Assembly: GCA_035631615.1 (NCBI GenBank)
Contig: DASQIK010000066.1
Location: 15,852-79,851 of the forward strand
Length of the DNA stretch: 64,000 nt
Origin: Candidatus Dormiibacterota bacterium
Lineage (GTDB): Bacteria > Chloroflexota > Limnocylindria > Limnocylindrales > CSP1-4
Direction of reading: 5' to 3'
Shown here: piece after piece, positions 1 to 64,000 of the stretch
Layout: each line of letters opens with the position of its first letter
Position numbering within the stretch: the stretch's first letter is position 1
Translations under genes and position numbers: made by a program
Notes under the pieces: generated by a model
Told to the model about the DNA's origin: nothing
What the model saw: only the letters and a program-made list of their open reading frames with translations
Database searches by the model: none

Positions 1-46
1 TCGAGCTGCCGCGTCGGACCGACGGCCTCGCTCATGCTCGGCGTGC

Positions 47-955
47 CTAGCGGCTCGCCGGCGTCTCCGCCAGCAGCTCGCGCACTCGCGCGCCCCGGAC
101 GTGGCGGATGTCCTCTTCATATTTGAGGACGACGCCGAGCGTCTCGTCGACGACCTGTGGGGTCAGCTCTGTCGCGCCGAGCGAGAGCAGGGCCGCGGCC
201 CAGTCGAGCGTCTCGGCGATGCCGGGGACCTTGGTCAGGTCGACCGCGCGCAGCCGGTGCACGAACTCGACCACTCGGCGAGCCAGGTTCTCGGGTGCCG
301 TCGGCACGCGAGCCAGCACGATCTCGTATTCCTTCTCCCGGGTCGGATAGTCGATCCAGTGGTACAGGCAGCGGCGCTTGAGGGCGTCGTGGACCTCGCG
401 TGTCCGGTTCGAGGTCAGGATCACGCGCGGCGGCCTCTCGGCCCTGATCGTGCCGATCTCGGGCACCGTCACCTGGAAGTCGGACAGGATCTCGAGCAGG
501 TACGCCTCGAACTCCTCGTCGGCCCGGTCGATCTCGTCGATGAGGAGGACCGGCGGGGTACCGTCGGTCGACTCGAGGGCCTGGAGGAGCGGGCGCTTGA
601 TCAGGAACTCCGGCCCGAAGATGTCGTGGGCCGTCGCCTGCTCGGCCGCGCCGCGCGCCTCGAGGAGCCGGATCTCGAGCATCTGGCGCGGGTAGTTCCA
701 CTCGTAGACCGCGGTGTTGACGTCGAGGCCCTCGTAGCACTGGAGCCGGATGAGCCGCGCACCCAGGCTCGAGGCGAGGACCTTCGCGAGCTCCGTCTTG
801 CCGACGCCCGCCTCGCCCTCGAGCAGCAGCGGCCGCCCGAGCTGGAGCGCGAGGAACACCGCCGTCGCGAGCGATCCGTCGGTGATGTAGCCGCGTTCGC
901 GAAACGCGGCCTGCACGCCGGTGGCTGTCGAGAGATCGCCGGGTGGAGTCGTCAT
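47..955 (-). CDS. MoxR/CoxD-type AAA+ ATPase
   Basis: Frame of ORF 47..1246 trimmed to the ATG at 953-955 (MTTPPGDL...). Walker A GEAGVGKT and Walker B LLIDEIDRA are present. The upstream 97 codons are Arg/Pro/Ser-rich and overlap the next gene region. Confidence 0.85.
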   Translation of the reverse strand: MTTPPGDLSTATGVQAAFRERGYITDGSLATAVFLALQLGRPLLLEGEAGVGKTELAKVLASSLGARLIRLQCYEGLDVNTAVYEWNYPRQMLEIRLLEARGAAEQATAHDIFGPEFLIKRPLLQALESTDGTPPVLLIDEIDRADEEFEAYLLEILSDFQVTVPEIGTIRAERPPRVILTSNRTREVHDALKRRCLYHWIDYPTREKEYEIVLARVPTAPENLARRVVEFVHRLRAVDLTKVPGIAETLDWAAALLSLGATELTPQVVDETLGVVLKYEEDIRHVRGARVRELLAETPASR

Positions 956-1010
956 GGGACCCGACTCTACACGAACGGCCGCGTTCGGCTGCGCTCGCCA
1001 TGGCCGGCGG

Positions 1011-1865
1011 TCAGCGAACGCGACGGACCTCGGCAGCGGCATGGGCGCGTCGGGCCATGACCAGCGCCATGGCGGCGCGGTAGTCGCGATCGGCGTGGAT
1101 GTCGGACGCGACACGCTGGCCGGAGGTGATCGTGGCGACGGCGGCGGCGAATGGCGTCCCTGCCGCGACTGCACGTTCCGCGTCGATCGCCCGATATGGC
1201 TGCTCCCCCACCCCGGTGACACCGATGGCACACGCGCCCCCCGCATCGGCCGTGCCCAGCGCGATCGCGACCCCCGCGATCGGGTAGCCGGACGCGGGCT
1301 GCGGCAGCGCGCAGTACACGGAGGCGCTGGACGTCGCTGGTACGGGAATCCGGACCTCGGTCAGGATCTCGTCGGGCGCCATCGCCGTCGCAAAGGGGCC
1401 GGCGAACAGCTGCGTGACGGGGATCGCGCGCTCGCCCCTCGCGGCGGAGCGTACGACCACCTCGAAGCCGAGTGCCAGCGCCGGCGCGGCGATGTCGCTC
1501 GCGGGATCCGCGTGCGCGAGGCTGCCCCCGATGGTGCCCATGTTCCGGACCTGGAGGTCGCCGATGACCGGCAGCGCATCGGCAAGGGCTCCGTAGCTCA
1601 CGACCCGGTCGTCGGCCAGGAGCGCCGCCCACGTGGTCAGGGCGCCGATGCGGAGCCCGCCGCCGTCGCCATCGCGGACACCACGCAGCTCCGCGAGCCA
1701 ACCGAGGTCGACGAGCCGCTCCGGGCGCGCGAGTCGCACCTTCATGAGCGGGATCAGGCTCTGCCCGCCGGCAAGCACGCGGATCGAGGGGTCGGCCGCG
1801 GCGACGAGCTCGAGCGCCTCGTCGAGCGTGCGGGCCCGGGCGTAGTCGAACGCGGCGGGGATCAT
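1011..1865 (-). CDS. molybdenum hydroxylase FAD-binding medium subunit (CoxM/CutM-like)
   Basis: [11 protein letters not shown]...[11 protein letters not shown]...[15 protein letters not shown] is typical of the FAD-binding subunit of CO/xanthine dehydrogenase-family enzymes. ATGA overlap with the small-subunit gene. Confidence 0.85.
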
Positions 1866-2461
1866 CGGTCTGCCTGGGTCGCGATGACCTCGGCCGCGCC
1901 ATCAGCTGCTCGCGCCTCCGCCCACGAGCGCGGCGCGCCGCCGCGCATGACGGCTGCGCCCTCCCGAATCGAGATCACGATCGACTGGTAGCCCGTGCAC
2001 CGGCACAGGTTGCCGTGCAGGGCGTGCCGAATCTCGCCGTCGGCCGGATCCGGCTCGCGCTCGAGCAGGTCGAGCGCGGTCATGAGCATGCCCGGCGTGC
2101 AGAACCCGCACTGCAGCCCGTGGTGCTCCACGAATGCGGCCTGGAGCGGGTGGAGCTGGTCCGGAGCGGGCGCGAGATTCTCGACGGTCCGGACGGCCGA
2201 GCCGTCCGCCTGCACCGCGAGGACCGTGCACGACTTCACCGCGCGGCCGTCGAGGTGCACCGTGCACGTGCCGCACGACGACGTGTCGCAGCCGACCTTG
2301 GTCCCCGTCAGGTCGAGATCCTCGCGCAGCACGTCGACGAGCAGCCGGCGCGGTTCGACCTCGAGCTCGATCGCCTCGCCGTTGACCGTCAGCCTGATGG
2401 GGATCACGGGCTCGGACTCAGGCCGCTGCTCCGGCCGCCGCGGCCACGTCCTCGATCGCAT
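1862..2461 (-). CDS. molybdenum hydroxylase [2Fe-2S] small subunit (CoxS/CutS-like)
   Basis: Two Fe-S motifs: [12 protein letters not shown] and CGFCTPGM...CRCTGY. Start is uncertain: ATG 2461 overlaps the upstream gene by 44 nt, and GTG at 2407 ([10 protein letters not shown]) is an alternative. Confidence 0.85.
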
Positions 2462-3695
2462 TGCCGATCCCGTCGACCATCCGGTCGATCTCGGCCTCGC
2501 TGATCACGAACGGCGGCGAGATGTGGATCGCGTGGGCTCGCAGCACGCGTGTTGCGACGCCGTGCCTGAGCGCAGCCGCGACGACCTTGTCCGGCGTCGC
2601 CGGGTCCTTCGCGAGCACCTCGGGCTGGATCGCGACAGCCGCGGTCAGGCCGATCGTTCGAATGTCACCGACGGTCGGCGTGCCCTGCAGGCGGCGCACC
2701 GCCGCGTCGAGCACTGGCTCGAGCTCCCCGACCCGCCCGACCAGGTCCTCGCGCTCGATGATGTCGAGGTTTGCGAGCGCTGCTGCGGCCGCACCGGCGT
2801 GCCCCGAATAGGTGTAGCCGTGGCGGAAGACGGCGCCGGCAATCGGCTCGTCCCAGAACGGCGCGCGCACCCGCTCGCCGACGAGCACGCCGCCGAGCGG
2901 CATGTAGCCCGACGTGACGCCCTTGGCGAACGTGATCATGTCCGGCTCGATCCCGAAGCGCTGCGTTGCCCACCACGTCCCCAGCCGCCCGAAGCCGGTG
3001 ATGACCTCGTCCGCGACGAGGAGGATGTCGTACTGCCTGCACAGCGCGCTGATGTCGCGCCAGTACGACTCGGTCGGCGGGATCACGCCGCCCGCGCCGA
3101 TCACGGGCTCGCCGACGAACATCGCGATCTCGTCGCGCCGCTGCTCGAAGAGGCGCGCGACCGCCTCGACGTCGAGCGCCGGCACGTGGACGACCTCGTT
3201 GATGAACGGCTCGCCGCCGTAGCCGGCCTGCATGACCGGCATCCCACCGAGCGAGGTGCCCATCGCATGCATCCCGTGGTAGGCGTGCTCGCGCGAGACG
3301 AGCAGGGTCTTGTTCGGCTTGCCGACGACGTCCCAGTAGCGCCGCGCGAGCTTCGCCGCGGTGTCGATCGCGTCCGAGCCGCCCGAGGCCAGGAAGACCA
3401 CCGAGTTCGGGATCGGCGACAGCCCGGTCAGCCGATCGGCGACGGCGAGGGTGGCCTCCGACGTGTACGCGCCGAACGAGGAGTAGCCGTGCATCCGGAC
3501 GAGCTGCTCGGCGACGGCGTCGGCGATCTCCCTGCGCCCGTAGCCGACGTTGCAGAACCAGAGCGCACCGGTGGCGTCGACGTACTCGTTGCCCTTCGTG
3601 TCGGTGACGATGGCGCCCTCGCCCTTCGTGATCACGACCTCGCGGTCCTTGATCACGTGCATATCCGCGAAGCCGTGCCAGAAGGTGGTGCTCAT
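2418..3695 (-). CDS. class III PLP-dependent aminotransferase (omega-transaminase-like)
   Basis: Frame of ORF 2418..3953 trimmed to the ATG at 3693-3695 ([13 protein letters not shown]...). [19 protein letters not shown] and [15 protein letters not shown] are class III aminotransferase signatures. Confidence 0.85.
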
Positions 3696-3927
3696 CCCGC
3701 CGCCAAGCCTATCAACGGGCCGCCGGCTTCGGAGTCGGCTGGGACGGCCGGGCCGCCGGCCAGTTCGTGGTGTTCCGTCGCTCCACAAGGATTTCGAAAT
3801 GGTTGGAGTCAAGCCGAACCATCGGAGGAACGCCGCAAATCGCCGGATAAGCGTTGACGAAGGCAGCACAAACGATCGCGCGCGATCATTGGAGCCACCT
3901 CCGCCGTGCTTCGCTGAGGTCTTCCAT

Positions 3928-4299
3928 ATGCCCCGGCACATGGCAGAAGGCATCGAGCTGCTGGCGGACCCGACCCGACGCCAGATCGTCGCACTCCTGG
4001 CGGGCCGGATCTGGCACCCAGCGGATATCGCAGCGGCGATCGGCCTGGGCCGACCAGCGGTGAGTCGTCAACTTAGACTGCTGACGAGCGCCGGGCTGAT
4101 TCGCTGGCGACGCTCTGGGATCGACAGACGCGCACGCGAGTACTTCATCGATCCTGCCATGCACGACCCGATCATCGCGTGGCTCGCTGGCGTCGACCTG
4201 CGCCGGGTGCGACCGATCGCCCGGCCCGATTGGTCGCCGCCGATGCGCGTCCATCGCCTTCGCCGCGACGCGAGCGCACTCACCGTCGATCGAGAGTGA
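3928..4299 (+). CDS. ArsR-family HTH transcriptional regulator
   Basis: ATG at 3928 within ORF 3550..4299. LADPTRRQIVALLAG...ADIAAAIGLGRPAVSRQLRLLTSAGLI is a winged-helix ArsR/SmtB pattern. Confidence 0.75.
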   Translation: MPRHMAEGIELLADPTRRQIVALLAGRIWHPADIAAAIGLGRPAVSRQLRLLTSAGLIRWRRSGIDRRAREYFIDPAMHDPIIAWLAGVDLRRVRPIARPDWSPPMRVHRLRRDASALTVDRE

Positions 4300-4409
4300 T
4301 CGATGGCGACCGCGAGACCGACGCCGAATCCGATTTGCCCCCTCTCCGCGGTAGTTCGGCTTCGCTCGAACCATCTCGTGCCGGGGCCTGGCGGCAGGGT
4401 TGGGCCGCC

Positions 4410-4449
4410 GCTGGCCGTTTGGCGGTGGCGCTGGCCGTTTGGCGGTGGC
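4410..4449. repeat. perfect 20-bp tandem duplication (GCTGGCCGTTTGGCGGTGGC x2) upstream of the response regulator
   Basis: Read directly: 4410-4429 is identical to 4430-4449. It lies 87 nt upstream of the GTG start at 4536. Confidence 0.9.
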
Positions 4450-4535
4450 GCGGGCGCCTGTGGCGGGGCGCGCCGCTTACATCGCGCTTACACGACGCGG
4501 TCCTGGCGGCCGGGGCCGGGCGTATCCTCGCCGCC

Positions 4536-5234
4536 GTGAAATCGATCCTGGTCGTGGACGATGAGCGGAACATCGTCGACCTGCTGCGGCTGTACCTCGA
4601 GAAGGAGGGCTTCGGCGTCGTGGCTGCGGCCGACGGCGAGCAGGCGCTTGCGCTCCATGCGCGCCACGAGCCGGACCTGGTGATCCTCGACCTGATGCTG
4701 CCGAAGCGCGACGGCTTCGAGGTCTGCCGCGAGATCCGCCGCCGCGGCGACACCCCGGTGATCATGCTCACGGCGCGGGGCGACGACGTCGACTCGATCG
4801 TCGGGCTGGAGCTTGGCGCGGACGACTACGTGACCAAGCCGTTCAACCCGCGCGAGCTCGTGGCCCGGGTCAAGGCGGTCCTGCGACGCTCGGATGGAGC
4901 GGTACGCGGGGGGCGGCCGTTCGAGGTCGGCGACCTGCGGGTCGATCCGCGCCGGCGCGACGCGTACGTCGGGGAGCGTCGACTGTCGCTCCGACCCCGC
5001 GAGTTCGACCTGCTGGTTGCGCTGGCGCGCGATCCGGGAGTCGTGCTGACCCGCGATGCCCTGCTCGAGGGCGTCTGGGGCACCGACTTCCCTGGCGAGA
5101 CGCGCACCGTCGACGTCCACGTCGCGGAGCTGCGCAAGGCACTCGCGCCCGATGGGCCCGAGATCGAGACGGCGCGCGGCTACGGCTATCGGATGGTCCC
5201 GGCGGCGCGCGAGCCGGTGCCGGGACCGGACTGA
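4536..5234 (+). CDS. OmpR/PhoB-family response regulator
   Basis: GTG at 4536 (VKSILVVDDE...) within ORF 4179..5234. Receiver motifs DLVILDLMLP and KPF, with a C-terminal winged-helix (TRTVDVHVAELRKAL...GYGY). Confidence 0.9.
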   Translation: MKSILVVDDERNIVDLLRLYLEKEGFGVVAAADGEQALALHARHEPDLVILDLMLPKRDGFEVCREIRRRGDTPVIMLTARGDDVDSIVGLELGADDYVTKPFNPRELVARVKAVLRRSDGAVRGGRPFEVGDLRVDPRRRDAYVGERRLSLRPREFDLLVALARDPGVVLTRDALLEGVWGTDFPGETRTVDVHVAELRKALAPDGPEIETARGYGYRMVPAAREPVPGPD

Positions 5235-5240
5235 AATCGA

Positions 5241-6659
5241 GTGATGCCGCGCTCCCTGGGCGGGCGGCTCGTGGCCGCGTTCGCACTCCTGGCGCTCGCC
5301 ATCGTCCTCGCGGTCGGCGGAACGCTGTTCGTCGTGCTGCGCGGGCTGCATGCCGATGCGACCCTCGGTGGCCTCCAGGACGTCGCCGGCAGCGTGCTGC
5401 CGCAGGTCCGCGACAGCATCGGAACGGGGCAGCTCCGCGGCACGGTCGCCGAGGTGAGCTCGCAGCTCGCGTCGAGTGGGATCCAGGTCATGCTCGTCGG
5501 CGCCGATGGGCGTCTCCGGCCCATCGGCGGCGCGGCTGCGGGAGATCCGATTCTCACCGCCGACCTCTCGATCGGCGAGACGGCGCACGGCAGCGTGACC
5601 CTCGATGGCGACAGGTTCCTGTGGGTCGCGACGGGGATCCGGAAGGTTGGAGCGGCGACGCCGCGGGCAGTGGCGTTTCTCGCCGCCGACCGATCCGGCG
5701 CGCTGGCGCTCGCCGACGTCGGGCGCACGATTCCGATCGTCATCGTGGTCATCCTGCTGATCGCGACGCCGCTCGCGCTCGTGTTGTCGCGGAGCGTGAC
5801 GCGGCCGCTCCGCCGCCTCGCGGACGCGACGACGGACATCCCCGCTGGCCGGGCCGTCGCGCTGCCGTTGTCCGGTCCGAAGGAGGTCCGCGAGCTCACC
5901 GGGACGTTCAATGCGATGACCGCCGAGCTCGACGCGACGAGGAAGCGCGAGGATGAGCTGCTCGCGAACCTCCGCCACGACCTGCGCACGCCGCTGACTG
6001 TGATCGCCGGGTTCGCCACGGCGCTCGGCGACGGCACGGCGACGGGGGACGCCGCCATTGCGGCGGCCAGGGCGATCGAGGAGGAGGCGCGGCGCCTGGA
6101 GCGCCTGGTGTCCGAGGTCGGCGCCGTCGAGCGCATTCGGTCCGGCGAGGAATCGATCCGACCGGAGCTCCTCGACGCCGGCGAGATCGTGGCCGCGACG
6201 GCGACCCGGTTCGGCCCGCGCGCCGCGGCCGCGAACGTGCGGCTCACGACCGACCTGCCCGAGGGAGCGGCGCTGACCATCGCCGCCGACCGGCTCGCCC
6301 TGGATCGGATGCTCGGCAACCTCGTCGAGAACGCCCTCGCAGCCCTCGCGGGACGCCCGAACGGTGCCGTGGTCATCGCGGCCGCTCCGGCGCGGCTGCC
6401 GGGTGGCGCCGAGGCGATCGAGCTCGACGTGCTCGACGACGGGCCCGGGTTCCCGGACGGGACCGCGCCCCGGGCCTTCGAGCGGTTCTGGCGAGCCGAT
6501 CCCGCGCGCGCCGGCACGGGCTCCGGGCTCGGACTGTCGATCGTCCAGGAGCTCGCGGTCGCGCACGGCGGCAACGCGCATGCCGAGAATCGTCCCGAGG
6601 GTGGGGCCCGCGTGGGAGTGACGCTCCCGCGCGTCCCGTGGCCCGCGCCGAGGCCTTAG
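5241..6659 (+). CDS. sensor histidine kinase (TM-HAMP-HisKA-HATPase)
   Basis: Two TM segments, an H-box LRHDLRTPLT, an N-box ENAL, and G-boxes DDGPGF / GSGLGLSIV. Sits 7 nt downstream of the response regulator. Confidence 0.9.
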   Translation: MMPRSLGGRLVAAFALLALAIVLAVGGTLFVVLRGLHADATLGGLQDVAGSVLPQVRDSIGTGQLRGTVAEVSSQLASSGIQVMLVGADGRLRPIGGAAAGDPILTADLSIGETAHGSVTLDGDRFLWVATGIRKVGAATPRAVAFLAADRSGALALADVGRTIPIVIVVILLIATPLALVLSRSVTRPLRRLADATTDIPAGRAVALPLSGPKEVRELTGTFNAMTAELDATRKREDELLANLRHDLRTPLTVIAGFATALGDGTATGDAAIAAARAIEEEARRLERLVSEVGAVERIRSGEESIRPELLDAGEIVAATATRFGPRAAAANVRLTTDLPEGAALTIAADRLALDRMLGNLVENALAALAGRPNGAVVIAAAPARLPGGAEAIELDVLDDGPGFPDGTAPRAFERFWRADPARAGTGSGLGLSIVQELAVAHGGNAHAENRPEGGARVGVTLPRVPWPAPRP

Positions 6660-7660
6660 GCCCCGGCGGCGCCCTCGAGGAACTCTCCGAGCCGGGAAAT
6701 CTCGACATTCCCGCCCGAGGCGATCACGCACACGCGCTCGCCAGCGCGAATCGGGATGCGCCCGTGGATCACGGCGGCCAGTGCCGCCGCGCCAGCCGGC
6801 TCGAGGACCTGCTTCATCCGCTCGGCCGCGAACCGGAGGCCGCGCAGGATCGTGGCGTCGTCGAGGAGCACGATGTCATCGAGGTACGTGCGGCAGATCG
6901 GCAGCGTCCACTCGCCCGCGAACGGCGCGCCAAGGCCATCGGCCAGGCTGGCCGGCTCGACGCGGACCACCTGCCCGGCCTTGATCGCGCGGGAGACGGC
7001 ATCGGAGCGCTCGGGCTCGACGCCGTAGACGCGGGTGCCCGGCCGCTGCTCCTTGAGCGCCGTCGCCACGCCGCTGATCAGGCCACCTCCGCCAACGCCG
7101 GCGACGACCACGTCGACATCGGGCAGGTCCTCGAGGATCTCGAGGCCGACCGAGCCGTTGCCGGCGATGACCTCGGGATCGTCGAATGGATGGACGAGCG
7201 TGAGCCCGCGCTCGTCGATGAGCTCCTGGAGCCGGGCCAGGGTCTCGCCGATGTGCGCGCCGTGGAGGACGACCTCGGCGCCGTAGTCGCGTGACGCGTC
7301 GACCTTCGATCGGACGGCCTTCGCCGGCATCGTGACCGTGACCGCCACGCCCTCGACACTCCCGGCCCAGGCGTAGGCCTGGGCGGCATTGCCGGCGGAG
7401 AGCGTGATGACGCCTGCGGCACGCTCGGCGGAGCTCAGCGAGGTGAGCTTCGAGAGGGCCGCCCGCGGCTTGAACGAGCCGGTCTTCTGGAGGTGCTCGG
7501 CCTTCACGTACAGCCGGCCATCGCCGATTCTCGCTGCCGTGGCTCCCTCGACCAGCCGGGCTGCGGTGGCCGACGTGAAGATCGGGGTGCGGTGCACGCG
7601 TCCGGTGATCCGCTCGCGGGCGGCATGGATTCGCTCGATCGGGACGAGCCGATCCGCCAC
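6656..7660 (-). CDS. PLP-dependent threonine/serine dehydratase family enzyme
   Basis: C-terminal 335 codons of ORF 6656..9337, from the GTG at 7658-7660 (VADRLVPIERI...). Motifs: KAEHLQKTGSFKPR (PLP lysine), GNAAQA, GVGGGGLISG. Start overlaps the upstream stop by 1 nt. Confidence 0.8.
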   Translation of the reverse strand: MADRLVPIERIHAARERITGRVHRTPIFTSATAARLVEGATAARIGDGRLYVKAEHLQKTGSFKPRAALSKLTSLSSAERAAGVITLSAGNAAQAYAWAGSVEGVAVTVTMPAKAVRSKVDASRDYGAEVVLHGAHIGETLARLQELIDERGLTLVHPFDDPEVIAGNGSVGLEILEDLPDVDVVVAGVGGGGLISGVATALKEQRPGTRVYGVEPERSDAVSRAIKAGQVVRVEPASLADGLGAPFAGEWTLPICRTYLDDIVLLDDATILRGLRFAAERMKQVLEPAGAAALAAVIHGRIPIRAGERVCVIASGGNVEISRLGEFLEGAAGA

Positions 7661-8829
7661 TAGAGCGTCGCGCCGCCGACGGCCAGCGCGGTCGCGACCA
7701 CGGCGACGAGGCCGATCACGCCCGCCGAGATCAGCAGCGGCGAGCGAACGGCCGCGCCCCCGGTCGGGTGCTGCCAGGCGGACCGGAGCGTCGGCACCTT
7801 GCCCGGCGGCACGACGAATCCGAGCCACAGCCCGGAGATGAGGCCGCCGATGTGCGCCGCGTTGTCGATCCCCGGCACGGCGAAGCCGATGACGAGGTTG
7901 AGGATGACGAGCATCCCGAGCTGCGGCACGATCTGCCGCGAGCGTCGGTCGAGGATGGGATGGTGGGCGCGCGTCCCGGCAAGCACGACGCCGATGAGGC
8001 CGAAGATTGCGCCGGATGCACCGACGGCGGGCCCGACCGAGAGGATGAAGCTCGTCGTCGATGCGGCGACCGCGGTCAGCAGGTAGAACAGCACGAACAT
8101 CCTGCGGCCCCACGCCTGCTCGACGATCGGCCCGATGATCCACAGCGCGTACATGTTCAGGCCCAGGTGCAGCAGCCCGGCATGCACGAGGGTCACGCTC
8201 GCCAGCCGGTACAGCTCGCCGTTCTGGATCGCCGACCGCTCCAGCCACAGCGCCTCCGTCACGCCCGGCACGGAGCTCGCGAAGAGCGAGACCGCGGTGG
8301 TGATCCCGATGACGATCAGCGTCAGGCTGAGCCCCACCGACCCCCGGCTGCGGGCGAAGTAGCGGTTCGCTGCGCCGGTGTTGCCGGTCTCCTTGGCGAG
8401 CCAGCCGAGGCGGCTCGCGATCTCCGCCCTGTCCTCCGTTGGTGCGCGGCGATCCGCCTCGCGATACGCCGCGATCGCGCCCTGGAGATCGCCGCCGCGC
8501 ACCCGCACGCCGGCGAGATTCCGCCACGCCGTGTACGTCGACGGGTTCTCGCGCAGGCGCGTGACCGCTTCCCACTGGGCGGCTGCCTGGGCTTCCTGGT
8601 CGAGCCGGTACAGCGCGTCGCCCGAGCCGAGGAGCGCCGCGGCGGTGATCGCCGGGTCCTCGTGGCCGACGACGCGCTGGAAGTCGGCGAAGGCCGGGGC
8701 GAGGTCGCCGGCGTCGAGCCGCTCGCGACCGCGCTCGAGCAGCTGGTTCGCGGTCGCGGCCGTCAGCGGACCCTTCGTCGCAACGGCGGCATCCAGCGTG
8801 GCATCGGGGTCGGCTCCAGGGTGATCCAT
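7660..8829 (-). CDS. rhomboid-family intramembrane serine protease with N-terminal TPR-like region
   Basis: Trimmed to the ATG at 8827-8829 (MDHPGADP...). Rhomboid motifs: HAGLLHLGLNMYAL, GASGAIFGL (catalytic Ser), AHIGGLISG (catalytic His). Multiple TM helices. Confidence 0.85.
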   Translation of the reverse strand: MDHPGADPDATLDAAVATKGPLTAATANQLLERGRERLDAGDLAPAFADFQRVVGHEDPAITAAALLGSGDALYRLDQEAQAAAQWEAVTRLRENPSTYTAWRNLAGVRVRGGDLQGAIAAYREADRRAPTEDRAEIASRLGWLAKETGNTGAANRYFARSRGSVGLSLTLIVIGITTAVSLFASSVPGVTEALWLERSAIQNGELYRLASVTLVHAGLLHLGLNMYALWIIGPIVEQAWGRRMFVLFYLLTAVAASTTSFILSVGPAVGASGAIFGLIGVVLAGTRAHHPILDRRSRQIVPQLGMLVILNLVIGFAVPGIDNAAHIGGLISGLWLGFVVPPGKVPTLRSAWQHPTGGAAVRSPLLISAGVIGLVAVVATALAVGGATL

Positions 8830-8854
8830 TCCGGCGGACGATACTAGAGAAGCC

Positions 8855-9652
8855 ATGTGCGGACGGATGACCCAGCAGCGACCCACCTCTGAGCTCGCCG
8901 AGATCTTCGACGCGGAGGACCGGATCGACGCGCCCGGCGGCAGGTTCAACCTCGCCCCGACCGACGACGCGGCTGTCGTCGTCCAGCGCGAGGATCACCG
9001 CGCAGTCACTGCCTATCGCTGGGGCCTGATCCCGCACTGGTCGGACTCGCCGAAGACCGGCAACCGGATGTTCAACGCGCGGGCGGAGACCATCGACCGC
9101 CAGCCGGCGTTCCGGTACGCGTTCTCGAAGCGCCGCTGCCTCGTTCCGGTCGACGCGTACTACGAGTGGCAGCGCGCCGGCAACGTCCGGCAGCCGTACG
9201 CGATCATCCGGCCGGACGGGCGCCCGATCGCGCTCGCGGGCCTGTGGGCGGGCTGGAAGGACGAGGACACGGGCGAGGTGATCCGCTCGTTCACGATCGT
9301 GACCACGTCCGCGAACGACATGATGGCGCCGATCCACGACCGGATGCCCGTGATGATCCCGGAGGACGCGTGGGACCGGTGGCTCGATCCGGCCCGCACG
9401 GATGGCGCGGCCCTGGGCGAGCTGAAGGGCCTGCTCGTCCCAACCGAGGACGGCACGCTCGAGCTGTACCCCGTCTCACGCCGCGTCAACGACGTCCGCA
9501 ACGACGGGCCCGATCTCGTCGAGCCGATCCCGGAGGCCGAGGTCGCGAGCGGCCCCGCGCGCCCGACGCACGATCCGCGCCGGCGCGCCGCGAAGGCCGC
9601 GGAGCCTGGCCTGTTCGACGACCCCGACGAGGGGCCCTCCGAACGCGCATGA
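8855..9652 (+). CDS. SOS response-associated peptidase (SRAP/YedK-like)
   Basis: Starts MCGR (catalytic Cys2). Motifs NLAPT, WGLIPHW, FNARAET, CLVP..YYEW and DRMPV are typical of the SRAP family. Confidence 0.9.
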   Translation: MCGRMTQQRPTSELAEIFDAEDRIDAPGGRFNLAPTDDAAVVVQREDHRAVTAYRWGLIPHWSDSPKTGNRMFNARAETIDRQPAFRYAFSKRRCLVPVDAYYEWQRAGNVRQPYAIIRPDGRPIALAGLWAGWKDEDTGEVIRSFTIVTTSANDMMAPIHDRMPVMIPEDAWDRWLDPARTDGAALGELKGLLVPTEDGTLELYPVSRRVNDVRNDGPDLVEPIPEAEVASGPARPTHDPRRRAAKAAEPGLFDDPDEGPSERA

Positions 9653-9707
9653 CGCACGTACCGACCGATCGCCGGCTCGTCCCGCGCCCGCAAAGAGTAC
9701 GAATCTC

Positions 9708-9886
9708 GATCTTGGCCACTTCGACATGCCGGGGCGCTTCGTCAAGTTGACCCGGCGATGCCGATGGCGCGGCGCGCCGATTGGTTCGACAGCGAGCACA
9801 ACCTGACGCCAAGCCACCGAGCCATCCAGCCCCGATTGGCCGTACGAGTTCACGAACCGTCCCGGGGCGTCGAAGTGGCCAGAATC
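9708..9886. repeat. inverted-repeat element, copy 1 (about 179 bp) in a convergent intergenic spacer
   Basis: Left arm GATCTTGGCCACTTCGAC (9708-9725) pairs imperfectly with right arm GTCGAAGTGGCCAGAATC (9869-9886). Pairing extends inward (GCCGGGGCG / CGTCCCGGGGC). Both ends recur at 60821-60989. Confidence 0.7.
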
Positions 9887-9898
9887 ACCGACGGCTGG

Positions 9899-10444
9899 TC
9901 AGGTTGCGGCGCTCGGCGCCCCCTCGACCGCGAGCATGCTCACGGTGGCGGCCCAGGCAGCGGCCGGCTCATCGCCGGCGTCCAGGCGCGTCGCCAGCGC
10001 CGCGACGACACCGGCGAATGCCCCGTCCGGGTCGCGGCCCGGCGGGTCGAGGACGATGAGCTGTGGCGACCCCACCGCATCCAGGGCCGCCGCATCGACC
10101 GGACCGACGACGACCACGGTCGCGGCCGTGAACCCGGCCGCGGCCGCGGCGGTGGCGAGCAGGGGGCCGGCGGGCGCGACCAACACGATCGCGCGAACAT
10201 CGGGCAGATAGCGGAGGGCCAGCTCGAGGTCGGCGGGTTCGATTCCCGGCTCCGGCCCGGCTGCCGAGCGGGTGACGGTGGCGTGGCCGACGCCCGCGCT
10301 CGCGACCTGGAGGAGCTGCCGATCCCCTTCCGCCCCGCCCGACGCGGCGCCGACGACCTCCGTGCGCGCGCCCGTGGCGGCCGCTCGACGCGCGATCTCG
10401 AGGACCGCACCGCTGCCCGAGCCCAGGATCCCGACCACGATCAC
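9899..10444 (-). CDS. hypothetical protein (weak resemblance to the C-terminal part of PfkB-type kinases, motifs degenerate)
   Basis: 181-aa ORF with high third-position GC. PDGAFAGVVAALATRLDAG..AAWAATVSMLAVEGA recalls the GAGDxF...A region of ribokinase-like proteins but lacks the catalytic GAGD. Confidence 0.5.
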   Translation of the reverse strand: MIVVGILGSGSGAVLEIARRAAATGARTEVVGAASGGAEGDRQLLQVASAGVGHATVTRSAAGPEPGIEPADLELALRYLPDVRAIVLVAPAGPLLATAAAAAGFTAATVVVVGPVDAAALDAVGSPQLIVLDPPGRDPDGAFAGVVAALATRLDAGDEPAAAWAATVSMLAVEGAPSAAT

Positions 10445-10526
10445 GCGGGAAGCCTAGCCGACGGCGGTACGAACGGGTCGTGCACGCCCGCGGGCGAGTG
10501 GGCAGACTGGCGCCACGCGATCGTGC

Positions 10527-11306
10527 GTGTCGCGGGCCATGGGACGGGGTGCGCATTCGATGGGCGAATGGGGCGAGACGGCACTGACGTTCGATCGGTC
10601 GGGCGATGCCTGGGGAGCCGATTCTGCGGCGTTCGGGGACGAGACCGACCAGGGCGGCGGCGAGCAGTACATCGAGCTGATCGGCAGCCAGCTGTGGGTC
10701 GCCGGGATGGTCAACCTCGGCCGGTTCCGGCGCATCTCGGACTTCGTGAACATCGTCCAGGGCTACCTCGTGATACGCGACGTGGTCGTGCTGACGCGCA
10801 CCGGCGAGGCCACCCGGCTCACGCTGCCGGAGCTGCGCGTGCTCCCGGACGACATCGCGGTCGTCGGCCAGCTCGGCGACGACAAGCCCCACCAGTCGTC
10901 CGACACGAACACCTACATCGAGAAGACGGCGCAGCGGCTCGTCGTGCTGACCCGCTCCCACATCATCGACGGCGACGTGTTCATCCACGGCGACGGCTCG
11001 ATCATGTCGTTCGTCGACGCCACCGATCCCAGGTTCATCCCGATGTCCGACGTGCGCGTGCGCTGGGTCACGGACCGCAAGCTGGCGGCGCGCTACCCGT
11101 TCGCGCTGCTCCAGCGGGCCCAGATCCTCGGCGTCGCGACGGAGGGCATCAAGCTCGGCGGCGCCGAGACGACCGCGCGCCGCGTGGAGATGCTCAAGGC
11201 CCAGGTGAGGGCGACTGCGACGGGCAGCGATGCCCTGGACATCGATCTGGGACCGGCGATGGACCAGGCGGGCGCGCCGAGCACTGGCGCCGCGGACGAG
11301 ATCTAG
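10527..11306 (+). CDS. hypothetical protein with apparent internal duplication
   Basis: 259-aa ORF of non-biased composition. Two similar segments: RRISDFVNIVQGYLVIRDVVV and GSIMSFVDATDPRFIPMSDVRV. Start could also be the ATG encoding MGEWGET. Confidence 0.65.
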   Translation: MSRAMGRGAHSMGEWGETALTFDRSGDAWGADSAAFGDETDQGGGEQYIELIGSQLWVAGMVNLGRFRRISDFVNIVQGYLVIRDVVVLTRTGEATRLTLPELRVLPDDIAVVGQLGDDKPHQSSDTNTYIEKTAQRLVVLTRSHIIDGDVFIHGDGSIMSFVDATDPRFIPMSDVRVRWVTDRKLAARYPFALLQRAQILGVATEGIKLGGAETTARRVEMLKAQVRATATGSDALDIDLGPAMDQAGAPSTGAADEI

Positions 11307-12100
11307 CCTCCGTCCGACGTCGAGCTCGGCTTCGGGGTCTCCGTTGGCCGCGGCGTCGGGGACGGCTGAGGGGTGCTCGAGCCGCCGCGGTCGTCGCCCC
11401 CGCCGCCCGTCGGGGATGCCGTGGCGCTGCCGGCGCCGCTGATGCCGCTGGCGCTGCCATCGTCTCCCCCGCCGCCGCCACCGATGCTTCCCGCTCCGGA
11501 GCTGCTGCCACCGTGGTCATCGGACGGCTGGGCGCCGCCGCCGTGGTCGTCCGTCGCATCCGGGCCACTCGATGGGTCGTTGGACGCCTCCGGACCTGGT
11601 GGCTCGGACTCGGCCGACGGTCGGTAGCTGGGCTCGGGTGAGGTCATCTGCGCCGGCAGGGTCGGGGTTGGCTGCGCTTGGTGCGGGCCGATGATTCCCA
11701 ACGCGCCGGCGACCGTGATCGTCGCGGCGCCAGCAAGCGAGGTGCCGGCGATGGCGATCGCGAGGACGTACGCGAGGGCAGCTCCTCGCGCGAGCCTCGG
11801 CCGGCCGGGAGCGCCGATCGACGCCCAGGCCTGCTTCACGCTGGCACCGAAGCCGGCGATGACGCCGCGACGGCGCAGCGGCGCAAGGAACCCCGTCGGT
11901 GCTGGGACCGGCTCGTCGGCGAGAGCCGCCATGACGCGATCGGAGAACAGGGCGCCCGGCGCGATCACCGTGTCGTCGATCGCTGCCTCGATGCGGCGGG
12001 CGCTCGCAAGCGCGTCGGCCAGGTCGGCCGCGTCGGTGGTCCCGAGCTCGGCGGCATCGACCGTGCGCGGTCCGTTGGGGCGCATGGTCGGCTCGCTCAT
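11303..12100 (-). CDS. putative anti-sigma factor (single-pass membrane protein with acidic Gly/Ser/Asp-rich tail)
   Basis: 4-nt overlap with the upstream ECF sigma gene. One TM (LAYVLAIAIAGTSLAGAATITVAGALGII). Low-complexity extracytoplasmic tail with DDHGG x2. Confidence 0.65.
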   Translation of the reverse strand: MSEPTMRPNGPRTVDAAELGTTDAADLADALASARRIEAAIDDTVIAPGALFSDRVMAALADEPVPAPTGFLAPLRRRGVIAGFGASVKQAWASIGAPGRPRLARGAALAYVLAIAIAGTSLAGAATITVAGALGIIGPHQAQPTPTLPAQMTSPEPSYRPSAESEPPGPEASNDPSSGPDATDDHGGGAQPSDDHGGSSSGAGSIGGGGGGDDGSASGISGAGSATASPTGGGGDDRGGSSTPQPSPTPRPTETPKPSSTSDGG

Positions 12101-12747
12101 GCCAGACCCCCCGGCTCGACCTGGTCGCGCAGGCGAATGAGCCCCCGCCGGAGGTGCGTCTTGACCGTTCCGAGCGGTCGACCGGTGAGCACCGCGATCT
12201 CCTCGAGCGAGCGCTCGGCGAAGAACCGCAGGGTGACGACCTCGCGGTACGGCTCGTCCAGGGCCGCGACCGCGCGTCGCGTCGCCTTGGCGTGCTCGGC
12301 ACGAATGGCCGCGAGCTCGGGCTGATGGCGCGGATTCGCCGGCAGACGAGCCACCGTGTCGTCGGCGGTGTCATCGCCCGCGGTGGTCCGAAGCCAGCCC
12401 ACCGCCCGCTGGCGGCCGAGCTGGCGGATCGCGAGCCGGACAGCGATTCGAGTCAGCCACGCCCCGAACGGTCCGTCGCCCCGCCAGCTGGCGAGGGATC
12501 GGTACGCGCTCACGAATGCCTCCTGGGCGACGTCTTCGGCCTCGTGCATGTCTGCGAGGATCCGGTAGCACGCCCGAACGACTGCTGCCGACTCGCGATC
12601 GACGAGGATCCGGAATGCGTCCCGATCGCCATCGAGCACGGCACGAACCACCTGCGCTTCATCGAGCTCGGAGGGTTGTCGCGCGTCGATGGATGGCCTC
12701 CGTGGCGAGGCGCCGGCCGAAGGATCGGCCGGCCTCATCGCCATCAT
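12097..12747 (-). CDS. ECF (group 4) RNA polymerase sigma-70 factor
   Basis: Frame of ORF 12097..13041 trimmed to the ATG cluster at 12738-12747. Region 2 DVAQEAFVSAY..GAWLTRIA, region 4 EVVTLRFFAERSLEEIAVLTGRPLGTVKTHLRRG. Confidence 0.85.
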   Translation of the reverse strand: MMAMRPADPSAGASPRRPSIDARQPSELDEAQVVRAVLDGDRDAFRILVDRESAAVVRACYRILADMHEAEDVAQEAFVSAYRSLASWRGDGPFGAWLTRIAVRLAIRQLGRQRAVGWLRTTAGDDTADDTVARLPANPRHQPELAAIRAEHAKATRRAVAALDEPYREVVTLRFFAERSLEEIAVLTGRPLGTVKTHLRRGLIRLRDQVEPGGLA

Positions 12748-12823
12748 GTGAGGCCACTTGGCGTTCCATCGCCGTGCAGAGGTCACGTTCGCGGTGGGCC
12801 AATCGGCTCGACTGCACCAACGG

Positions 12824-13333
12824 CTAGTTCGAACCGCCGCCGGAGCCTGCGTTCCCGCCCGAGCCACCGTCGCCGGAGCCCGATCCGGCGCCGCTGCCTG
12901 AGCCGGAGGTGGTGCCACTTCCGTCGCCGCTGTGGTCGTCGGTCGCCTGGGGGGCCGAGCGGTCGCTGCCGTTGGCGTCAGTCGCCTCGGGTCCGTTGTT
13001 GCCGTTGTCGTCGGTGACGTCCTCGGTGCCGCCCTCATCACCCTGGGCGTTGTCGCCGCCGTGGTCGTCGCTCGCCTTGGGGCTCTCGGTCTCCTGCGGT
13101 CCGGCCGTCTCCGCGGGCTGCGCCGTCTCGCTGGGCTCGGCCGTCTCGGTGGGCTCGGCCGTCTCCGTTGGCTCCGCGCTGGAGCCCGTCTCGCTGTTCA
13201 GGGTCGTCGTCGATCCGGCCGGCCGGGCGGGGCCCAGGACCGCGTTGCCGGCAAACACCGCCGTGGCGACGAGGAACAGTGCGACGACCGCAACGAGCAC
13301 GGGCCGCATCTTCTCGAACAGTCGCGTGATCAT
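12824..13333 (-). CDS. signal-anchored acidic low-complexity protein (PTET repeats, DDH(G/S)G motifs)
   Basis: N-terminal hydrophobic segment VLVAVVALFLVATAVFAG, then AEPTETAEPTETAEPSETAQPAETA and a Gly/Ser/Asp tail. Sits directly upstream of the ECF sigma gene on the same strand. Confidence 0.6.
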   Translation of the reverse strand: MITRLFEKMRPVLVAVVALFLVATAVFAGNAVLGPARPAGSTTTLNSETGSSAEPTETAEPTETAEPSETAQPAETAGPQETESPKASDDHGGDNAQGDEGGTEDVTDDNGNNGPEATDANGSDRSAPQATDDHSGDGSGTTSGSGSGAGSGSGDGGSGGNAGSGGGSN

Positions 13334-13410
13334 CTGGGACTCGCCCCTCCTTCGGTGCCGGTCACACGACCGGATGCTGCCTACCTGAGGCGAGGGCGTT
13401 CGAGAAAGTT

Positions 13411-14811
13411 TCAGGCGCTCTGGCCGGGCAGCTCCTCGCGCTCGACCGTAACGGGACCGATGTCCGCGGCCTCGAGGCCCGGCAGGATCGCATCGGCGTC
13501 GCCGACGAGGACGATGGCGAGCCTGTCGGGCTGGATGTGCTGCTCGGCGGCCGCGTGGATCGCCTCGGCGGTCACCGCATCGATGGCGGACCGGTAGCGG
13601 TCGAGCTCGTCCATCGGCAGGTCCTGGATGATCAGCCCGGCGAGCGCGCCGACCACCGCCGGCGGCGTCTCGAACCGGAGTGGGAAGACGCCGACGAGGT
13701 AGTCACGGGCGGCGTGGAGCTCGTCGCGCGTCGGCGGCGATGACCGCATCGCCTCGAGCTCGACGATGATCTCCTGCACGGCGGGGACGGTCACGTCGGT
13801 GTTGACCGCGCAGCGCGCGGCGAACGGCCCCGCGCCCCGACGCATGTCAAAGCCCGCACCGGCGCCGTACGTGTAGCCCTTCTCCTCGCGCAGCTTGCGG
13901 TTGAGGCGGGAGTTGAACAGCCCACCCAGGATCGCGCTCATCACCGACACGGCGTGGAAGTCCGGGATCTTGCGCGGCACGCCGACGTGGCCGACGCGGA
14001 CCTCGGTCTGCACCGAGCCGGGTCGGTGGAAGAGCCGGACGATCCGCTGCTCTCGCGCGCTCCTGACGTGCGGCGTCGTGGCGGCCTCGGCCGCGGGGTT
14101 GCGCGCCCATGCCCCGAAGCGAGATTCGGCGATGGACCGGATGTCGCCGCCGATGCCCTCGAGGTCGCCACCGACGATCAGGGTCATCTGCGCGGGGTCG
14201 AACCGGCGGGCATGGAGCGCGACGCACGCCGCAGTGTCCAGCCCGGCGACCGTCGCCTCCGTGCCACCGGACGGCCGCCCGTAGGGCGACGATGCCGAAT
14301 AGATCGTGTTCACGAAGCCGTCGTCGGCGCGCCGCCGCGGGTCGGCCCTGGCCTGGAGCAGGTCGTTCAGGCGCTCGTCGCGCAACCGGTCGACATCGGC
14401 CGCGGGGAACGTCGGCTCCATCGCGACCTCGGCGGCCAGCGCGAGCGCGGCGCTGAGGCGCTCGCCCGGGACCTCGACGCTGACCGACGTTCCGTCCCAG
14501 CCCGCCTCGGCGTGGAGCGACGCGCCGAGCCGCTCGCCGGCCTCGGTCAGGCCGATCGCATCGTGCTGCCTGGTGCCTTCCGTGAGCGCGCGCGCCATGA
14601 GCGACGTGACGCCGCCCTGCTCGCTCGGCTCGTCGACGGCGCCGCTCGGCAGCACCAGCGACGCCGTGACCAGCTCGCGCCCGGGCAGGTGGACCGAGAT
14701 CAGGCCGAGCCCGTTCGAGAGCTCGGTCCGCTCGAAGCGCGGGAAGTGGTACCGGGCGGGCTCGCCGTGGGTCGGTCGGTCGCCGACGACGATGGGGCGC
14801 TCGACGGTCAT
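13411..14811 (-). CDS. M16-family (pitrilysin/insulinase-like) peptidase, likely non-catalytic partner
   Basis: 466 aa with two-domain M16 architecture. No HxxEH motif seen. Sits 8 nt downstream of the HxxEH-containing paralogue. Confidence 0.8.
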   Translation of the reverse strand: MTVERPIVVGDRPTHGEPARYHFPRFERTELSNGLGLISVHLPGRELVTASLVLPSGAVDEPSEQGGVTSLMARALTEGTRQHDAIGLTEAGERLGASLHAEAGWDGTSVSVEVPGERLSAALALAAEVAMEPTFPAADVDRLRDERLNDLLQARADPRRRADDGFVNTIYSASSPYGRPSGGTEATVAGLDTAACVALHARRFDPAQMTLIVGGDLEGIGGDIRSIAESRFGAWARNPAAEAATTPHVRSAREQRIVRLFHRPGSVQTEVRVGHVGVPRKIPDFHAVSVMSAILGGLFNSRLNRKLREEKGYTYGAGAGFDMRRGAGPFAARCAVNTDVTVPAVQEIIVELEAMRSSPPTRDELHAARDYLVGVFPLRFETPPAVVGALAGLIIQDLPMDELDRYRSAIDAVTAEAIHAAAEQHIQPDRLAIVLVGDADAILPGLEAADIGPVTVEREELPGQSA

Positions 14812-14818
14812 CGATCGA

Positions 14819-16123
14819 TCAGTCGGCGGCCGGCGTCGTGTCGACGGTCGAGACCGGCACGTACGTCAGGACGAGCCGGTTGTCCGGGACGAACACGTCT
14901 CGACATACCGCCTGGATCTGCTCGGCCGTGGTCGACAGGTAGCGCGGCAGGATGCTGTTGATCATGCCCGGGTCGTCGAACAGGGTTGCATACATCGACA
15001 GCCGGTCGGCCTTCTCCGCGACCTGCTGGAGCGCACCGAGCTCGTCGGCCTCGGTCAGCGCCTTTGCGCGCGCGAGCTCGTCCTCGGAGACGGGCTCGCG
15101 GGTCATCTTCTGGAGCTCCTCCCAGAACGCGGTCTCGAGCTCGACCAGGTCGACGCCGGGCCGCGCGGTCGCCATGCCCGCCGTCACCGAGGCACCCGCG
15201 ACCAGGCCCATCGAGAAGAACGCCACGTCCTGGGCAAGCTGCTCGTCGCGGACGAGCCGGCGATGCAGGCGCGAGCCCTTGCCGCCCGCGAGGATCTGGC
15301 CGGCGAGGTCGAGCGCGTCGAGTCGGGGATCCCCGAAGATCGGGCCACGGAAGCCCCAGTGGATTCGCGGCAGCGGCACGCGGTCCGGGACCACTTCGCG
15401 AATCTCGCCCCCGAGCGTCGGCGGGAGCGACATGTCCGGGAGCGCGACGGGCAGGTTCGGGTTGGCGGGGATGGCGCCGAAGTACTTCTCCACCCACGCC
15501 GTCACCTGCTTCGGATCGACGTCGCCGACGATCGACAGGACGGCGTTGTTCGGCGCGTAGTGGAGCCGGAAGAACGCCCTGACGTCGTCGAGCGACGCCG
15601 CGTCGAGGTCTTCCATCGAGCCGATCGTGCTGTGGTGGTAGGGATGGCCCTCCGGGAAGATCGCCGCGAGCAGCTTCTCGGTCCATGAGCCGTACGGCCG
15701 GTTGTCGTACGACCAGCGCTTCTCGTTCTTGACGACCTCGCGCTGGTTGTCGAGGTTGTCCTGGCTCAGGGCATCGAGCAGGGTGCCCATCCGGTCGGCC
15801 TCGAGCCACAGCGCGATCTCGACCTGGTGGGACGGCATCGTCTCGAAGTAGTTCGTCCGCTCGAGCCAGGTGGTGCCGTTGAGCGTTCCGCCCGCGGCTT
15901 GGATGAGGGCCATGTGCTCGGTCTTGCCGACGTGCGCCGAGCCCTGGAACATCACGTGCTCGAACAGGTGTGCGAAGCCGGTCTTGCCGGGCTGCTCGTG
16001 CTTCGAGCCGACGCCGTACCAGACGTTCACCGCCACGACGGGCGCGAGGTGGTCCTCGGAGATGATCAGCCGGAGTCCGTTCGCGAGGCGTGTCTCGGTA
16101 AAGCCGACGGTGGGAACGGGCAC
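14819..16123 (-). CDS. M16-family zinc peptidase (catalytic subunit)
   Basis: Inverted zinc motif HLFEHVMFQGS with downstream LNGTTWLERTNY, typical of M16B peptidases. Confidence 0.85.
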   Translation of the reverse strand: MPVPTVGFTETRLANGLRLIISEDHLAPVVAVNVWYGVGSKHEQPGKTGFAHLFEHVMFQGSAHVGKTEHMALIQAAGGTLNGTTWLERTNYFETMPSHQVEIALWLEADRMGTLLDALSQDNLDNQREVVKNEKRWSYDNRPYGSWTEKLLAAIFPEGHPYHHSTIGSMEDLDAASLDDVRAFFRLHYAPNNAVLSIVGDVDPKQVTAWVEKYFGAIPANPNLPVALPDMSLPPTLGGEIREVVPDRVPLPRIHWGFRGPIFGDPRLDALDLAGQILAGGKGSRLHRRLVRDEQLAQDVAFFSMGLVAGASVTAGMATARPGVDLVELETAFWEELQKMTREPVSEDELARAKALTEADELGALQQVAEKADRLSMYATLFDDPGMINSILPRYLSTTAEQIQAVCRDVFVPDNRLVLTYVPVSTVDTTPAAD

Positions 16124-16146
16124 CCGAGGATGCTAGCGCAGCGCGG

Positions 16147-16557
16147 TCAGACGGGGATGGCGGCGACCGCGAGGGTCACGACGAGGCCGATCAGGACGCC
16201 CTCGAGGATCACGTGCAACGCGCGGCGTCGGTCGGCGGCGCGAATCGACGGGTCCACGTGCTGCTCCTGCCCGAGCCGCCCGAAGTTCTCGAGCCCAAGC
16301 GCCCCGAACGCGACGCAGAACCGGTGCACGACCTGCAGCCCGGCCACCGCGGCGCCCGCCGCAACCGGCCAGAGGAGGAGACGGGCAGGCGCTGGCAGGT
16401 GGAAGGCGACCATGGCCGCGGCGATCGCGGCGGTCGCAACCACTCCGACGTAGGCCGACCGGCGCCGCCGCGCGATCTCGTCGGGTCCGATGTTGCAGCG
16501 CGGTCCGATCGATCGATCGAGGGTCACGCCCGGAGCATACGTCGCGAGTCGCCGCAT
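16147..16557 (-). CDS. hypothetical membrane protein
   Basis: 136 aa with about 3 hydrophobic helices (VGVVATAAIAAAMVAF, LLLWPVAAGAAVAGL, VLIGLVVTLAVAAI). Start uncertain. Confidence 0.5.
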   Translation of the reverse strand: MRRLATYAPGVTLDRSIGPRCNIGPDEIARRRRSAYVGVVATAAIAAAMVAFHLPAPARLLLWPVAAGAAVAGLQVVHRFCVAFGALGLENFGRLGQEQHVDPSIRAADRRRALHVILEGVLIGLVVTLAVAAIPV

Positions 16558-16659
16558 CGGATCGCAGCCATCGTCTCCTCCCGGTTCGACACTCAGCCCT
16601 TCGCGGCGCCGGGCACCGGCGGCGAGGTCGATTGCGGGGCAGTCGCGCGGGCAACCTGG

Positions 16660-19600
16660 CTACGTCCCGTGCTGGCGCGCGCCGACCTCGCTCGAGCGAT
16701 CGACGCGTGGACCCGGAACCCATTCCGCCAGCGACCGGACGTCGCTGATGCGATCGACGACGGCCGGGTCGAGGGCCTCGGCGGCGGCGATCGCGGTCTC
16801 GATCGCGGTGAGGCACAGGACGCCCTCGGCAATCGCCGCGTGGCGGATCTCGGCGGCGTCGCGGACCGGGCCCGACCGCGGCGTGGGCGTGTTCACGACG
16901 AGCCGGACGCGACCCGATTCGATGCGGCCGATCATGTCCGGGATGCCAGCGGCCTCCGATTCGGCGGAGGCAAGCCTCGCGACCGGCTCCGAGGCATAGC
17001 CCAGGGCTGCCAGCGTCGCGCGCGTGCCCTCCGTCGCCGCGATCGCGTAGCCGGCGGTGTCGAGCGCGGCGGCGAGTCGCGGGAGCAGTGGCTTGTCACG
17101 ATCCGCGATCGAGACGAGCGCGATCGGCCTCGGGTCGTCCGGGCCGAGCCGCGGGCGCGGCGGCAGCAGCGAGGCGCCACGCAGCGCCTTTGCCAGCGCC
17201 ACTCGAGGATCGCCGTTGATTCCGATGACCTCGCCGGTCGACTGCATGAACGGCCCGACGGACGGATCGACGCCCTTCAGCTTCGCCGTCGAGAAGGCCG
17301 GCGCCTTCACCGCCACGAACTGCGGCGGCGCGAGCAGCCCGTCCGGCCAGCCGAGGTTCGCGAGGTTGTCGCCGAGCGCGATGCGGACCGCCAGGTCGAC
17401 CATCGGCACGCCGGTGACCTTGGACATGAACGGCACCGTGCGCGAGGCGCGCGGATTGACTTCGATCAGGTAGATGCCGTCCTCGCGGACGATGAACTGC
17501 GCGTTGACGAGGCCGCGAGCGCCGAGCGCAAGGACGACCCGGCGCATCGTGGCGACGATCAGCTCCTGGTCGACCGCGCTGACGGTCTGGGGCGGGAACA
17601 TGCCGACCGAGTCGCCCGAGTGCACGCCCGCGCGCTCGACGTGCTCCAGCAGGCCGGGGATGAGCACGCGATCGCCGTCGGCGACGGCATCGACGTCGAC
17701 CTCGACGCCCTCCAGGTAGCGATCGATCCGGACCGGACGATCCGGGTCGACGACCGTCGCGGCGGCGAGCTGCCGAACGAGGTCCTCGGGCGAGTAGCAG
17801 AAGTCGATCGCGAGGCCGCCGATCACGAACGACGGCCGGACGATGACCGGGTAGCCGATCCGGTCGGCAAGGGTCAGGGCCTCCTCGATGGACCGTGCCA
17901 TGCCGCCTTCCGGCTGCGGGATGCCGAGCCGGTCCAGAAGCGCCGAGAAGCGGGTCCGCTCCTCCGCCTGGTCGATCGCCTCGAGGTCCGAGCCCAGCAG
18001 CTCGACGCCTGCTGCGGCGAGCGGCGCCGCCAGGTTGAGCGGCGTCTGCCCGCCGTACGCAACCATGGCCGGGAGCGACTCCGGGCCCTCTGCGCCGATC
18101 AGGCTCTCGACGCTCTCCTCGTCCAGCGGCTCGAAGTACAGGCGGGTCGATGCGTCGAAGTCGGTCGAGACGGTCTCCGGGTTCGAGTTGACCATGACCG
18201 CCGACCAGCCGAGGTCGCGCAGGGTGCCCGCCGCCTTCACGGCGCAGTAGTCGAACTCGATCCCCTGGCCGATCCGGACCGGCCCGCTGCCGATGACGAG
18301 CGCCGCCGGCCGCGGGACGGGCGGCGCCTCGGGCGCCGAGCCGGCGGCCGCGTAGGTCGCGTAGAAGTACGGCGTCTCCGCGGCGAACTCCGCGGCGCAC
18401 GTGTCGACCATCGCGTACCCCGGGCGCAGCCCGAGCACAAGGCGCGCATCGCGCACGGCGCGTGCCGGCACGGAAGCGAGAGTCGCGATGTCCTCGTCGC
18501 CGAACCCGAACCGCTTCGCGGTCGCGAGCAGCGCGGCGGCGTCCGGATCCGGCAAAGCGCCCGCGCGACCCGCCCCGACGAGGCGCTCGCCCATCCCCCG
18601 GATCTCAGCCTCGAGCGCCACGTTGCGACCCATCTCCGCGAGGAACCACGGCGCGATGCCGGTCGCGACCTGGATCGCCTCCTCGGGCACGCCGCGCCGG
18701 AGCAGCGCCAGCACCCGCCACAGTCGCGAATCCGACGGGAGCACGAACCGCCGGAGCACGATCGGTGCCGCGGAGCGCTGCGCGAACCGCGTCGATTCGC
18801 ATGCCTCGCCGGCGTCGTCGAAGTACCGGATCGGCGCGTCATCCTCGGGATCGCCGGCCAGGACCGCGGCGAGGTAATCGAGCGTCGGCGCCCACGCCGC
18901 GTCCTCGGCGAGCGGTCCGGCGCCCGCCTGCTCGAGCCCGCGCAGCGCCTTGTTCAGTGCCGCGCCAAAGGTTCGGTCGATGGCCATCACCTCGCCGGTG
19001 GCCTTCATCTGGCTGCCGAGGCTCCGATCGGCACCGGGGAACTTGTCGAACGGGAAGCGCGGCAGCTTGACGACGACGTAGTCGAGCGCCGGCTCGAACG
19101 CCGCCACGGTGGTGCCCGTGATCACGTTCGGGATCTCGGCGAGGCGCCGCCCGATCGCGATCTGCGCCGCGACCCGGGCGATCGGGTAGCCGGTCGCCTT
19201 CGAGGCAAGCGCCGACGAGCGAGAGACGCGCGGGTTGACCTCGATGACCGCGTACTCGGTCGAGTCCGGCGACAGCGCGAACTGGACGTTGCAGCCGCCC
19301 TCGACGCCCAGCGCCCGGATGATCGCCAGCGCCGCGCTCCGGAGGCGCTGGTGGACCTGGTCCGGGAGTGTCTGGACCGGCGCGACGACGATCGAGTCGC
19401 CGGTGTGGACGCCGAGCGGGTCGACGTTCTCCATGGAGCACACGGCGATGCACGTGTCGTCGGCGTCGCGCATGACCTCGTACTCGATCTCCTGCCAGCC
19501 GACGAGGCAGCGCTCGACCATGACCTGGCCGATGGGGCTGGCGCGCAGGCCGGCGCGGATCCGCTCGCGATACGCCTCCTCGGTCTCCACGATCCCGCCG

Positions 19601-20145
19601 CCGGTGCCGCCGAGCGTGAACGCCGGCCGCACGATCGCGGGCAGCCCGATGTCCGCGAGCGCGGTGTCGGCAGACGTCTTTCGCGCGTCCGCGGTCTCGC
19701 CTTCGACGATCGCGGACGGCGCATACGGCTGCCCGATCCGATCGAGCAGGTCACGGAATGCCTCGCGATCCTCGGCCATCCGGATCGCCTCGAGCGGCGT
19801 GCCCAGCAGCCTGACACCGTAGCGCTCGAGGACGCCCGCCCGGGCGAGGTCCATCGCGAGGTTCAGCGCGGTCTGCCCGCCGAGCCCGGCCAGCAGCCCC
19901 TCCGGCCTCTCGCGGGCGATGACGGCCTCGATGGCCGGGACCGTGAGCGGCTCGAGGTAGACGGCGTCGGCGACGTCCACGTCGGTCATGATCGTGGCGG
20001 GGTTGCTGTTGACCAGGATCGTGCGCACGCCCTCCGCGCGCAGCGCGCGACACGCCTGCGTGCCGGCATAGTCGAACTCGGCCGCCTGGCCGATCACCAC
20101 CGGCCCCGACCCGATGATCAGCACCGACGCCGGCTTGACCGTCAT
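16660..20145 (-). CDS. carB: carbamoyl-phosphate synthase large subunit
   Basis: 1161 aa. N-terminus VLIIGSGPVVIGQAAEFDYAGTQA, duplicated ATP-grasp halves (second LVIGSGPVRIGQGIEFDY), C-terminal MGS-like domain. Confidence 0.95.
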   Translation of the reverse strand: MTVKPASVLIIGSGPVVIGQAAEFDYAGTQACRALRAEGVRTILVNSNPATIMTDVDVADAVYLEPLTVPAIEAVIARERPEGLLAGLGGQTALNLAMDLARAGVLERYGVRLLGTPLEAIRMAEDREAFRDLLDRIGQPYAPSAIVEGETADARKTSADTALADIGLPAIVRPAFTLGGTGGGIVETEEAYRERIRAGLRASPIGQVMVERCLVGWQEIEYEVMRDADDTCIAVCSMENVDPLGVHTGDSIVVAPVQTLPDQVHQRLRSAALAIIRALGVEGGCNVQFALSPDSTEYAVIEVNPRVSRSSALASKATGYPIARVAAQIAIGRRLAEIPNVITGTTVAAFEPALDYVVVKLPRFPFDKFPGADRSLGSQMKATGEVMAIDRTFGAALNKALRGLEQAGAGPLAEDAAWAPTLDYLAAVLAGDPEDDAPIRYFDDAGEACESTRFAQRSAAPIVLRRFVLPSDSRLWRVLALLRRGVPEEAIQVATGIAPWFLAEMGRNVALEAEIRGMGERLVGAGRAGALPDPDAAALLATAKRFGFGDEDIATLASVPARAVRDARLVLGLRPGYAMVDTCAAEFAAETPYFYATYAAAGSAPEAPPVPRPAALVIGSGPVRIGQGIEFDYCAVKAAGTLRDLGWSAVMVNSNPETVSTDFDASTRLYFEPLDEESVESLIGAEGPESLPAMVAYGGQTPLNLAAPLAAAGVELLGSDLEAIDQAEERTRFSALLDRLGIPQPEGGMARSIEEALTLADRIGYPVIVRPSFVIGGLAIDFCYSPEDLVRQLAAATVVDPDRPVRIDRYLEGVEVDVDAVADGDRVLIPGLLEHVERAGVHSGDSVGMFPPQTVSAVDQELIVATMRRVVLALGARGLVNAQFIVREDGIYLIEVNPRASRTVPFMSKVTGVPMVDLAVRIALGDNLANLGWPDGLLAPPQFVAVKAPAFSTAKLKGVDPSVGPFMQSTGEVIGINGDPRVALAKALRGASLLPPRPRLGPDDPRPIALVSIADRDKPLLPRLAAALDTAGYAIAATEGTRATLAALGYASEPVARLASAESEAAGIPDMIGRIESGRVRLVVNTPTPRSGPVRDAAEIRHAAIAEGVLCLTAIETAIAAAEALDPAVVDRISDVRSLAEWVPGPRVDRSSEVGARQHGT

Positions 20146-20257
20146 GCCGGGAGCCCCGCCAGGCAGTCACGGACCTCGTGCCGGCTCCGCGGCCGGTGGA
20201 CGACCGTCGTCGGTGGCAGCTGCGCGATTTCCAGGAAGCTCACCGTGTCCGCCCGGT

Positions 20258-21475
20258 TCACGACGCCGCGCAGGCCGCGACGAATCGGTCGAATACCGCC
20301 AGCGCATCCAGCGGTCCCGGCGCGCCCTCCGGGTGGTACTGGACGGTCTCGATCGGGAGCTCGGCATGGCGCAGGCCCTCGACCGACGCGTCGTTGAGGT
20401 TGACCTGGCTGACCCGGAAGCCGCTGCTCCGTGGCAGCGTCTCGCCAACGACCTGGACCTCGTGGTTCTGCGCGGTCACGTGGACGAACCCGGTGTCGAC
20501 GTCGCGGACGGGGTGATTCGCGCCGTGGTGCCCGAATCGGAGCCGCCGCGTCTCCGCGCCAGCCGCGCGCCCCACGATCTGGTGCCCGAGGCAGATCCCG
20601 AGCAGCGGCCGGCCGTCGTCGATCACGGCCTGCGCCAGCGCGACCGGCCCGGCCAGCCGCGCGGGATCCCCGGGTCCCGGCGAGAGCACCACGCCGGCGA
20701 CGTCGCTCGCGAGCACCTCCGCCGGGCTTGCCGTGTGCGGGAGCACCCGCACGCGCAGCCCGCGCCGCCGCAGGCTGCGCACGATGTTCGCCTTCAACCC
20801 GTAATCCACGATGGCCACGAGCAGGCCACCCTCGCCCATCCCGATCCCGGTGGGCGCCGTCGCCGACACCTGGGCGACGAAGTCCTGGTCCTCCCAGCGC
20901 GGCACGGCCCGCGCCCGCTGGCTCGCGGCCAGCCGGTCCAGCGCGCCCGGCTCCAGGATCGCGCCGCGCAGGCTCCCGTTCGAGCGGAGATGGCGCGCGA
21001 GCGCGCGGGTGTCGACGCCCGCGATCGCCGGGATTCCGTTGTCGCGCAGCAGCCTCGCGAGCTGGCGCGCGTCCTCGAGGACCGCGGCCGTCGCATTCGC
21101 GACGACAAGCCCGCGCAGCCATGGCCGCGTCGACTGGTCGTCGGCGAGGAGCCGGCCGTAGTTGCCGATCAGCGGGTACGTCATGACCACGACCTGGCCG
21201 GCATACGACGGATCGGTGCAGACCTCCTGGTAGCCGGTCTGGCTCGTATTGACGACCAGGTCACCACCGCTGTCCACGGGAGCGCCGAACGCGACGCCGT
21301 CGAAGATCGAGCCATCCTCGAGCGCCAGCAGCGCCGGCCCGAGATCGCCGATTCTCGGATCGACGAGCGCGCTGGCACGCGGTGACGGCGAGGCGCGGAT
21401 TGCGGAAACGGGAAGCTCGACCTGCGCGCTGTCAGCGCGGCGAAGATCGCCGCCGATGGTGCCGGGCACGGCCAT
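20258..21475 (-). CDS. carA: carbamoyl-phosphate synthase small (glutaminase) subunit
   Basis: ALLALEDGSIFDG..., GICLGHQ (catalytic Cys), HHGANHPV, YHPEGAPGP. The N-terminal roughly 40 codons may be an over-extension. Confidence 0.9.
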   Translation of the reverse strand: MAVPGTIGGDLRRADSAQVELPVSAIRASPSPRASALVDPRIGDLGPALLALEDGSIFDGVAFGAPVDSGGDLVVNTSQTGYQEVCTDPSYAGQVVVMTYPLIGNYGRLLADDQSTRPWLRGLVVANATAAVLEDARQLARLLRDNGIPAIAGVDTRALARHLRSNGSLRGAILEPGALDRLAASQRARAVPRWEDQDFVAQVSATAPTGIGMGEGGLLVAIVDYGLKANIVRSLRRRGLRVRVLPHTASPAEVLASDVAGVVLSPGPGDPARLAGPVALAQAVIDDGRPLLGICLGHQIVGRAAGAETRRLRFGHHGANHPVRDVDTGFVHVTAQNHEVQVVGETLPRSSGFRVSQVNLNDASVEGLRHAELPIETVQYHPEGAPGPLDALAVFDRFVAACAAS

Positions 21476-21573
21476 CGGGTCTCCTTTCCGGCCTCACGGA
21501 ACCGGTTCGCCGGCCTCACAGGACCGGCCATCAAGGGTTCGTCAGAGGGTAGCAGGCAGGCTACCGTCGCGGT

Positions 21574-22665
21574 ATGCAGCTGACCCGCGAACGGGCCCGC
21601 CAGATCGCGGTGATGGCCCAGCAGCTCGACGCACGACAGCCGGCGGACATCCTCGAGGTCGTCCGACATCTCGGTTCGATCCAGATCGACCCGATCGCCG
21701 TCGTCGCGAGGACCGAGCACCTCGTCCTGTGGACGCGACTCGGGCGATCGTTCGACCCGGCGGAGCTCACGCGGCTCCTGGACGAGCGCCGATTGTTCGA
21801 GCATCGGGCGTTCATCTACCCGATCGAGGACTACCCTCTTCTCCGCCCGGCGATGGAGGTCTGGCCCGCCGGTCCGGGTGAATGGCGCAAGCGAGCCCGG
21901 ACCTGGCTCGAGGTCAACGCCGCGTTCAGGGACTATGTGCTCGGCGAGCTCGGCGCGCGCGGGCCGCTGCGCTCGCGCGAGCTCGAGGATCGGTCCGTGG
22001 CGGATTGGCAATCGCGCGGCTGGACGCACCAGCGCAACGTGACCCAGCTGCTCGAGTTCCTGTCGGCCAGGGGCCTTGTCGCGATCTCGGGCAGGGACGG
22101 CAACGAGCGGGTGTGGGACCTCGCGGAGCGGGTCCTGCCCGTCGATCTGCCGCGGATCGCGATGGACGAGGCGACCGGGATCCGGGCGCGCAGGCGGCTA
22201 CGGGCCCAGGGCATCGTCCGTGTCGGCTCGTCCGACGACGTCGGCGACAACGGCGTGGACGTCTCGATCGAGGGTGTCCGTGGCCGATGGCGGGCCGAGC
22301 CGGAGCTGCTGGAGCGCACGTTCGAGGGCCGCACCGCGATCCTGTCGCCGTTCGACCGGCTCGTCTACGACCGTGGGGTCACGGAGGCGATCTTCGGGTT
22401 CGACTACAAGCTGGAGATCTACGTCCCGGCCCCGAAGCGACGCTGGGGCTACTACGTCCTGCCGATCCTGTACGGCGACCGGCTGGTCGCGCGCGTCGAC
22501 GCGCGGGCGGACCCAAGGGCCGGAATCCTGCGCGTCGCGACGCTCCATCTCGAACCGGACACAACCGAGGACGACGTTGCGGCCGTGCGCGCGGAAATCG
22601 ACGAGCTCGCCGGATGGCTGGCGTTGGCCTCGGTCGAGGTCGAACGGGTGGTGCCGGCGTTGTAA
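21574..22665 (+). CDS. winged-helix DNA-binding protein of the YcaQ/AlkZ-like (DUF1006) family
   Basis: 363 aa. [35 protein letters not shown] and FEH.AFI..IEDYPL match the pattern I recall for crosslink-repair glycosylase-like proteins. Assignment by eye. Confidence 0.7.
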
Positions 22666-22732
22666 CGACCCTGTACGCCGCACGGCGGGGCGTGCCGACC
22701 AGGGTTCTGGGCGGATCGGCTATCGATGAGGG

Positions 22733-23254
22733 ATGTCCAGGCCGTCTCGCGCCCCCGATGGATCGGTGACCGGGGTCGCATCCGGCAACCTCGGCACCGG
22801 AACCGCCCTCGACGACACGCAGGTCTACGCAGTCGACGCGTTGACCACGGTGCAGCCGGAGCCCGCGCCATCCGCGCCGGCCGTGCCGGCCCTCGCGCCG
22901 GCCGCGCCTGCCACGGCGCCTGCCTCGCCTGCCACGGCGACCGTGCCTGCCATGCCGCCCGCGCCTGCCCGCGCGGCGGCCGAGCGCGTTCGCGGGCGAT
23001 CGGTCACGACCGGCGGCTACCCCGTCGGGATCCTCGCGACAGCCGTGGCGGTGCTGCTCGTCGTGGCCGCGGTGCTCGTGATGCGCGGCGGCGGCCTGGC
23101 CAGTGGCGGCAGGCTCGGATCAGGCGCCGCCGGAGCGCAGTCGTTCCCGCCCATGCCGAGCGTCGGCGCCGTGACCACGGCTGCGCCACTGCCGACATCC
23201 GGCCCCGAGGCCAGGGGCAAGCACCACGGCCACGGCCACGGCGGCGGGGACTGA
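22733..23254 (+). CDS. hypothetical Pro/Ala-rich single-pass membrane protein with His/Gly tail
   Basis: One TM (GILATAVAVLLVVAAVLVM) and C-terminal GKHHGHGHGGGD. Composition is biased, so coding status is moderate. Confidence 0.45.
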   Translation: MSRPSRAPDGSVTGVASGNLGTGTALDDTQVYAVDALTTVQPEPAPSAPAVPALAPAAPATAPASPATATVPAMPPAPARAAAERVRGRSVTTGGYPVGILATAVAVLLVVAAVLVMRGGGLASGGRLGSGAAGAQSFPPMPSVGAVTTAAPLPTSGPEARGKHHGHGHGGGD

Positions 23255-23319
23255 TCGTCACACGCAGTACTTCGGCCGGGCGGCCAGGCGAAATCGGCGC
23301 CTCGACGCGCCACTGATCG

Positions 23320-26034
23320 ATGGCTACGATCGCCGGCATGACCCGGCGCTCGGCCCCGAGCTATCGCGGCCTGCTCGCCGCGGCGGGGGCGCTGGTCGTC
23401 GTCGCCGCGGCGTGGTCGACAGCGCTGCTCATCGCACCCCGGCCATCCACGAGCCCGGCGACGCCCGCCGGCGCGGCTGCCGGCCCGCACATCGCCCCGA
23501 CGCCGGGTTCGTCGGTTCCGTTCGATGTCCGGCAGCTGCCCCAGCTCTCGGCGAAGAGCGGTCACGACCGGGACAAGCTCCGCGAGAAGCATGCCCCGGA
23601 CGCCCATCCTGTCGGCACGGCCGCGTTCGCGCGGATCGGCTCGGGGCTCGGCGGGCCATCGGTCCCCGCGCCACCGACCGATACCTCGTTCGAGGGCCTC
23701 GCCTACAGCGACACATGTGGTCCGTCGCAATGCGGCGACGGGCATCCGCCGGACACCAACGGTGACGTCGGGCCGACGTACTACATCGAGGTCGTCAACA
23801 CCGCGATCGGCATCTTCGACAAGTCGACCGGCAGTCGCGTGGCGGCGTTCACGTTCGACGCGTTCATGAGCCGGGGCAGCTTCGGGAACCTGTGCGACAC
23901 CGACAACTTCGGGGATCCGGTCGTCCTGTACGACACGTTCCAGGACCGCTGGTTCATCACCGATTTCGCGTTCCAGGTCGATCGCTCGGGCAACATCGTC
24001 AACCCGCCCGGTTCGTTCCAGTGCATCGCGGTCTCGAAGTCGGGCGATCCCGTCTCGGGCGGCTGGAACTACTACTCGATCCACCTCACGGACGGCCTTC
24101 AGGACTATCCGAAATTCGGAATCTGGCCGGACGGCATCTACATGTCGGCCAACATGTTCGACTACTCGGCGGCGGGGAGCTACCACAACGTGCGCGTGTG
24201 GGCGCTCGACAAGGCCAGGATGTACGCGGGCCAGGCGGCGTCGGTGATCACGTTCGATGCGCCGGCGACCGTCGTCCAGGGCGGGACCCTGTGCGACGTG
24301 TTCACGCTCCTGCCGAGCGACGCGCGTGCGCAGACAGGGACGCCTCCAGCCGGCCGCCCGAACCTGTTCGCGTCGACCTGGTGCCCGTCCAACGGCGTCC
24401 TGGTCTGGAAGTTCCACGTCGACTGGACGACGCCCGGGAACTCGACGTTCACGGGTCCGACGACGTCCTCGACCGGCTCCTCATGGTCCCCCGGTCCGGA
24501 CCTCGTGCCGGCGAAGAACGGCAATGACGTCGACACCCTCGGCTCGCGGACGATGGCCCAGAACCACTACACCAACCTCAACGGCGTGGAATCGCTCTGG
24601 GACTCGCACACCGTCGCCGGCGCCGACGGCACGCAGGCCGCGGTGCGCTGGTACCAGGTGCCGGTCACCGGCGGCACGGTCGGCAGCGCGCTCCAGGCAT
24701 CGACGTTCAACCCCGACACGGACAATCGGTTCATGCCCAGCGTTGCCGTGGATCGGCTGGGCGACATGGCGATCGGCTACAGCGTCGCCAGCGCCACGCT
24801 GTACCCCTCGATCCGGTACGCAGGCCGCCTTGCCGGCGATGCCGCCAATGCGATCACCCAGACAGAGGCGACGCTCATCGCCGGCACCGGGGCCCAGACC
24901 GGCAGCTGCGGCGGCGGGCCATGCGAGCGCTGGGGCGACTACTCGGCGATGACGCTCGACCCGAACGGATGCTCGTTCTGGTACGCCAACGAGTACTACA
25001 CCGACCTCAGCCTCAACGACCACACCCGGATCGGCTCGTTCCGGTTTGCGGGCTGCACGGACGTCCAGCCGTACTCGCTCGCCCCGGCGGTCGCGAGCGC
25101 CTCGGCCGGGCAGGGCAAGGTCGCGAGCTACACGATCAACATCACCCGCTCGAGCTTCGCGGGAACGATCGCGTTCAGCGCCTCGGGGCTGCCGCCCGGC
25201 GCTAGCGCGACATTCAGTCCGAACCCATCGAGCGGCTCCTCGGCAGCCCTCAGCGTCACGACATCGAACTGCGGCACGGTCACCCCGCGGGGCACGTACG
25301 CGATCACGGTCAAGGGCACGTCGGGCGGGCTGACGCAGTCGACATCCGTCTCGCTGACGGTGACCAACAGTGCTCCGACGCTGTCGACGCCGGTCGCCAC
25401 GCTCTACGGTGGCACGACGCTGGGGTCGACCACCGCCCGAGTGACGACGTCGTGGTCCGCGTGTGACGCGGACGGGATCAAGTCGTACGTCCTGCAGCGC
25501 CAGGTCAATGGCGGCGCGTGGGCAGGTGTCTCGCTCCCGACCGCGACCACGACGGCGATCAACCAGGGGTTGACCTTCGGCACGACCTACCGCTTCCGGG
25601 TCGTGGCGACGGACAAGACCGGAGTCGCGACCTCCTACGTGTACGGCTCCTCGTTCAAGCCGATCGTCAGCGACAACACGAGCACGGCGATCAGGTACGC
25701 GGGCTCCTGGGGCACGGCGACGTCCGGCTCGTACTACGGGGGCCACGCTCGCGACGCATCCGCCGCCGGGGCGTCAGCGACGTTCTGGTTCACTGGGTCG
25801 AGCGTCGCCTGGATCACGTACAAGAGCACGGGCCGCGGCTCGGCCACGATCTACGTCGACGGGGTGCTCCGAGCGACCGTGAGCCTGTACTCGACCACGA
25901 CCACCGCGAAGGCACAGGTCTACGCGTTCAACTGGGCGACCAGCGGCTCACACTCGATCAGGATCGTCGTCGCCGGCACCGCGGGCCATCCGCGCGTCGA
26001 CGTGGACGCGTTCCTGCGGCTTGCCCCGGGCTGA
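23320..26034 (+). CDS. large secreted protein: N-terminal signal/anchor, propeller-like core, C-terminal Ig/FN3-like and sugar-binding-like domains (function unknown)
   Basis: 904 aa. Signal-like LLAAAGALVVVAAAW. Conserved-looking PPDTNGDVGPTYYIEVVN and RWGDYSAMTLDP. Ends with a repetitive beta-rich C-terminus. No catalytic call possible by eye. Confidence 0.8.
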   Translation: MATIAGMTRRSAPSYRGLLAAAGALVVVAAAWSTALLIAPRPSTSPATPAGAAAGPHIAPTPGSSVPFDVRQLPQLSAKSGHDRDKLREKHAPDAHPVGTAAFARIGSGLGGPSVPAPPTDTSFEGLAYSDTCGPSQCGDGHPPDTNGDVGPTYYIEVVNTAIGIFDKSTGSRVAAFTFDAFMSRGSFGNLCDTDNFGDPVVLYDTFQDRWFITDFAFQVDRSGNIVNPPGSFQCIAVSKSGDPVSGGWNYYSIHLTDGLQDYPKFGIWPDGIYMSANMFDYSAAGSYHNVRVWALDKARMYAGQAASVITFDAPATVVQGGTLCDVFTLLPSDARAQTGTPPAGRPNLFASTWCPSNGVLVWKFHVDWTTPGNSTFTGPTTSSTGSSWSPGPDLVPAKNGNDVDTLGSRTMAQNHYTNLNGVESLWDSHTVAGADGTQAAVRWYQVPVTGGTVGSALQASTFNPDTDNRFMPSVAVDRLGDMAIGYSVASATLYPSIRYAGRLAGDAANAITQTEATLIAGTGAQTGSCGGGPCERWGDYSAMTLDPNGCSFWYANEYYTDLSLNDHTRIGSFRFAGCTDVQPYSLAPAVASASAGQGKVASYTINITRSSFAGTIAFSASGLPPGASATFSPNPSSGSSAALSVTTSNCGTVTPRGTYAITVKGTSGGLTQSTSVSLTVTNSAPTLSTPVATLYGGTTLGSTTARVTTSWSACDADGIKSYVLQRQVNGGAWAGVSLPTATTTAINQGLTFGTTYRFRVVATDKTGVATSYVYGSSFKPIVSDNTSTAIRYAGSWGTATSGSYYGGHARDASAAGASATFWFTGSSVAWITYKSTGRGSATIYVDGVLRATVSLYSTTTTAKAQVYAFNWATSGSHSIRIVVAGTAGHPRVDVDAFLRLAPG

Positions 26035-26165
26035 CGCGGCGCTCGGCGAGCCCGCCGCCTAGATGTGATTCACAGCAGCGTTGTTGACAAACGAGCGCCT
26101 CTGGTCGCGCCAGATGGCAAGACGCCGATGGCGGCTTTGGTCAGCAACGTGAGTGGGAATCACAC

Positions 26166-26396
26166 CTAGATCGGCTCGCGGCTGCCGCTCGGGAACGCGC
26201 AGTATTGCCCGATCGACTGCGGGTCGGACAGGATCACGACCTGACCGCCGCGATCAACGCACGCCTGGCGAGCCTTCTGCACGCGCCCGTTGAAGATCGC
26301 GACGCCGAGCACGATCGCGGCGGCGATCACGATCACGGTCAGGATCGCGGAACGGTACGTCGCCCACATCGCGACCGATGGTAGGGCCACGCACAC
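26166..26396 (-). CDS. small hypothetical membrane protein
   Basis: 76 aa with one TM (AILTVIVIAAAIVLGVAIF) and two Cys in the tail. Start may be the internal MWATY. Confidence 0.45.
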   Translation of the reverse strand: MCVALPSVAMWATYRSAILTVIVIAAAIVLGVAIFNGRVQKARQACVDRGGQVVILSDPQSIGQYCAFPSGSREPI

Positions 26397-26432
26397 CGCC
26401 GAACCGCACCCTGGCGGATTCCCTGGCTTCCG

Positions 26433-27773
26433 TCATTGGACGCGGGCTCGGGTCTGGGAGTATTGCCCGCCCTGCCCCGGCCAACGGATCGTCCAAACCG
26501 AAACTGGCTCGACGGGCACCAGGCAGGGATCGACGCCTCCGATGCATGCGCTCCTCGCTGGCCAATCGTGCGTATTCAACGGCCGGATCCAGAAGTCGGC
26601 GACGACACCGACCACAAGGAGCGCCGCGAGGGCCACGGCTGCGGCCCGGCGCCGGTGCGCGATTGCCAGGACCACGACGGCGCCGACGATCAGGCCAGGA
26701 ACGTAGAAGTAGTGCTCTCCGGCCACCGGCCCGAGGAGCGTGTGGTACGTGTTGATCGACCCCTCGAGGACAGCAGCCACCGACGCCACCCATACGTAGC
26801 CAAGCACGAACAGCCACCGGCGCGGCAGGTCTCGAACGGCGAAGACCAGCAATCCTGCGATCACCACGGCGACGACGGCGATGACCGGCGGCGTCGCAAT
26901 CAGCGTCGTGATCCGCGCGCCGAGGATCGGCTCCACGACGGCGCGGACGGCGACCACGCCGGTCGCGTCGTACAGCGTTCCGCCTCCGTGTGGCTCCCGT
27001 GTCGAGGTCAACAGCAAGGTCAGCTGGACCGCTGCCGCGATCGTGGTGATCGACGCCGTGGCGACTCGCCACCGGCTCCGGTTGGCGACTGCGGCGGCGA
27101 CGTGGAGCGGAGCGATGAACAAGCTGGCAAGGCCACTCATTGCGGCGAGTGCCAACGCGCAGAGCTCGATGACGCGGCGCTGACGCGAGCTCGGTTCTGG
27201 CGCGATCGCGGCCGCGATCAGGAACACGTCGAGGAACCACTGCGCATACGTCATCGAACCGATCAGCTCGGCCGTGCCCGGAGCGACGATGACGAGGGCC
27301 GCGAGCGCGAGCCGCGTCCGCTGGTTGGGAATGATCGCGGCGAGGCGGCCGCTCGCGAGATAGCACGCAACGGCGACCGCGATTGCGATCGCCGCGAGGT
27401 TCGCCACGAGTGGCGCGAACTGGATCGGCGGGACGCGCTCGAGAAGCGCGATCAGGCGCGGAACGACGTGCAGATAGCCCTCGTAGGGCCGCAGCACGCC
27501 GTCGAGCGGCGATCCGAAGTAGGTACCAAGGAAGAAGGTCTGCCCGTCCTCGACTCGGAACTCCGGTGTCAAGAGGATCTGCGGCCGGCGCGCCACTAGC
27601 AGCACGGCCCCGGCAATGGCAACCGCGACCAGATTGGCGGGACCCTGCCATCGATCAGTTGCCGTCCGTAGCGCGCTGGCATCGGGAGGTATGGGAGGCG
27701 CCTGCTGCGACATGGACCTCGACGCCTCCAACGAATCCGCCAGATTACGGGCCGCAATCATCGCGCGATGCAA
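26433..27773 (-). CDS. polytopic integral membrane protein (function unknown)
   Basis: 446 aa with 9 or more hydrophobic segments and a C-terminal Cys pair (CIGGVDPC). Likely start is the ATG at 27711-27713 (MSQQAPP). Confidence 0.7.
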   Translation of the reverse strand: MHRAMIAARNLADSLEASRSMSQQAPPIPPDASALRTATDRWQGPANLVAVAIAGAVLLVARRPQILLTPEFRVEDGQTFFLGTYFGSPLDGVLRPYEGYLHVVPRLIALLERVPPIQFAPLVANLAAIAIAVAVACYLASGRLAAIIPNQRTRLALAALVIVAPGTAELIGSMTYAQWFLDVFLIAAAIAPEPSSRQRRVIELCALALAAMSGLASLFIAPLHVAAAVANRSRWRVATASITTIAAAVQLTLLLTSTREPHGGGTLYDATGVVAVRAVVEPILGARITTLIATPPVIAVVAVVIAGLLVFAVRDLPRRWLFVLGYVWVASVAAVLEGSINTYHTLLGPVAGEHYFYVPGLIVGAVVVLAIAHRRRAAAVALAALLVVGVVADFWIRPLNTHDWPARSACIGGVDPCLVPVEPVSVWTIRWPGQGGQYSQTRARVQ

Positions 27774-27971
27774 CTGCCGCAGATGTCAGCCGCGATCGTT
27801 CTCTCGTCCTGCGCTGCCTGGTGGAACGGCTCCGTCGAGGGGGTGGAGGAGGAGCGCCGGTTGTCATGACGCGTCGTCATGCGGTTGGTACGTCCCTTGC
27901 GGCCAGCCGTTATCCGGGGGACCCATGCGCCGCGGCCGAACGGTCGGCGGCTCGGATGGACGAATGGAGGA

Positions 27972-28019
27972 GTGGTGAGCCCGCAGGGACTTGAACCCTG
28001 AACCCGCTGATTAAGAGTC
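27972..28019. repeat. distal att site: 48-bp perfect copy of the 3' part of tRNA-Lys
   Basis: 27972-28019 is 48/48 identical to 41309-41356 by hand alignment. It covers the tRNA from the anticodon stem to CCA plus 1 nt, and no 5' half is present here. Confidence 0.95.
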
Positions 28020-28109
28020 CCGGCAGGGGTGGCCGGGAGTGTCCGGACGAGGAGGCTGTGCGAATGGCGGCCGGTCCCCAGGCCGGGGTTGGACGGGCGC
28101 GACCGCTGG

Positions 28110-28135
28110 CGTTGCTACCAGCCGTTGCTACCAGC
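28110..28135 (+). repeat. tandem 13-bp repeat CGTTGCTACCAGC x2 (putative integrase arm-type site)
   Basis: Read directly. The core GTTGCTACC recurs twice at 41228-41249 in the same orientation, just inside the other island end. Confidence 0.8.
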
Positions 28136-28178
28136 GCTGCCCTAAAGGGCTTGCCTGACATTCTCGGGCGAGGCCTCA

Positions 28179-29639
28179 CTACCGATTCATGGCCTCGCGG
28201 AACGGCTCGTGCAGGAAATCTCTCAGCGGTATCGGCTTGTCCAGGGCTCTGGGAATTCCGAGCTCGATGGCGCGCCGTCGGATCAACGTTCGCCACTCGC
28301 GACGTCGCCGTGGGTCGACCATCGCTTCGTCGACGTCCAGATCAGGATCACGGTCGAACCGCCAAGGTCCCGACCCGCCCGCTTCGAGGAGCAGACGGGC
28401 GAGGATCGCCCGTCTGAGAAGATCGCGCCACCGATCGAACAGGACGGCCACGCGGTCGTCGACCATGACCTGATCGAGTCCTCGCGCGGCGAAGAGATCC
28501 TCCCAGCGCTTCGGTGGGATGACCTCGCCGTGGGCGACCTTCCCGCGAATCTTGAGCAGCTCACCGACGTCCTCGAAGATCGCCGAGGGCGGGTCGCCGG
28601 CGCGCGCGAGGAGCTGAGCCGCTCGAGTCTTGATTCTGAGCGTGATCTCCTCGCGCTCACCGGTCGAGAGCGCGGCCTCGAGGCCGATGGCGATGTCGAT
28701 GACGACGTCCGCCCAGGCAGCGGTCCGGTGCGATCGGTTGAACCGGCTCAGGGCGACGATGATCGCGGGCGGGATCTTCACCTTCGAGCGATCGTCGAGC
28801 TCGCAGATGCGCGTTGCGATCGCATCGATCCCGGCGAGTTCCTCAGCATTGACGACACCTACGCGGAGCCAGGATGTAGCCTGCTCGGGATCCACGGCAA
28901 CTGCGTTCGGCCCGCCGGTGTGGACCATCTTCGGCTGTCCATAAACCTCGAAGGGCTCGACGATCGACCCCGCCGTAACAAGGCGGAGCGCCGTCGAACC
29001 GTGCGCGAGGTGTGGCCGAACATCGAACGCGACGATCCAGCCATCGCGGCCCGATCCCTCGGCGACGAGGAACGCACTCGGCTCCGTCGAACCCCAGCTC
29101 ACGTGCGCGTCGTCGCTCGCGCTGGCGCCCTCAGGGATCTCCGGTGAGATCGTCTCCCGGATGCCGTGGACGTGGCGGATCCGAGCGTCGTGGAGCTCCT
29201 GACCGTCGACCGCACTCGCGTCCAAGTCAAGGAGGAGGCGCATCACGCGAACCGGCTGCTCAGGGTGCTCGAGGTGGTCTAAGAGCTCGTCGACCTGCGG
29301 GCCCGGGCCCGACACCACCTCGCCGTACCGGAGTGTCTCGACCGTGGCGGCCGCAACGACACCACGAACGAGGGCCTCGACGTATTCCTCCGCGCGGCCG
29401 AACCCGAGCCTCCATCGGCCGGGGATGAGTTCGTTGAGTTCGTTTGCCAGGTCATCCTCTGCCGCCCCGCGGCCGCGCAGCCGCCAAAGCCGTCGGCGCT
29501 CGATCCAGGGGTTGTCGCGGCCAGGCGCGGGGATTAGGCCGGCGGCCTCGAGACGGGGCAGCTCGGCCTTCAGGTACCGGATCGCAGCGTCGCGGATTCG
29601 CTCACGAGTCACCGCATCGATCGGGAAGGATGTCGCCAC
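28179..29639 (-). CDS. HEPN-motif protein (ApeA/Abi-like architecture: unknown N-terminal domain plus C-terminal HEPN-like helical domain)
   Basis: 486 aa. The C-terminal third is helical, with ALSRFNRSH...IGLEAAL...LLKIRGKVAHGE containing R-x4-H (R365-H370, nt 28530-28547). First gene inside the distal att site. Confidence 0.6.
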   Translation of the reverse strand: MATSFPIDAVTRERIRDAAIRYLKAELPRLEAAGLIPAPGRDNPWIERRRLWRLRGRGAAEDDLANELNELIPGRWRLGFGRAEEYVEALVRGVVAAATVETLRYGEVVSGPGPQVDELLDHLEHPEQPVRVMRLLLDLDASAVDGQELHDARIRHVHGIRETISPEIPEGASASDDAHVSWGSTEPSAFLVAEGSGRDGWIVAFDVRPHLAHGSTALRLVTAGSIVEPFEVYGQPKMVHTGGPNAVAVDPEQATSWLRVGVVNAEELAGIDAIATRICELDDRSKVKIPPAIIVALSRFNRSHRTAAWADVVIDIAIGLEAALSTGEREEITLRIKTRAAQLLARAGDPPSAIFEDVGELLKIRGKVAHGEVIPPKRWEDLFAARGLDQVMVDDRVAVLFDRWRDLLRRAILARLLLEAGGSGPWRFDRDPDLDVDEAMVDPRRRREWRTLIRRRAIELGIPRALDKPIPLRDFLHEPFREAMNR

Positions 29640-30132
29640 CGAATCGCTCTAGATCAGGAGCGTCGCGCTTGGCATCTCGGTCAAGAGTAGAGCGCCTCCG
29701 TCCGCTGACTGCATGTCTCGCTAGGGTAGATTCCGGAACTCGACCGGTAGGAGGGATCCGTGGCGGCCTCGGTGTGCTCCTCAGCACGGTCAGCCTGCTC
29801 GAAGTGTGGCCATGACGACAGGCTCGAGCTCACCTTCGTGGTGTCGACATGACGACCACGGTCCCGGTCGAGGTCCGGCACTACCTCGACGTCGGCGCCT
29901 GGTCATCGCGCTCGCGCTCTTCGGCACGGCGCTCACCGCCCGCCGGCGCGTCATCGTGGTGCCGTACCGCCCGACGATCCAGGTGCCGGTCCCGTGATCG
30001 GGCGGTGATGACCCCGGGCGCGGTCACGCGAGCTGGTCGTTTCGCGCGAAACGAGATCGTCGTCGACCCGCGGCGCCGGGGCGGCTGGATGGTATCGGCG
30101 GCCGTTTATGTGGCGATCACTGGTGGGGCCGC

Positions 30133-30921
30133 ATGGATCCGCTGACGGCGCTGCTTGGCACGGTGGGCGTCGCCACAGTGGGTGTAGTCGCGACCCTCAT
30201 TCTGAAGAAGGCCGGGTTCGACGAGGTCGATATCGGGGTCAACCCGCCGCGATTCAAGATCTCCCGCAAGAAGCCTGAGCCGTCCCACGGCGGGTCGCCC
30301 CTACCGAGTGTCGAGCCGCCGGCGCCGACCGGCTCAGAGATCCAGCGTGAGCGAGACCAGCTGCGAGAGGCGATCTTCGCGTATAGCGAGGCCGCGCAGG
30401 CGCTCGAGGCCCTGCTCGGATGCAAGGCAGTTGAGCGCGACCGATACGCTCGGGAGTGGTTCGACAGCCTGTGCAACGGCCTCGAGACCGCACTTAGGAC
30501 CTCAACGGAGGAGCGCTATCGAGCGAGCGTCTGGGCCAGTCGCGCCGATCCCGAGAACTTCGATGCAGTCGGCCTTGGCAAGTTCGATCCTCACGACGTC
30601 CGCTACCAGAAGCTGAAACGGACGGGCACCATCGGCGGCGAGGCGTTCGCCGTCACGAGCGGCGAGAAATACTGCCCCGACATCCACGATCCGGACTGCA
30701 ATTGGGTGCCACGGAGCACGAAGAAATCGAAGTACCGAAGCCTGTTCGCGGTGGCGCTCGTCGACCTCGAAAACGAAACGCGACGCTGGGGCGTACTGAC
30801 GATCGATTGCAACATCAAGGACGGGTTCTCAAAACTCGACCAACAGGTCGCGCGTCATTTCGGCGAGCTAGCGTCGCTGGGCGAGCTGGTCTGGCGTCGC
30901 AAGGAAGCACCGCCGGTCTAA
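30133..30921 (+). CDS. membrane-anchored protein with C-terminal GAF-like domain
   Basis: 262 aa. N-terminal TM (LLGTVGVATVGVVATLIL), a helical linker, then a GAF-like pattern: RASVWASRADPENFDAVGLG...GTIGGEAF...YRSLFAVALVD...RWGVLTIDC...FSKLD. Domain call by eye. Confidence 0.6.
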   Translation: MDPLTALLGTVGVATVGVVATLILKKAGFDEVDIGVNPPRFKISRKKPEPSHGGSPLPSVEPPAPTGSEIQRERDQLREAIFAYSEAAQALEALLGCKAVERDRYAREWFDSLCNGLETALRTSTEERYRASVWASRADPENFDAVGLGKFDPHDVRYQKLKRTGTIGGEAFAVTSGEKYCPDIHDPDCNWVPRSTKKSKYRSLFAVALVDLENETRRWGVLTIDCNIKDGFSKLDQQVARHFGELASLGELVWRRKEAPPV

Positions 30922-31024
30922 CGTGCCCGCGAAACCGGCTAGGCGTTACGCCGGATACGGCGATATAGTCCAACCGGACGTCGATCACGGAACGACGATC
31001 CAGTCGGGGAGATTCGAGGAGGAC

Positions 31025-31204
31025 ATGCTGGAGCGAAATGGGTCCCACCGTCGGGGGGCGGAGGTGAACCCAACGGTCGGCAGTCCGCTTGGCAAGTTGA
31101 TCAAGCGGGAAATCGACAGTCGGGAATACGTCCGCCAGGTCAACGAGAAGAGGGAGCGCCACGGCCTCCCCCCGATCAGACCGCAGACCGCCGACGGGCA
31201 ATAG
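31025..31204 (+). CDS. small basic hypothetical protein (59 aa)
   Basis: ATG at 31025 is preceded by AGGAGG (GAGGAGGAC-ATG). Third-position GC is high. It is the in-frame tail of ORF 30923..31204. A hairpin plus CTTCTTC follows at about 31231-31262. Confidence 0.55.
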   Translation: MLERNGSHRRGAEVNPTVGSPLGKLIKREIDSREYVRQVNEKRERHGLPPIRPQTADGQ

Positions 31205-31263
31205 TTCACCCGCACCGCACTCATACGAAGGCCCCGCTAGGTCCCGCCAGGCGGGGCTTCTTC

Positions 31264-32562
31264 ATGCCCGGGAAAGCCCGAGGCCAGGCGGGTTCGTGCG
31301 CGTCCGCGGATCCAACTCGGGGGCCATCGGCGGCCGCCAGGTTGCCGACCGCGTGGCGGTGCGCGTTGCGGCTGCTCGTCGCGCCCGGGCACGTTCCGCG
31401 CGGAAACGAGATCGACCTCCCGCGGACCCGGAGCGATCCGAGGGTGGGCGAGGCGAGTCACGTACGGCTCACCGGGTGGGTCGGCTTCTCCACTATCGCG
31501 GTCGCCGCCGCTGGCCTGATCCTCGTCGCCGGACGGGGAATGGGCTTCTACAACGACGAGTGGTGGTTCATCCTCGGCCGCTCGATCTCGGACCCGGTGA
31601 CATGGTTCGCCGCGCACAACGAGCATTGGGTGACGCTCCACGTCATCGTCTACCTCGGCCTCCACCAGCTAGTCGGCGAGAGCTCGTATCTCCCGTACCT
31701 GGCCGCCCTCATGGCCGTCCACGTCTCGGCGGCTGCCGCGCTGTTCATCCTCGTCCGGCGGATCCGCGACGGCTGGGCGCCGCTTGCCGTCACGTCGATC
31801 TTCCTCGTCCTCGGATCGGGCTTCGAAAACCTGTTCTGGGGTTTCCAGATGGGGATGGTCGGCGGCCTCAGCCTCGGTCTGTGGGCACTCGTCGCCGTGC
31901 CACGGCGGCCGATCGTCGCGGCGGTGCTGCTGCTCGCGGGGGTCGCGACGTCGGGCTCCGTCCTTTTCGGGGTCGCGGCGGCGTGCGTGTACCTGCTGCT
32001 GACCCGTCCACGCTGGGCCGCGATCACGCTGCTGCCTGTTGCCGCCTATGGCGTGTGGTGGGTGGTCATCGGCGCTGCCACGGCACGCAACGAGCACCTC
32101 CCGTTCAATCTCGGCTGGACGCTTGGGTATCCCGGCAACGCGCTCGGTGCCTGGATGGGTGGTGTGACCGGCCTCGGCTTCGCGGGCGGCCTCGCAGTCC
32201 TGCTCGTCACGCCATACCTGCTGTATCGCTCGCGGCCCTTGAACCCGCTCGTCCTGGCGTCGATCGCGGCGATCACCGCCGAGGTCGCGGTGCTCACGTT
32301 GAGCCGGTCGGCGATCAACTCACCGTGGGCGCCCCGGTACGTCTACCTGTGCGCGCCGTGGGCGCTGATCGTCGCGTCGGCGATGCGGCTTCCGACGCTG
32401 GTCGCCCGCCCGGCGTTCGCTTGGGCATTGGCGGTCAACCTGCTGCTCGTCGTGTACTGGGGCCACCAGTGGCCGATCGAGCGAGGCAATCCGCCGGTTA
32501 CCTGCCAGCCCGCGGCAGTCGCGGGCGCCAGCGTGTGCGAGACGAATTTCGCCGCTCGCTAG
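31264..32562 (+). CDS. polytopic integral membrane protein (function unknown; island cargo)
   Basis: 432-aa ORF with about 10 hydrophobic segments and a C-terminal Cys pair (VTCQPAAVAGASVC). Start uncertain: ATG 31264, or a GTG near 31444. Confidence 0.65.
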   Translation: MPGKARGQAGSCASADPTRGPSAAARLPTAWRCALRLLVAPGHVPRGNEIDLPRTRSDPRVGEASHVRLTGWVGFSTIAVAAAGLILVAGRGMGFYNDEWWFILGRSISDPVTWFAAHNEHWVTLHVIVYLGLHQLVGESSYLPYLAALMAVHVSAAAALFILVRRIRDGWAPLAVTSIFLVLGSGFENLFWGFQMGMVGGLSLGLWALVAVPRRPIVAAVLLLAGVATSGSVLFGVAAACVYLLLTRPRWAAITLLPVAAYGVWWVVIGAATARNEHLPFNLGWTLGYPGNALGAWMGGVTGLGFAGGLAVLLVTPYLLYRSRPLNPLVLASIAAITAEVAVLTLSRSAINSPWAPRYVYLCAPWALIVASAMRLPTLVARPAFAWALAVNLLLVVYWGHQWPIERGNPPVTCQPAAVAGASVCETNFAAR

Positions 32563-32682
32563 ACCCCCGCGAGCGCGTCCAGGTACGCGGTCCCGAACTC
32601 GACGGTGGGCTCGATCGCGGAGCCCTCGCCCCATTCGTTGAACGTGCCGCCACCGCCCGCCGCCAGGAGGACGCGACGCACG

Positions 32683-33339
32683 TCAGGCGCCGGCCAACGA
32701 GGCCCAGAACTCGGGCGAGTACGACGTGGACGACAGAATGTTGAGCGCCCCGCCAGATGTCTGGACGGCCAATGCCTGGAAATACTGGCCGGCGGTCGGT
32801 TCCCATTCAGTCGAGCACGACAACCGCGTGACGTCGCCGTTGACTGCCCCTCGAACGTCCGACACGATCGCCACGCCATTGCACAGGATGTACAGGTAGC
32901 GGATGCCCGTGGCGTTCGACGCGAACTCGACGCTGGCACCGACGCGCCACAGGCCGCCCATGCCGGTCGGGATGGTGAGCCGGTCCGTGTTGGAGCTCGT
33001 GCTGTGGATCGAGTCGGAGTCGTAGCGGTTCGTGTTGAACGTGAGCATCGTTCCGAAGTCGCCGGAGTTCCGCGACAGGTTCGCGTTGTTGTAGGCGCGG
33101 GCGCCATGGAGCGGCGTGTAGCCCCACGACGGCACCGTGCCGTTGCTCACGTAGACCGTGCCGGCGGCTCCGGCCGCGATGTTGCCCCACGTCGCCCACG
33201 AGTTGCCGGCGTAGTTCGACTTGTAGAGCAGATTGTGCGTGGAGCACGAGTAGAGCGAGCCGTCCGGCACGGTGTTCGCGGCTGGTCGGTTCGCGTGGGT
33301 GTCGAGCCCGAGATGGATCCCGGCAACGGTGGCAGTCAT
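32683..33339 (-). CDS. tail-fibre / receptor-binding-like protein (C1q/TNF-like jelly-roll suspected)
   Basis: 218 aa, Asn/Ser/Thr/Gly-rich and beta-type. Segments FDSDSIHS..DRLTIPTGMGGLWRVGASVEF...IRYLYILCNGV resemble C1q-like fibre tips. GGGAGA sits 5 nt upstream of the ATG. Assignment tentative. Confidence 0.45.
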   Translation of the reverse strand: MTATVAGIHLGLDTHANRPAANTVPDGSLYSCSTHNLLYKSNYAGNSWATWGNIAAGAAGTVYVSNGTVPSWGYTPLHGARAYNNANLSRNSGDFGTMLTFNTNRYDSDSIHSTSSNTDRLTIPTGMGGLWRVGASVEFASNATGIRYLYILCNGVAIVSDVRGAVNGDVTRLSCSTEWEPTAGQYFQALAVQTSGGALNILSSTSYSPEFWASLAGA

Positions 33340-33348
33340 GGCGTCTCC

Positions 33349-33459
33349 CTAGTGATTGTCGGCGAGATCGATGCCCGTCGAGCCGGCGCGGGCTGGCGCG
33401 AGGTGGCCACGGATGACGCCCCGCGGCCGGTCGACGGATGGTGCCCGGGTCCTGCTCAT
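33349..33459 (-). CDS. possible 36-aa ORF bridging the small ORF and the fibre-like gene
   Basis: Hand translation gives MSRTRAPSVDRPRGVIRGHLAPARAGSTGIDLADNH. ATGA overlap with the upstream stop, and its stop lies 9 nt before the next ATG. High GC3. Too short for the ORF track. Confidence 0.3.
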   Translation of the reverse strand: MSRTRAPSVDRPRGVIRGHLAPARAGSTGIDLADNH

Positions 33460-33698
33460 GCCGTGACTCCGCGAGCGCGATCGGCGCGGATCCGGAGCTC
33501 GGCGAGCTCATTGCACTCGACCGGTGTCAGCGCGAGACCCTCGCCGGCGGCGCGACGCTCGAGCGCCGTGTACCGGATCCCGACGTCGGATCCGGCCAGG
33601 GCGCCTCGTCGGCGCATGAGCAGGCTCGAGGCGCGCTGGCCGTCGGCGGCCGCCGCGGCTTGGGCGGGCGGGGTTGGGCGGATCCGACGTCGAGCCAT
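33456..33698 (-). CDS. small hypothetical protein (80 aa)
   Basis: Tail of ORF 33456..33953 from the ATG at 33696-33698, 2 nt after the TerS stop. High GC3. No recognisable motif. Confidence 0.45.
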   Translation of the reverse strand: MARRRIRPTPPAQAAAAADGQRASSLLMRRRGALAGSDVGIRYTALERRAAGEGLALTPVECNELAELRIRADRARGVTA

Positions 33699-33700
33699 GC

Positions 33701-34084
33701 CTACCTCCGCCTCGGGCCGTACCAGCGGGCCTGGGCGCCGCGACGAGCGAACCTGGTCGCTGCGGCCGAGGCATCGTCCGGATCCTCGTCCGGCAGCTGG
33801 AGCCTGCCGATGAGCCGGCCGAGGAGCTCGCGCTGCTGCCGTTGCTCGGCGAGCAGCGGGTGGGCAGTCAGCTGGCCCCGGCTGCCAGGGATGGCGAGCT
33901 CGGCGCCGGCGAGCGCGGTTGCGATGAAGTCGATCGAGTCGAGCGTGCGACACGCCTCGGCGAGCAGCTCGAGCTCGGGGACCGAGAAGTCGAAGTCGGC
34001 GACCAGGCGGCGCCAGAGCCGGCGACCACGAGCGCCGAGGCCGCGCGGGGCGGGGGTCAGACCGGCCACGGCATATTCATGCAT
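33701..34084 (-). CDS. phage terminase small subunit, P27-family-like
   Basis: ORF 33701..34111 trimmed to the ATG at 34082-34084. GRRLWRRLVADFDFSVPELELLAEACRTLD...GQLTAHPLLAEQRQQRELLGRLIGRLQLP matches the P27 TerS pattern as I recall it. Confidence 0.6.
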   Translation of the reverse strand: MHEYAVAGLTPAPRGLGARGRRLWRRLVADFDFSVPELELLAEACRTLDSIDFIATALAGAELAIPGSRGQLTAHPLLAEQRQQRELLGRLIGRLQLPDEDPDDASAAATRFARRGAQARWYGPRRR

Positions 34085-34207
34085 GCGGGAAAAACAGCCC
34101 GATCCGGGCACCGAGGTCGCACGCGGCTGCGACGCGGTCCTCGTTTGGCGGTCGATCGAAAGTTCTGGACCCCCCTACCCGGCAATTCATGCACGGGCAT
34201 GCACGAA

Positions 34208-34855
34208 TCATCGGAACTCGAGCCGAGGCCGACCGGCGCCGCTGAATCGGACGGCACCGCGCGGAGGCGCGAACGGGAACGTTGCCGGGAGGACGACCGG
34301 ACGACGGACTGGAGCCGCACGCGCCGGGGTTCGCGCTTTCGAGGCGGCGTTCCGGACCGCGTCCTGGAGCAGCTGACGCTCGCGCGACAGCTGCTCGAGC
34401 TCCCGGGCCCTAGCCCGCGAAGCCCGGAGCTGCTCCTCGCGCTCCATGTCCTCGATCCATCGTGGCCACGGCCCCGATTCCCCGACCATCCTCCGGGCAT
34501 ACGTCTCAGCGTCTCGTTCCGCAGCGAGACGCTGCATGGCAAACCTTCCGGTCGCTCGCTGCCAGACGTGACGAAGCTCGTGCGCGAGCGTGCTCCGGTC
34601 CGCGCGCGGATGGACGAGGTAGATGGCGCCGTCGGCCTCCCAGCCCAGAACCGGATCCTGGCGTGGATAGCGGCGCTGACCGATCGCCAGGCGAATGTCC
34701 GGCGCGAGCGACCGATCGGCCAGGTCGACGACCCATCGGACCGGTGGGATCGCGCGCAAGCCGAGATCGAGAGCGATCGCACGAATGATCCCGTCGACCA
34801 GGCGGTGCGAGGCAGCCGGGATGGCCCGATTGGCAAGGTCGGCGTACGTCGTCAT
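34208..34855 (-). CDS. hypothetical protein with HExxH metallopeptidase-like motif
   Basis: ORF 34208..35131 trimmed to the ATG at 34853-34855, an ATGA overlap with the upstream gene. Has LAHELRHVWQ (H-E-x-x-H) and a helical Arg/Glu-rich C-terminal half. Confidence 0.6.
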   Translation of the reverse strand: MTTYADLANRAIPAASHRLVDGIIRAIALDLGLRAIPPVRWVVDLADRSLAPDIRLAIGQRRYPRQDPVLGWEADGAIYLVHPRADRSTLAHELRHVWQRATGRFAMQRLAAERDAETYARRMVGESGPWPRWIEDMEREEQLRASRARARELEQLSRERQLLQDAVRNAASKARTPARAAPVRRPVVLPATFPFAPPRGAVRFSGAGRPRLEFR

Positions 34856-35646
34856 GGCCCGACCCACCCCTCTGAGGCCTCGATATCGGCGATGAATCGC
34901 TGTTGCGCAGTCGCTGGCTCGTCGAGCGGCACGAGGCGCCTCTGGCCGGTGGCCGTCGCCGTGGGCGCCGGGCTCGTGGGCCGCGGCTTCCCGTCTGGAT
35001 CCGCGATCCACTCCCCGGATGCGGTTTCGCGGTGCCAGCGCGCCAGGCGGCCCTCGTTCACGTCCCCTAGGGCCTGTTGCTGGCCGGGCAGCGCGAGCTC
35101 GTGCCAATTGGCCCGCGTCAGTCCACCGCACGATGGATGGCTCACGCCTCGAGGGCTGGTCTCGGGCGAGCCGCCAAACTGCTGCTCGGCGTGCGACCAG
35201 ATCGTGAAGATCTCGTCGGAGACCTTCGACGCCTCCATCAGGAGCTCGTCGAGGCGAGCGATCGCCGCGCGATAGGGAGCGTGAAGGGCGCGCCTGGCGA
35301 CCACCTTCGCCTCGTCCGTGATGATGGCGAGCGCGGCCTCGACCTTGCGTTGCTCGTCGGCCAGCGCGGCTGCTCGCGCCCTGGCCTCGGCGAGCTTGGC
35401 GTCTGCCGCGGCGACGGCCGCGCGCGCCTTGTCGAGCGCGGCTGCGTCCTTCCGGACGCCGGCGAGTAGATCGACCTCGATCGGCTCGACGGTCGCGGTC
35501 GCGTCGGCTAGGCGCGCTTCGGCTTCGCTGACGGCTGGGCCGACTCGTCGACGGTCGCGATCGAGCTCGTCACGCCTGCGTTCGAGCTCGGCGAGGCGCG
35601 GATCCGCGTGCCAGTCCGGGAGATCGATCTTTGTTCGGGTTGCCAT
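34852..35646 (-). CDS. hypothetical coiled-coil protein
   Basis: 264 aa. AAGGAG lies 9 nt upstream of the ATG at 35646. The N-terminal half is Ala/Glu/Arg-rich and helical, and the C-terminal half is of mixed composition. Confidence 0.65.
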   Translation of the reverse strand: MATRTKIDLPDWHADPRLAELERRRDELDRDRRRVGPAVSEAEARLADATATVEPIEVDLLAGVRKDAAALDKARAAVAAADAKLAEARARAAALADEQRKVEAALAIITDEAKVVARRALHAPYRAAIARLDELLMEASKVSDEIFTIWSHAEQQFGGSPETSPRGVSHPSCGGLTRANWHELALPGQQQALGDVNEGRLARWHRETASGEWIADPDGKPRPTSPAPTATATGQRRLVPLDEPATAQQRFIADIEASEGWVGP

Positions 35647-35665
35647 GGCGGTTGACTCCTTGTCT

Positions 35666-35674
35666 GGGGGGGGG
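35666..35674. repeat. G9/C9 homopolymer tract
   Basis: Nine consecutive G on the plus strand (C9 on the coding strand). It lies between the RepA-like stop (35737) and the RBS/ATG of the next gene (35646). Confidence 0.9.
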
Positions 35675-35736
35675 TTAGAGGGCTGGGCTCTTTGGCGATC
35701 GCTGCCTCCAGCGCGAGCGGGGCGAGCACGTCGTCG

Positions 35737-37041
35737 TCACGCCGTGCCCCACACCGCGGCCGGCTGCTCAGCGTCGAGCTCGAGGATCGGATTGCCAGGC
35801 GCCTCGAACAGCCCGGCCGGCTCGATCTCATCTGCGCGCTCGGGTTCGGCCGCGAAGATGTGCGCCATCCGATCGCCGACCGTCGCGGCCTCGCGCGTGT
35901 GTCCCGCTTCACTCCACTCACTCCCCGAGTGACCAGAGTTATCGGGGACAGTACGCGCGCGCGAGACGTAGCCCTTCGCCGATCGCATGACCGCGCCGGT
36001 GTCGACGAGCTTGCTGACGAGGTGCTGAACGGACGTCCGCTCGAGGCCGGTCATGTCCGCGATCGCCTTCGGGAACAGCGGACCGTGCGATTCGATCACT
36101 CGGAACACTTGCATACGCTCGAACGAGGCTTCGGGCAGGGCGGCCGGCGCGGCACGCCAGAGTCCGTCGACGAATCGGACCGGCACCTCGGCCTCGGCGA
36201 CGTCGCGGCCGGTCACGTCGAGCGTCCCGAACTCCTCGTGGCGCTTGCGCCGGACGACGATGACCGTGTCTGCCGAGCCGGCGATGCCGTAGGTGCCCGA
36301 GACGCTGGCCAGGAAGTCGTCGCTCGATTGCTTGCGAGCGTGGTGGACGATGACCAGGGCGGTCGGTCGATCGCGGAACAGCGCCTGGAGGCGGCCGAGG
36401 TCCTCGACGTCGACCTGGTAGGCGTTGCGCCGGCTGTCGCCGTGCGGGCGGACCTTGCCGAGCGTGTCGATTGCCACGACGGCCGCGTCGGCGTGAGCGT
36501 CGAGCCACGCGGCGATCGATTCCTCGAGCCCGGCGCCGATCATCGGCGCCGACCAGCGCACCTCGAGCCGGCCCTTCGGCATCGTGCGACCGGCGAGGGC
36601 GCCGCGGAGCCGCGCCTGGCCGCGACGGTGCCCGTCCTCGAGCGCGAGGTACAGGCTGGATCCGGAGGCGACGCGACGGCCGAGAAGCTCGCCGCCCAGA
36701 GCGACCTCGACGCACAGCTGATACACGAGGGTCGATTTGCCGATCTTCGGCTCGGCGGCGATGACCGTCGTGCCCTCGTACACGACGTCCGGAACGACCG
36801 CCCGAAGCGGTGCGAGCTCGAGCGCCAGGAGGTCGACGGCGTCGATGCCGCCCGCATCCCGCCGGAGCCGCTCAGCCCGTGACTCGGCGAGCTCGGTGGC
36901 AGTCGGTTGAGCGTCCCACCACGCCGGCGATCCGAGAACCGGCGCGACGGCCTCGGCTTCGCCCTCCGGATCCCGCGTCGCGAGCTCCACGCGCTCGTCG
37001 ATCGCTCGGTCACCGAGCCACGCGATCCGCTCTTCGGTCAC
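35737..37041 (-). CDS. AAA_25/RepA-like RecA-fold ATPase (replication/helicase-loader type of integrative elements) with C-terminal winged-helix
   Basis: ORF 35737..37122 trimmed to the GTG at 37039-37041, a GTGA overlap. Walker A AAEPKIGKST, Walker B VVAIDTLG, then LVIVHHARK. C-terminal FRVIESHGPLFPKAIADMTGLERTSVQHLVSKL. Confidence 0.75.
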   Translation of the reverse strand: MTEERIAWLGDRAIDERVELATRDPEGEAEAVAPVLGSPAWWDAQPTATELAESRAERLRRDAGGIDAVDLLALELAPLRAVVPDVVYEGTTVIAAEPKIGKSTLVYQLCVEVALGGELLGRRVASGSSLYLALEDGHRRGQARLRGALAGRTMPKGRLEVRWSAPMIGAGLEESIAAWLDAHADAAVVAIDTLGKVRPHGDSRRNAYQVDVEDLGRLQALFRDRPTALVIVHHARKQSSDDFLASVSGTYGIAGSADTVIVVRRKRHEEFGTLDVTGRDVAEAEVPVRFVDGLWRAAPAALPEASFERMQVFRVIESHGPLFPKAIADMTGLERTSVQHLVSKLVDTGAVMRSAKGYVSRARTVPDNSGHSGSEWSEAGHTREAATVGDRMAHIFAAEPERADEIEPAGLFEAPGNPILELDAEQPAAVWGTA

Positions 37042-37268
37042 GGCTGGAGCTCGAGCATCGCGAGCTGGGCCTCGAGGGCGGTCAGACGAGCGGCGGCGTC
37101 TGCGGCCGCTCGTGCCGCCCACTCGATCTGCCGCTCGAGGCGCCGACGCTGGCGCTCGGGATCAACCGCCCGGCCGGAGGTCGGCTCGCGACCGGGCGGC
37201 GACGAACGGACCCCGGCGGCCCATGCGCAAGCCGCCGAAGTGCGGCGCGGTGTGCGCTCAGTGCTCAT
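37038..37268 (-). CDS. small coiled-coil hypothetical protein
   Basis: 76 aa with 4-nt overlaps at both ends (ATGA and GTGA). The C-terminal half is helical (RRRLERQIEWAARAAADAAARLTALEAQLAMLE). Confidence 0.5.
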   Translation of the reverse strand: MSTERTPRRTSAACAWAAGVRSSPPGREPTSGRAVDPERQRRRLERQIEWAARAAADAAARLTALEAQLAMLELQP

Positions 37269-37516
37269 CGGGCCTTGGCCGCCATCTCGGCGATCGCCGA
37301 GCTCGGGACAACGCGCCGGCGGCCAATCGTCAGCGTCCGGAGCTCGCCCCGTTCGATCAGCTCGTACAGCGTCGATCGAGCGATGCCGCCGAGCGCCTGG
37401 CGCGCCTCGTCGACGTCCAGGAGCCGTTCAGGCTGGGCGGGCGCCTCGTTCCGCGAGGCAACCTCGGCGCGGAGCGCGTCGACGAGCTCGGCGACAGCCG
37501 CCTCGAGGCGCGTCAC
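37265..37516 (-). CDS. xis: excisionase-family (MerR-like) HTH DNA-binding protein
   Basis: LLDVDEARQALGGIARSTLYELIERGELRTLTIGRRRVVPSSAI is the classic Xis/AlpA-type pattern. GTG start overlaps the RHH stop (GTGA). Confidence 0.75.
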   Translation of the reverse strand: MTRLEAAVAELVDALRAEVASRNEAPAQPERLLDVDEARQALGGIARSTLYELIERGELRTLTIGRRRVVPSSAIAEMAAKAR

Positions 37517-37692
37517 CGGTCAGCCTTCGTCTCGCCGGTCCATCGCCGGTCCGCAGCACGCTCAGCGCGTTTGACCGCGTCCGTGAGCAGGACGGTGGCC
37601 TGGTCCCGCGTTCCCCGGAGCTCGCGACGGGCGATTTCGGCGAGGCGGTCCGCGACCGGATCCGGGAGCGTGACGCTGATTCGGCGGGCCAT
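37513..37692 (-). CDS. ribbon-helix-helix (CopG/Arc-like) protein
   Basis: ORF 37513..37824 trimmed to the ATG at 37690-37692. MARRISVTLPDPVADRLAEIARRE is a beta-strand plus helix RHH signature. First gene of the leftward operon. Confidence 0.6.
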   Translation of the reverse strand: MARRISVTLPDPVADRLAEIARRELRGTRDQATVLLTDAVKRAERAADRRWTGETKADR

Positions 37693-37700
37693 GCCCCGGA

Positions 37701-37780
37701 GGCTATGGTCCCGGCTGGTTGTCAGTGAAGGCTGGCGGTGGTCCGAAAATAGGTCCGAAAATCGAGGGCTATGCTCCGGC
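37701..37780. promoter_or_regulatory. divergent switch region with two direct-repeat pairs
   Basis: GGTCCGAAAAT at 37740-37750 and 37752-37762. GGCTATGGTCCCGGC (37701-37715) against GGCTATGCTCCGGC (37767-37780). Lies between divergent starts at 37692 (-) and 37785 (+). Confidence 0.55.
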
Positions 37781-37784
37781 CGCC

Positions 37785-38348
37785 ATGTCAACGCCCGACA
37801 AGCCGCCGAGCGGCGCCCAGCCAAGGCCGCGTCGGTCGCGCTTTCGCGAGCCGGATGACCCCGCGCTGGATGCGCCGCCTGACCGCCTTCTTGAGGCTGG
37901 TGACCGATTGAAGGCGGTCGTCGACGCCATGGGAGGGCTCAGCGGAGGCCGGCCCTTGTCGCGAATCGGCTCAGCGCTCGCGAAGATCCAAGGCGGCCCG
38001 CTGAACATTCGGACCTATGACGACATCCAGCTCGAGGCCTCCCGCAAGCGCGACGAGGCACTGCGCGTCGCGGTTGATTCAGTTGAGCCGTTCAACCTCG
38101 GGAAGCGGCCGGACCCAAGCCCCGAGGTTCTTGGGCTCCAGGAGATCGCGGCCGAGACCCGGAATGTGGCCAAGGCCGTCGCCGCGCTCTACGACCACGT
38201 CGCGCTCCAGGCGGAGATCGCCGGCCGGCAGGAGCGATCTGCGAGGTTCAGAGACAAGATCCTGATCGGTCTGACCATCGTGATCGCGATCTTCACTATC
38301 GTCATCGCTGCTCTGACTTGGGCCCTCGTCAACGCGAAGGCCGCCTAG
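37785..38348 (+). CDS. tail-anchored hypothetical membrane protein
   Basis: ORF 37719..38348 trimmed to the ATG at 37785 (MSTPDKPP...). Single C-terminal TM (ILIGLTIVIAIFTIVIAALTWALV). No HTH seen. Confidence 0.55.
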   Translation: MSTPDKPPSGAQPRPRRSRFREPDDPALDAPPDRLLEAGDRLKAVVDAMGGLSGGRPLSRIGSALAKIQGGPLNIRTYDDIQLEASRKRDEALRVAVDSVEPFNLGKRPDPSPEVLGLQEIAAETRNVAKAVAALYDHVALQAEIAGRQERSARFRDKILIGLTIVIAIFTIVIAALTWALVNAKAA

Positions 38349-38725
38349 CGTCGATCCTTGCCTTCGGCCCACCGCACCGCGCCGCGGCTGACGCCGAGCT
38401 GTGTCGCGATCGCCTGCTCGCTGCTGGGCTGGCCGGCCTCGACGAGACGTTGTCTGGCGGCGGCGACGGCCTCCGAGTTGGTTGCGGCGGGCGCGCCCGG
38501 TCGCGTTGGGCGGGGTTCCGGATGGTGCGCCTGGCGGCGTAGTGCGGCGATCCGCAACAACCAGCCGCGCTGGCCGGCGACGGACTTGTCGATCCCGCCG
38601 ACGGACATGAGGTCGTGCAGGACCTCCTTGTCCGTGTATCCCTGATCCAGGTCCCATTTGATCAGATCGTCGACTGGCGAAGGAAACCCGACGGGGTCCA
38701 TAGCGCGGCTGGCGAGGTCGCTCAC
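38345..38725 (-). CDS. hypothetical protein with C-terminal HTH-like segment
   Basis: 126 aa with a 4-nt overlap with the integrase stop. C-terminal SSEQAIATQLGVSRGAVRWAEG resembles a helix-turn-helix. Confidence 0.55.
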   Translation of the reverse strand: MSDLASRAMDPVGFPSPVDDLIKWDLDQGYTDKEVLHDLMSVGGIDKSVAGQRGWLLRIAALRRQAHHPEPRPTRPGAPAATNSEAVAAARQRLVEAGQPSSEQAIATQLGVSRGAVRWAEGKDRR

Positions 38726-39924
38726 GAGTCACCGCCCAGGGCGCGATCCATCGCGTCGGCCGCATCGCGGCGTTGTGCCGCCACGACGCCGGCGTAGCGG
38801 TCCGCGGTAACGGTGATCGTCGAATGACCGAGCGACTCGCTCACGACCTTCAACGGGACCCCGGCTGCCAGGAGCGCCGTCGCAGCGCTGTGCCGGAGTC
38901 CGTGGAAGGCAATCGAGGGGAGCCTGGCGGCCTCGAGCAGCCGGTGAAACGCGTGGTTGACGTCGTGGCCCTGCAACGGCCGGCCGCCGGCGTCCGTGAA
39001 CACGAGCCCGCGCGTGTCCTGCCAGGCAGAGCCGAACCGGTCCTTGGCGGCCGTTTGGAGCTCCGCCTGGCGCTCGAGGGCGGCGACCACGGCCGCGGGC
39101 AGGTTGATCGTGCGCCTGCTGTGCGCCGTCTTGGGCTCGGCGAAGTCCCAGCTCTGGACGAGCTCGCCGTCGGTGCGCTGCCAGGCGCGCGCCAGTGAGC
39201 GCGAGACCGTGAGGGTCCGAGCCTCGAGATCGACGTCGGTCCAGTACAGGCCGAGGAGCTCGCCCTGGCGCAGCCCGGTGGCCGCGGCGACCGTGACGAG
39301 CGGGCCGAGGGGATGGACCTTGGCGGCCATCAGGAGCCGGCGCAGCTGGTCCGTGGTCAGGTAGTCGCGACCGGCCTCGAGCGACCGCGTAGGGACGCGC
39401 GGCGGGCGCGCCAGGGCCGCGACGTTGCGATGGACCCGACCATCGCGCACGGCATCCGCCAAGGCCCGCCGCAGGACCGCCCGGGCGAGCGCAGCGGTCC
39501 GTGGCGACCGGCCCGACTCGATCAGGGCTGCGGTCATGTGCTCGACGTCGGCCGGCGTCATCTTGGCCAGGTCGAGTCGCCCGAGCGGCGGCGTGAGGTA
39601 TCGCCTGGTCGTCGACTCGTACTGGCGCCAGGTCGCCGCGCGGATCCGCTGCCGCGAGGCGACCAACCATTCCGCGAGGAACGTGTCGACGGTGCCGGGC
39701 GGCGCCGGCGCGGTGCCCTTGTCGAGCTCGTCGCGGATCTTCGTGAGCTCCTTGCGGATCTCCTTCCGAGTCCGCCCGGACACGACGCGCCGCCGGCGAT
39801 CGCCGTGGGCGTCGGTCCACGCGATCGCGCCGCGCAGCCGGCCGTCGGCCGTCTCGTAGATCGATCCTTCGCCGTTGCCTCGCCGTGGCGCCTTCTCGCC
39901 GGCGGGCCGTTTGGCGCGGGTCAT
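38722..39924 (-). CDS. int: tyrosine recombinase / phage-type integrase
   Basis: 400 aa. Catalytic signature ATGLRQGE (Arg), HGLRHSAAT (H-x-x-R), LGHSTITVTADRYAGV (His, Tyr). N-terminal SAM-like domain. Confidence 0.95.
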   Translation of the reverse strand: MTRAKRPAGEKAPRRGNGEGSIYETADGRLRGAIAWTDAHGDRRRRVVSGRTRKEIRKELTKIRDELDKGTAPAPPGTVDTFLAEWLVASRQRIRAATWRQYESTTRRYLTPPLGRLDLAKMTPADVEHMTAALIESGRSPRTAALARAVLRRALADAVRDGRVHRNVAALARPPRVPTRSLEAGRDYLTTDQLRRLLMAAKVHPLGPLVTVAAATGLRQGELLGLYWTDVDLEARTLTVSRSLARAWQRTDGELVQSWDFAEPKTAHSRRTINLPAAVVAALERQAELQTAAKDRFGSAWQDTRGLVFTDAGGRPLQGHDVNHAFHRLLEAARLPSIAFHGLRHSAATALLAAGVPLKVVSESLGHSTITVTADRYAGVVAAQRRDAADAMDRALGGDS

Positions 39925-40469
39925 GACGCACCGCCGTTCCAGAGCCGGCGCACGCGGCCGCCGAGCTCGGCGTCAGGGATCGCGACGTCGTCGACGAGCC
40001 TGGCGACTGCCTCGAGGCGTGCCAGGCGCGCCTTCGCCTCGCGTTCGCGTTCGGCTCGAGCTGCCGCCTCGGCATCGCGCTCAAGGGCGCTGTCGCATCG
40101 TCGGCAGGCCTCGGAGGGAGCTCCGGGTGCCACGAGCAACCGCGGGCGATTCCCCGCGCGGCGCGGCCACCCGCTCGCCGGCTCGCCGACGTATGCGCTC
40201 ACCGCCTCGCGGAGCGCCCAGCCCGGTCGGTAGTGGCTGCAGCGGAGAGAGATCGAGCCGCTGCGACCGTTCCACCCGGTGACCAGGTGCCAGGGACCGA
40301 TCGGCTCGGTGACGCCATCGAGGTCGGTCCGCGCGGCACGGATCCACGAGCCCGCCGGGGGCAGGCCTGCAGGCGCCGGGTCAAGATCCTGGAGATCCGA
40401 GAGCCGGTCGCTGGCCAGCTCATTCAGCTCGGCGAGCTGTTTCTCGAGCTCGCGCCACGGCTCGCTCAT
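39921..40469 (-). CDS. hypothetical Cys-motif protein, paralogue B
   Basis: ORF 39921..40907 trimmed to the ATG at 40467-40469 (ATGA overlap). Shares PPAGSWIR, GPWH..TGW, LRC...GW and ACRRC with the gene upstream. Coiled-coil ends. Confidence 0.6.
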   Translation of the reverse strand: MSEPWRELEKQLAELNELASDRLSDLQDLDPAPAGLPPAGSWIRAARTDLDGVTEPIGPWHLVTGWNGRSGSISLRCSHYRPGWALREAVSAYVGEPASGWPRRAGNRPRLLVAPGAPSEACRRCDSALERDAEAAARAEREREAKARLARLEAVARLVDDVAIPDAELGGRVRRLWNGGAS

Positions 40470-41131
40470 GACACACCGCCGGCAACCAAGCGAAGCCGCG
40501 GTCGCGGATGGCACCGTCGGCAGGCGTCGACTGTGGGGAGCTCGTCGATCGCGACGTAGTCGTGCGAGGTTTCGCCCGTCGAGAAGTTCTCGTCGCGGAG
40601 CGTCGCCGACCAGCCGCACTTCATGCGGCCGCGGATCCAGTGCGTCCGACGATCGACCTCGGACCAATCGCCCGAGAAGATGTGCCAGCCGCCGTCCCAT
40701 CTGGGTTCTGCGAGAGGGCTCGTCCGGCGACTGGACCGGCGCTGGCCGGGTCGCGGGACGTAGCGCGACCGGATCCAGAGCCCAGCCTGGGGCGGGGCGA
40801 ACGGCAGCGCGTCTGGCGTTGCGAGCTCGTTGGCGATCGCCCCCGCCAGACCGCTCGCGACACCGTACAGGGCGGAGGTCGCCGCGGCGGCCATGATCCG
40901 CTTGCATGCGTCGATATCGAGGTCGGCGCCGAGCTCGTCCAGAACAAGCTCCGCCGGCTCAACGACGGTCCTCGCCAACTCCCGGGCGAGCGTGAGCAGC
41001 TGCGTTGGCGGAGGATCATTGGGCTTCGCCGTCGCGAGGCCCCACCGGGTGATGCCGAGGCGCTCGAGCGCGCCCCAGACCTCCTCGCGGGCCGCATCGT
41101 GACGGCCGGACCATCCCATAGACTGAGCCAT
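40466..41131 (-). CDS. hypothetical Cys-motif protein, paralogue A
   Basis: 221 aa. C-terminal PPQAGLWIR...GGWHIFSGDW...MKCGWSATLRDE...DACRRCH parallels paralogue B. First gene inside the tRNA-proximal att site. Confidence 0.6.
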   Translation of the reverse strand: MAQSMGWSGRHDAAREEVWGALERLGITRWGLATAKPNDPPPTQLLTLARELARTVVEPAELVLDELGADLDIDACKRIMAAAATSALYGVASGLAGAIANELATPDALPFAPPQAGLWIRSRYVPRPGQRRSSRRTSPLAEPRWDGGWHIFSGDWSEVDRRTHWIRGRMKCGWSATLRDENFSTGETSHDYVAIDELPTVDACRRCHPRPRLRLVAGGVS

Positions 41132-41227
41132 GTCGCGGTGCCTCCTAACAGGCTTCGCGATTGGCGCCCGTCGACTAACCCTCGGCGGGCGTCTCGCTGT
41201 CCGCGAGTATACGCACGTTTCCGAGAC

Positions 41228-41249
41228 GCGTTGCTACCGCGTTGCTACC
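41228..41249 (+). repeat. tandem 11-bp repeat GCGTTGCTACC x2 (putative integrase arm-type site)
   Basis: Read directly. Same core and orientation as 28110-28135. Lies 60 bp inside the tRNA-proximal att core. Confidence 0.8.
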
Positions 41250-41260
41250 ACCGGGCATGA

Positions 41261-41294
41261 GTCGACCCCTCCGGCGAGGCCGCGAGGGGTCGAT
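41261..41294. terminator. perfect 10-bp GC-rich hairpin just downstream of the tRNA-Lys 3' end
   Basis: TCGACCCCTC (41262-41271), a 12-nt loop, then GAGGGGTCGA (41284-41293). TTTACGTT follows on the plus strand. The minus strand, where the tRNA is read, has no U-tract. Confidence 0.45.
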
Positions 41295-41308
41295 TTACGT
41301 TCAGAAAG

Positions 41309-41384
<76 letters not shown>

Positions 41385-41418
41385 GCGAGCGCGGAGGATA
41401 CCCCAGTTCGGCCCCTGG

Positions 41419-41979
41419 CTACCGCAGCTCGCCTTCCAGCATGTCCATCAGCAGGCCGTCGTGGAACGTGCCGTCCTGGCCGCGCTCGTACCGGCGCATG
41501 ACGCCGACGGGCTTGAAGCCGACCTTCTCGTAGGTGTGGATCGCGCGGGCGTTGGCGGCCGCCGGATCGATCGTCAGGCGGTGGTGACCGCGGACCTCGA
41601 GGAGGTACCGCGCCATCGTTCGAACGGCATCGGTGCCGACGCCCCGGCCCTGGAAGCGCGAGTGCAGGAAGACGTCGATCCCGGCGTGGCGATAGTCGGG
41701 CTCGAGCTCCTCGTGGTACTGGATGCTGCCGGCAAACCGGCCGTCGACCTCGACGCCGAAGACGACGACGTCCGGATCGATGGCGATCAGCTCGTCGGTG
41801 CTCACCTCCGGCCCGCGCGAGTCCCACCATTCGGCGACGGTCGGGTCGGACAGGACCTCGATCAGGGCCTCGCGGTCGGACGGCCGCAGCGGCCGGAGGT
41901 GGACGATCTCGCCGTCGAGCGTGGGGATCGGGTCGCCGAAGCGGTCGCGCGGCGGCGCGTCAGGCTCGACGGAGCTCAC
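41419..41979 (-). CDS. GNAT-family N-acetyltransferase
   Basis: ORF 41419..42414 trimmed to the GTG at 41977-41979 (GTGA overlap). LRPLRPSD...IDVFLHSRFQGRGVGTDAVRTM...NARAIHTYEKVGF is a GNAT motif A/B pattern. Confidence 0.8.
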   Translation of the reverse strand: MSSVEPDAPPRDRFGDPIPTLDGEIVHLRPLRPSDREALIEVLSDPTVAEWWDSRGPEVSTDELIAIDPDVVVFGVEVDGRFAGSIQYHEELEPDYRHAGIDVFLHSRFQGRGVGTDAVRTMARYLLEVRGHHRLTIDPAAANARAIHTYEKVGFKPVGVMRRYERGQDGTFHDGLLMDMLEGELR

Positions 41980-42317
41980 CGCGGCGGGACCTGGTCGCGC
42001 AGCTTCGCCGGCGCCGCGGAGCGCCAGGCATCGCGCAGGAGCCTCTCGAGCACCGGGCGGTCGACGCGCGCCAGCACGACGGTGACCCACCCGAACCGGC
42101 CGGTGTAGGGCGCGCTGGCGAACGTCTCGGGCTCGAGATCGATGAGCTCGGCCTGCGCCATCGCCGTGGCCTTCACCGAGATGCGGTCCGTGCCCTCGCC
42201 GCCGATGACGAAGATCTTGTTCCGAATCCGGAACGTGACGTCGGTCTCCCAGGTGAGGATCTCCTCGACCTCGGGGAGCGCCAGCGCGATCGAGCGAACG
42301 TCGTCGAAGGTCGGCAT
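41976..42317 (-). CDS. MmcQ/YjbR-family protein
   Basis: 113 aa. FDDVRSIALALPEVEE...TFRIRNKIF...ISVK...GWVTV is the YjbR-like pattern. Confidence 0.7.
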   Translation of the reverse strand: MPTFDDVRSIALALPEVEEILTWETDVTFRIRNKIFVIGGEGTDRISVKATAMAQAELIDLEPETFASAPYTGRFGWVTVVLARVDRPVLERLLRDAWRSAAPAKLRDQVPPR

Positions 42318-42320
42318 CTG

Positions 42321-44666
42321 TCAGGCGGCTCCGAGCTCGGGCTCGGGCTCCGGCTCGCCCGAGGTGCCCTCGATCGTGACGTACGGCAACCACCCGAGCC
42401 AGCGCGGGAGCCACCAGTTCCAGTCGCCGAGCAGGGTCATCGTCGCCGGCAGGAGGACGCTCCGGATGAGCGTCGCGTCCACGAAGACCGCGACCGCGAG
42501 GCCCAGCCCGAGCTGCTGGATGAACACGAACTTGAAGGTCACGAAGACCGAGAAGACCACGACCATGATCGACGCCGCGCTGGTGATCGTGCCAGACGTC
42601 ACCGAGATCCCGCGCGCCACCGCCGCCCGCGAATCGAGCCCGCGGTCGCGCGCCTCCTTGATCCGGGTGAGGATGAACAGGTGGTAGTCCATCGAGAGGC
42701 CGAACAGGATCGTGAACACGAACACCGGAACCCAGCTCTCGATGACCCCGCCGGGCACGATTCCGAGCTGGTCCGCGAACCAGCCATCGCGGAACACGAG
42801 GACCATCACGCCGAACGCCGCGGCCGTTGACAGCAGGTTGAGCAGGATCGCCTTGATCGGGATCACGATCGACCGGAAGGCGAGGAGCATCAACAGGAAC
42901 GACAGCCCCAGGACGAAGGCGAAGATGCGCGGCTCCGCACCCGTGTAGATCCCGACCACGTCGAGGGTCGCGGCGGCCTGGCCCGCGACGTACATATGGA
43001 CGCCGCTCCCCTCCAGCGGCCCGATGATCTCCGGCCGGAGCTGGTCCCGGACCTCGAGGACGATTGCCCGGTTCGCATCGTCATTCCGGCCGCCGGTCAT
43101 CTGGAACGAGATCAGCTCGGCGGTGCCGTCCGCCGACGTCCGCCCGGTCGGCGGCCCGCCCACGCCCGAGATCGCGAGAATCCGGGTCTTCAGCTGCCCG
43201 ATCGCCACCTGGACGTCCGGCCGGTTCGCGCCGGTGACGACCACATCGAGCCGCAGGTCCTGTCCGAACGGGAACTTCGCGTCGAGGAGGTTGATCGCGG
43301 CAATCCCGTCGATCGACGCCGGCAACCCGCTGATGTCCGTCGTCCCGGTGCGAAGGCGCAGGACGGGCGACGCGACCGCGAGGAGGACGACGGCGCTCGC
43401 GACCGTCATGAGGACCGGCCGCGCCATGACCGCGCCCACGAGGCGCGCCCAGAACCCCGAGCCCGGCGGCCTCGCTGCGCGGCGCTCGATCGCCGCCTGC
43501 GCGCCACGAAGCCTGAGGAGTCGGGGCACCCACGTGATCGGGCGTCCGCGATTCACGCTGTCGCCGACGATTGCCAGCGTGGCGGGCAGGAATGTCAGGC
43601 TGCCGACGACCGAGGTCAGCACGACGGCCATGGTCCCGACCGCCATCGACGTGAACAGGCTGACCCCGAGCGTGAGCAGGCCGCCAAGCGAGATGACCAC
43701 GGCAATGCCGCTGAAGAACACCGCCCGGCCGGCGGTGCTGCTGGACGCCTCGATCGCGTCCGGGACGCTCCGACCCATGCGGCGCTCGATCCTGAACCGC
43801 GTGATCAGGAACAGGGAGTAGTCGACCGCGACAGCGAGTCCCATGAGCACGATCAGCTGCGATGCGTTCGGGCTGACCGGTCCGACGACCTGGCTGTAGA
43901 TCCCGAGGAACCCGTATGCCGCGGCCAGTGACGTCGCCGCCAGCACCAGCGGGATCAGCGAGGCGACGACCGCCCCGAACGCGATCAGCAGAATCAGGAA
44001 CGTCGCCGGGATCGTGAACCGCAGCGACCCATCGAGCTCCTCGTTGATGAAGCTCGCGATATCGCGGTTGATCCACGTGCTGCTGATCACGTGGATGTCG
44101 GCTTTCGGCAGGCCGGCGCGCGCGGCCTCTATGAGCGGCGGAATCGGGACGAGCTTCTGCGTCACCACCGGGCGCTCGCCGGGGATGTTGCCGACCACCT
44201 GGACGGTCGTCGCGTCCGGGGAGATGAGCCCGGACTGCGGCCCTGCGACGAACGGATCGACGACGCTGTCGAACGTGGGCTGATCGACGCCATCGACGGT
44301 TGCGTGGGCCGCGGTCAGGCTGACCACGAGGTTGTGGATCGCGGCCTGGAAGCCGGGGTCGGTCGCCGCTCCGTCGCCGCCGTTCACGACGACGACGAAC
44401 CGCTCGCTCGGCGCAACCGGGGCGCCGGCGCCGAGCACCTGGTAGGCCGTATCCGACTCGAGCTTGGGTGCGTTGGGATCGTCGCCGTTCACGTCGAGGG
44501 CGCGGATGCCACCGGCGGCAACGCTCCCGACGAGCATGCCGATGGTCGCCACGAACCACAGGGCGAACACCAGCCAGCGGTGGCGGACGCTCCACGTGGC
44601 GATGCGGACGGTCAGGGGGGCCCGGGTCACCCGGCGGAGTCTAGGTGGTGAGGTCCAGTGGGTCAT
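42321..44666 (-). CDS. MMPL-family (RND superfamily) membrane transporter
   Basis: 781 aa. Two blocks of about 6 TM helices each follow a periplasmic-type domain, with MDYHLFILTRIKE / VDYSLFLITRFR motifs. Confidence 0.9.
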   Translation of the reverse strand: MTHWTSPPRLRRVTRAPLTVRIATWSVRHRWLVFALWFVATIGMLVGSVAAGGIRALDVNGDDPNAPKLESDTAYQVLGAGAPVAPSERFVVVVNGGDGAATDPGFQAAIHNLVVSLTAAHATVDGVDQPTFDSVVDPFVAGPQSGLISPDATTVQVVGNIPGERPVVTQKLVPIPPLIEAARAGLPKADIHVISSTWINRDIASFINEELDGSLRFTIPATFLILLIAFGAVVASLIPLVLAATSLAAAYGFLGIYSQVVGPVSPNASQLIVLMGLAVAVDYSLFLITRFRIERRMGRSVPDAIEASSSTAGRAVFFSGIAVVISLGGLLTLGVSLFTSMAVGTMAVVLTSVVGSLTFLPATLAIVGDSVNRGRPITWVPRLLRLRGAQAAIERRAARPPGSGFWARLVGAVMARPVLMTVASAVVLLAVASPVLRLRTGTTDISGLPASIDGIAAINLLDAKFPFGQDLRLDVVVTGANRPDVQVAIGQLKTRILAISGVGGPPTGRTSADGTAELISFQMTGGRNDDANRAIVLEVRDQLRPEIIGPLEGSGVHMYVAGQAAATLDVVGIYTGAEPRIFAFVLGLSFLLMLLAFRSIVIPIKAILLNLLSTAAAFGVMVLVFRDGWFADQLGIVPGGVIESWVPVFVFTILFGLSMDYHLFILTRIKEARDRGLDSRAAVARGISVTSGTITSAASIMVVVFSVFVTFKFVFIQQLGLGLAVAVFVDATLIRSVLLPATMTLLGDWNWWLPRWLGWLPYVTIEGTSGEPEPEPELGAA

Positions 44667-44743
44667 GCGCCGCGCCGCGACGCGATGCAGCGCATGATGT
44701 CGATCGCCAGGCCGGAACGCATGTTGAGAGGACTGGACGGGGG

Positions 44744-45688
44744 ATGTCGGAATCGATGCGTCGGTCGCGGGCGCGTTCGAGCAGGATCGTGGCGACCGTG
44801 CTCGTCTCGCTCATCGTCTCGGCCTGCGGCGCAGGCGCAGCGGCGACAACCGGCGCGGCGACGGCGGGCCTGGCCGCGACCGGAGGAGCGACCTCCGCCC
44901 CGCCGACCGCCGCGAGCGCACCGGTATCAACGGCGCCGGCCTCGTTCCAGCTCGCAGTCAAGGGCGATCCCAATGTCACCGGCACGTGGGGCGCGAGCTT
45001 CGGCATCAACTGCAACAACCCGACGCTGACCGGCTACGACGTCCTCCTCTTCGCCCAGTCGCCCGACACCAAGGCGGTCGTGCTGATCACCCTGAACGCG
45101 GGCAGGATCGACGTCAGCGAACGGGCCGGCCAGGGCGCGACGTACACCGATCGCGAGTTCACGGGCATCGGCGTCACGAGCCTCGATCCCGCCCACGGCG
45201 GCGCATTCGACTCGGATCTGACGATTGTCCCGACGCCGAGCTCCAAGCCGGGCACGCTCGGCACCATCACGCATGTGTCCGGCACGGTCGACTGCGGGAA
45301 CCAGACGATCGGCGCCTCGACGGTGGTCGTGACCGGCTCCGATGCCGAAGGCCCGATCAACGGGCCATTCGCCCGCTTCCGGGCGACGTGCAACCACTCG
45401 GCGCAATACGGCAACAGCGCCGGCCTCGTCGGCGTCCTCACGGCCGGCTCGACAGCGACCTACTTCATCGTCAACTTCCCGGCGAGCGGCACGGCCACGA
45501 TCTTCTCGACGAGCGACAGCCCGCCGGCGCAGCACTCGTACACGATCGCGAAGTCCGGGACGTTAACCGTGTCGGCGACCGGCGCGCACGTGGATGCCGA
45601 CTACACCGAGGTCGTCACGGCTGGTGCGACGCCGCACACGATCCACCTCGCCGGCGACACAGTCTGCGGCACGATCAACAACGGCTAG
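44744..45688 (+). CDS. putative lipoprotein (function unknown)
   Basis: ORF 44645..45688 trimmed to the ATG at 44744. Signal peptide with lipobox LIVSAC. Beta-rich mature part. Confidence 0.7.
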   Translation: MSESMRRSRARSSRIVATVLVSLIVSACGAGAAATTGAATAGLAATGGATSAPPTAASAPVSTAPASFQLAVKGDPNVTGTWGASFGINCNNPTLTGYDVLLFAQSPDTKAVVLITLNAGRIDVSERAGQGATYTDREFTGIGVTSLDPAHGGAFDSDLTIVPTPSSKPGTLGTITHVSGTVDCGNQTIGASTVVVTGSDAEGPINGPFARFRATCNHSAQYGNSAGLVGVLTAGSTATYFIVNFPASGTATIFSTSDSPPAQHSYTIAKSGTLTVSATGAHVDADYTEVVTAGATPHTIHLAGDTVCGTINNG

Positions 45689-45988
45689 CGACCCCGAGAC
45701 CGGTCTTCCTGAGGATTCGGTGCCGTCGGGCGTCACGGACAGGATGTGGTAGCTCCCTCCGACGCGAAGGTCGATCGAGCACTCGGTCACGACATCCGCG
45801 AACGGCGCGAACCAATGGCGAACGTGCTCGGGGTTCGTGAACACGTCGAAGACGAGCGCGATCGGCGCGTCGAACTCTCGCGTGGTCACGATCTCGAGCT
45901 CGCTCGGGAACTCGAAGACGGCCGATCCATGCCGATTGGGTGTCACCGCTCCGCTCCTCGGTTCTGAAGGTCCGTCGGGCGAGGGCAT
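45563..45988 (-). pseudogene. truncated SRPBCC/AHSA1-like gene remnant
   Basis: From the ATG at 45988: LEIVTTREFDAPIALVFDVFTNPEHVRHWFAP...DLRVGGSY..VTPDGTE. Similarity stops near 45716. The reading frame then runs Arg-rich into the 3' end of the convergent lipoprotein gene. Confidence 0.4.
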
Positions 45989-46087
45989 CTGAAGACGTCG
46001 GATCGCGGCGCGACCGGCAACCGGGGCTCGTCCACGACGGCAAAGGATAGGTTCCACGCTCGCGCATTCGACGTATCGTTCGTCGCG

Positions 46088-46624
46088 ATGACGCCCGACG
46101 CGTTCGCCGCCACCGTCCTTGGCTGGCACGACTTCTTCCTCGCCGCGGCGGGTGCGTCCGCGGCGCTGCTCGGGCTCCTGTTCGTTGGGGTGTCGATCAA
46201 CCTGGCGGCGATCGCGGCAGACGAGCGGGTCGACCTCCGCGCCCGCGCCGGCCAGGCGTTCACCAACCTCGTGTTCGTGCTCCTGATCGGCCTGATCATG
46301 CTCATCCCCGACAACGACCCACGACTGCTCGCGCTCGGGCTCGCGGTCGTCGCGGCGGTGGCGCTTGCCAGGGTTGCCATCAACGTGTTCGGGCTCGTGC
46401 GGGCACGAGCCCACATGCGCGATCGCTATTCGACCCTGCGGCGGATCGGGTGGACCGCGGTCGCGAACGTCGTCCTCGCGTTCACGGCGTGGCGGCTCTG
46501 GGACTCCGATGGCGCGGCGGACGTCATCGGCAATCTCGTGATCGTCGTCTTCGTGCTGCTCATCGGCGCCGCAGACATCGCGTGGGAGATGCTCACCGAG
46601 GTGAGCGACGCGGCCGGCCGCTGA
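46088..46624 (+). CDS. hypothetical membrane protein (4-5 TM)
   Basis: 178 aa with clear hydrophobic helices and high GC3. Confidence 0.65.
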   Translation: MTPDAFAATVLGWHDFFLAAAGASAALLGLLFVGVSINLAAIAADERVDLRARAGQAFTNLVFVLLIGLIMLIPDNDPRLLALGLAVVAAVALARVAINVFGLVRARAHMRDRYSTLRRIGWTAVANVVLAFTAWRLWDSDGAADVIGNLVIVVFVLLIGAADIAWEMLTEVSDAAGR

Positions 46625-46726
46625 ACCGCGCAATCGCCGACGTGGCCAGCGGCAGGAAGGCGCTGGGCCTGCCGATGAGGCGCCCGACTCCCACCGAGGC
46701 TTCGTCGGCGTGGCGGGGCGCGGAGC

Positions 46727-48274
46727 TCAGAGCTCCTGGTTGTCGATCTGGGCGCGCTGGAGGCGGCCGCTGAAGTCGACGTAGATCGACTTCCACTCGG
46801 TGAACGAGTCGAGGGCGGCGTGGCCCGCCTCGCGGTGGCCGTTGCCCGTCTCCTTCCAGCCGCCGAACGGCAGGTGCGTCTCGGCGCCGGTCGTGCCGGC
46901 GTTCACGTAGACGATCCCCGTCTCGAAGTCGCGCATCGCGCGGAAGGCGAGGTTGACGTCGCGCGTGAAGATCGACGACGAGAGGCCGTAGCGGGTCTGG
47001 TTGAGGGCGGTCATCGCGGCGTGGTAGTCGGCGACCGGGATCACCGACAGCACCGGCCCGAAGATCTCCTCCTGGGCGACGCGGTCCATCGGCTTGATGC
47101 CGGAGAAGATCGTCGGCGAGAAGAAGTTGCCGTGCGCGAGGTCGCCGTCGGTCGCGGCGGCCCCGCCCAGCACGAGCTCGCCCTCCGTCCGACCGATGTC
47201 GACATACGACCCGACCTTCTCGACTGCCGCCGGATTGATGAGCGGTCCGACGTCGGTCGTATCGAGCAGGCCGGAGCCGAGTCGGAGCTTCTTCGCCCGT
47301 GACTCGAGCTTCCCAAGCAGCGGCTCGACAACCGACTCCTCGACGATCACTCGCGAGCACGCCGTGCACCGCTGACCCGTCGTGCCGAACGCAGACCACA
47401 GGATGCCGTCGGTCGCGAGGTCGAGGTCGGCGTCCTTCAGGACGACCACGGCATTCTTGCCACCGAGCTCGAGCGAGACGCGCTTGAGCCGCCGGGCGGC
47501 GCGCTCGGCGATCGACTTGCCAGTCGCGGAGTGGCCGGTGAACGAGATGACGTGGACATCTGGCGAGTCGACGATCGCATTGCCGACCTCCGCGCCGGAC
47601 CCGGTGACCATGTTCACGACGCCGGCCGGGAAGCCCGCCTCGGCCATGAGCTCGACGACGAGGGTCGCGCAATGGGGCGTGTCGCTGGCCGGCTTCAGGA
47701 CGACGACGTTGCCGGTGACCAGTGCCGGCATCATCTTCCAGCATGGGATCGCGATCGGGAAGTTCCACGGCGTGACGATTCCGGCGACGCCGATCGGCTG
47801 GCGGACGCTCATCGCCCACTTGTCGGGCAGCTCGCTCGGCACCGTCTCGCCGAACATGCGGCGGCCTTCGCCGGCCATCAGGAACGCGATGTCGATGCCC
47901 TCCTGGACGTCGCCACGCGCCTCCGGGAGGACCTTGCCCATCTCCCGCGTCATCGCCCGCGACAGACGCTCCTTGTTGTCGGCCATCAGCTGCCCGAACC
48001 GGTACAGGATCTCGCCGCGCTTCGGCGCCGGCGTCGCCTTCCAGCGCGGGAGGGCCATCTCCGCAGCCCGGATCGCCTTCGCGGCATCGGCGGCGGTTCC
48101 CGCCTGGAACCGCCCGACGACATCGCGCCGATCTGCCGGGTTCAGGCTCTCGAACGTCTCGCCAGACACGGATTCCACCCACTCGCCGGCGATGAACATC
48201 CGGAAGGTCGGCGGCTGTTCGGAGGTCGGCGTGGACGGATTCGATGGAACGGGGCGGGCTGCCGTGTCGGTCAT
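46727..48274 (-). CDS. NAD(P)-dependent aldehyde dehydrogenase
   Basis: 515 aa. FPIAIPCWK, SFTGHSATG, LELGGKNA (catalytic Glu) and GQRCTACSR (catalytic Cys) are ALDH signatures. Confidence 0.9.
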   Translation of the reverse strand: MTDTAARPVPSNPSTPTSEQPPTFRMFIAGEWVESVSGETFESLNPADRRDVVGRFQAGTAADAAKAIRAAEMALPRWKATPAPKRGEILYRFGQLMADNKERLSRAMTREMGKVLPEARGDVQEGIDIAFLMAGEGRRMFGETVPSELPDKWAMSVRQPIGVAGIVTPWNFPIAIPCWKMMPALVTGNVVVLKPASDTPHCATLVVELMAEAGFPAGVVNMVTGSGAEVGNAIVDSPDVHVISFTGHSATGKSIAERAARRLKRVSLELGGKNAVVVLKDADLDLATDGILWSAFGTTGQRCTACSRVIVEESVVEPLLGKLESRAKKLRLGSGLLDTTDVGPLINPAAVEKVGSYVDIGRTEGELVLGGAAATDGDLAHGNFFSPTIFSGIKPMDRVAQEEIFGPVLSVIPVADYHAAMTALNQTRYGLSSSIFTRDVNLAFRAMRDFETGIVYVNAGTTGAETHLPFGGWKETGNGHREAGHAALDSFTEWKSIYVDFSGRLQRAQIDNQEL

Positions 48275-48293
48275 GATCGAACGATAGCGCGCC

Positions 48294-49223
48294 TCAGATG
48301 TGGCCTCGCTCGTTGCGAATTGCCCAGGGCTGGAGGATCGCGTACGCAGCGTCGGTCCACGGCGTCGCGAGGCCCGTCCCGCGCCCGAGCCGCCACAACG
48401 TCCCCTGGAGCGCCTCCAGCTCCATGCGATGCCCAGTCAGGAGGTCGTGTCGGAGCGACGCTGCCTCGTCGTCCTTCTGGGCCATGACGAGGTTGTACTG
48501 CCGATCGACCAGGTCGTCCGCGAGCGGCACACCGAGTGCGCGACCGACCGTCCACGCCTCGGTCATGACGGCGCGCAGCATCGCCGAGGCGGCTTCCGAA
48601 GCTCGGATGTCGCCGATCGTGAGCTGGGTCGCGGCGGTCACCGCCGAGAACGCGACGAGCAGCACGTACTTCTCCCACTTGGTCGTGGTCACGTCGGTGC
48701 CGGCATGGGCATCGATGCCGCCGGCGCGCGCGGCCTCGACGAAGCGCTCGACGCGCGGGGTCGGCGGGCCGGCCTTGAGCTCGCCGATGACGATCCGGGC
48801 GCGACCGCTGCGAACGATGCCCGGCGACTCGATTGCGGCGAGGATGTACGCCGACCCACCCAGCACGTGCTCTTCGCCCACCGCGGCCGCGATCTTCGTC
48901 TCGTTGTCGATGCCGTTCTGGAGGGAGATGACGCCGGTCCCCTCCCCGATCAGCGGCGGCAGGTGCCCGGCCGCCGACTCGGTGTCGTAGGACTTCACGA
49001 GGAACAGCACGATGTCGACCGGCCCGATCGAGGCCGGATCATCCGTCGCGCGGACGGCAACGTTCGAGCGCTCGCCGTCGGGCGTCACGAGCGTGAGGCC
49101 GTGCTCGCGCATCGCCTTGAGGTGGGCACCGCGCGCTACCAGCGTGACGTCCGCCCCGCCCTTCGCCAGGCACGCGCCCAGGTACCCGCCGACCGCGCCC
49201 GCCCCCAGCACCGCGACCTTCAT
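48294..49223 (-). CDS. panE: 2-dehydropantoate 2-reductase (ApbA/PanE family)
   Basis: ORF 48294..49607 trimmed to the ATG at 49221-49223. MKVAVLGAGAVGGYLG Rossmann start, then LQNGI, KWEK and LRHDLLTG...E patterns. Confidence 0.75.
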   Translation of the reverse strand: MKVAVLGAGAVGGYLGACLAKGGADVTLVARGAHLKAMREHGLTLVTPDGERSNVAVRATDDPASIGPVDIVLFLVKSYDTESAAGHLPPLIGEGTGVISLQNGIDNETKIAAAVGEEHVLGGSAYILAAIESPGIVRSGRARIVIGELKAGPPTPRVERFVEAARAGGIDAHAGTDVTTTKWEKYVLLVAFSAVTAATQLTIGDIRASEAASAMLRAVMTEAWTVGRALGVPLADDLVDRQYNLVMAQKDDEAASLRHDLLTGHRMELEALQGTLWRLGRGTGLATPWTDAAYAILQPWAIRNERGHI

Positions 49224-49285
49224 CGCAGGTTCCTCACGGTCGGGAGTGTATCGACGGCTCCCGGCCGTCCGTGATCGAGCGGCCG

Positions 49286-50524
49286 CTACACCCGCTCGAA
49301 CGCTGCCGCGACGGAGCCGCCACCGCCGAGGCAGAGCGTCGCGAGGCCGTAGCGGCCCTGGCGGCGGCGCAGCTCGTGCAGCAAGGTCGCGACGATTCGT
49401 GCTCCCGACGCGCCGATCGGATGTCCGAGCGCGATCGCGCCGCCATTGACGTTGACCTTCGACCAGTCGAAGCCGAGCTCGCGGCCGTCGGCCAGCGTCT
49501 GGGCCGCGAACGCCTCGTTGATCTCGATGAGGTCGAAGTCGCCGATCGTCATGTCGAGCTGCTCGAGGAGCTTCGTCACGCCCTTGACCGGCGCGAGGAA
49601 GAGCCACTTCGGCGCGACCTCGGCCTGGGCGTAGCCGACGATCCGAGCCAGCGGCTTGAGCCCGAGCCGTTCGACCGCGCGCTCGGACGCGACGATCGTG
49701 GCGGCGGCGCCGTCGGTGATGCCGGGCGCGTTGCCCGCGGTGACGGTGCCCTCGGTTGCCGCGCCGCTGTCCTCGCCGGTCGGGAGGTCGAAGACGGGCT
49801 TCAGGCGGGCAAGCGCCTCGGCGGAGGTGTCGCGCCGTGGCCCCTCATCGGTGTCGACGACCGTCTCGCGCCCCTTCGCGTCCCGCAGCGTCACCGGTGC
49901 CAGCTCGTCCGCGAAGCGGCCGGCGTCCTGGGCGGCGATTGCGCGCTGGTGGCTCTGGAGCGAGAACGCGTCCTGGTCCTCGCGCGAGACGTGGTCCTTG
50001 ATCGCGACCCGCTCCGCGTGGGTGCCCATGTGGCAGTTCTCGATCGAGCACCACAGGCCATCGTGGACCGCGGCGTCGACGAGCGTCGCGTCGCCCAGCC
50101 GGTAGCCGAAGCGGGCTTTCGGCAGCAGGAACGGGGCCATGTTCATGGACTCCATGCCGCCCGCCACGGCGACCTCGGCGTCACCCGCCTTGATCTCCGC
50201 GGCGGCGAGCATGATCGCCTTGAGCCCGGAGCCACAGACGCGGTTGATCGTCGTCGCGGACGTCGTGTCCGGCAGGCCCGCGAGGAGTGCCGCGTGCCGC
50301 GCCGGCGCCTGGCCCGCGCCGCCCTGCAGCACCTGGCCCATCAGGACCTCGTCGATCGGGGTTCCCTCGGGGAGGCCGGCCCTGGCCACGGCAGCGCGAA
50401 TTGCCACGCCCCCGAGCTCGACCGCCGGCGTGCCCGACAGCACGCCCCCGAACTTGCCGATCGGCGTGCGCGCCGCGCTGACGATGTAGACGTGGCCGTT
50501 CGGCCCGGGTCTCTGGGGAGTCAC
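49286..50524 (-). CDS. acetyl-CoA C-acetyltransferase (thiolase II)
   Basis: 412 aa. VCGSGLKA (active Cys), NEAFAAQ, NVNGGAIALGHPIGASG, LCLGGG. Confidence 0.9.
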   Translation of the reverse strand: MTPQRPGPNGHVYIVSAARTPIGKFGGVLSGTPAVELGGVAIRAAVARAGLPEGTPIDEVLMGQVLQGGAGQAPARHAALLAGLPDTTSATTINRVCGSGLKAIMLAAAEIKAGDAEVAVAGGMESMNMAPFLLPKARFGYRLGDATLVDAAVHDGLWCSIENCHMGTHAERVAIKDHVSREDQDAFSLQSHQRAIAAQDAGRFADELAPVTLRDAKGRETVVDTDEGPRRDTSAEALARLKPVFDLPTGEDSGAATEGTVTAGNAPGITDGAAATIVASERAVERLGLKPLARIVGYAQAEVAPKWLFLAPVKGVTKLLEQLDMTIGDFDLIEINEAFAAQTLADGRELGFDWSKVNVNGGAIALGHPIGASGARIVATLLHELRRRQGRYGLATLCLGGGGSVAAAFERV

Positions 50525-50558
50525 CCGTCGAATCTACATCGCCGCGCTCGAGCGTCGG

Positions 50559-51359
50559 TCAGTTGCGGTCCTCGGCGATGGCGAGGATGTTGCCGTCGGC
50601 GTCCTTGAACCAGGCGGTGAGAGCCTCGCCGGAGGCGTCGAACAGGATGCCGTCGACGGTCTTCTCGCCGTCGCCGAAGTCGTAGTCCTCGAAGACGACG
50701 CCGTTGGCGCGGAGTCGATCGACCTCGTCGCGGAGGCCGACGAGCCGCCACACGCCGACCGTGTTCCTTGCGGTGCCGGCGAAGTCGGTCTTGTAGACCT
50801 CGAACCGGCTCTCGCCGGACCGGTAGTCGAGGACGAAACCGCCCATCTCGTTGGCAGGCTGGAAGCCCAGCTTGTCCGCGTACCACGCCTTTGCCCGTTC
50901 AATGTCGGCCGCGGCGATCATCGTCGTGATCACGCCGCCCTCGGGAACCGTCGCGTCGCTGACGAGGCCGACAATGTTGCCGTCCGGGTCCTTGAACCAG
51001 GCGTTCATGAAGCCTGACGGGTCGGTCATGATCCCGTCGACGGTCTTGATATCGCCGAAGTCGTAGTTCTCGAGCTCGACACCGTTGGATCGAAGCCGCC
51101 CGACCTCGGCCGGCACGTCGGCGACGACCCAGTTCATGACCGTGTTCTTCGCGGTTCCTGCGAACTCGGATTCGTACAGCGTGAACGCGGAGCCCGGGGG
51201 CAGGACGTAGACGAGCGTCCCCGGCGCCTCGATCGTCGGCTCCCAGCCCAGCTTGTCCGCGTACCAGCGTCGCGAGTGCGCGAGGTCCGAGACGGCGAGG
51301 CTCGGGTGGATCGGGGCGGCGGTGATCACCGTCGGCATCGTGGCTGTCGTCTGGGTCAT
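50559..51359 (-). CDS. tandem VOC (glyoxalase/bleomycin-resistance/dioxygenase fold) protein
   Basis: ORF 50559..51587 trimmed to the ATG at 51357-51359. Two homologous halves, each ...WYADKLG(W/F)...FAGTA(K/R)NTV...FKD(P/A)DGNI... Confidence 0.8.
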   Translation of the reverse strand: MTQTTATMPTVITAAPIHPSLAVSDLAHSRRWYADKLGWEPTIEAPGTLVYVLPPGSAFTLYESEFAGTAKNTVMNWVVADVPAEVGRLRSNGVELENYDFGDIKTVDGIMTDPSGFMNAWFKDPDGNIVGLVSDATVPEGGVITTMIAAADIERAKAWYADKLGFQPANEMGGFVLDYRSGESRFEVYKTDFAGTARNTVGVWRLVGLRDEVDRLRANGVVFEDYDFGDGEKTVDGILFDASGEALTAWFKDADGNILAIAEDRN

Positions 51360-51472
51360 GGCTTCCTCCGGCTGGGAGTCGAGCCTACCCCGGGATTGCC
51401 GGTCGTGCGTTGCTCGACGCCGACGGGGACGTCGCGATCGCGATCGAGGCTTTGGACGCGGACGGGGCCGCG

Positions 51473-51516
<44 letters not shown>

Positions 51517-51635
51517 ATCGAGGCGAGAGCTGCGGCCGCAGACTGCCAAGCCCGGGATCGCGATCGCCGCCAGATGCAGGCCACCACGCGACTGGGGCAA
51601 GGTGCGCAAGGGGCTGTCGCCCCGGTGTAACGCGG

Positions 51636-52805
51636 TCAGGTCCTCGCTCGGTCGAGCACGGCGTCCGCGACGATCAGGCGGTGGACCTGGTTGGTGCCCT
51701 CGTAGATCTGGGCGCCCTTCGCGTCACGCATCAGGCGTTCGATGCCCGTCTCGCGGGAGTAGCCACTCCCGCCGAAGAGCTGCACGGCATCGGTGGCCAC
51801 CTTCATCGCAGTGTCCGATGCCGTCCATTTGGCGAGCGACGAGAGCTCGCCGATCGGCTCGCCCGCGTCCTTGGCGCGCGCGGCCTCGTGCACGAGGGAC
51901 CTCGCGGCGGCGACGTCGCGCGCCATCTCCGCGAGCATGAACTTGAGGCCCTGGAGCTCCGACAGGGGCGCCCCGAACGCCTTCCGCTGCTGGAGATATG
52001 CGGCGGACTGCTCGAGTGCCGAACGGGCGATGCCGACGCAGCCCGCGCCGATCGAGATGCGGCCCTCGGCCAGGCTCGAGAGCGCGATTCGGTATCCCCC
52101 ACCCTCTTCGCCCAGCCGGTTCGCCGCGGGCACGATCGCGCCGTCGAAGATCAGCTCGGCAGCCGGGCAGGCCCGGATGCCCATCTTCTTCTCGTGGGCC
52201 CCGAACCGGAAGCCGGGCGTCCCCTTCTCCACCAGGAACGCGGTGATCCCCTTCGGTCCCTTCGACGGATCGACGGTCGCGAACACGAGGTAGCGATCCG
52301 CCTCGGGCGCGTTCGAGATCCAGATCTTGGTGCCCTCGAGCCGGTACGCGGCGACGCCGTCCGCGCCATCGATCGGCGTCGCTCGCGTTCGAAGCGCCGC
52401 GGCATCGCTGCCACCCGACGGCTCGGTCAGGCAGAACGCCCCGAGTGCCTCGCCCGCGATCATCGGCGGCAGCCAGCGGGCCTTCTGCTCGTCGTTGCCG
52501 TAGTTGAGGACCGGGAACTGCGACAGCAGGTGCACCGACAAGGTGACCGCGCTCGCCATGTCGGCGGCCCCGATCTCCTCCATCACCAGCGCCCAGCCGA
52601 GGTAGCTGAACCCGCCGCCCCCGATCGATTCGGGCAACGGCGCGCCGGTCAGTCCGAGCGCGCCCATTCGGGCGAAGATCGACCGGTCGAACCGTTCGTT
52701 CTCGTCGCGCTCGATCGCGGTCGGCGCCACCTCGCGCTGCGCGAACTCCCGCGCCGTGTCGCGGAGCAGCCGCTCCTCGGCGGTCAACCTACCTTCGCCG
52801 GTCAC
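51636..52805 (-). CDS. acyl-CoA dehydrogenase
   Basis: 389 aa. CLTEPSGGSD, WISNA, GYSRE..IERLMRDAKGAQIYEGTNQV. Confidence 0.9.
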   Translation of the reverse strand: MTGEGRLTAEERLLRDTAREFAQREVAPTAIERDENERFDRSIFARMGALGLTGAPLPESIGGGGFSYLGWALVMEEIGAADMASAVTLSVHLLSQFPVLNYGNDEQKARWLPPMIAGEALGAFCLTEPSGGSDAAALRTRATPIDGADGVAAYRLEGTKIWISNAPEADRYLVFATVDPSKGPKGITAFLVEKGTPGFRFGAHEKKMGIRACPAAELIFDGAIVPAANRLGEEGGGYRIALSSLAEGRISIGAGCVGIARSALEQSAAYLQQRKAFGAPLSELQGLKFMLAEMARDVAAARSLVHEAARAKDAGEPIGELSSLAKWTASDTAMKVATDAVQLFGGSGYSRETGIERLMRDAKGAQIYEGTNQVHRLIVADAVLDRART

Positions 52806-53665
52806 GATCGCGGATAGGTGTGGAACCCACGGCCGGTCTTCTGGCCGAGGTGGCCCTCCTCGACGAGGCGCTCGAGAATCGCCGGTGGCCTGACGTGCTC
52901 GCCCCCGATGCCGTCATAGAGCACGTTCATGACGCCGAGGCAGACGTCGAGCCCGATGAAGTCGGCGAGCTCGAGGGGGCCCATCGGATGGTTCAGCCCG
53001 ACCCGCGCTCCCGTGTCGATGTCATCGGCGGTGCCGGTTCCCTCCTCGAGGGTGCGCATCGCCTCGGCGAGGAGCGGCATGAGGATCCGGTTGACGATGA
53101 ACCCAGGCCGGTCCGCGGAGACGATGAGCTTCTTGCCGAGCTCGTCGGTGAGCTCGCGGATCGCGGCCTCGGTGGCATCTGACGTGGCACTGCCTCGGAT
53201 CAGCTCGACGAGCGGCATCACCGGCACCGGGCTGAAGAAGTGCATGCCCACGAACCGTTCGCGTCGCGCGGGCGACACGGCCTCGGCCAGCCGGTCGATC
53301 GAGATCGAGCTCGTGTTCGAGGCGAAGATCGTCGCCTCCGGGGCGCGCTCGTCGAGCCTCGACCACAGCCCGCGCTTGACCTCGAGATCCTCGAACACCG
53401 CCTCGACGACGAGGTCTGCCGATCGCACCAGCTCGATGTCGTCGGTGGCCAGGACCCGTCCCACGATCGCGTCGCGCTGGTCCGAGTCGAGCTTGCCCTT
53501 CGCCACCGCCCGATCGAGGTTGCCGGCGATCCGCTCGCGCCCGGCCTGCGCTCGAGCGAGGTCTGGCTCGTACAGCGTGACGTGCTTGCCGATGGCGGCA
53601 TGGACCTGTCCGATGCCGTGGCCCATGAGGCCGGCACCTGCGACGAAGACTCGGTCGATGGGCAT
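52802..53665 (-). CDS. 3-hydroxyacyl/3-hydroxybutyryl-CoA dehydrogenase
   Basis: 287 aa. VFVAGAGLMGHGI, SNTSSI, HFFSPVPVMPLVE, PGFIVNRIL. 4-nt overlap with the ACAD gene. Confidence 0.9.
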   Translation of the reverse strand: MPIDRVFVAGAGLMGHGIGQVHAAIGKHVTLYEPDLARAQAGRERIAGNLDRAVAKGKLDSDQRDAIVGRVLATDDIELVRSADLVVEAVFEDLEVKRGLWSRLDERAPEATIFASNTSSISIDRLAEAVSPARRERFVGMHFFSPVPVMPLVELIRGSATSDATEAAIRELTDELGKKLIVSADRPGFIVNRILMPLLAEAMRTLEEGTGTADDIDTGARVGLNHPMGPLELADFIGLDVCLGVMNVLYDGIGGEHVRPPAILERLVEEGHLGQKTGRGFHTYPRS

Positions 53666-53718
53666 CGCGGAAAAGCCTAGCCCGCGGGCCGCGCGGTCGC
53701 CATGCCCTGATCCCGAAG

Positions 53719-54753
53719 CTACCGCCGCCGAGGGGTTTCGAGGTGGATCCCGGCGAGCAGCTGATCAGCGGCGGCGAAGGGATCCAGCTCGTGGGCGGCA
53801 ACCTGCCGGATCGTCGCGTCGGTGGCTGCGCGGTTCGCGGGGACGTGCAGCTCGGCGCGGAGGCGGTCGGCGAGGATTGCCCAGACCTGGGCTTCCGCGC
53901 GCGCGAGTCGCGCCGGCGTGTCGCCCGTCCCGCGGCCGCGCGCGCGATGCCGGTCCAGGGACTGGAGCAGCTCCGGGATGCCCGCGCCGGTCGTGGCGGT
54001 GGTGAGGAGGACCTCGGGCTCCTTCGGGCGCGGGCGATCGGCGTGACTGGCGCCGCCGACGCGCCCAACCGCGACCAGCATCGCTCGCAGCTGCGATGCC
54101 GTTCGCTGGGCGCCCGGCCGGTCGCCCTTGTTGACGACGACGATGTCGGCGACCTCGAGCAGGCCCGCCTTGATCGCCTGGACCTCGTCGCCCATCTCGG
54201 GCGCCTCGAGCACGACGGTGGTGTCGGCGGCCGCAGCGACCTCGACCTCGGACTGGCCGGTGCCGACGGTCTCGAGCAGGATCAGGTCGAAGCCGGCGGC
54301 ATCGAGGACCGCCGCGGCGGCGGTCGAGGTCGAGGCCAGCCCGCCGGCGTGCCCGCGGGCGGCCATGGAGCGGATGAAGACGTCGCGGTCCGTCGCGTAC
54401 GACTGCATCCGTACGCGGTCACCGAGCAGCGCGCCGCCGGTGATCGGGCTGGACGGATCGACGGCCACGACGGCGACGGCGCGCCCGGCCGCGCGCGCGA
54501 GGCCGATCAGCGCTGCGACGAGCGTGGACTTGCCGGCGCCGGGTGGCCCGGTGATCCCGACGAGGTGTGCGCGGCCCGCCTGCGGGTAGAGGCGCCGGAG
54601 GGCGACCTCCGCCACGGCTGTGCGATTCTCCACTGCCGTCAGGATCCGGGCGAGCGCCCGCCGATCCCCCGCGAGCGCCGCATCGACGAGCGCGTTCGCG
54701 TCCGCGGCCACCTCAGTCGCGGGGTCGGGCGTGGGCCCTGAGGTAGTCGGCAA
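53719..54753 (-). CDS. meaB: methylmalonyl-CoA-mutase-associated GTPase (MeaB/ArgK)
   Basis: [46 protein letters not shown]. An alternative GTG start at 54711 would remove the 41-nt overlap with the upstream gene. Confidence 0.85.
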
Positions 54754-55117
54754 CCTCGGCGATCGTGGTCCCGGGCCCGAACGTCTCCGCCACCCCGACC
54801 TTCTTGAGCTCCGTGACGTCGTCGTCCGGGATGATCCCGCCGACCACGACCAGCACGTCGTCCATGCCGGCTTCCCTGAGCTTCGCGGTGACCTTCGGCA
54901 CGAGCGTCATGTGCGCGCCCGACAGGATCGACAGCCCGACCACGTCGGCGTCCTCCTGGAGCGCCGCCGTCACGACCATGTCGGGCGTCTGGCGCAGGCC
55001 CGTATAGACGACTTCGAAGCCCTCGTCCCGCAACCCGCGCGCGAGCACCTTCGCGCCGCGATCGTGCCCGTCCAGCCCCGGCTTCGCGATGAGCACCTTC
55101 AGCGGTCGATCGGCCAT
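54713..55117 (-). CDS. acyl-CoA mutase B12-binding small subunit/domain
   Basis: Trimmed to the ATG at 55115-55117. [13 protein letters not shown] (DxHxxG cobalamin motif), [15 protein letters not shown]. Confidence 0.85.
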
Positions 55118-55200
55118 GGGCGGACTGTACCGCACGCCTGCTCGGTCAAGGGGCATGTCACAGGATCACCAGGTGGCCGACGGTCACGCCGCAGGGACGT

Positions 55201-55656
55201 TCAGCCCACGAGGTCGGCGAGGTGCTCCTCGTAGTGGCCGTACGTGTTGCCGGCGATCATCGCCGCGGCCCAGCCTTCGTGGGCGAGCAATCGATCGTCG
55301 GTGAGCCGTGCGACCGCGCGATGGACGAGCCGATACGAATCGTCGAGCGCGAAGAGGATCTCGCCGGTCGTCCGGCCGATCGCGGCGCGGGCCGCCCGGG
55401 CGTTGATCGCATCGGTCGGCTCGGGCTCGCCGGGCAGCTCGCCTGTCTCGGCCAGCCAGGCAAGCGCCTCGACCGTGCGCTCGTGCCAGGTCGCAACGTG
55501 CCCGAGCATCTGCTTGCGCGTCCAGGAGCCCTGCGCGAGGCGTCGCTCGAGCCCCTGGCTCGGGAGTGCGTGGACTCGTCGGCGGAACGCGGACCAGCCG
55601 TCGTCCATGCGGGCGAGGGTCTCGGCGACGAGGGGCTGCCCGCTGGATTGGTCCAT
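55201..55656 (-). CDS. DinB-fold four-helix-bundle protein
   Basis: 151 aa. WTRKQMLGHVATWHE...GNTYGHYEEH fits the His-triad spacing of DinB/ClbS-like proteins. Confidence 0.6.
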   Translation of the reverse strand: MDQSSGQPLVAETLARMDDGWSAFRRRVHALPSQGLERRLAQGSWTRKQMLGHVATWHERTVEALAWLAETGELPGEPEPTDAINARAARAAIGRTTGEILFALDDSYRLVHRAVARLTDDRLLAHEGWAAAMIAGNTYGHYEEHLADLVG

Positions 55657-55665
55657 GGTCCTCGC

Positions 55666-56394
55666 TCAATCCTCCGGACGGCGCCGCTCGAGGTGGCTGA
55701 AGAACTCGGCGCGGGTGCGGTCGCGCGAACGGAACAGGCCGAGGACCGCTGAGGTGGTCATGATCGTTCCGGGCTTGCGGATGCCGCGCATGATCGCGCA
55801 CAGGTGGTTCGCCTCGACCACGACGCCGACGCCCTGCGGTGACAGCCGCTCGTTCAGGAAGTCGGCGATCTGCTGCGTCATCCGCTCCTGCACCTGGAGC
55901 CGCCGCGCGTACATCTCGACGATCCGCGGGATCTTCGACAGCCCGATGACGTGGCCCTTCGGGATATACGCCACCGACGCCGTCCCGAAGAATGGCAGCA
56001 GGTGGTGCTCGCACAGCGAGTAGAACGGGATGTCCTTGACGACGACCATCTCCGAGTAGTCGACGTCGAACACGGCGCCGTTGATCAGCCGGTCCGGGTC
56101 GACGTGGTAGCCGGCGGTCAGCTCGGCGTACATCCGATGCACGCGGTCCGGGGTGCCGACGAGGCCCTGCCGATCCGGATCCTCGCCGATCTCGAGGAGG
56201 ATCTCGCGAACCGCCTCCTCGACCGGCCCGGTCGGCGTGTGCAGCGACGGCGTTCCGACGATCGCGCGCGTCCGGTCGTCATCGGTCAGGGCCGGGACAT
56301 CGGCAACGCCGTGCCCGTTCAGGCCGTGTTCCTCGCCGATCTCGGTCTCGATCTCGGACACGAGCTTGCGCACGTGCTCGGGCAGGCTGCTCAT
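55666..56394 (-). CDS. folE: GTP cyclohydrolase I
   Basis: [38 protein letters not shown]. About 50-aa N-terminal extension relative to what I expect. Confidence 0.9.
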
Positions 56395-56412
56395 GGCCCG
56401 GGGATGGTACGC

Positions 56413-57504
56413 CTAGGCGAGAGACTGGACCCCGCTGGCGGGTGGTCGGCGGGCTGCGCCACGGAGCCAGGCGCCGGCGTTCCGGCCGAGGTCGCCGACG
56501 TGGTAGCCGCCCTCCTGGAGGATCACGAGACGGCGGCCGAGGGCGGCGACGCGACGGCCCATCTCGTGATAGCCCGCGGTCGTGAGGGCGAGATCGCCGA
56601 TCGGATCGTGCTCGTACGTGTCGAAGCCGAGCGAGACGACGACGATCGATCCGGGTGCAGAGCCGATCCAGTCGAGCGCACGGTCGAGGTCGGCGATGTA
56701 GGTCGGGTCGTCGGCACGAAGCGGCTGCGGAAGGTTGAGGTTCGCGCCGAGCCCAGCGCCTTCGCCAATCTCGTCGGCATGGCCCAGGAAGAACGGGTAC
56801 AGGCGCCGTGGGTCCGAGTGGAGCGACGCGTATCGAACGTCCTCGCGGCGCCAGAAGATCTGCTGCGTGCCGTTGCCGTGGTGGACGTCGACGTCGAGGA
56901 TCGCGACGCGCTCGCCGGTCCGCTCGACGATCGACTGCGCCGCGATCGCCGCGTTGTTGAAGAAGCAGTAGCCGCCGGCCATCGCGGCCGCTGCGTGATG
57001 GCCGGGCGGACGACACAGCCCATACGCCACCGTCTCGCCCCCGAGGACCAGGTCCGCCGTGGTCAGGGCGACGTCCACCGCGCCGCGTGCCGCGTCGTAG
57101 CTCCCGGCGACGAGCGGGTTCGACGAGTCGAGGCCCCACCAGCCCACCCGACCGCCGATCGCCGCCGGCTCGGGGCGGGCGGCGATCAACCCGTCGCTCA
57201 TGCCGGCGAACATCGCGCGAGTCGGGTACGTGTCGGCCACGAGGAAGTCGCGGTCGATCTGCTGACGCTCCACCTCCGGCCAGGCCGACTCGAGGAAGCG
57301 CAGCAGGCCGGAATCGTGTACGGCAAGGATCGGCTCCGTCCCGTGCTCGCTCGGTGGGACGATCTCGAAGCCGCCGTCCGCGGCGAGCGCGGCAAGAATC
57401 GAATCGGCTCGCGCGGGCACCTCGTTGGCGGGTACCGGCAGCCCGAGGTAGGTCTCGACCTGCGGATCGTGGGCTCGGTGGCGCTCGGTGTGGACGACCT
57501 TCAC
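56413..57504 (-). CDS. histone deacetylase-family (acetoin utilisation/acetylpolyamine amidohydrolase-like) enzyme
   Basis: 363 aa. RPPGHHA, AILDVDVHHGNGTQ, SLGFDTYEHDP. Confidence 0.85.
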   Translation of the reverse strand: MKVVHTERHRAHDPQVETYLGLPVPANEVPARADSILAALAADGGFEIVPPSEHGTEPILAVHDSGLLRFLESAWPEVERQQIDRDFLVADTYPTRAMFAGMSDGLIAARPEPAAIGGRVGWWGLDSSNPLVAGSYDAARGAVDVALTTADLVLGGETVAYGLCRPPGHHAAAAMAGGYCFFNNAAIAAQSIVERTGERVAILDVDVHHGNGTQQIFWRREDVRYASLHSDPRRLYPFFLGHADEIGEGAGLGANLNLPQPLRADDPTYIADLDRALDWIGSAPGSIVVVSLGFDTYEHDPIGDLALTTAGYHEMGRRVAALGRRLVILQEGGYHVGDLGRNAGAWLRGAARRPPASGVQSLA

Positions 57505-57544
57505 CCGCGGATCGTACCGGCCCTGCCGGGTCTACGATCCGGCG

Positions 57545-57958
57545 ATGCCAAAGCGCCCGCGCGGCTCACCTCGGGGGATCGCTCGCGCCCGTGCCCGCGC
57601 GGCTGCGTTCGAGGCGCTCGTCGATCGGGCGGTGGCAGCAATCCCGGCGCCGTACCGGGAGGCGCTCGCCGAGGTCGCGATCCTGGTCGAGGACGAGCCC
57701 ACCCGCGAGCAGCTCCTCGACAACGGCCTCGAGCCGTGGGATTCGATGTACGGTCTGTACGAGGGCGTCCCGCGCACCGAGTACGGGGCGGACTGGGTCG
57801 CCGCCCCGAACAGGATCACCCTCTTCCGGAGGCCCCTCGAGGACGATTTTCCCGATGCTGCCGAGCTCAAGGCGGAGGTCCGGCGCACGGTCTTGCACGA
57901 GCTCGCGCACCACCTCGGCATCGACGACGACCGCCTCGACGAGCTCGGCGCGGGGTAG
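57545..57958 (+). CDS. zincin-like metallopeptidase-fold protein (DUF1025-like)
   Basis: ATG at 57545 within ORF 57488..57958. Motifs ILVEDEP, GLYEG and RTVLHELAHHLGIDD (HExxH). Confidence 0.7.
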   Translation: MPKRPRGSPRGIARARARAAAFEALVDRAVAAIPAPYREALAEVAILVEDEPTREQLLDNGLEPWDSMYGLYEGVPRTEYGADWVAAPNRITLFRRPLEDDFPDAAELKAEVRRTVLHELAHHLGIDDDRLDELGAG

Positions 57959-57990
57959 CGACAGCGCTCGGCGCCGCCGCGCCGGCGACG

Positions 57991-59883
57991 CTACTTGAAC
58001 GAGGAGAAGTAGTACACCGGTGGGGCGGCGATCGGCAGCAATGGAAGCTGCGCGGAGGAGCGCAGCTCGTCATGGCTCGCGCTGGCCGGCGGCAGGTCGT
58101 CGGCGGCATGGGCATCCCACTGGACCGGATCCGCGGGCAGGTCCTGGCTGATCGGCACCAGCGTCAGCAGGTCGTTGCCGATCCAGGCCGATCGACCGTG
58201 CGAGGGGTAGTCGATCCATCGGCCCGCGGCATAGACCCGATCGACGAGCGTGCGGCCATCCGGGGCATCCCGCGTGATGAACGCGTGACTCGCGCCCCCG
58301 TAGCCGTCGGCCTCGTCACTCGGCGCCCGCGGGAAGCCGGGCAGCGCGAGCATCGGGCCCCACTCCTGCCGCTCGTTCCCCTGCAGCGCAGCCGGTGGCC
58401 CGGCCGTGCGCTCGATGAACAGGTAGGCGCCGTCTGACCAGCGGGTCGCGGCCATGCCCGGATCGGGGCAGGTGACGGTCTTCGCGGCGCAGTCGAACAG
58501 GCTGTCGAGCAGCCAGTTGGGCACCTCCGGCAGCACCGCGTAGCCCGCCGACGTGATGTCGATCGACGGCAGGCTTCGACCCACGCCATCGCTTGCCGGA
58601 TCGTCGACGGTGACGGATTCGCCCTCGGGGCTCAGCGCCACGCCGTTGTCCTGCGCGGCCGCGCTCACGATGCCGAGCAGCGGGCTCGCCTTGCGGAGCT
58701 GGAAGCCGACGATCGACGGCAGCTCGATGCCGGCGACGATCAGCAGGCCGATCATCGCCACCGCCATCGGCAGGCTCACCCAGCGGAACCGCCGCGGCCG
58801 GACGCCAGTCGCGCTCCGGGCATGATCGAGGCCAGCGGAGTAGTAGGTCAGGCCGAGGAAGCCCGCCACCTGCGGAGCCGCGACGATCGCCGCGATCGTG
58901 AACGTCAGGCTGCCGAACGCGACGACGAACGCCAGGACCAGGATCGAGGCGAGGAGCTGCCCGGCCCCGCCGCCGCCGAAGCCGAGGTGCATGAACGTGC
59001 CGACCCGGTCGGCGGCGTCGAGGCCGGCGCTCAGCGCGAACTGCTGGATGGCCGACGTGACGAGCGTGAAGATCGTCACGGCGAGCGCGATCCGGGGCCG
59101 AACCCGGAAGAGGCGCCACGATCGCCGCAGTGCCTCGACCGCGCCGACGTCGCCCAGGACGATGCTCGTCGATGCGAACGCGAAGGGCGTCACGACCAGC
59201 GCCCCGAGGGCGCTCCCGATGAACGCGATCCCGGTGTTCGGGTTCTCGAGGCTGAAGAACGGCAGGACGACCAGGAGCGAGACGACGTACGACGCGAGCC
59301 AGACGAGCGAACCCGCACCGAGCAGTCGCCAGAAGACCTGCCGGGCACGGATGATCGCCTCCCACAGGTGGAGCGGCCGCTCGGACGCCCGCCCGGCGAG
59401 GAGCGAGATCGCGATCGCCTGGGCATCGATGCCGATGGCGAGGAGCAGCACGATCCCGCCGATCGCGAGCCCGTAGACGAGCAGCAGCGGCCTGAGGAGG
59501 TCCGGCTGCTCGAAGAAGATCAGCGTCGGATCCTTCTGGAGCATCTCGGCAGTGCCTGGATCGCTCAGCAGCCGCCCCAGTCCCAGGAGCACGAGGACGA
59601 CCGCCGGTCCGAAGGCGCCGAGCGACAGGAGCCCGATGTAGATCGAGCCACGGCGGATCGCGGTGCTCGCATCGACCGCCAGCTGGAGCCCGGCGCTCAC
59701 CACCCTCCGGGCCGACGGCAGGTCGTAGGCCCGGGTCCACGTCGGGGCCAGCGGCGGCTCGGGCACTCGATAGGCCGCGAACGGCAGGTAGGCCGGTTGT
59801 CGTGCCGGAGCGGGTCGTGGAGCCGGGTCGGCTCCCGGCATGTCGGGCAGCCCGGCCTCCGGATCGAGCATGCGGCGGAGCAT
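57991..59883 (-). CDS. large membrane protein: about 7-TM N-terminal region plus about 260-aa extracytoplasmic C-terminal domain (unknown function)
   Basis: ORF 57991..60000 trimmed to the ATG at 59881-59883. Repeated hydrophobic helices, then a soluble Cys-containing domain. Divergent from the ArsR-trxA pair. Confidence 0.7.
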   Translation of the reverse strand: MLRRMLDPEAGLPDMPGADPAPRPAPARQPAYLPFAAYRVPEPPLAPTWTRAYDLPSARRVVSAGLQLAVDASTAIRRGSIYIGLLSLGAFGPAVVLVLLGLGRLLSDPGTAEMLQKDPTLIFFEQPDLLRPLLLVYGLAIGGIVLLLAIGIDAQAIAISLLAGRASERPLHLWEAIIRARQVFWRLLGAGSLVWLASYVVSLLVVLPFFSLENPNTGIAFIGSALGALVVTPFAFASTSIVLGDVGAVEALRRSWRLFRVRPRIALAVTIFTLVTSAIQQFALSAGLDAADRVGTFMHLGFGGGGAGQLLASILVLAFVVAFGSLTFTIAAIVAAPQVAGFLGLTYYSAGLDHARSATGVRPRRFRWVSLPMAVAMIGLLIVAGIELPSIVGFQLRKASPLLGIVSAAAQDNGVALSPEGESVTVDDPASDGVGRSLPSIDITSAGYAVLPEVPNWLLDSLFDCAAKTVTCPDPGMAATRWSDGAYLFIERTAGPPAALQGNERQEWGPMLALPGFPRAPSDEADGYGGASHAFITRDAPDGRTLVDRVYAAGRWIDYPSHGRSAWIGNDLLTLVPISQDLPADPVQWDAHAADDLPPASASHDELRSSAQLPLLPIAAPPVYYFSSFK

Positions 59884-59956
59884 ACAGTCGGCCCCGTGGC
59901 GCCCGGGACCTGCAGAAGTACGGGTGCACTTGCGAAATTGCGCAAGTGGTGACATC

Positions 59957-60283
59957 ATGCAGTCGATGGCAATCGAGCTTCCCGCCTCCCCGGCGGCCAC
60001 CGCCAGCCGCGAGTCGGACTACGAACGGACGGCCATCGTCGGCCGCGCCCTCGCAGACCCGAAGCGCCTGTGCGTGCTCGAGTCGCTCGCCGTCGGTGAG
60101 CTGTCGGTCAGCGAGCTGGCCGGCCGCGTCGCCTGTCAGGTGCCGAACATGAGCCAGCACCTGGCCGTCCTCCGCTCCGCGGGTCTCGTGACCACGCGTC
60201 GAGAGGGCAGCACCGTGTTCTACCGCCTCACGGACCCGCGCGTCCTCGAGGCCTACCAGCTGCTCCAGTCGATCGCCCGCTGA
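59957..60283 (+). CDS. ArsR/SmtB-family transcriptional regulator
   Basis: ATG at 59957. LADPKRLCVLESLAVGELSVSELAGRVACQVPNMSQHLAVLRSAGLVTTRREG..VFYRL. Confidence 0.85.
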   Translation: MQSMAIELPASPAATASRESDYERTAIVGRALADPKRLCVLESLAVGELSVSELAGRVACQVPNMSQHLAVLRSAGLVTTRREGSTVFYRLTDPRVLEAYQLLQSIAR

Positions 60284-60303
60284 GCGGGAGAAAGGATCAC
60301 CCG

Positions 60304-60693
60304 ATGGCGATCAAAGTTGCCACCGACGCCACCTTCGAAGCCGAAGTCCTCCAGAACGACAGGCCCGTCGTGGTCGACTTCTGGGCCGCCTGGTGCGGGC
60401 CGTGCAAGCTCGTCGCCCCGGAGATGGAGAAGCTCGCCGCCAAGTACGAGGGCTCGATCGACATCGTGAAGGTCGACGTCGACGCCAACCCCGGCCTGTC
60501 GCGCGCGTTCAACATCATGTCGATCCCGACCATCGCGTTCTTCGCGCCCGGCAAGCAGCCGATGGGCGTCGTCGGGTTCCGACCCGCCGAGCAGCTCGAG
60601 GCCCAGTTTCAGCTCGCCTCCTACCCCAGGATCGACGCCGCAGCGGCGGCCACGGACGCCGCCGCTCCGACCGCCGCGAGCGACGCCGCCTGA
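60304..60693 (+). CDS. trxA: thioredoxin
   Basis: VVVDFWAAWCGPCK active site and SIPT cis-Pro loop. Ala-rich C-terminal tail. Confidence 0.9.
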   Translation: MAIKVATDATFEAEVLQNDRPVVVDFWAAWCGPCKLVAPEMEKLAAKYEGSIDIVKVDVDANPGLSRAFNIMSIPTIAFFAPGKQPMGVVGFRPAEQLEAQFQLASYPRIDAAAAATDAAAPTAASDAA

Positions 60694-60820
60694 CCTTCCG
60701 CGCTCCTCCAAGAGCCCAGGAGCCCGCCCTGCCCAGGGTGGGCTCCTGGATTCCGGGCGCAGCCAGCGGCGCTGCGCGCGGCCGAGGAGCGGCAGGGGTT
60801 TCCGTGCGGCCCGTGCGCCC

Positions 60821-60989
60821 GATCTTGGCCACTTCGACATCGGCGGACGGTTGCCAAAGATCGAGCGGGTACTGCGCGGTAACGTCGCGGTCATCTGCAG
60901 GGATCTGAGCGTGAATCGAGGCGACGACGGCACCTAGTCGGAGTCGCGAATCTGCCGAACCGTCCCTGGGTGTCGGTTTGGACAAGATC
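60821..60989. repeat. inverted-repeat element, copy 2 (about 169 bp) in a convergent intergenic spacer
   Basis: The left 20 nt CGATCTTGGCCACTTCGACAT are identical to copy 1. Right end GAACCGTCCCTGGGTGTCGGTTTGGACAAGATC is homologous to GAACCGTCCCGGGGCGTCGAAGTGGCCAGAATC at 9854-9886. The arms pair imperfectly. Confidence 0.7.
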
Positions 60990-61023
60990 TCGCCGCGAAC
61001 AGCCTCTGCGCGGCTGTCGCGAC

Positions 61024-61401
61024 TCAGCCAGCGGCGCGGCGGTAGGCGAGGTCGAACCAGGCGGTGAGGCGGTCGACGGCGTGACCGTCGAGCTCGCGCG
61101 GATTGAAGCGGACCCAATCCGCGCCGCGCGGCGAGGGCGCGGTGTCGGGCGTGCGGATTGCCGCGGCCGCGATCGCTGGATCGAGGCGGAGCTCGATGCC
61201 GTCAGCGCCGAGCGCGGCAAAGAGGTGGCCACCTCGGGACCACGTGGTTCCCGCGGGAGTCGCCGCCGAGCCAATGCCCGCGGGGGTCGCGGCAGCGCCC
61301 GCTTCCCCGTCGCCGTTGCCGGCACTGGCCGCCCGCGACTCGGTTGCGTCGGGGAGCTCGGCGGCCAGCTCGGCGACGAGCACCGCCACGGACGGGATCA
61401 C
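61024..61401 (-). CDS. hypothetical protein
   Basis: C-terminal third of ORF 61024..61740. WSRGGHLFAALGADGIELRLDP...DWVRFNP looks genuinely coding, whereas the upstream part is Ser/Arg/Thr-rich. Start (GTG near 61386-61401) uncertain. Confidence 0.45.
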   Translation of the reverse strand: MIPSVAVLVAELAAELPDATESRAASAGNGDGEAGAAATPAGIGSAATPAGTTWSRGGHLFAALGADGIELRLDPAIAAAAIRTPDTAPSPRGADWVRFNPRELDGHAVDRLTAWFDLAYRRAAG

Positions 61402-61423
61402 GGGAGCGGGTGCGGCAACCCGG

Positions 61424-61900
61424 TCACGCGGCGAGGTCGAGGATGGCTTCGAGGTCGGCGACATGATCCTCGTAGTGCTCGATCGTGTAGACGTGGAAGA
61501 ACCGGAGGTGGTCTGCGTTCTTGACCCAGCGGGTCTCGGGCACGACGGTGAGGTAGCCGCGGAGCTCGCCGGGGGTCTCGCGGAAGCGGCGACGGACCTC
61601 GGCCAGCGGCAGGTCGCGCCAGGTCGCCTGGATCTCGGCGTTGATCTCGTCGCCGCGTGCGGCGAAGTCGCGCCGCGAGCGCTCCATCGTCGGGCTGCCC
61701 TCCCCGACCGCGAGCTCCCGCGCCGCGTCGAGCGCATCATTGAGCCACGCGACCAGATGCGCCATCACATCCCGGCCGGACCAGTCGTTCGTCTCCGAGA
61801 TCGGACGCTCGAGCTGCTCGTCGGAGAGGGCGTCGAGCGCCTCGAACGGGCGCCACGCCTCGCGCTCCTCCTCGAGGAACTCCAGCGCGTTGAGGTACAC
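61424..61900 (-). CDS. DinB-fold protein
   Basis: 158 aa. WSGRDVMAHLVAWLNDA...YTIEHYEDHVADL fits DinB/mycothiol-transferase-like helix-bundle His spacing. Confidence 0.65.
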   Translation of the reverse strand: MYLNALEFLEEEREAWRPFEALDALSDEQLERPISETNDWSGRDVMAHLVAWLNDALDAARELAVGEGSPTMERSRRDFAARGDEINAEIQATWRDLPLAEVRRRFRETPGELRGYLTVVPETRWVKNADHLRFFHVYTIEHYEDHVADLEAILDLAA

Positions 61901-61910
61901 CAGCTGCGCC

Positions 61911-63602
61911 TCAGACCCCGACGGGCTCGCGGTATTCGCCGAAGACGCCGCGCAGGACGCCGCACATCTCGCCGAGCGTCGCGTAGGCGGCCGCGCAGCG
62001 GATGAAGTGCGGCATCAGGTTCGAGTCCGAAGACCCGGGGCGGGCGGCCGCTTCCCGCAACCCACGCAGCGCGCTCTCCACGGCGCCACCGTCGCGCTCC
62101 CGCCGCGTCCGTTCGAGGCGGGCCAAATGCGCCTCGAGCGAGCCGGGCGGCACGCTCAGCACCGGGACGGTGGTGACCTCGCGCTGGTCGACGTAGGCAT
62201 TCACGCCCACGATCCGGCGCTCGCGCTCGTCGACCTCGCGCTGGAATCGGTAGGCCGCCTCGGCGATCTCGCGCTGGGGGTAGCCGTCGATCACGGCAGG
62301 CACCATGCCGCCGCGCCGGTCGATCTCGTCGAGGTAGACCCAGACCTGCCGCTCGACCTCGTTGGTGAGCGATTCGACGAACCACGAGCCACCGAGCGGA
62401 TCGATGGTGCCGGTGACCCCGGTCTCCTCGGCGATGACCTGCTGCTGGCGGAGGGCCAGGAGGGCAGCCTCCGCGGTAGGGACCGCCAGCGCCTCGTCGT
62501 ACGCGTCCGTGTGGAGCGACTGCGTTCCGCCGAGGACCGCGGCCAGCGCCTGGATCGCCACCCGGGTCAGGTTGTTCAGGGGCTGCTGGGGCGTGAGCGA
62601 GACCCCCGCGGTCTGTGTGTGGAAGCGCATCCAGGTCGAGCGCTCGTTCTCGGCGTGGTAGCGCTCGGTCATGAGCCGGTGCCAGATGCGGCGTGAGGCG
62701 CGGAACTTCGCGATCTCCTCGAAGAAGTCGCTGTGCGAGTTGAAGAAGAAGGACAGCCGGGGTGCGAAGTCGTCGACGCGCAGGCCGCGCTCGATGGCGG
62801 CCTCGACGTAGGCCATCCCGTCCGCGATCGTGAACGCGAGCTCCTGGACGGCGGTCGAGCCCGCCTCCCGGATGTGGTAGCCCGAGATCGAGACCGTGTT
62901 CCAGCGCGGCATCTCGCGCGTCCCGAACTCGATCGTGTCCGTCACCAGGCGCATCGACGGCGCCGGCGGGAACAGGAACTCCTTCTGGGCCACGAACTCC
63001 TTGAGGATGTCGTTCTGGGTCGTGCCTTCGAGCATCGCCCGCTGGAAGCCGGCCTGCTCGGCGGCGACGATGTACATCGCCCAGATCGGGGCCGCCGGCG
63101 AGTTGATCGTCATCGAGGTCGAGACCTTGTCGAGCGGCAGGCCGTCGAGCAGGACCTCCATGTCGGCCAGCGACGAGACGCCGACGCCGCACGTGCCGAA
63201 CTCGCCTTCGGCCTCCGGGTCGTCGGTGTCGTAGCCGTACAGCGTCGGCATGTCGTAGGCGATCGAGAGGCCGGTCTGGCCGGCCGCCAGCAGGTCCTTG
63301 AACCGCCGATTCGTGTCCTCGGCGGCGCCGAAGCCCGCGAACATGCGCATCGTCCACAGGCGCGAGCGGTAGCCCGACGGGTGGATGCCCCGGGTGAACG
63401 GCGCCTCGCCCGGCATGCCGATGCGCTCCGCGGCGGTATCGGGGCCGGCGCCCAGCGACCACGGCCCGTACACCGGGTCGAGCTCGATCTCGCCGAGCGT
63501 GCGGAAGCTGCGCTCGCGCTCGGGCGCGCGGCCGAGGGCGGGGTCCAGCCGCTCGACCTTCCACGCGCGCCGGCGTGCCTGCCAGTCGATGCCGTCGCTC
63601 AT
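61911..63602 (-). CDS. acyl-CoA (methylmalonyl/isobutyryl-type) mutase large catalytic subunit
   Basis: ORF 61911..63896 trimmed to the ATG at 63600-63602. [52 protein letters not shown]. Confidence 0.9.
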
Positions 63603-63622
63603 GCGGGCGACAGTACCACCGG

Positions 63623-63937
63623 CTACGGCGCCGGCATGGCCGCGGCAGCCGCGACCGCCGCCAGCACCCGCTGATCGTGCGCCGCACGGGAGGCGTTCGG
63701 GTCGACGGTCGTCGCGACGATCACGACCCACACGTCGGCGCCGTCCGGCCAGACCACGACGGTCTGGAGCGACAGGTTGTTCAGCGTCTCGAGCCGAAAG
63801 ACGATTCCCGCACCGGGCATGCTCGGCCGGGTGGTCGTGATGTTCTCGGTGTGGCTCGCATGCTGCGCGCCGGCCGTGTAGAACTCCTCGACCCACGCGG
63901 TCTGGACGGCGGGTTCGGGCAGCCCCTGGGTCGACAT
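63623..63937 (-). CDS. hypothetical protein (may start beyond the listed ATG)
   Basis: 104-aa ORF directly upstream of the mutase gene on the same strand, with mixed composition. No motif recognised. Confidence 0.35.
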
Positions 63938-64000
63938 GATCGCGATGACCGTGCCGTCGCCGTTCGAGCCGTCCCAGGTCGCGCCGGCGAAGTGCAGCTG

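Follow-up and report, generated by a model that had tools for sequence, protein, structure and literature searches.

The window, by which we mean the whole 64,000-nucleotide stretch analyzed here, carries a 13.3-kb island bounded by the two copies of a 48-nt perfect direct repeat (27972–28019 and 41309–41356, 100% identical in a repeat search of the window). The proximal copy is the 3′ part of a tRNA-Lys(CTT) gene, and the distal copy lies where the first-pass annotation had placed an att site. Four genes, which we call A, B, C and D, make up the cargo (28179–32562) that fills the att-distal end of the island, and the GC content at third codon positions supports each of them as coding, in agreement with the original gene calls. 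The features needed below are as follows.

27972–28019, no strand: distal att copy, a repeat of the 3′ part of tRNA-Lys that matches 41309–41356
28111–28135, plus: tandem motif GTTGCTACCAGCC GTTGCTACCAGC, candidate integrase arm-type site (copy count; recurrence by tRNA fragments)
28179–29639, minus: gene A, 486 aa (third-position GC frame analysis; homologues; AF2 model)
28380–28772, minus: HEPN-like C-terminal domain of A, aa ~290–420 (conserved motif and position in the AF2 model)
28677–28679, 28545–28547 and 28530–28532, minus: codons of A residues E321, R365 and H370, respectively (coordinates checked)
29640–30132, no strand: divergent A/B spacer, 493 bp, kept in no related locus
30133–30921, plus: gene B, 262 aa (homologue alignment, AF2, Foldseek)
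31025–31204, plus: gene C, 59 aa, basic, pI 10.4, 3′ of B in every B locus
31227–31264, plus: GC-rich hairpin GCCCCGC...GCGGGGC followed by TTCTTC, which folds in the window and is kept with the B–C cassette
31444–32562, plus: gene D, polytopic membrane protein, probably 372 aa from GTG 31444 (homologues, hydropathy)
32683–33339, minus: protein of 218 aa, similar to the C-terminal end of virion structural proteins (phrog_13989, 2e-13)
33701–34111, minus: small terminase subunit (TerS) of the island (phrog_1496, 1.2e-21)
35737–37122, minus: putative replication protein, an AAA_25 ATPase fused to a winged-HTH domain (Pfam AAA_25 1.2e-20, MarR_2 2e-5)
38722–39924, minus: tyrosine integrase of the island (Pfam Phage_integrase, 1.4e-25)
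41241–41252, plus: third arm-like motif copy, GTTGCTACCACC, just inside the tRNA-side att (DNA search, 1 mismatch)
41310–41384, minus: tRNA-Lys(CTT), the integration target (ARAGORN; Rfam tRNA, 70 bits; 48-nt repeat)

The repeat, the tRNA, the integrase, the AAA_25 protein and TerS together bear out the view that the cargo occupies the accessory end of an integrated element, next to its distal att site. The first gene beyond the cargo, encoding the 218-aa protein, has tblastn matches in three phage records, and the island also carries an AlpA-like HTH; a protein of 83 aa encoded at 37265–37516 has an HTH sequence of excisionase type. Genes for a capsid, a portal or a large terminase were not recognized in the island. 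Judged by its gene content, the island looks like a small integrated phage-satellite-like element. The tandem motif near the distal repeat is probably an arm-type site of the integrase: the window holds three copies, where 0.28 are expected, the tandem recurs ~85 nt inside a tRNA-Lys fragment in loci L008, L009 and L010, and in most of a further set of 16 metagenome loci it adjoins a fragment of some other tRNA. A, B, C and D are encoded in none of these 16 loci, and the content of the slot is thus variable.

The cargo had been described as lower in GC than its surroundings. This is true as a measurement (0.673 versus 0.707 for the window, among the lowest 3% of 4.4-kb windows), but gene D alone has a GC of 0.70 and the trough also extends over the chromosomal flank at 24–28 kb, so that low GC is not specific to the cargo. 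The suggestion that the four genes might work together fared worse. The first-pass annotation had itself said that homologues never found together elsewhere would speak against a joint function, and this is what a survey of 19 loci with A homologues (the fetched records include some duplicate places), 4 with B and 5 with D revealed by tblastn: B, C and D are absent from all 19 A records, A and D from all 4 B–C loci, and A, B and C from all 5 D loci. B and C are the only pair always found together. The spacer between A and B, put at ~490 bp originally, and its open reading frames have no match in the related loci (tblastn, blastn). None of the four proteins matches a named defense system (PADLOC), in keeping with the first reading, which did not recognize the combination as one, and homologues of A, B–C and D were found in no sequenced phages, plasmids or IMG/VR contigs.

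In the AF2 model of A (pLDDT 87, pTM 0.88), a helical N-terminus is followed by an α/β middle section and then by a C-terminal domain that is all-helical and HEPN-like. The protein belongs to a large unnamed family (191, 731 and 6110 clusters at 50% identity for E ≤ 1e-30, 1e-10 and 1e-3, respectively) that has an invariant HEPN-type RNase motif. R365 and H370 are conserved in 96 of 96 homologues, and G371 and E321 each in 95; in the same alignment R409, R410 and R415 are also invariant, and D402 and D406 are conserved in at least 90%. Position 366 is Ser in 92 of the 96 and Gly in A itself; the residue after the Arg is not the usual Asn, Asp or His. Because Rx4H occurs four times in A versus 1.4 times expected from its composition, the motif alone is weak evidence, and of the four only the R365/H370 copy is conserved in all 96. 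In the model this copy lies at the end of helix 351–369, with H370 in the following loop, and an extra helix separates the E321 helix from the motif helix; both features agree with the published HEPN layout (PMC3710099). A has no match in Pfam, PADLOC, PHROGs or NCBIfam, its 96 relatives have none in Pfam, PDB sequence-profile searches gave no link to a HEPN family, and Foldseek of the confident model against PDB and BFVD returned no HEPN match. The HEPN assignment made at first reading is based on the motif and on where it is predicted to lie; Pfam, PDB sequences and Foldseek do not add to it.

A homologues are single genes in varied genomic positions. One follows AbiEi/AbiEii, another shares its region with an Eco57I-type methylase, P4 cII and HTH-M78 pairs, and a third comes after ThsB-TIR, its locus set having also yielded pAgo/SIR2 matches; NaeI with Dcm and two integrases are further neighbors, and several homologues lie amid housekeeping genes. 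The family is concentrated in a few phyla, mostly in Limnocylindria MAGs.

B was correctly read as membrane-anchored and GAF-like. It has a single N-terminal TM helix (aa 6–24), a Pro-rich linker and a GAF-like domain, and in its homologues, of which there are only 5 in 5.8e9 proteins, C181, C189 and C226 are invariant. The AF2 model is of moderate confidence (pLDDT 62.5); GAF domains account for nearly all of its top Foldseek PDB matches (3ci6_B, E 1.4e-3, prob 1.0, TMt 0.62), and no GAF HMM matches B. For C, the description as a 59-aa basic protein with a strong ribosome-binding site also stands, with GAGGAGG just 5′ of its ATG. By tblastn, C is 74–77% identical to L008–L010 over a conserved 59-aa part, aa 32–93 of the 93-aa maximal open reading frame, and 54% identical over the whole frame to L007, whose orthologue is 59 aa long. 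No HTH match to C was found in Pfam, PHROGs or NCBIfam. The hairpin downstream, conserved in L007 (z −3.4) and L008 (z −2.1), was not called by a simple terminator scan and is probably the terminator of B–C, itself a rarely found cassette. Three independent contigs have B–C immediately beside the arm motif. The two abut directly in L008 and L009, whereas the window has A and the spacer inserted between them. In L007 the cassette is arranged otherwise, near a different integrase.

D was annotated as a 432-aa multi-pass protein. The maximal frame (31264–32562) has this length and ~9–10 hydrophobic segments by hydropathy, but D probably starts at GTG 31444, since among its 39 homologues the window's own copy is on record as 372 aa and conservation starts at aa 69. 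The ATG at 31264 falls inside the conserved, terminator-like tail of B–C. An acidic motif after the first TM helix, F95-x2-D98-E-W, is invariant or nearly so, and an acidic motif right after TM1 is a hallmark position of GT-C enzymes. Pfam matched none of 20 family members, and Pfam, PDB and profile searches gave no detectable link to any glycosyltransferase family. Three of five D-homologue loci are glycan clusters, with GT2, Acyl_transf_3, GT87, PIG-L or epimerase neighbors, the adjoining GT2 being ~250 aa; in the other two no glycan genes were found, and the island carries no GT2 partner. The occurrence of D relatives in glycan-synthesis clusters makes surface modification the likely role. 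Homologues of A are often beside known defense genes, in line with the anti-phage setting first proposed for the cargo; relatives of D are found in cell-envelope glycan clusters rather than in defense loci.

We hold with moderate confidence that the 4.4-kb stretch, att-distal in an element of 13.3 kb integrated in tRNA-Lys, is a variable slot for accessory genes and contains three unrelated modules acquired on separate occasions: A as a probable stand-alone HEPN-like effector, B–C with a possible part in phage exclusion or abortive infection, and D as a likely modifier of surface glycan. The activities and phage phenotypes that follow are what we infer for them. A is probably an abortive-infection RNase of ApeA-like architecture, judging by motif, model and analogy. 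It would be a self-contained sensor-effector, whose N-terminal and middle domains, which are without known relatives, may hold the HEPN-like domain in check until infection; the R365-x4-H370 motifs of two protomers would then come together as a metal-independent RNase site, and phage growth would be stopped by cleavage of tRNA, rRNA or phage RNA (compare ApeA and HepS). B would be held by its one TM helix and expose the Cys-bearing, GAF-like domain, probably to the cytoplasm in view of the Lys-Lys that follows the helix, with C as its basic partner. The most likely role of the pair is exclusion or abortive infection by a membrane-associated two-component module, with the GAF-like domain as the putative sensor of a ligand or phage product; no other step of the scheme is weaker. 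D, from an unnamed polytopic family usual in envelope-glycan clusters beside a ~250-aa GT2, may be a membrane enzyme, and on a mobile element it could alter surface glycan, and hence phage adsorption, by way of a host-made lipid-linked sugar, like GtrC.

Several other explanations deserve weighing. The four genes could constitute one new defense system, in which the GAF-like sensor and the membrane protein control the HEPN effector over a shared divergent promoter region. Adjacency in a low-GC cargo, the divergence of A and B around the 493-bp spacer and the lack of an assigned function for all four would fit such a system, but we regard it as very improbable in view of the zero co-occurrence in all fetched loci, the loci where B–C abuts the arm motif without A, the conserved terminator-like hairpin between C and D, and the spacer, which is not conserved; a four-gene unit was rejected on the first of these grounds. 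It is also unlikely that A is a passenger gene for a conserved cellular or mobile-element protein, for example an RNA-processing or regulatory factor whose Arg/His pair serves binding or other chemistry. The missing match to any HEPN family or structure, the homologues amid housekeeping genes and the large family concentrated in a few phyla, mostly in Limnocylindria MAGs, speak for this explanation; against it are the highly variable position of a gene that is always single, the repeated proximity to AbiE, pAgo/TIR, restriction-modification genes and integrases, the place of A in a satellite cargo slot, and an invariant R-S-x-x-V-H-G at a helix end with a conserved upstream Glu, which is the HEPN signature.

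B–C might instead serve the life cycle of the element, as a membrane-anchored sensor with a small DNA-binding or recombination-directionality-like factor that controls induction or excision. Such a role would explain why the cassette lies close to att arm sites, in the three contigs and, with A in between, in the window itself, and C is small and basic, like many excision cofactors. We nevertheless find it doubtful because 16 other arm-motif loci lack B–C, L007 has it in another arrangement near a different integrase, the island already has the excisionase-like 83-aa protein, C has no HTH match, and the layout, with its own terminator, is moron-like. Similarly, D could be a membrane protein with a transport or structural function and no part in glycan modification, a captured gene of chromosomal type, as the missing link to glycosyltransferases and the two loci without glycan genes would allow; this seems improbable given the three glycan clusters with an adjacent ~250-aa GT2 and the near invariance of F-x2-D-E-W at the GT-C hallmark position. 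The preferred explanation remains that of three separately acquired modules.

Among the closest analogues of A is ApeA, a single-gene HEPN defense protein (Gao et al. 2020 screen; bioRxiv 10.64898/2026.03.20.713152). Both are one protein without a partner gene, and in both a single Rx4H, which needs dimerization (presumed for A), lies in a C-terminal domain after an N-terminal region of unknown function; A too occurs in variable defense neighborhoods. In contrast, no sequence kinship was detected for A and its 96 relatives (PADLOC, Pfam), A has 486 aa versus ~600 for ApeA, its motif is R-[SG]-x-x-V-H-G rather than RNKITH, and A, with its putative activity, is found mainly in Chloroflexota-type MAGs. 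HepS, a solo HEPN abortive-infection protein of prophage Gifsy-1 (PMC13043305), is likewise a HEPN-motif protein, encoded as an accessory gene of a temperate element, that acts alone, as A would, and it too was recognized by structure and motif rather than by HMM; HepS and its relatives are made up of a HEPN domain alone, in fewer than 250 aa, whereas A has ~290 extra N-terminal residues, and no homology between them was detected.

The soluble domain of B most resembles GAF sensors (PtsP GAF 3ci6, CodY GAF 2gx5, fRMsr 4mmn/3ksg), with which it shares a GVL-x-ID-like strand motif. The free Met-R-sulfoxide reductase, fRMsr, is a Cys-containing GAF enzyme; the likeness to B, with its three invariant Cys, extends to the presence of Cys in the domain. 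B differs in lacking a GAF HMM match, with E-values of only ~1e-3 for a medium-confidence model, in its membrane anchor and in its pairing with a 59-aa protein. GtrC is a phage-borne, Gtr-type, serotype-converting glycosyltransferase (PMC3688519). D resembles it as a polytopic membrane protein on a temperate element, with relatives that have a small, GtrB-sized GT2 next to them in glycan clusters, but homology was not demonstrated, the function of the D family is putative, the island has no gtrA or gtrB partner, and the organism is high-GC rather than enterobacterial. As for the slot, P4-like satellites and P2-like phages carry defense hotspots (PMC9122126). The element here belongs to another family in another host lineage, its slot is att-distal and next to a tandem arm-like motif, no slot gene is a recognized defense system, and its satellite behavior is presumed; like those hotspots, it offers a fixed slot for interchangeable accessory genes in a small integrative, satellite-like element, and related elements differ there.

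Four genes fill the distal end of a repeat-bounded island, and the first-pass annotation was right to call this a cargo end. All four reading frames are backed by third-codon-position GC.

28179-29639, minus strand: A, 486 aa
30133-30921, plus strand: B, 262 aa, with one N-terminal hydrophobic helix
31025-31204, plus strand: C, 59 aa, pI 10.4, with GAGGAGG upstream
31264-32562, plus strand: the ORF of D, with about 9-10 hydrophobic segments

The same annotation had described this stretch as visibly low in GC, which holds only in part. In a window of about 71% GC, the region next to the att site has a GC of 0.673 versus 0.707 for the whole window, placing it in the lowest 3% of 4.4-kb windows, but the dip extends beyond the island to 24-28 kb, and D alone stands at 0.70. 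The chromosomal flank to the left (23320-27773) is likewise low in GC and has genes for a 904-aa secreted protein and for a familyless 446-aa polytopic membrane protein. Further left, GT2-like genes (~14.3-14.7 kb and 20.9-21.3 kb) give tblastx matches to the GT2 genes beside D's closest homologue (locus L011), and the island may adjoin an envelope-glycan region of the host. An MMPL gene is also present in the window. A and B are separated by a 493-bp spacer, in which conserved ORFs or DNA were sought and none found. A 63-aa ORF in the spacer (29806-29997, plus strand) has coding-like GC (position 3 above position 2) and an Arg-flanked hydrophobic stretch; its homologue is absent from every fetched locus.

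The island itself, 13.3 kb from repeat to repeat, carries the following borders and genes, with A-D at the end farthest from the tRNA.

27972-28019 and 41309-41356: att, a perfect 48-nt direct repeat, from a repeat search
41310-41384, minus strand: tRNA-Lys(CTT), the window's only tRNA; its 3' part is the second repeat copy
38722-39924: tyrosine integrase
35737-37122: AAA_25 ATPase fused to a winged HTH
33701-34111: small terminase (TerS), phrog_1496
32683-33339, minus strand: 218-aa protein like the C terminus of virion structural proteins, phrog_13989
37265-37516: 83-aa protein with an excisionase-like HTH sequence

The island ORFs that were scanned include no recognisable gene for a capsid, a portal or a large terminase (TerL). 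The 218-aa protein matches only the C-terminal ~110 residues of the ~600-aa virion structural proteins of phrog_13989, its best phage matches being an archaeal-virus record and Gordonia phage Erutan. With an integrase, an HTH-like protein, a replication gene and TerS in 13.3 kb, and no full virion module recognised among those ORFs, the island looks from its gene content like a phage satellite of the PICI type. An Rfam scan of the region matched the tRNA only, and a simple promoter and terminator scan gave nothing informative. Several other features of the island deserve mention. A 221-aa gene without a family match (40466-41131, minus strand) sits between the integrase and the tRNA-side att, so that the integrase is not the terminal gene, and its site may be a second cargo position. 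Two ORFs overlap on the minus strand: 34208-35131, with an HExxH-like AHELRH string and weak eCIS_core/DUF6782 metallopeptidase matches, and 34852-35646, which would encode a coiled-coil protein. Finally, an 18-nt repeat, TCGCTCACGAGTCACCGC, lies in the first codons of A (29598-29615), at the junction of the start of a 126-aa gene with the integrase stop (38718-38735, 100%) and where the 221-aa gene stops (40462-40479, 83%); it may be a chance occurrence.

The central question is whether A, B, C and D work together, as the first-pass annotation had tentatively suggested, listing a lack of co-occurrence elsewhere among the results that would refute it. We fetched 19 locus records with homologues of A (some of them duplicate places of the same contig), 4 with homologues of B and 5 with homologues of D, with flanks of up to 10 kb, and searched all of these loci by tblastn with the four proteins. 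Only B and C were found together, with C always after B, and this was the only association seen. Homologues of A occur as single genes with no recurrent partner. The components do not co-occur across the fetched loci, an outcome that the first-pass annotation had itself named as refuting a joint system, and the idea of a four-gene defence system is not supported. Being neighbours in a cargo slot does not show that genes form a system; here, co-occurrence splits an apparent four-gene unit into three. Models from Pfam, NCBIfam, PHROGs and PADLOC gave no match for A, B, C or D, and the earlier remark that the combination is not recognisable as a named defence system stands.

A belongs to a large family. 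A word-indexed search returned only 24 relatives, but an exhaustive search with an HMM built from their alignment gave 191 clusters at 50% identity with E<=1e-30, a number that grows to 731 with a cutoff of 1e-10 and to 6110 with one of 1e-3; the top 150 are mostly full-length proteins of ~480-520 aa. Among species-representative genomes, it occurs mainly in metagenome-assembled genomes (MAGs) of Limnocylindria and other Chloroflexota, with one Acidimicrobiia and one alphaproteobacterial MAG in addition; A was not found in IMG/VR, INPHARED phages or PLSDB plasmids. On this distribution, the host of the window may lie outside the actinobacteria, despite its 71% GC and its MMPL gene. An Rx4H string by itself says little, because A contains four of them versus 1.4 expected from its composition. 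In an alignment of 96 sequences, 18-53% identical to A, only the R365-H370 string is conserved (96/96), and the other three are not. Just seven columns are invariant (R259, R365, H370, R409, R410, R415 and W426), and E321, G371, D402, R403 and D406 are conserved in at least 90% of the sequences. The residues that go with the motif give a mixed picture. The consensus is R-S-x-x-V-H-G, with Ser after the Arg in 92 of 96 sequences and Gly in A itself (position 366), where HEPN proteins have a polar N, D or H; the upstream acidic residue expected of HEPN could be E321, present in 95 of 96 but outside an Ex3[KR] context.

The AlphaFold2 model of A (pLDDT 87, pTM 0.88) predicts a helix, 351-369, that ends at the motif, with H370-G371 in the next loop, a helix at 333-344 separating the motif helix from the one that carries E321, and a long helix, 393-419, downstream. 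In the model, this placement of the motif fits the HEPN layout. The HEPN fold is not confirmed structurally: sequence and profile searches of the PDB gave nothing meaningful, and Foldseek gave no significant match (best E 0.88 in the PDB and 0.3 in BFVD). Pfam and PADLOC scans of the 96 relatives likewise gave nothing consistent and no HEPN Pfam match. What stands of the HEPN assignment made in the first pass is a motif kept in all 96 aligned sequences, but not a profile or fold link to a known HEPN protein, and so we term the domain HEPN-like rather than a proven member. Assignment to the ApeA family was considered and rejected, as neither A nor any of the 96 relatives matches an ApeA or Apea-like HEPN model in PADLOC or Pfam.

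The neighbourhoods of A homologues are varied. One homologue lies directly 3' of AbiEi/AbiEii, and another amid an Eco57I-type methylase, a P4 cII-like gene and HTH-M78 pairs. A third (~4619-6244, loci L021/L022) is just downstream of a ThsB-type TIR gene (PADLOC 1e-61), which falls in the upstream region at 77-4302; strong matches to pAgo class I and SIR2-APAZ types in the neighbour set that includes this locus suggest that it may be a short-pAgo defence locus. The neighbours further include NaeI with a C5 methylase, as well as two integrases; other homologues sit amid housekeeping genes. The context of the family supports a role in conflict.

The B-C pair is of a different kind. B has only 5 relatives among 5.8 billion proteins, and none was found in GTDB genomes or IMG/VR; nor was B-C found in INPHARED phages. 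The name GAF-like, used for B in the first pass, is supported by its model, of moderate quality (pLDDT 62.5), for which the top ~50 Foldseek matches in the PDB are nearly all GAF proteins (probability up to 1.0, TMt 0.5-0.62, E ~1e-3), including PtsP, CodY, free Met-sulfoxide reductase and phytochromes, but not by GAF sequence models, none of which matched in Pfam or NCBIfam, and the PDB profile search was empty. C181, C189 and C226 are invariant in B, as are many further residues. B followed by C is kept in the window and in the homologous loci L007, L008 and L009/L010, with C 54% identical in L007 and 74-77% in L008-L010. A GC-rich hairpin with TTCTTC lies 3' of C, is kept in L007 and L008, and reads as a putative terminator of the cassette, separating C from D.

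The position of the cassette bears on what it might be. L008 and L009/L010 open with the 3' part of a tRNA-Lys-like gene, followed ~85 nt on by a tandem motif, GTTGCTGCCA-N3-GTTGCTGCCA, and then by B-C (the motif sites are L008 154-176, L009 213-237 and L010 114-138; general form GTTGCTRCCA-N3-GTTGCTRCCA). The window shows this layout too: past the att copy, positions 28111-28135 carry the tandem GTTGCTACCAGCC GTTGCTACCAGC, and a third copy sits close to the other att, at 41241-41252. In the window, however, A and the spacer intervene between the motif and B-C, which suggests that A entered this slot as an insertion of its own. Another 16 unrelated metagenome contigs (L027-L042) have the tandem motif, mostly ~100-130 nt within a duplicated 3' piece of one of several different tRNA genes, and A, B, C and D are absent from all 16; the combined att and arm-motif pattern had zero matches in the metagenome collection. 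In one contig (L040), the first slot gene beside the motif (37-723, minus strand) encodes a 229-aa protein, unrelated to A, in which DHRNEHIAH is a canonical-looking HEPN Rx4H. From its placement beside tRNA fragments in loci without A-D, the motif looks like a conserved arm-type site marking a broad, widespread family of tRNA-integrating elements with variable att-distal cargo, which fits the hotspot logic of P4-like satellites (PMC9122126).

Several roles could, in principle, be given to B-C. That the pair is core to the element family is rejected, since B-C is missing from the other arm-motif loci; it is cargo. An excisionase role for C also seems unlikely because C gives no HTH signal and the 83-aa protein at 37265-37516 is a better candidate. 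The main rival is that B-C serves the element's own regulation. Our preferred reading, with low confidence, is a module for exclusion or abortive infection that is associated with the membrane.

The probable start of D is GTG 31444, which yields 372 aa, as indicated by its recorded length (372 aa) and by conservation with homologues from aa 69; the ATG at 31264 falls in sequence that is conserved with the B-C cassette at other loci. The family comprises 39 relatives, with no Pfam domain in the 20 scanned, no relative of D in PDB sequence and profile searches and none in INPHARED phages. Links of the D profile to a neighbouring GT87 and to the 446-aa membrane protein of the left flank were tried with hhalign, and both were negative; none of these searches revealed similarity in sequence or profile to a GT-C family. 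Glycan-synthesis clusters accompany D homologues at three of five loci (L011, L012 and L044, not L013 or L043), made up of GT2, Acyl_transf_3 and GT2; of GT87, GT2, PIG-L and UDP-glucose dehydrogenase; and of PIG-L, GT2 and an epimerase. The island carries no GT2 or glycan partner beside D. Directly after TM1 lies the motif F95-x2-D98-E-W, in which F95 and D98 are invariant, as is E120-H121 further on, and W100 is at least 90% conserved; this acidic motif may resemble that of the first loop of GT-C enzymes. The best reading of D is an envelope-glycan-modifying membrane enzyme, cargo of the lysogenic-conversion type, which would make it functionally unrelated to A and to B-C.

The biochemical functions of A, B-C and D are all ones that we infer. 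A more far-reaching proposal, which we consider unlikely as a whole, is that A would be the founder of a large, as yet unnamed family of ~490-aa stand-alone immune RNases, with at least 190 clusters at 50% identity, mostly in Chloroflexota and other soil lineages, and that B-C, independently, would be a new two-gene exclusion module associated with the membrane and based on a GAF-like sensor. The HEPN-like catalytic domain of A would be too divergent for HMM and fold searches, its N-terminal domains would form a new kind of infection sensor, and B-C would be borne in the att-distal slot of widespread tRNA-integrating satellites with the GTTGCTACCA tandem motif.

Three things keep their interest: a large, unnamed family of stand-alone proteins that combine an invariant HEPN-type motif with conflict-type neighbourhoods; a rare cassette of a GAF-like and a small protein; and a DNA motif by which a variable cargo slot can be spotted in many tRNA-integrating elements. 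Should A prove to be an active abortive-infection RNase of the HEPN type, PADLOC and Pfam would at present be missing a sizeable single-gene defence family, one from poorly studied soil lineages and with a sensor region without known relatives; a single gene and two obvious point mutants make it easy to test. Flagged as it is by a simple tandem motif beside tRNA fragments, the att-distal slot might help to locate more accessory and defence genes in uncultured high-GC bacteria. Among known systems, HepS (PMC13043305), a prophage-borne solo HEPN, is an analogue of A, not a relative. ApeA (bioRxiv 10.64898/2026.03.20.713152) is likewise a single protein, with an uncharacterised N-terminal domain and a C-terminal HEPN, and its likeness to A is one of architecture only.

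Follow-up and report, generated by a model that had tools for sequence, protein, structure and literature searches.

A putative HEPN-type effector with a probable distant relationship to ApeA, encoded at the edge of a satellite-like island of a Chloroflexota bacterium

The window analyzed here, a 64,000-nucleotide stretch of a contig from Candidatus Dormiibacterota bacterium, contains a 13.3-kb island. Two direct repeats, identical over 48 nt, flank it at 27972-28019 and 41309-41356, and its genes encode an integrase, a replicase and a small terminase, along with an Xis-like product. The gene of interest belongs to the accessory cargo of this satellite-like island and occupies its att-distal end. 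As the preliminary description of this DNA had proposed, it lies at the very edge of the mobile element, with no other gene between it and the att site. The ends of satellites and prophages are known hotspots of defense genes (PMC9122126). The relevant features are as follows.

27972..28019, no strand assigned: distal att repeat, an exact 48-nt copy of the 3' part of tRNA-Lys that lies 159 nt beyond the stop codon of the 486-aa gene
28179..29639, minus strand: gene of an unannotated family with a 486-aa product, GTG start and TAG stop (open reading frame call, codon-position GC)
28215..28778, minus strand: C-terminal HEPN-like domain, residues 288-475 (AlphaFold, HHalign)
28395..28436, minus strand: motif D402-R-W-R-D406-L-L-R409-R410-A-I-L-A-R415 in the long helix H4, with near-invariant charged residues
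28527..28547, minus strand: predicted catalytic motif R365-G-K-V-A-H370-G371 across the junction of H3 with the following loop (conservation, ApeA alignment)
28668..28685, minus strand: motif G-L-E321-A-A-L at the end of H2, with invariant E321, aligned with 'IAIESLI' of Ec2ApeA
28779..29264, minus strand: middle alpha/beta region, residues 126-287 (secondary structure, conservation)
29265..29639, minus strand: N-terminal all-helical region, residues 1-125, a putative sensor or pocket-forming domain (AlphaFold helices, conservation)
38722..39924, minus strand: island tyrosine integrase (Pfam Phage_integrase, 1.4e-25; phrog_1, 2.2e-70)
41309..41384, minus strand: tRNA-Lys(CTT), the integration site, with the proximal att repeat at 41309-41356 (repeat identity)

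A search of IMG/VR with the island replicase for sister islands with other cargo found none, and a comparison of ORF262 with the PDB returned nothing. Two polytopic membrane proteins, one encoded inside the island and the other outside it, were considered as possible paralogs and turned out not to be.

The 486-aa open reading frame reported previously at 28179-29639 is a real, coding gene, as its codon-position GC profile fits (GC1 0.75, GC2 0.47, GC3 0.80, the last compared with about 0.90 in the host). The GTG start is located four codons past an in-frame TAG and is favored over an alternative 477-aa call because the P-I-D-x2-T-R residues that precede the latter start are conserved in homologs. 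Scans for sigma-70 promoters and intrinsic terminators around the gene yielded no sites. The product is the founding member here of an unannotated protein family.

AlphaFold models of the protein are confident (pLDDT 88, and 94.8 for a model of the C-terminal domain only). The predicted helices of the N-terminal region span residues 9-32, 48-61, 63-71, 83-105 and 113-124, with P44-W45 and R75 conserved, and the middle region contains the conserved residues R219-L220, G234 and R259. The earlier remark that the N-terminal portion of about 290 residues contains no recognizable motif holds, and residues 1-125 matched no family or fold. The C-terminal domain begins with H1 (292-302), H2 (309-323), an insert helix (333-344) and H3 (351-369), in agreement with the four helices that had been listed from the sequence, followed by a second insert (376-385), H4 (393-419) and a C-terminal extension (436-466). 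DSSP assignments on the models place R365 in the final turn of helix 351-369 and H370 at the opening of the next loop. Three further helical elements come after them, so that the pair does not open the last helix, contrary to the original description. In HEPN domains the motif canonically sits where H3 ends and the H3-H4 loop begins (PMC3710099), and in the predicted structure R365 and H370 are found there. Helix 2 of HEPN domains carries a second conserved acidic residue, often as part of E-x3-[KR] (PMC3710099); E321 provides the acid, and the x3-[KR] portion is absent (E-A-A-L-S). An insert between H2 and H3, also part of the HEPN definition, is seen in both AlphaFold models. Judging from these models, the topology of the C-terminal domain appears to fit the published definition of HEPN in the position of the motif, the helix-2 acid and the H2-H3 insert.

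The motif RGKVAH, to which the preliminary description drew attention, is indeed present at residues 365-370 (R365-x4-H370). The protein contains 58 Arg and 12 His, and the bare Rx4-6H pattern is insignificant because it occurs 4 times, compared with the 4.15 instances expected from sequence shuffles. It is the conservation of the motif, and not its bare presence, that exceeds chance. In an alignment of about 170 homologs, R365 is retained in 167/167 sequences, H370 and G371 in 167/168 each, and E321 in 166/166; H370 is the sole conserved His among the 12, the runner-up being kept in 43 of 164 homologs. This pattern spans about 167 sequences, with identity down to about 22%. Lack of conservation of R365 and H370 among homologs had been named as the finding that would speak against a HEPN domain; both residues turned out to be essentially invariant. 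When the bridge group of metagenomic proteins described below is added to the alignment, R365 and E321 stay invariant and H370 is conserved in at least 90% of the sequences. The family consensus of the catalytic-type motif is R-S-x3-H-G, the residue after the Arg being Ser in 153 of the 167 homologs and Gly in the other 14, as in the 486-aa protein. Typical HEPN domains have N, D or H directly after the catalytic Arg, a feature described as typical and not obligatory (PMC3710099); none of the three is characteristic of this family, in which the prevalent Ser is polar but atypical. We predict from the alignments that R365, H370, G371 and E321 form a catalytic-type signature under selection. The D402-R415 motif may contribute to a structural network, a dimer interface or the binding of RNA or another ligand.

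Searches of Pfam, NCBIfam, PADLOC, PHROGs and PDB sequences with the single 486-aa protein returned nothing. In Pfam, there was no HEPN match for the query, 21 full-length members, 32 C-domain segments or the family consensus sequences, and none of these reached the HEPN_Apea gathering score; the DinB_2, NACHT and RecX matches of members and C-domain segments, all with E > 0.01, were noise. PADLOC detected no ApeA or HEPN match in 41 mixed members, with BrxA and PDC-M11A appearing as single-member noise, and neither Pfam nor PADLOC matched any of the members to the ApeA N-terminal domain (ApeA_NTD1) or to the full-length ApeA model. Profile searches of the PDB with the family alignments A1, A2 and A4 were likewise empty. 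Foldseek comparisons of the full-length model with the PDB and BFVD, and of the C-terminal domain (pLDDT-95) with the PDB, retrieved no HEPN/ApeA or other fold (best matches at E 0.3-1.2, TM <= 0.26), and the Ec2ApeA structure was absent from the top 50. These Foldseek negatives are weak evidence because the HEPN domain of ApeA itself is so diverged that its authors resorted to GT-align, which identified HepT as the closest homolog (bioRxiv 10.64898/2026.01.26.701840). As the ApeA family is currently modeled, the 486-aa protein falls outside it. The profile and structure check suggested at the outset had a divided outcome: direct searches with Pfam, NCBIfam, PADLOC and Foldseek were empty, but transitive links to HEPN were found with HHalign.

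These links run through the bridge group, which consists of the metagenomic proteins P0184-P0199 and is matched by the profile of the target C-terminal domain with an HHalign probability of 99.6% (E=4.6e-24). One member, P0186, matches PF18739 (HEPN_Apea) over the motif region with E=0.009 and 16.9 bits, against a cutoff of 24.4 bits; at this E-value, about 0.8 matches are expected by chance in the roughly 85 scanned sequences, but only about 1e-3 on a HEPN model by our estimate. Another, P0187, is named 'Apea-like HEPN' by JGI; despite this name, a Pfam scan of it gave no match, and the consensus of the bridge group did not match HEPN_Apea in Pfam either. The same consensus produced four weak matches to plasmid proteins, 2 of which are annotated in RefSeq as 'HEPN domain-containing protein': WP_141889263.1 from a Leisingera plasmid (351 aa) and WP_254270689.1 from a Halorussus plasmid (520 aa). 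The target profile aligns with these two proteins at HHalign probabilities of 98.3% (E=1.7e-14) and 96.7% (E=3.6e-10), in register on both motifs. A phmmer search of the PDB with the two proteins reached no structure. Homology of the C-terminal domain to HEPN is thus suggested by sequence links that are transitive throughout.

A superfamily profile run against 177,635 PDB sequences retrieved Ec2ApeA only (9hxd, E=0.054; 9hxi, E=0.065), with values that are insignificant alone. The alignment is collinear and places R365/H370 on R502/H507 and E321 on the glutamate of 'IAIESLI'; with the superfamily profile only, the middle region also aligns, weakly and collinearly, with the Mid domain of Ec2ApeA. 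In ApeA, the R502A substitution abolishes defense (bioRxiv 10.64898/2026.01.26.701840). HHalign comparison with recovered ApeA fragments gave low probabilities, 1.8% and 16.9%. No Pfam or PDB lead points to a family other than ApeA.

The family is rare and patchy, with at least 357 clusters at 50% identity among 1.8 billion; its members occur sporadically in Chloroflexota and Actinomycetota and in one alphaproteobacterial MAG. No relatives were detected in GenBank phages and PLSDB plasmids, searched with the protein by tblastn, or in a scan of IMG/VR. About 14 homolog loci contain no conserved partner or antitoxin gene, the homologs being lone genes. Their neighbors include AbiEi/AbiEii at one locus and, elsewhere, an Eco57I-type restriction-modification gene, ImmA, a P4-cII-like gene and a methyltransferase-restriction endonuclease fusion. 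Four homologs are located within 1 kb of tRNA genes, and one resides in a 2.4-kb islet that has an 18-nt repeat of a tRNA end on either side. About half of the homolog neighborhoods look like housekeeping regions.

We consider it probable (roughly 0.6) that the 486-aa protein is a single-protein effector of anti-phage immunity of the abortive infection type, representing an unannotated family distantly related to ApeA. The C-terminal HEPN RNase in a single-gene ApeA/Abi layout that was proposed originally is still the best-supported reading; the transitive HHalign links and the register with Ec2ApeA speak for it, although direct profile searches were empty. The analysis establishes the gene itself, its conservation, the predicted helix topology, where the island begins and ends, the absence of a partner gene and the profile links to proteins annotated as HEPN; that the protein dimerizes, cleaves a particular RNA in response to a trigger and confers defense is what we infer. 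ApeA is a single-gene Abi tRNase with a compact, mainly helical N/Mid/HEPN architecture, for which formation of a ring oligomer, activation through a ligand pocket, cleavage of tRNA anticodon loops and an Abi phenotype have been established by experiment (bioRxiv 10.64898/2026.01.26.701840). The protein would combine a helical N-terminal region and a middle region of alpha/beta type with a C-terminal HEPN domain that has diverged. Two copies would pair via their HEPN domains, and the paired R365-x4-H370 motifs, aided by E321 of helix 2, would then make up one composite site for metal-independent RNA cleavage. Until the N-terminal and middle regions sense a cue of infection, the enzyme would be held inactive; the analogous trigger in ApeA is a small ligand whose binding pocket is formed between the N domain and the HEPN domain (bioRxiv 10.64898/2026.01.26.701840). 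Once activated, it might cleave cellular RNA, most likely tRNA anticodon loops, and so arrest translation and phage growth.

An alternative that we regard as unlikely is that the C-terminal module is not HEPN but a new helical fold, in which the invariant Glu, Arg, His and Arg-Arg serve other chemistry or binding (for example, in a metal-dependent hydrolase or a nucleic acid or ligand binder) and the R-x4-H spacing is coincidental. Confident models that recovered no HEPN or other fold in Foldseek at TM above 0.26, the lack of a direct match to about 25 HEPN Pfam models, the 4 chance-level occurrences of the spacing, and the invariant D402, R403, D406, R409, R410 and R415, which have no counterpart in the HEPN definition, all agree with such a fold. 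It is harder to reconcile with HHalign probabilities of 98.3% and 96.7% to independently annotated HEPN proteins with both motifs in register, with ApeA/HEPN as the sole Pfam and PDB leads, and with a motif position and helix-2 acid that agree with HEPN; moreover, the need for GT-align to connect the ApeA HEPN domain with HepT weakens the Foldseek negatives.

Given a HEPN RNase, its role could be other than general anti-phage immunity. An island-stabilizing toxin or addiction module, or a device for interference of a satellite with its helper phage, would suit a gene whose satellite-like island also carries a small terminase and a replicase, and HEPN toxins are common in toxin-antitoxin systems (PMC3710099). 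We find this role rather improbable: no small antitoxin-like neighbor is conserved in the approximately 14 loci, most homologs lie outside recognizable islands with the same backbone, and the three-domain architecture of 486 aa is unlike that of minimal HEPN toxins. We give the least credence to a HEPN-fold protein with a housekeeping or regulatory function in RNA processing, or a non-catalytic one, whose presence on a mobile element here is incidental. The approximately half of homolog neighborhoods with only metabolic or housekeeping genes, and the absence of members from the phage, plasmid and viral collections, are compatible with it, but the patchy, rare distribution (at least 357 clusters among 1.8 billion), GC3 below that of the host, repeated occurrence beside tRNA integration sites or att-like repeats and Abi or restriction-modification genes, and strict retention of the catalytic-type residues are not what such a function would predict.

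Beyond the abortive infection effector that we favor, we can tentatively picture the family as a distinct kind of immune sensor-effector, so far undescribed, that consists of a single protein and belongs to uncultured Chloroflexota and Actinomycetota of soil and freshwater, a proposal with rather less than an even chance of being right. Only the ancient HEPN core would be common with ApeA; the N-terminal and middle regions, together with the invariant D-R-x-R-D-x2-R-R helix, would make up a new module for recognizing a ligand or trigger, responding to a signal other than the deoxydinucleotides of ApeA, possibly with another RNA target. If the effector reading is correct, the ApeA-type strategy, in which one protein both senses and kills, extends to Chloroflexota and Actinomycetota lineages that are almost unexplored with respect to immunity; an ApeA-like scaffold of much smaller size (486 vs about 590 aa) becomes available for comparing the gating of HEPN tRNases; and a family without a Pfam, NCBIfam or PADLOC model, now missed by defense annotation tools, can be added to them. 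The locus also offers a clean example, from a high-GC bacterium, of putative defense-type cargo next to the distal att repeat of a satellite-like island. No new principle is involved, single-gene HEPN Abi proteins being a well-populated class.

Among known systems, DARNA (PD-T7-3) is a single-protein HEPN abortive infection tRNase with a large non-catalytic sensor domain and a higher-order oligomeric state. It differs from the target in having an N-terminal, Csm6-like HEPN domain and a C-terminal sensor, with no detected homology, and was rejected as the closest comparator for its opposite domain order. HepT and other minimal HEPN toxins (PDB 7AE8, 5YEP; PMC3710099) have in common with the target an Rx4H motif that closes H3, an H2 helix with an acidic residue and an H2-H3 insert, and by analogy the dimerization that HepT requires is expected for the target as well. 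In contrast, the target has no sequence or Foldseek match to HepT, is three to four times larger and has no MNT-type antitoxin neighbor; a Type II HEPN-MNT (HepT/MntA) toxin-antitoxin system was rejected for a multi-domain protein of 486 aa with neither an MNT gene nor any other conserved neighbor.

The Leisingera and Halorussus proteins and the bridge group, uncharacterized like the target, contain a homologous C-terminal module (HHalign 96.7-99.6%) with the motif pair in common, and also have a large, variable N-terminal region; an 'ALRLL...G' upstream element is common to the target and part of the bridge group. Their N-terminal regions have no detectable homology to that of the target, the alignment being limited to the C-terminal domain, and they lack both the D-R-W-R-D-L-L-R-R-A-I-L-A-R elaboration and the W-containing C-terminal extension.

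ApeA (Ec1ApeA/Ec2ApeA; PF18739; PDB 9HXD/9HXI) is, like the target, encoded by a single, partnerless gene and is a compact, mostly helical, three-part monomer with a large N-terminal part and a C-terminal HEPN or, in the target, HEPN-like domain. The two signature motifs can be aligned, LEAL corresponding to 'IAIESLI' and Y-x2-R-S-x3-H-G to 'IYRTR502NLIVH507TG'. The target has no above-threshold match to PF18739, ApeA_NTD1 or the PADLOC ApeA models and no Foldseek match, and at 486 aa it is about 100 aa shorter than Ec2ApeA (593 aa), with a spacing between H2 and H3 of about 30 residues compared with about 110. The catalytic-type Arg is followed by Ser or Gly in the target family and by Asn in ApeA, and the hosts are uncultured Chloroflexota and Actinomycetota in the former case and Enterobacteria in the latter.

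The preliminary description, made from the sequence alone, had proposed a 486-aa protein with a C-terminal HEPN-like domain, and the open reading frame lies exactly where it was placed (28179..29639, minus strand), with a GTG start four codons downstream of an in-frame TAG. The automatic gene call of this protein in the database, P0001, is 477 aa long and starts nine residues later; we prefer the 486-aa form because the residues P-I-D-x2-T-R, which precede the shorter start, are conserved in homologues. GC content by codon position (GC1 0.75, GC2 0.47, GC3 0.80) is as expected for a genuine high-GC gene, with GC3 below the value of about 0.90 in the surrounding chromosome. The RGKVAH motif was located at residues 365-370. 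Four instances of Rx4-6H were observed in the protein, which contains 58 Arg and 12 His, compared with 4.15 expected from shuffles; the bare motif, taken alone, is no evidence of anything.

A word-indexed search with this protein yielded no more than 24 clusters, all of them lacking Pfam domains; HMMER, run exhaustively against 1.84 billion representatives, yielded 357 clusters (E <= 1e-3), most of them 480-520 aa long and identical in architecture. Conservation of R365 and H370 among homologues, which had been named as a check, is nearly absolute in an alignment of 169 family sequences (167/167 and 167/168, respectively), as is that of G371 (167/168), E321 (166/166), R403 (166/167), D406 (165/167), R409 (166/166), R410 (165/166) and R415 (165/166). 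H370 is the sole conserved histidine of the family, the runner-up being present in 43 of 164 sequences. The motif consensus is Y-x2-R-S-x3-H-G, with Gly replacing the Ser after the arginine in our protein and its closest relatives. Some members are longer at the N-terminus, namely P0138 (647 aa), P0081 (741 aa), P0115 (580 aa) and P0155 (670 aa); in P0138, a GNAT acetyltransferase domain (Pfam Acetyltransf_1, 2.5e-11) precedes a full-length module of this type, and the other extensions are without a match. Named hosts are uncultured Limnocylindria, Dehalococcoidia and Acidimicrobiia, together with one alphaproteobacterial MAG, and a related fragment is present in Nocardia takedensis. No relatives were detected in GenBank phages, PLSDB plasmids or IMG/VR.

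AlphaFold2 produced confident models of both the full-length protein (pLDDT 88.2, pTM 0.89) and the C-domain alone (residues 288-475, from a 126-row alignment; pLDDT 94.8, pTM 0.91), with the following predicted regions:

residues ~1-125, N-region, all-helical
residues ~126-287, middle region, alpha/beta
residues 292-302, 309-323, 333-344, 351-369, 376-385, 393-419 and 436-466, C-domain helices

In these models, helix 351-369 has R365 in its last turn and is directly followed by H370, the first loop residue; the first description, which put the motif at the beginning of the last helix, is incorrect. In HEPN domains, an acidic residue of helix 2 is conserved and helices 2 and 3 are separated by an insert (PMC3710099); E321, at the end of predicted helix 309-323, and the predicted insert helix 333-344 fit this description.

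Direct searches for known families were all negative: the protein had no match in Pfam, NCBIfam, PADLOC, PHROGs or PDB sequences. Pfam was equally empty for 21 family members, 32 diverse C-domain segments and the family consensus sequences, as were PADLOC for 41 members and PDB profile searches for the family. Foldseek, run with the full-length model (PDB and BFVD) and with the C-domain model (PDB), returned no HEPN entry among the top 50 (best E 0.3-1.2, TM <= 0.26). By the criterion set in the preliminary description, this outcome counts against a HEPN fold. Foldseek, however, performs weakly on helical bundles. The HEPN domain of ApeA, a single-gene anti-phage HEPN tRNA nuclease, was called "structurally diverged" and "split" by the authors of its cryo-EM study, in which HepT was found as its nearest homologue only via GT-align (bioRxiv 10.64898/2026.01.26.701840).

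Indirect links to HEPN proteins were obtained through profiles. The C-domain profile matched two distant metagenomic proteins, P0184 (E = 3e-12) and P0185 (E = 9e-10), and an outward search from these gathered a bridge group of 16 proteins that aligns with the C-domain over 145 columns (HHalign, 99.6%, E = 4.6e-24). One bridge member, P0186, matched Pfam HEPN_Apea (PF18739) at E = 0.009 and 16.9 bits, below the 24.4-bit cutoff, across profile positions 56-127, motif included. We estimate that ~0.8 chance matches at E ~0.01 are expected over the ~85 sequences scanned, and that the chance of such a match falling on one of ~25 HEPN models among 24,736 is ~1e-3. Another member, P0187, is named "Apea-like HEPN" by JGI, despite which our Pfam scan of it gave no match; nor did the bridge consensus match the HEPN_Apea model. 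Compared with plasmids by tblastn, this consensus gave four weak matches, two of which are RefSeq "HEPN domain-containing proteins" from Leisingera (WP_141889263.1) and Halorussus (WP_254270689.1). The family profile aligned with the former at 98.3% (HHalign, E = 1.7e-14, 122 columns) and with the latter at 96.7% (E = 3.6e-10), both motifs being in register in each case; a Rhodococcus hypothetical protein scored 96.4%. Mainly on the basis of these two matches to annotated proteins, the C-domain probably belongs to the HEPN superfamily.

The connection to ApeA itself consists of several weak, mutually consistent profile signals. The bridge profile weakly matched the Ec2ApeA structure 9hxd (E = 0.36), aligning "kkfYdlRSrIVHGg" with "RRIYRTR502NLIVH507TG"; the R502A mutant of ApeA is catalytically dead and its defence is abolished (bioRxiv 10.64898/2026.01.26.701840). 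A superfamily profile built from the family, the bridge group and the annotated proteins matched, among 177,635 PDB sequences, only the two Ec2ApeA structures, and these weakly (9hxd, E = 0.054; 9hxi, E = 0.065). The alignment is collinear, covering Ec2ApeA residues 235-381 (the Mid domain through H1-H2, with "IAIESLI" opposite L-E321-A-L) and 488-516 (H3). HHalign comparisons of the family's own profiles with recovered ApeA fragments gave low probabilities (1.8% and 16.9%) in an unchanged register.

The gene is carried as cargo by a 13.3-kb island (27972-41384) integrated in tRNA-Lys(CTT) in a genome of 71% GC, and its stop codon is separated from the att repeat by 159 nt. The island is enclosed by the two copies of a perfect 48-nt direct repeat (27972-28019 and 41309-41356), the second of which is the 3' part of the tRNA gene (41310-41384). 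The att-distal 5 kb consists of cargo, namely this gene and the first two of the following features:

30133-30921, plus strand, ORF262, with an N-terminal hydrophobic segment, divergent from our gene across a 493-bp intergenic region
31264-32562, plus strand, 432-aa polytopic membrane protein
32683-33339, fragment resembling a virion structural protein
33701-34111, small terminase
35737-37122, AAA_25/wHTH replicase
37265-37516, excisionase-like (Xis-like) HTH protein
38722-39924, tyrosine integrase

The last five of these features together resemble the gene set of a phage satellite (PICI-like) or a cryptic or decayed prophage; no relatives of the replicase were found in IMG/VR. GC3 of island genes is 0.80-0.87, below that of the flanks. 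The C-terminal domain of ORF262 had no match in Pfam, PHROG or PDB, and this gene may be a further one for defence or exclusion. The 432-aa membrane protein, without Pfam matches, and a 446-aa membrane protein encoded immediately beyond the island (26433-27773) are not paralogues. Also just outside, at 23320-26034 (plus strand), is a secreted-looking, Ser/Thr/Gly-rich protein of 904 aa with Ig/fn3-like C-terminal repeats and only weak, sub-threshold matches to DUF5980, CE2_N and fn3.

Two further repeats were observed. In the interval that separates the stop codon from the att repeat, a 13-nt direct repeat occurs in tandem (GCTGGTAGCAACG x2, minus strand; 28110-28135); flanked by inverted arms CGCTGG...CCAGCG, it could be an arm-type site for a recombinase or Xis, or a hairpin resembling a terminator. 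An 18-nt sequence, TCGCTCACGAGTCACCGC, recurs exactly at 29598-29615 (codons 9-14 of our gene) and at 38718-38735, where the integrase stop overlaps the start of the next gene, with a third copy, 83% identical, at the end of ORF221 (40462-40479); by rough estimate, an exact 18-mer is expected by chance in 21 kb at ~0.05, which is marginally unlikely.

Elsewhere, homologues are lone genes, and no neighbour is conserved across their loci. AbiEi/AbiEii lie immediately upstream of the homologue in L004, an MTase-REase fusion is near that in L019, and L017 contains an Eco57I-type RM gene, ImmA/IrrE pairs, a P4-cII-like gene and an HTH_17 gene; other neighbourhoods look housekeeping-like. In four loci, a tRNA gene lies within 1 kb of the homologue:

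L003, 9903-9978, 23 bp away
L008, 11236-11312, 33 bp away
L007, 2997-3070, 284 bp away
L001, 9077-9152, ~850 bp away

In L001, where this gene encodes tRNA-Arg, an exact copy of its final 18 nt lies just past the homologue (11539-11556), enclosing a 2.4-kb islet with the homologue and one small ORF. Remnants of tRNA-site integration are the likeliest explanation of this arrangement, and such recurrent proximity to tRNA genes is intriguing in a candidate tRNA nuclease.

ApeA acts by abortive infection and is encoded by a single gene; its HEPN domains pair to create a composite site that cuts tRNA anticodon loops, activated by a ligand in a pocket built by the N and HEPN domains (bioRxiv 10.64898/2026.01.26.701840). 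By analogy, our protein most likely unites sensor and effector in one molecule. HEPN-HEPN dimerisation would form an RNase centre of R365, H370 and E321, for whose gating upon infection the N-terminal and middle regions would be responsible, perhaps together with the charged invariant face of predicted helix 393-419; once activated, the enzyme would cleave cellular RNA and abort the infection. We give this defence-RNase reading a probability of roughly 0.6, and tRNA, the best guess for the RNA cut, is proposed only tentatively.

The negative Foldseek and direct HMM searches speak for a rival reading of the C-domain as a new, non-HEPN fold with a coincidental R-x4-H spacing, which the HHalign links to HEPN-annotated proteins render unlikely. 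A HEPN toxin serving island addiction or helper-phage interference, with no candidate antitoxin found, is somewhat less probable still. Least probable is a housekeeping HEPN-fold protein, given the patchy, tRNA-adjacent distribution and low GC3.

The family is best described as a putative unmodelled HEPN family, distantly ApeA-like. It would close a gap that defence annotation has in poorly studied phyla, bringing no new principle. DARNA is likewise a single-protein HEPN tRNase, yet its domain order is opposite. Among known systems, our protein would work most like ApeA, from which it differs in failing the PF18739, ApeA N-terminal domain and PADLOC models, in being ~100 aa shorter than Ec2ApeA with a far shorter H2-H3 insert, and in the family's Ser/Gly, in place of Asn, after the catalytic Arg; it would serve as a compact point of comparison for how ApeA is gated.
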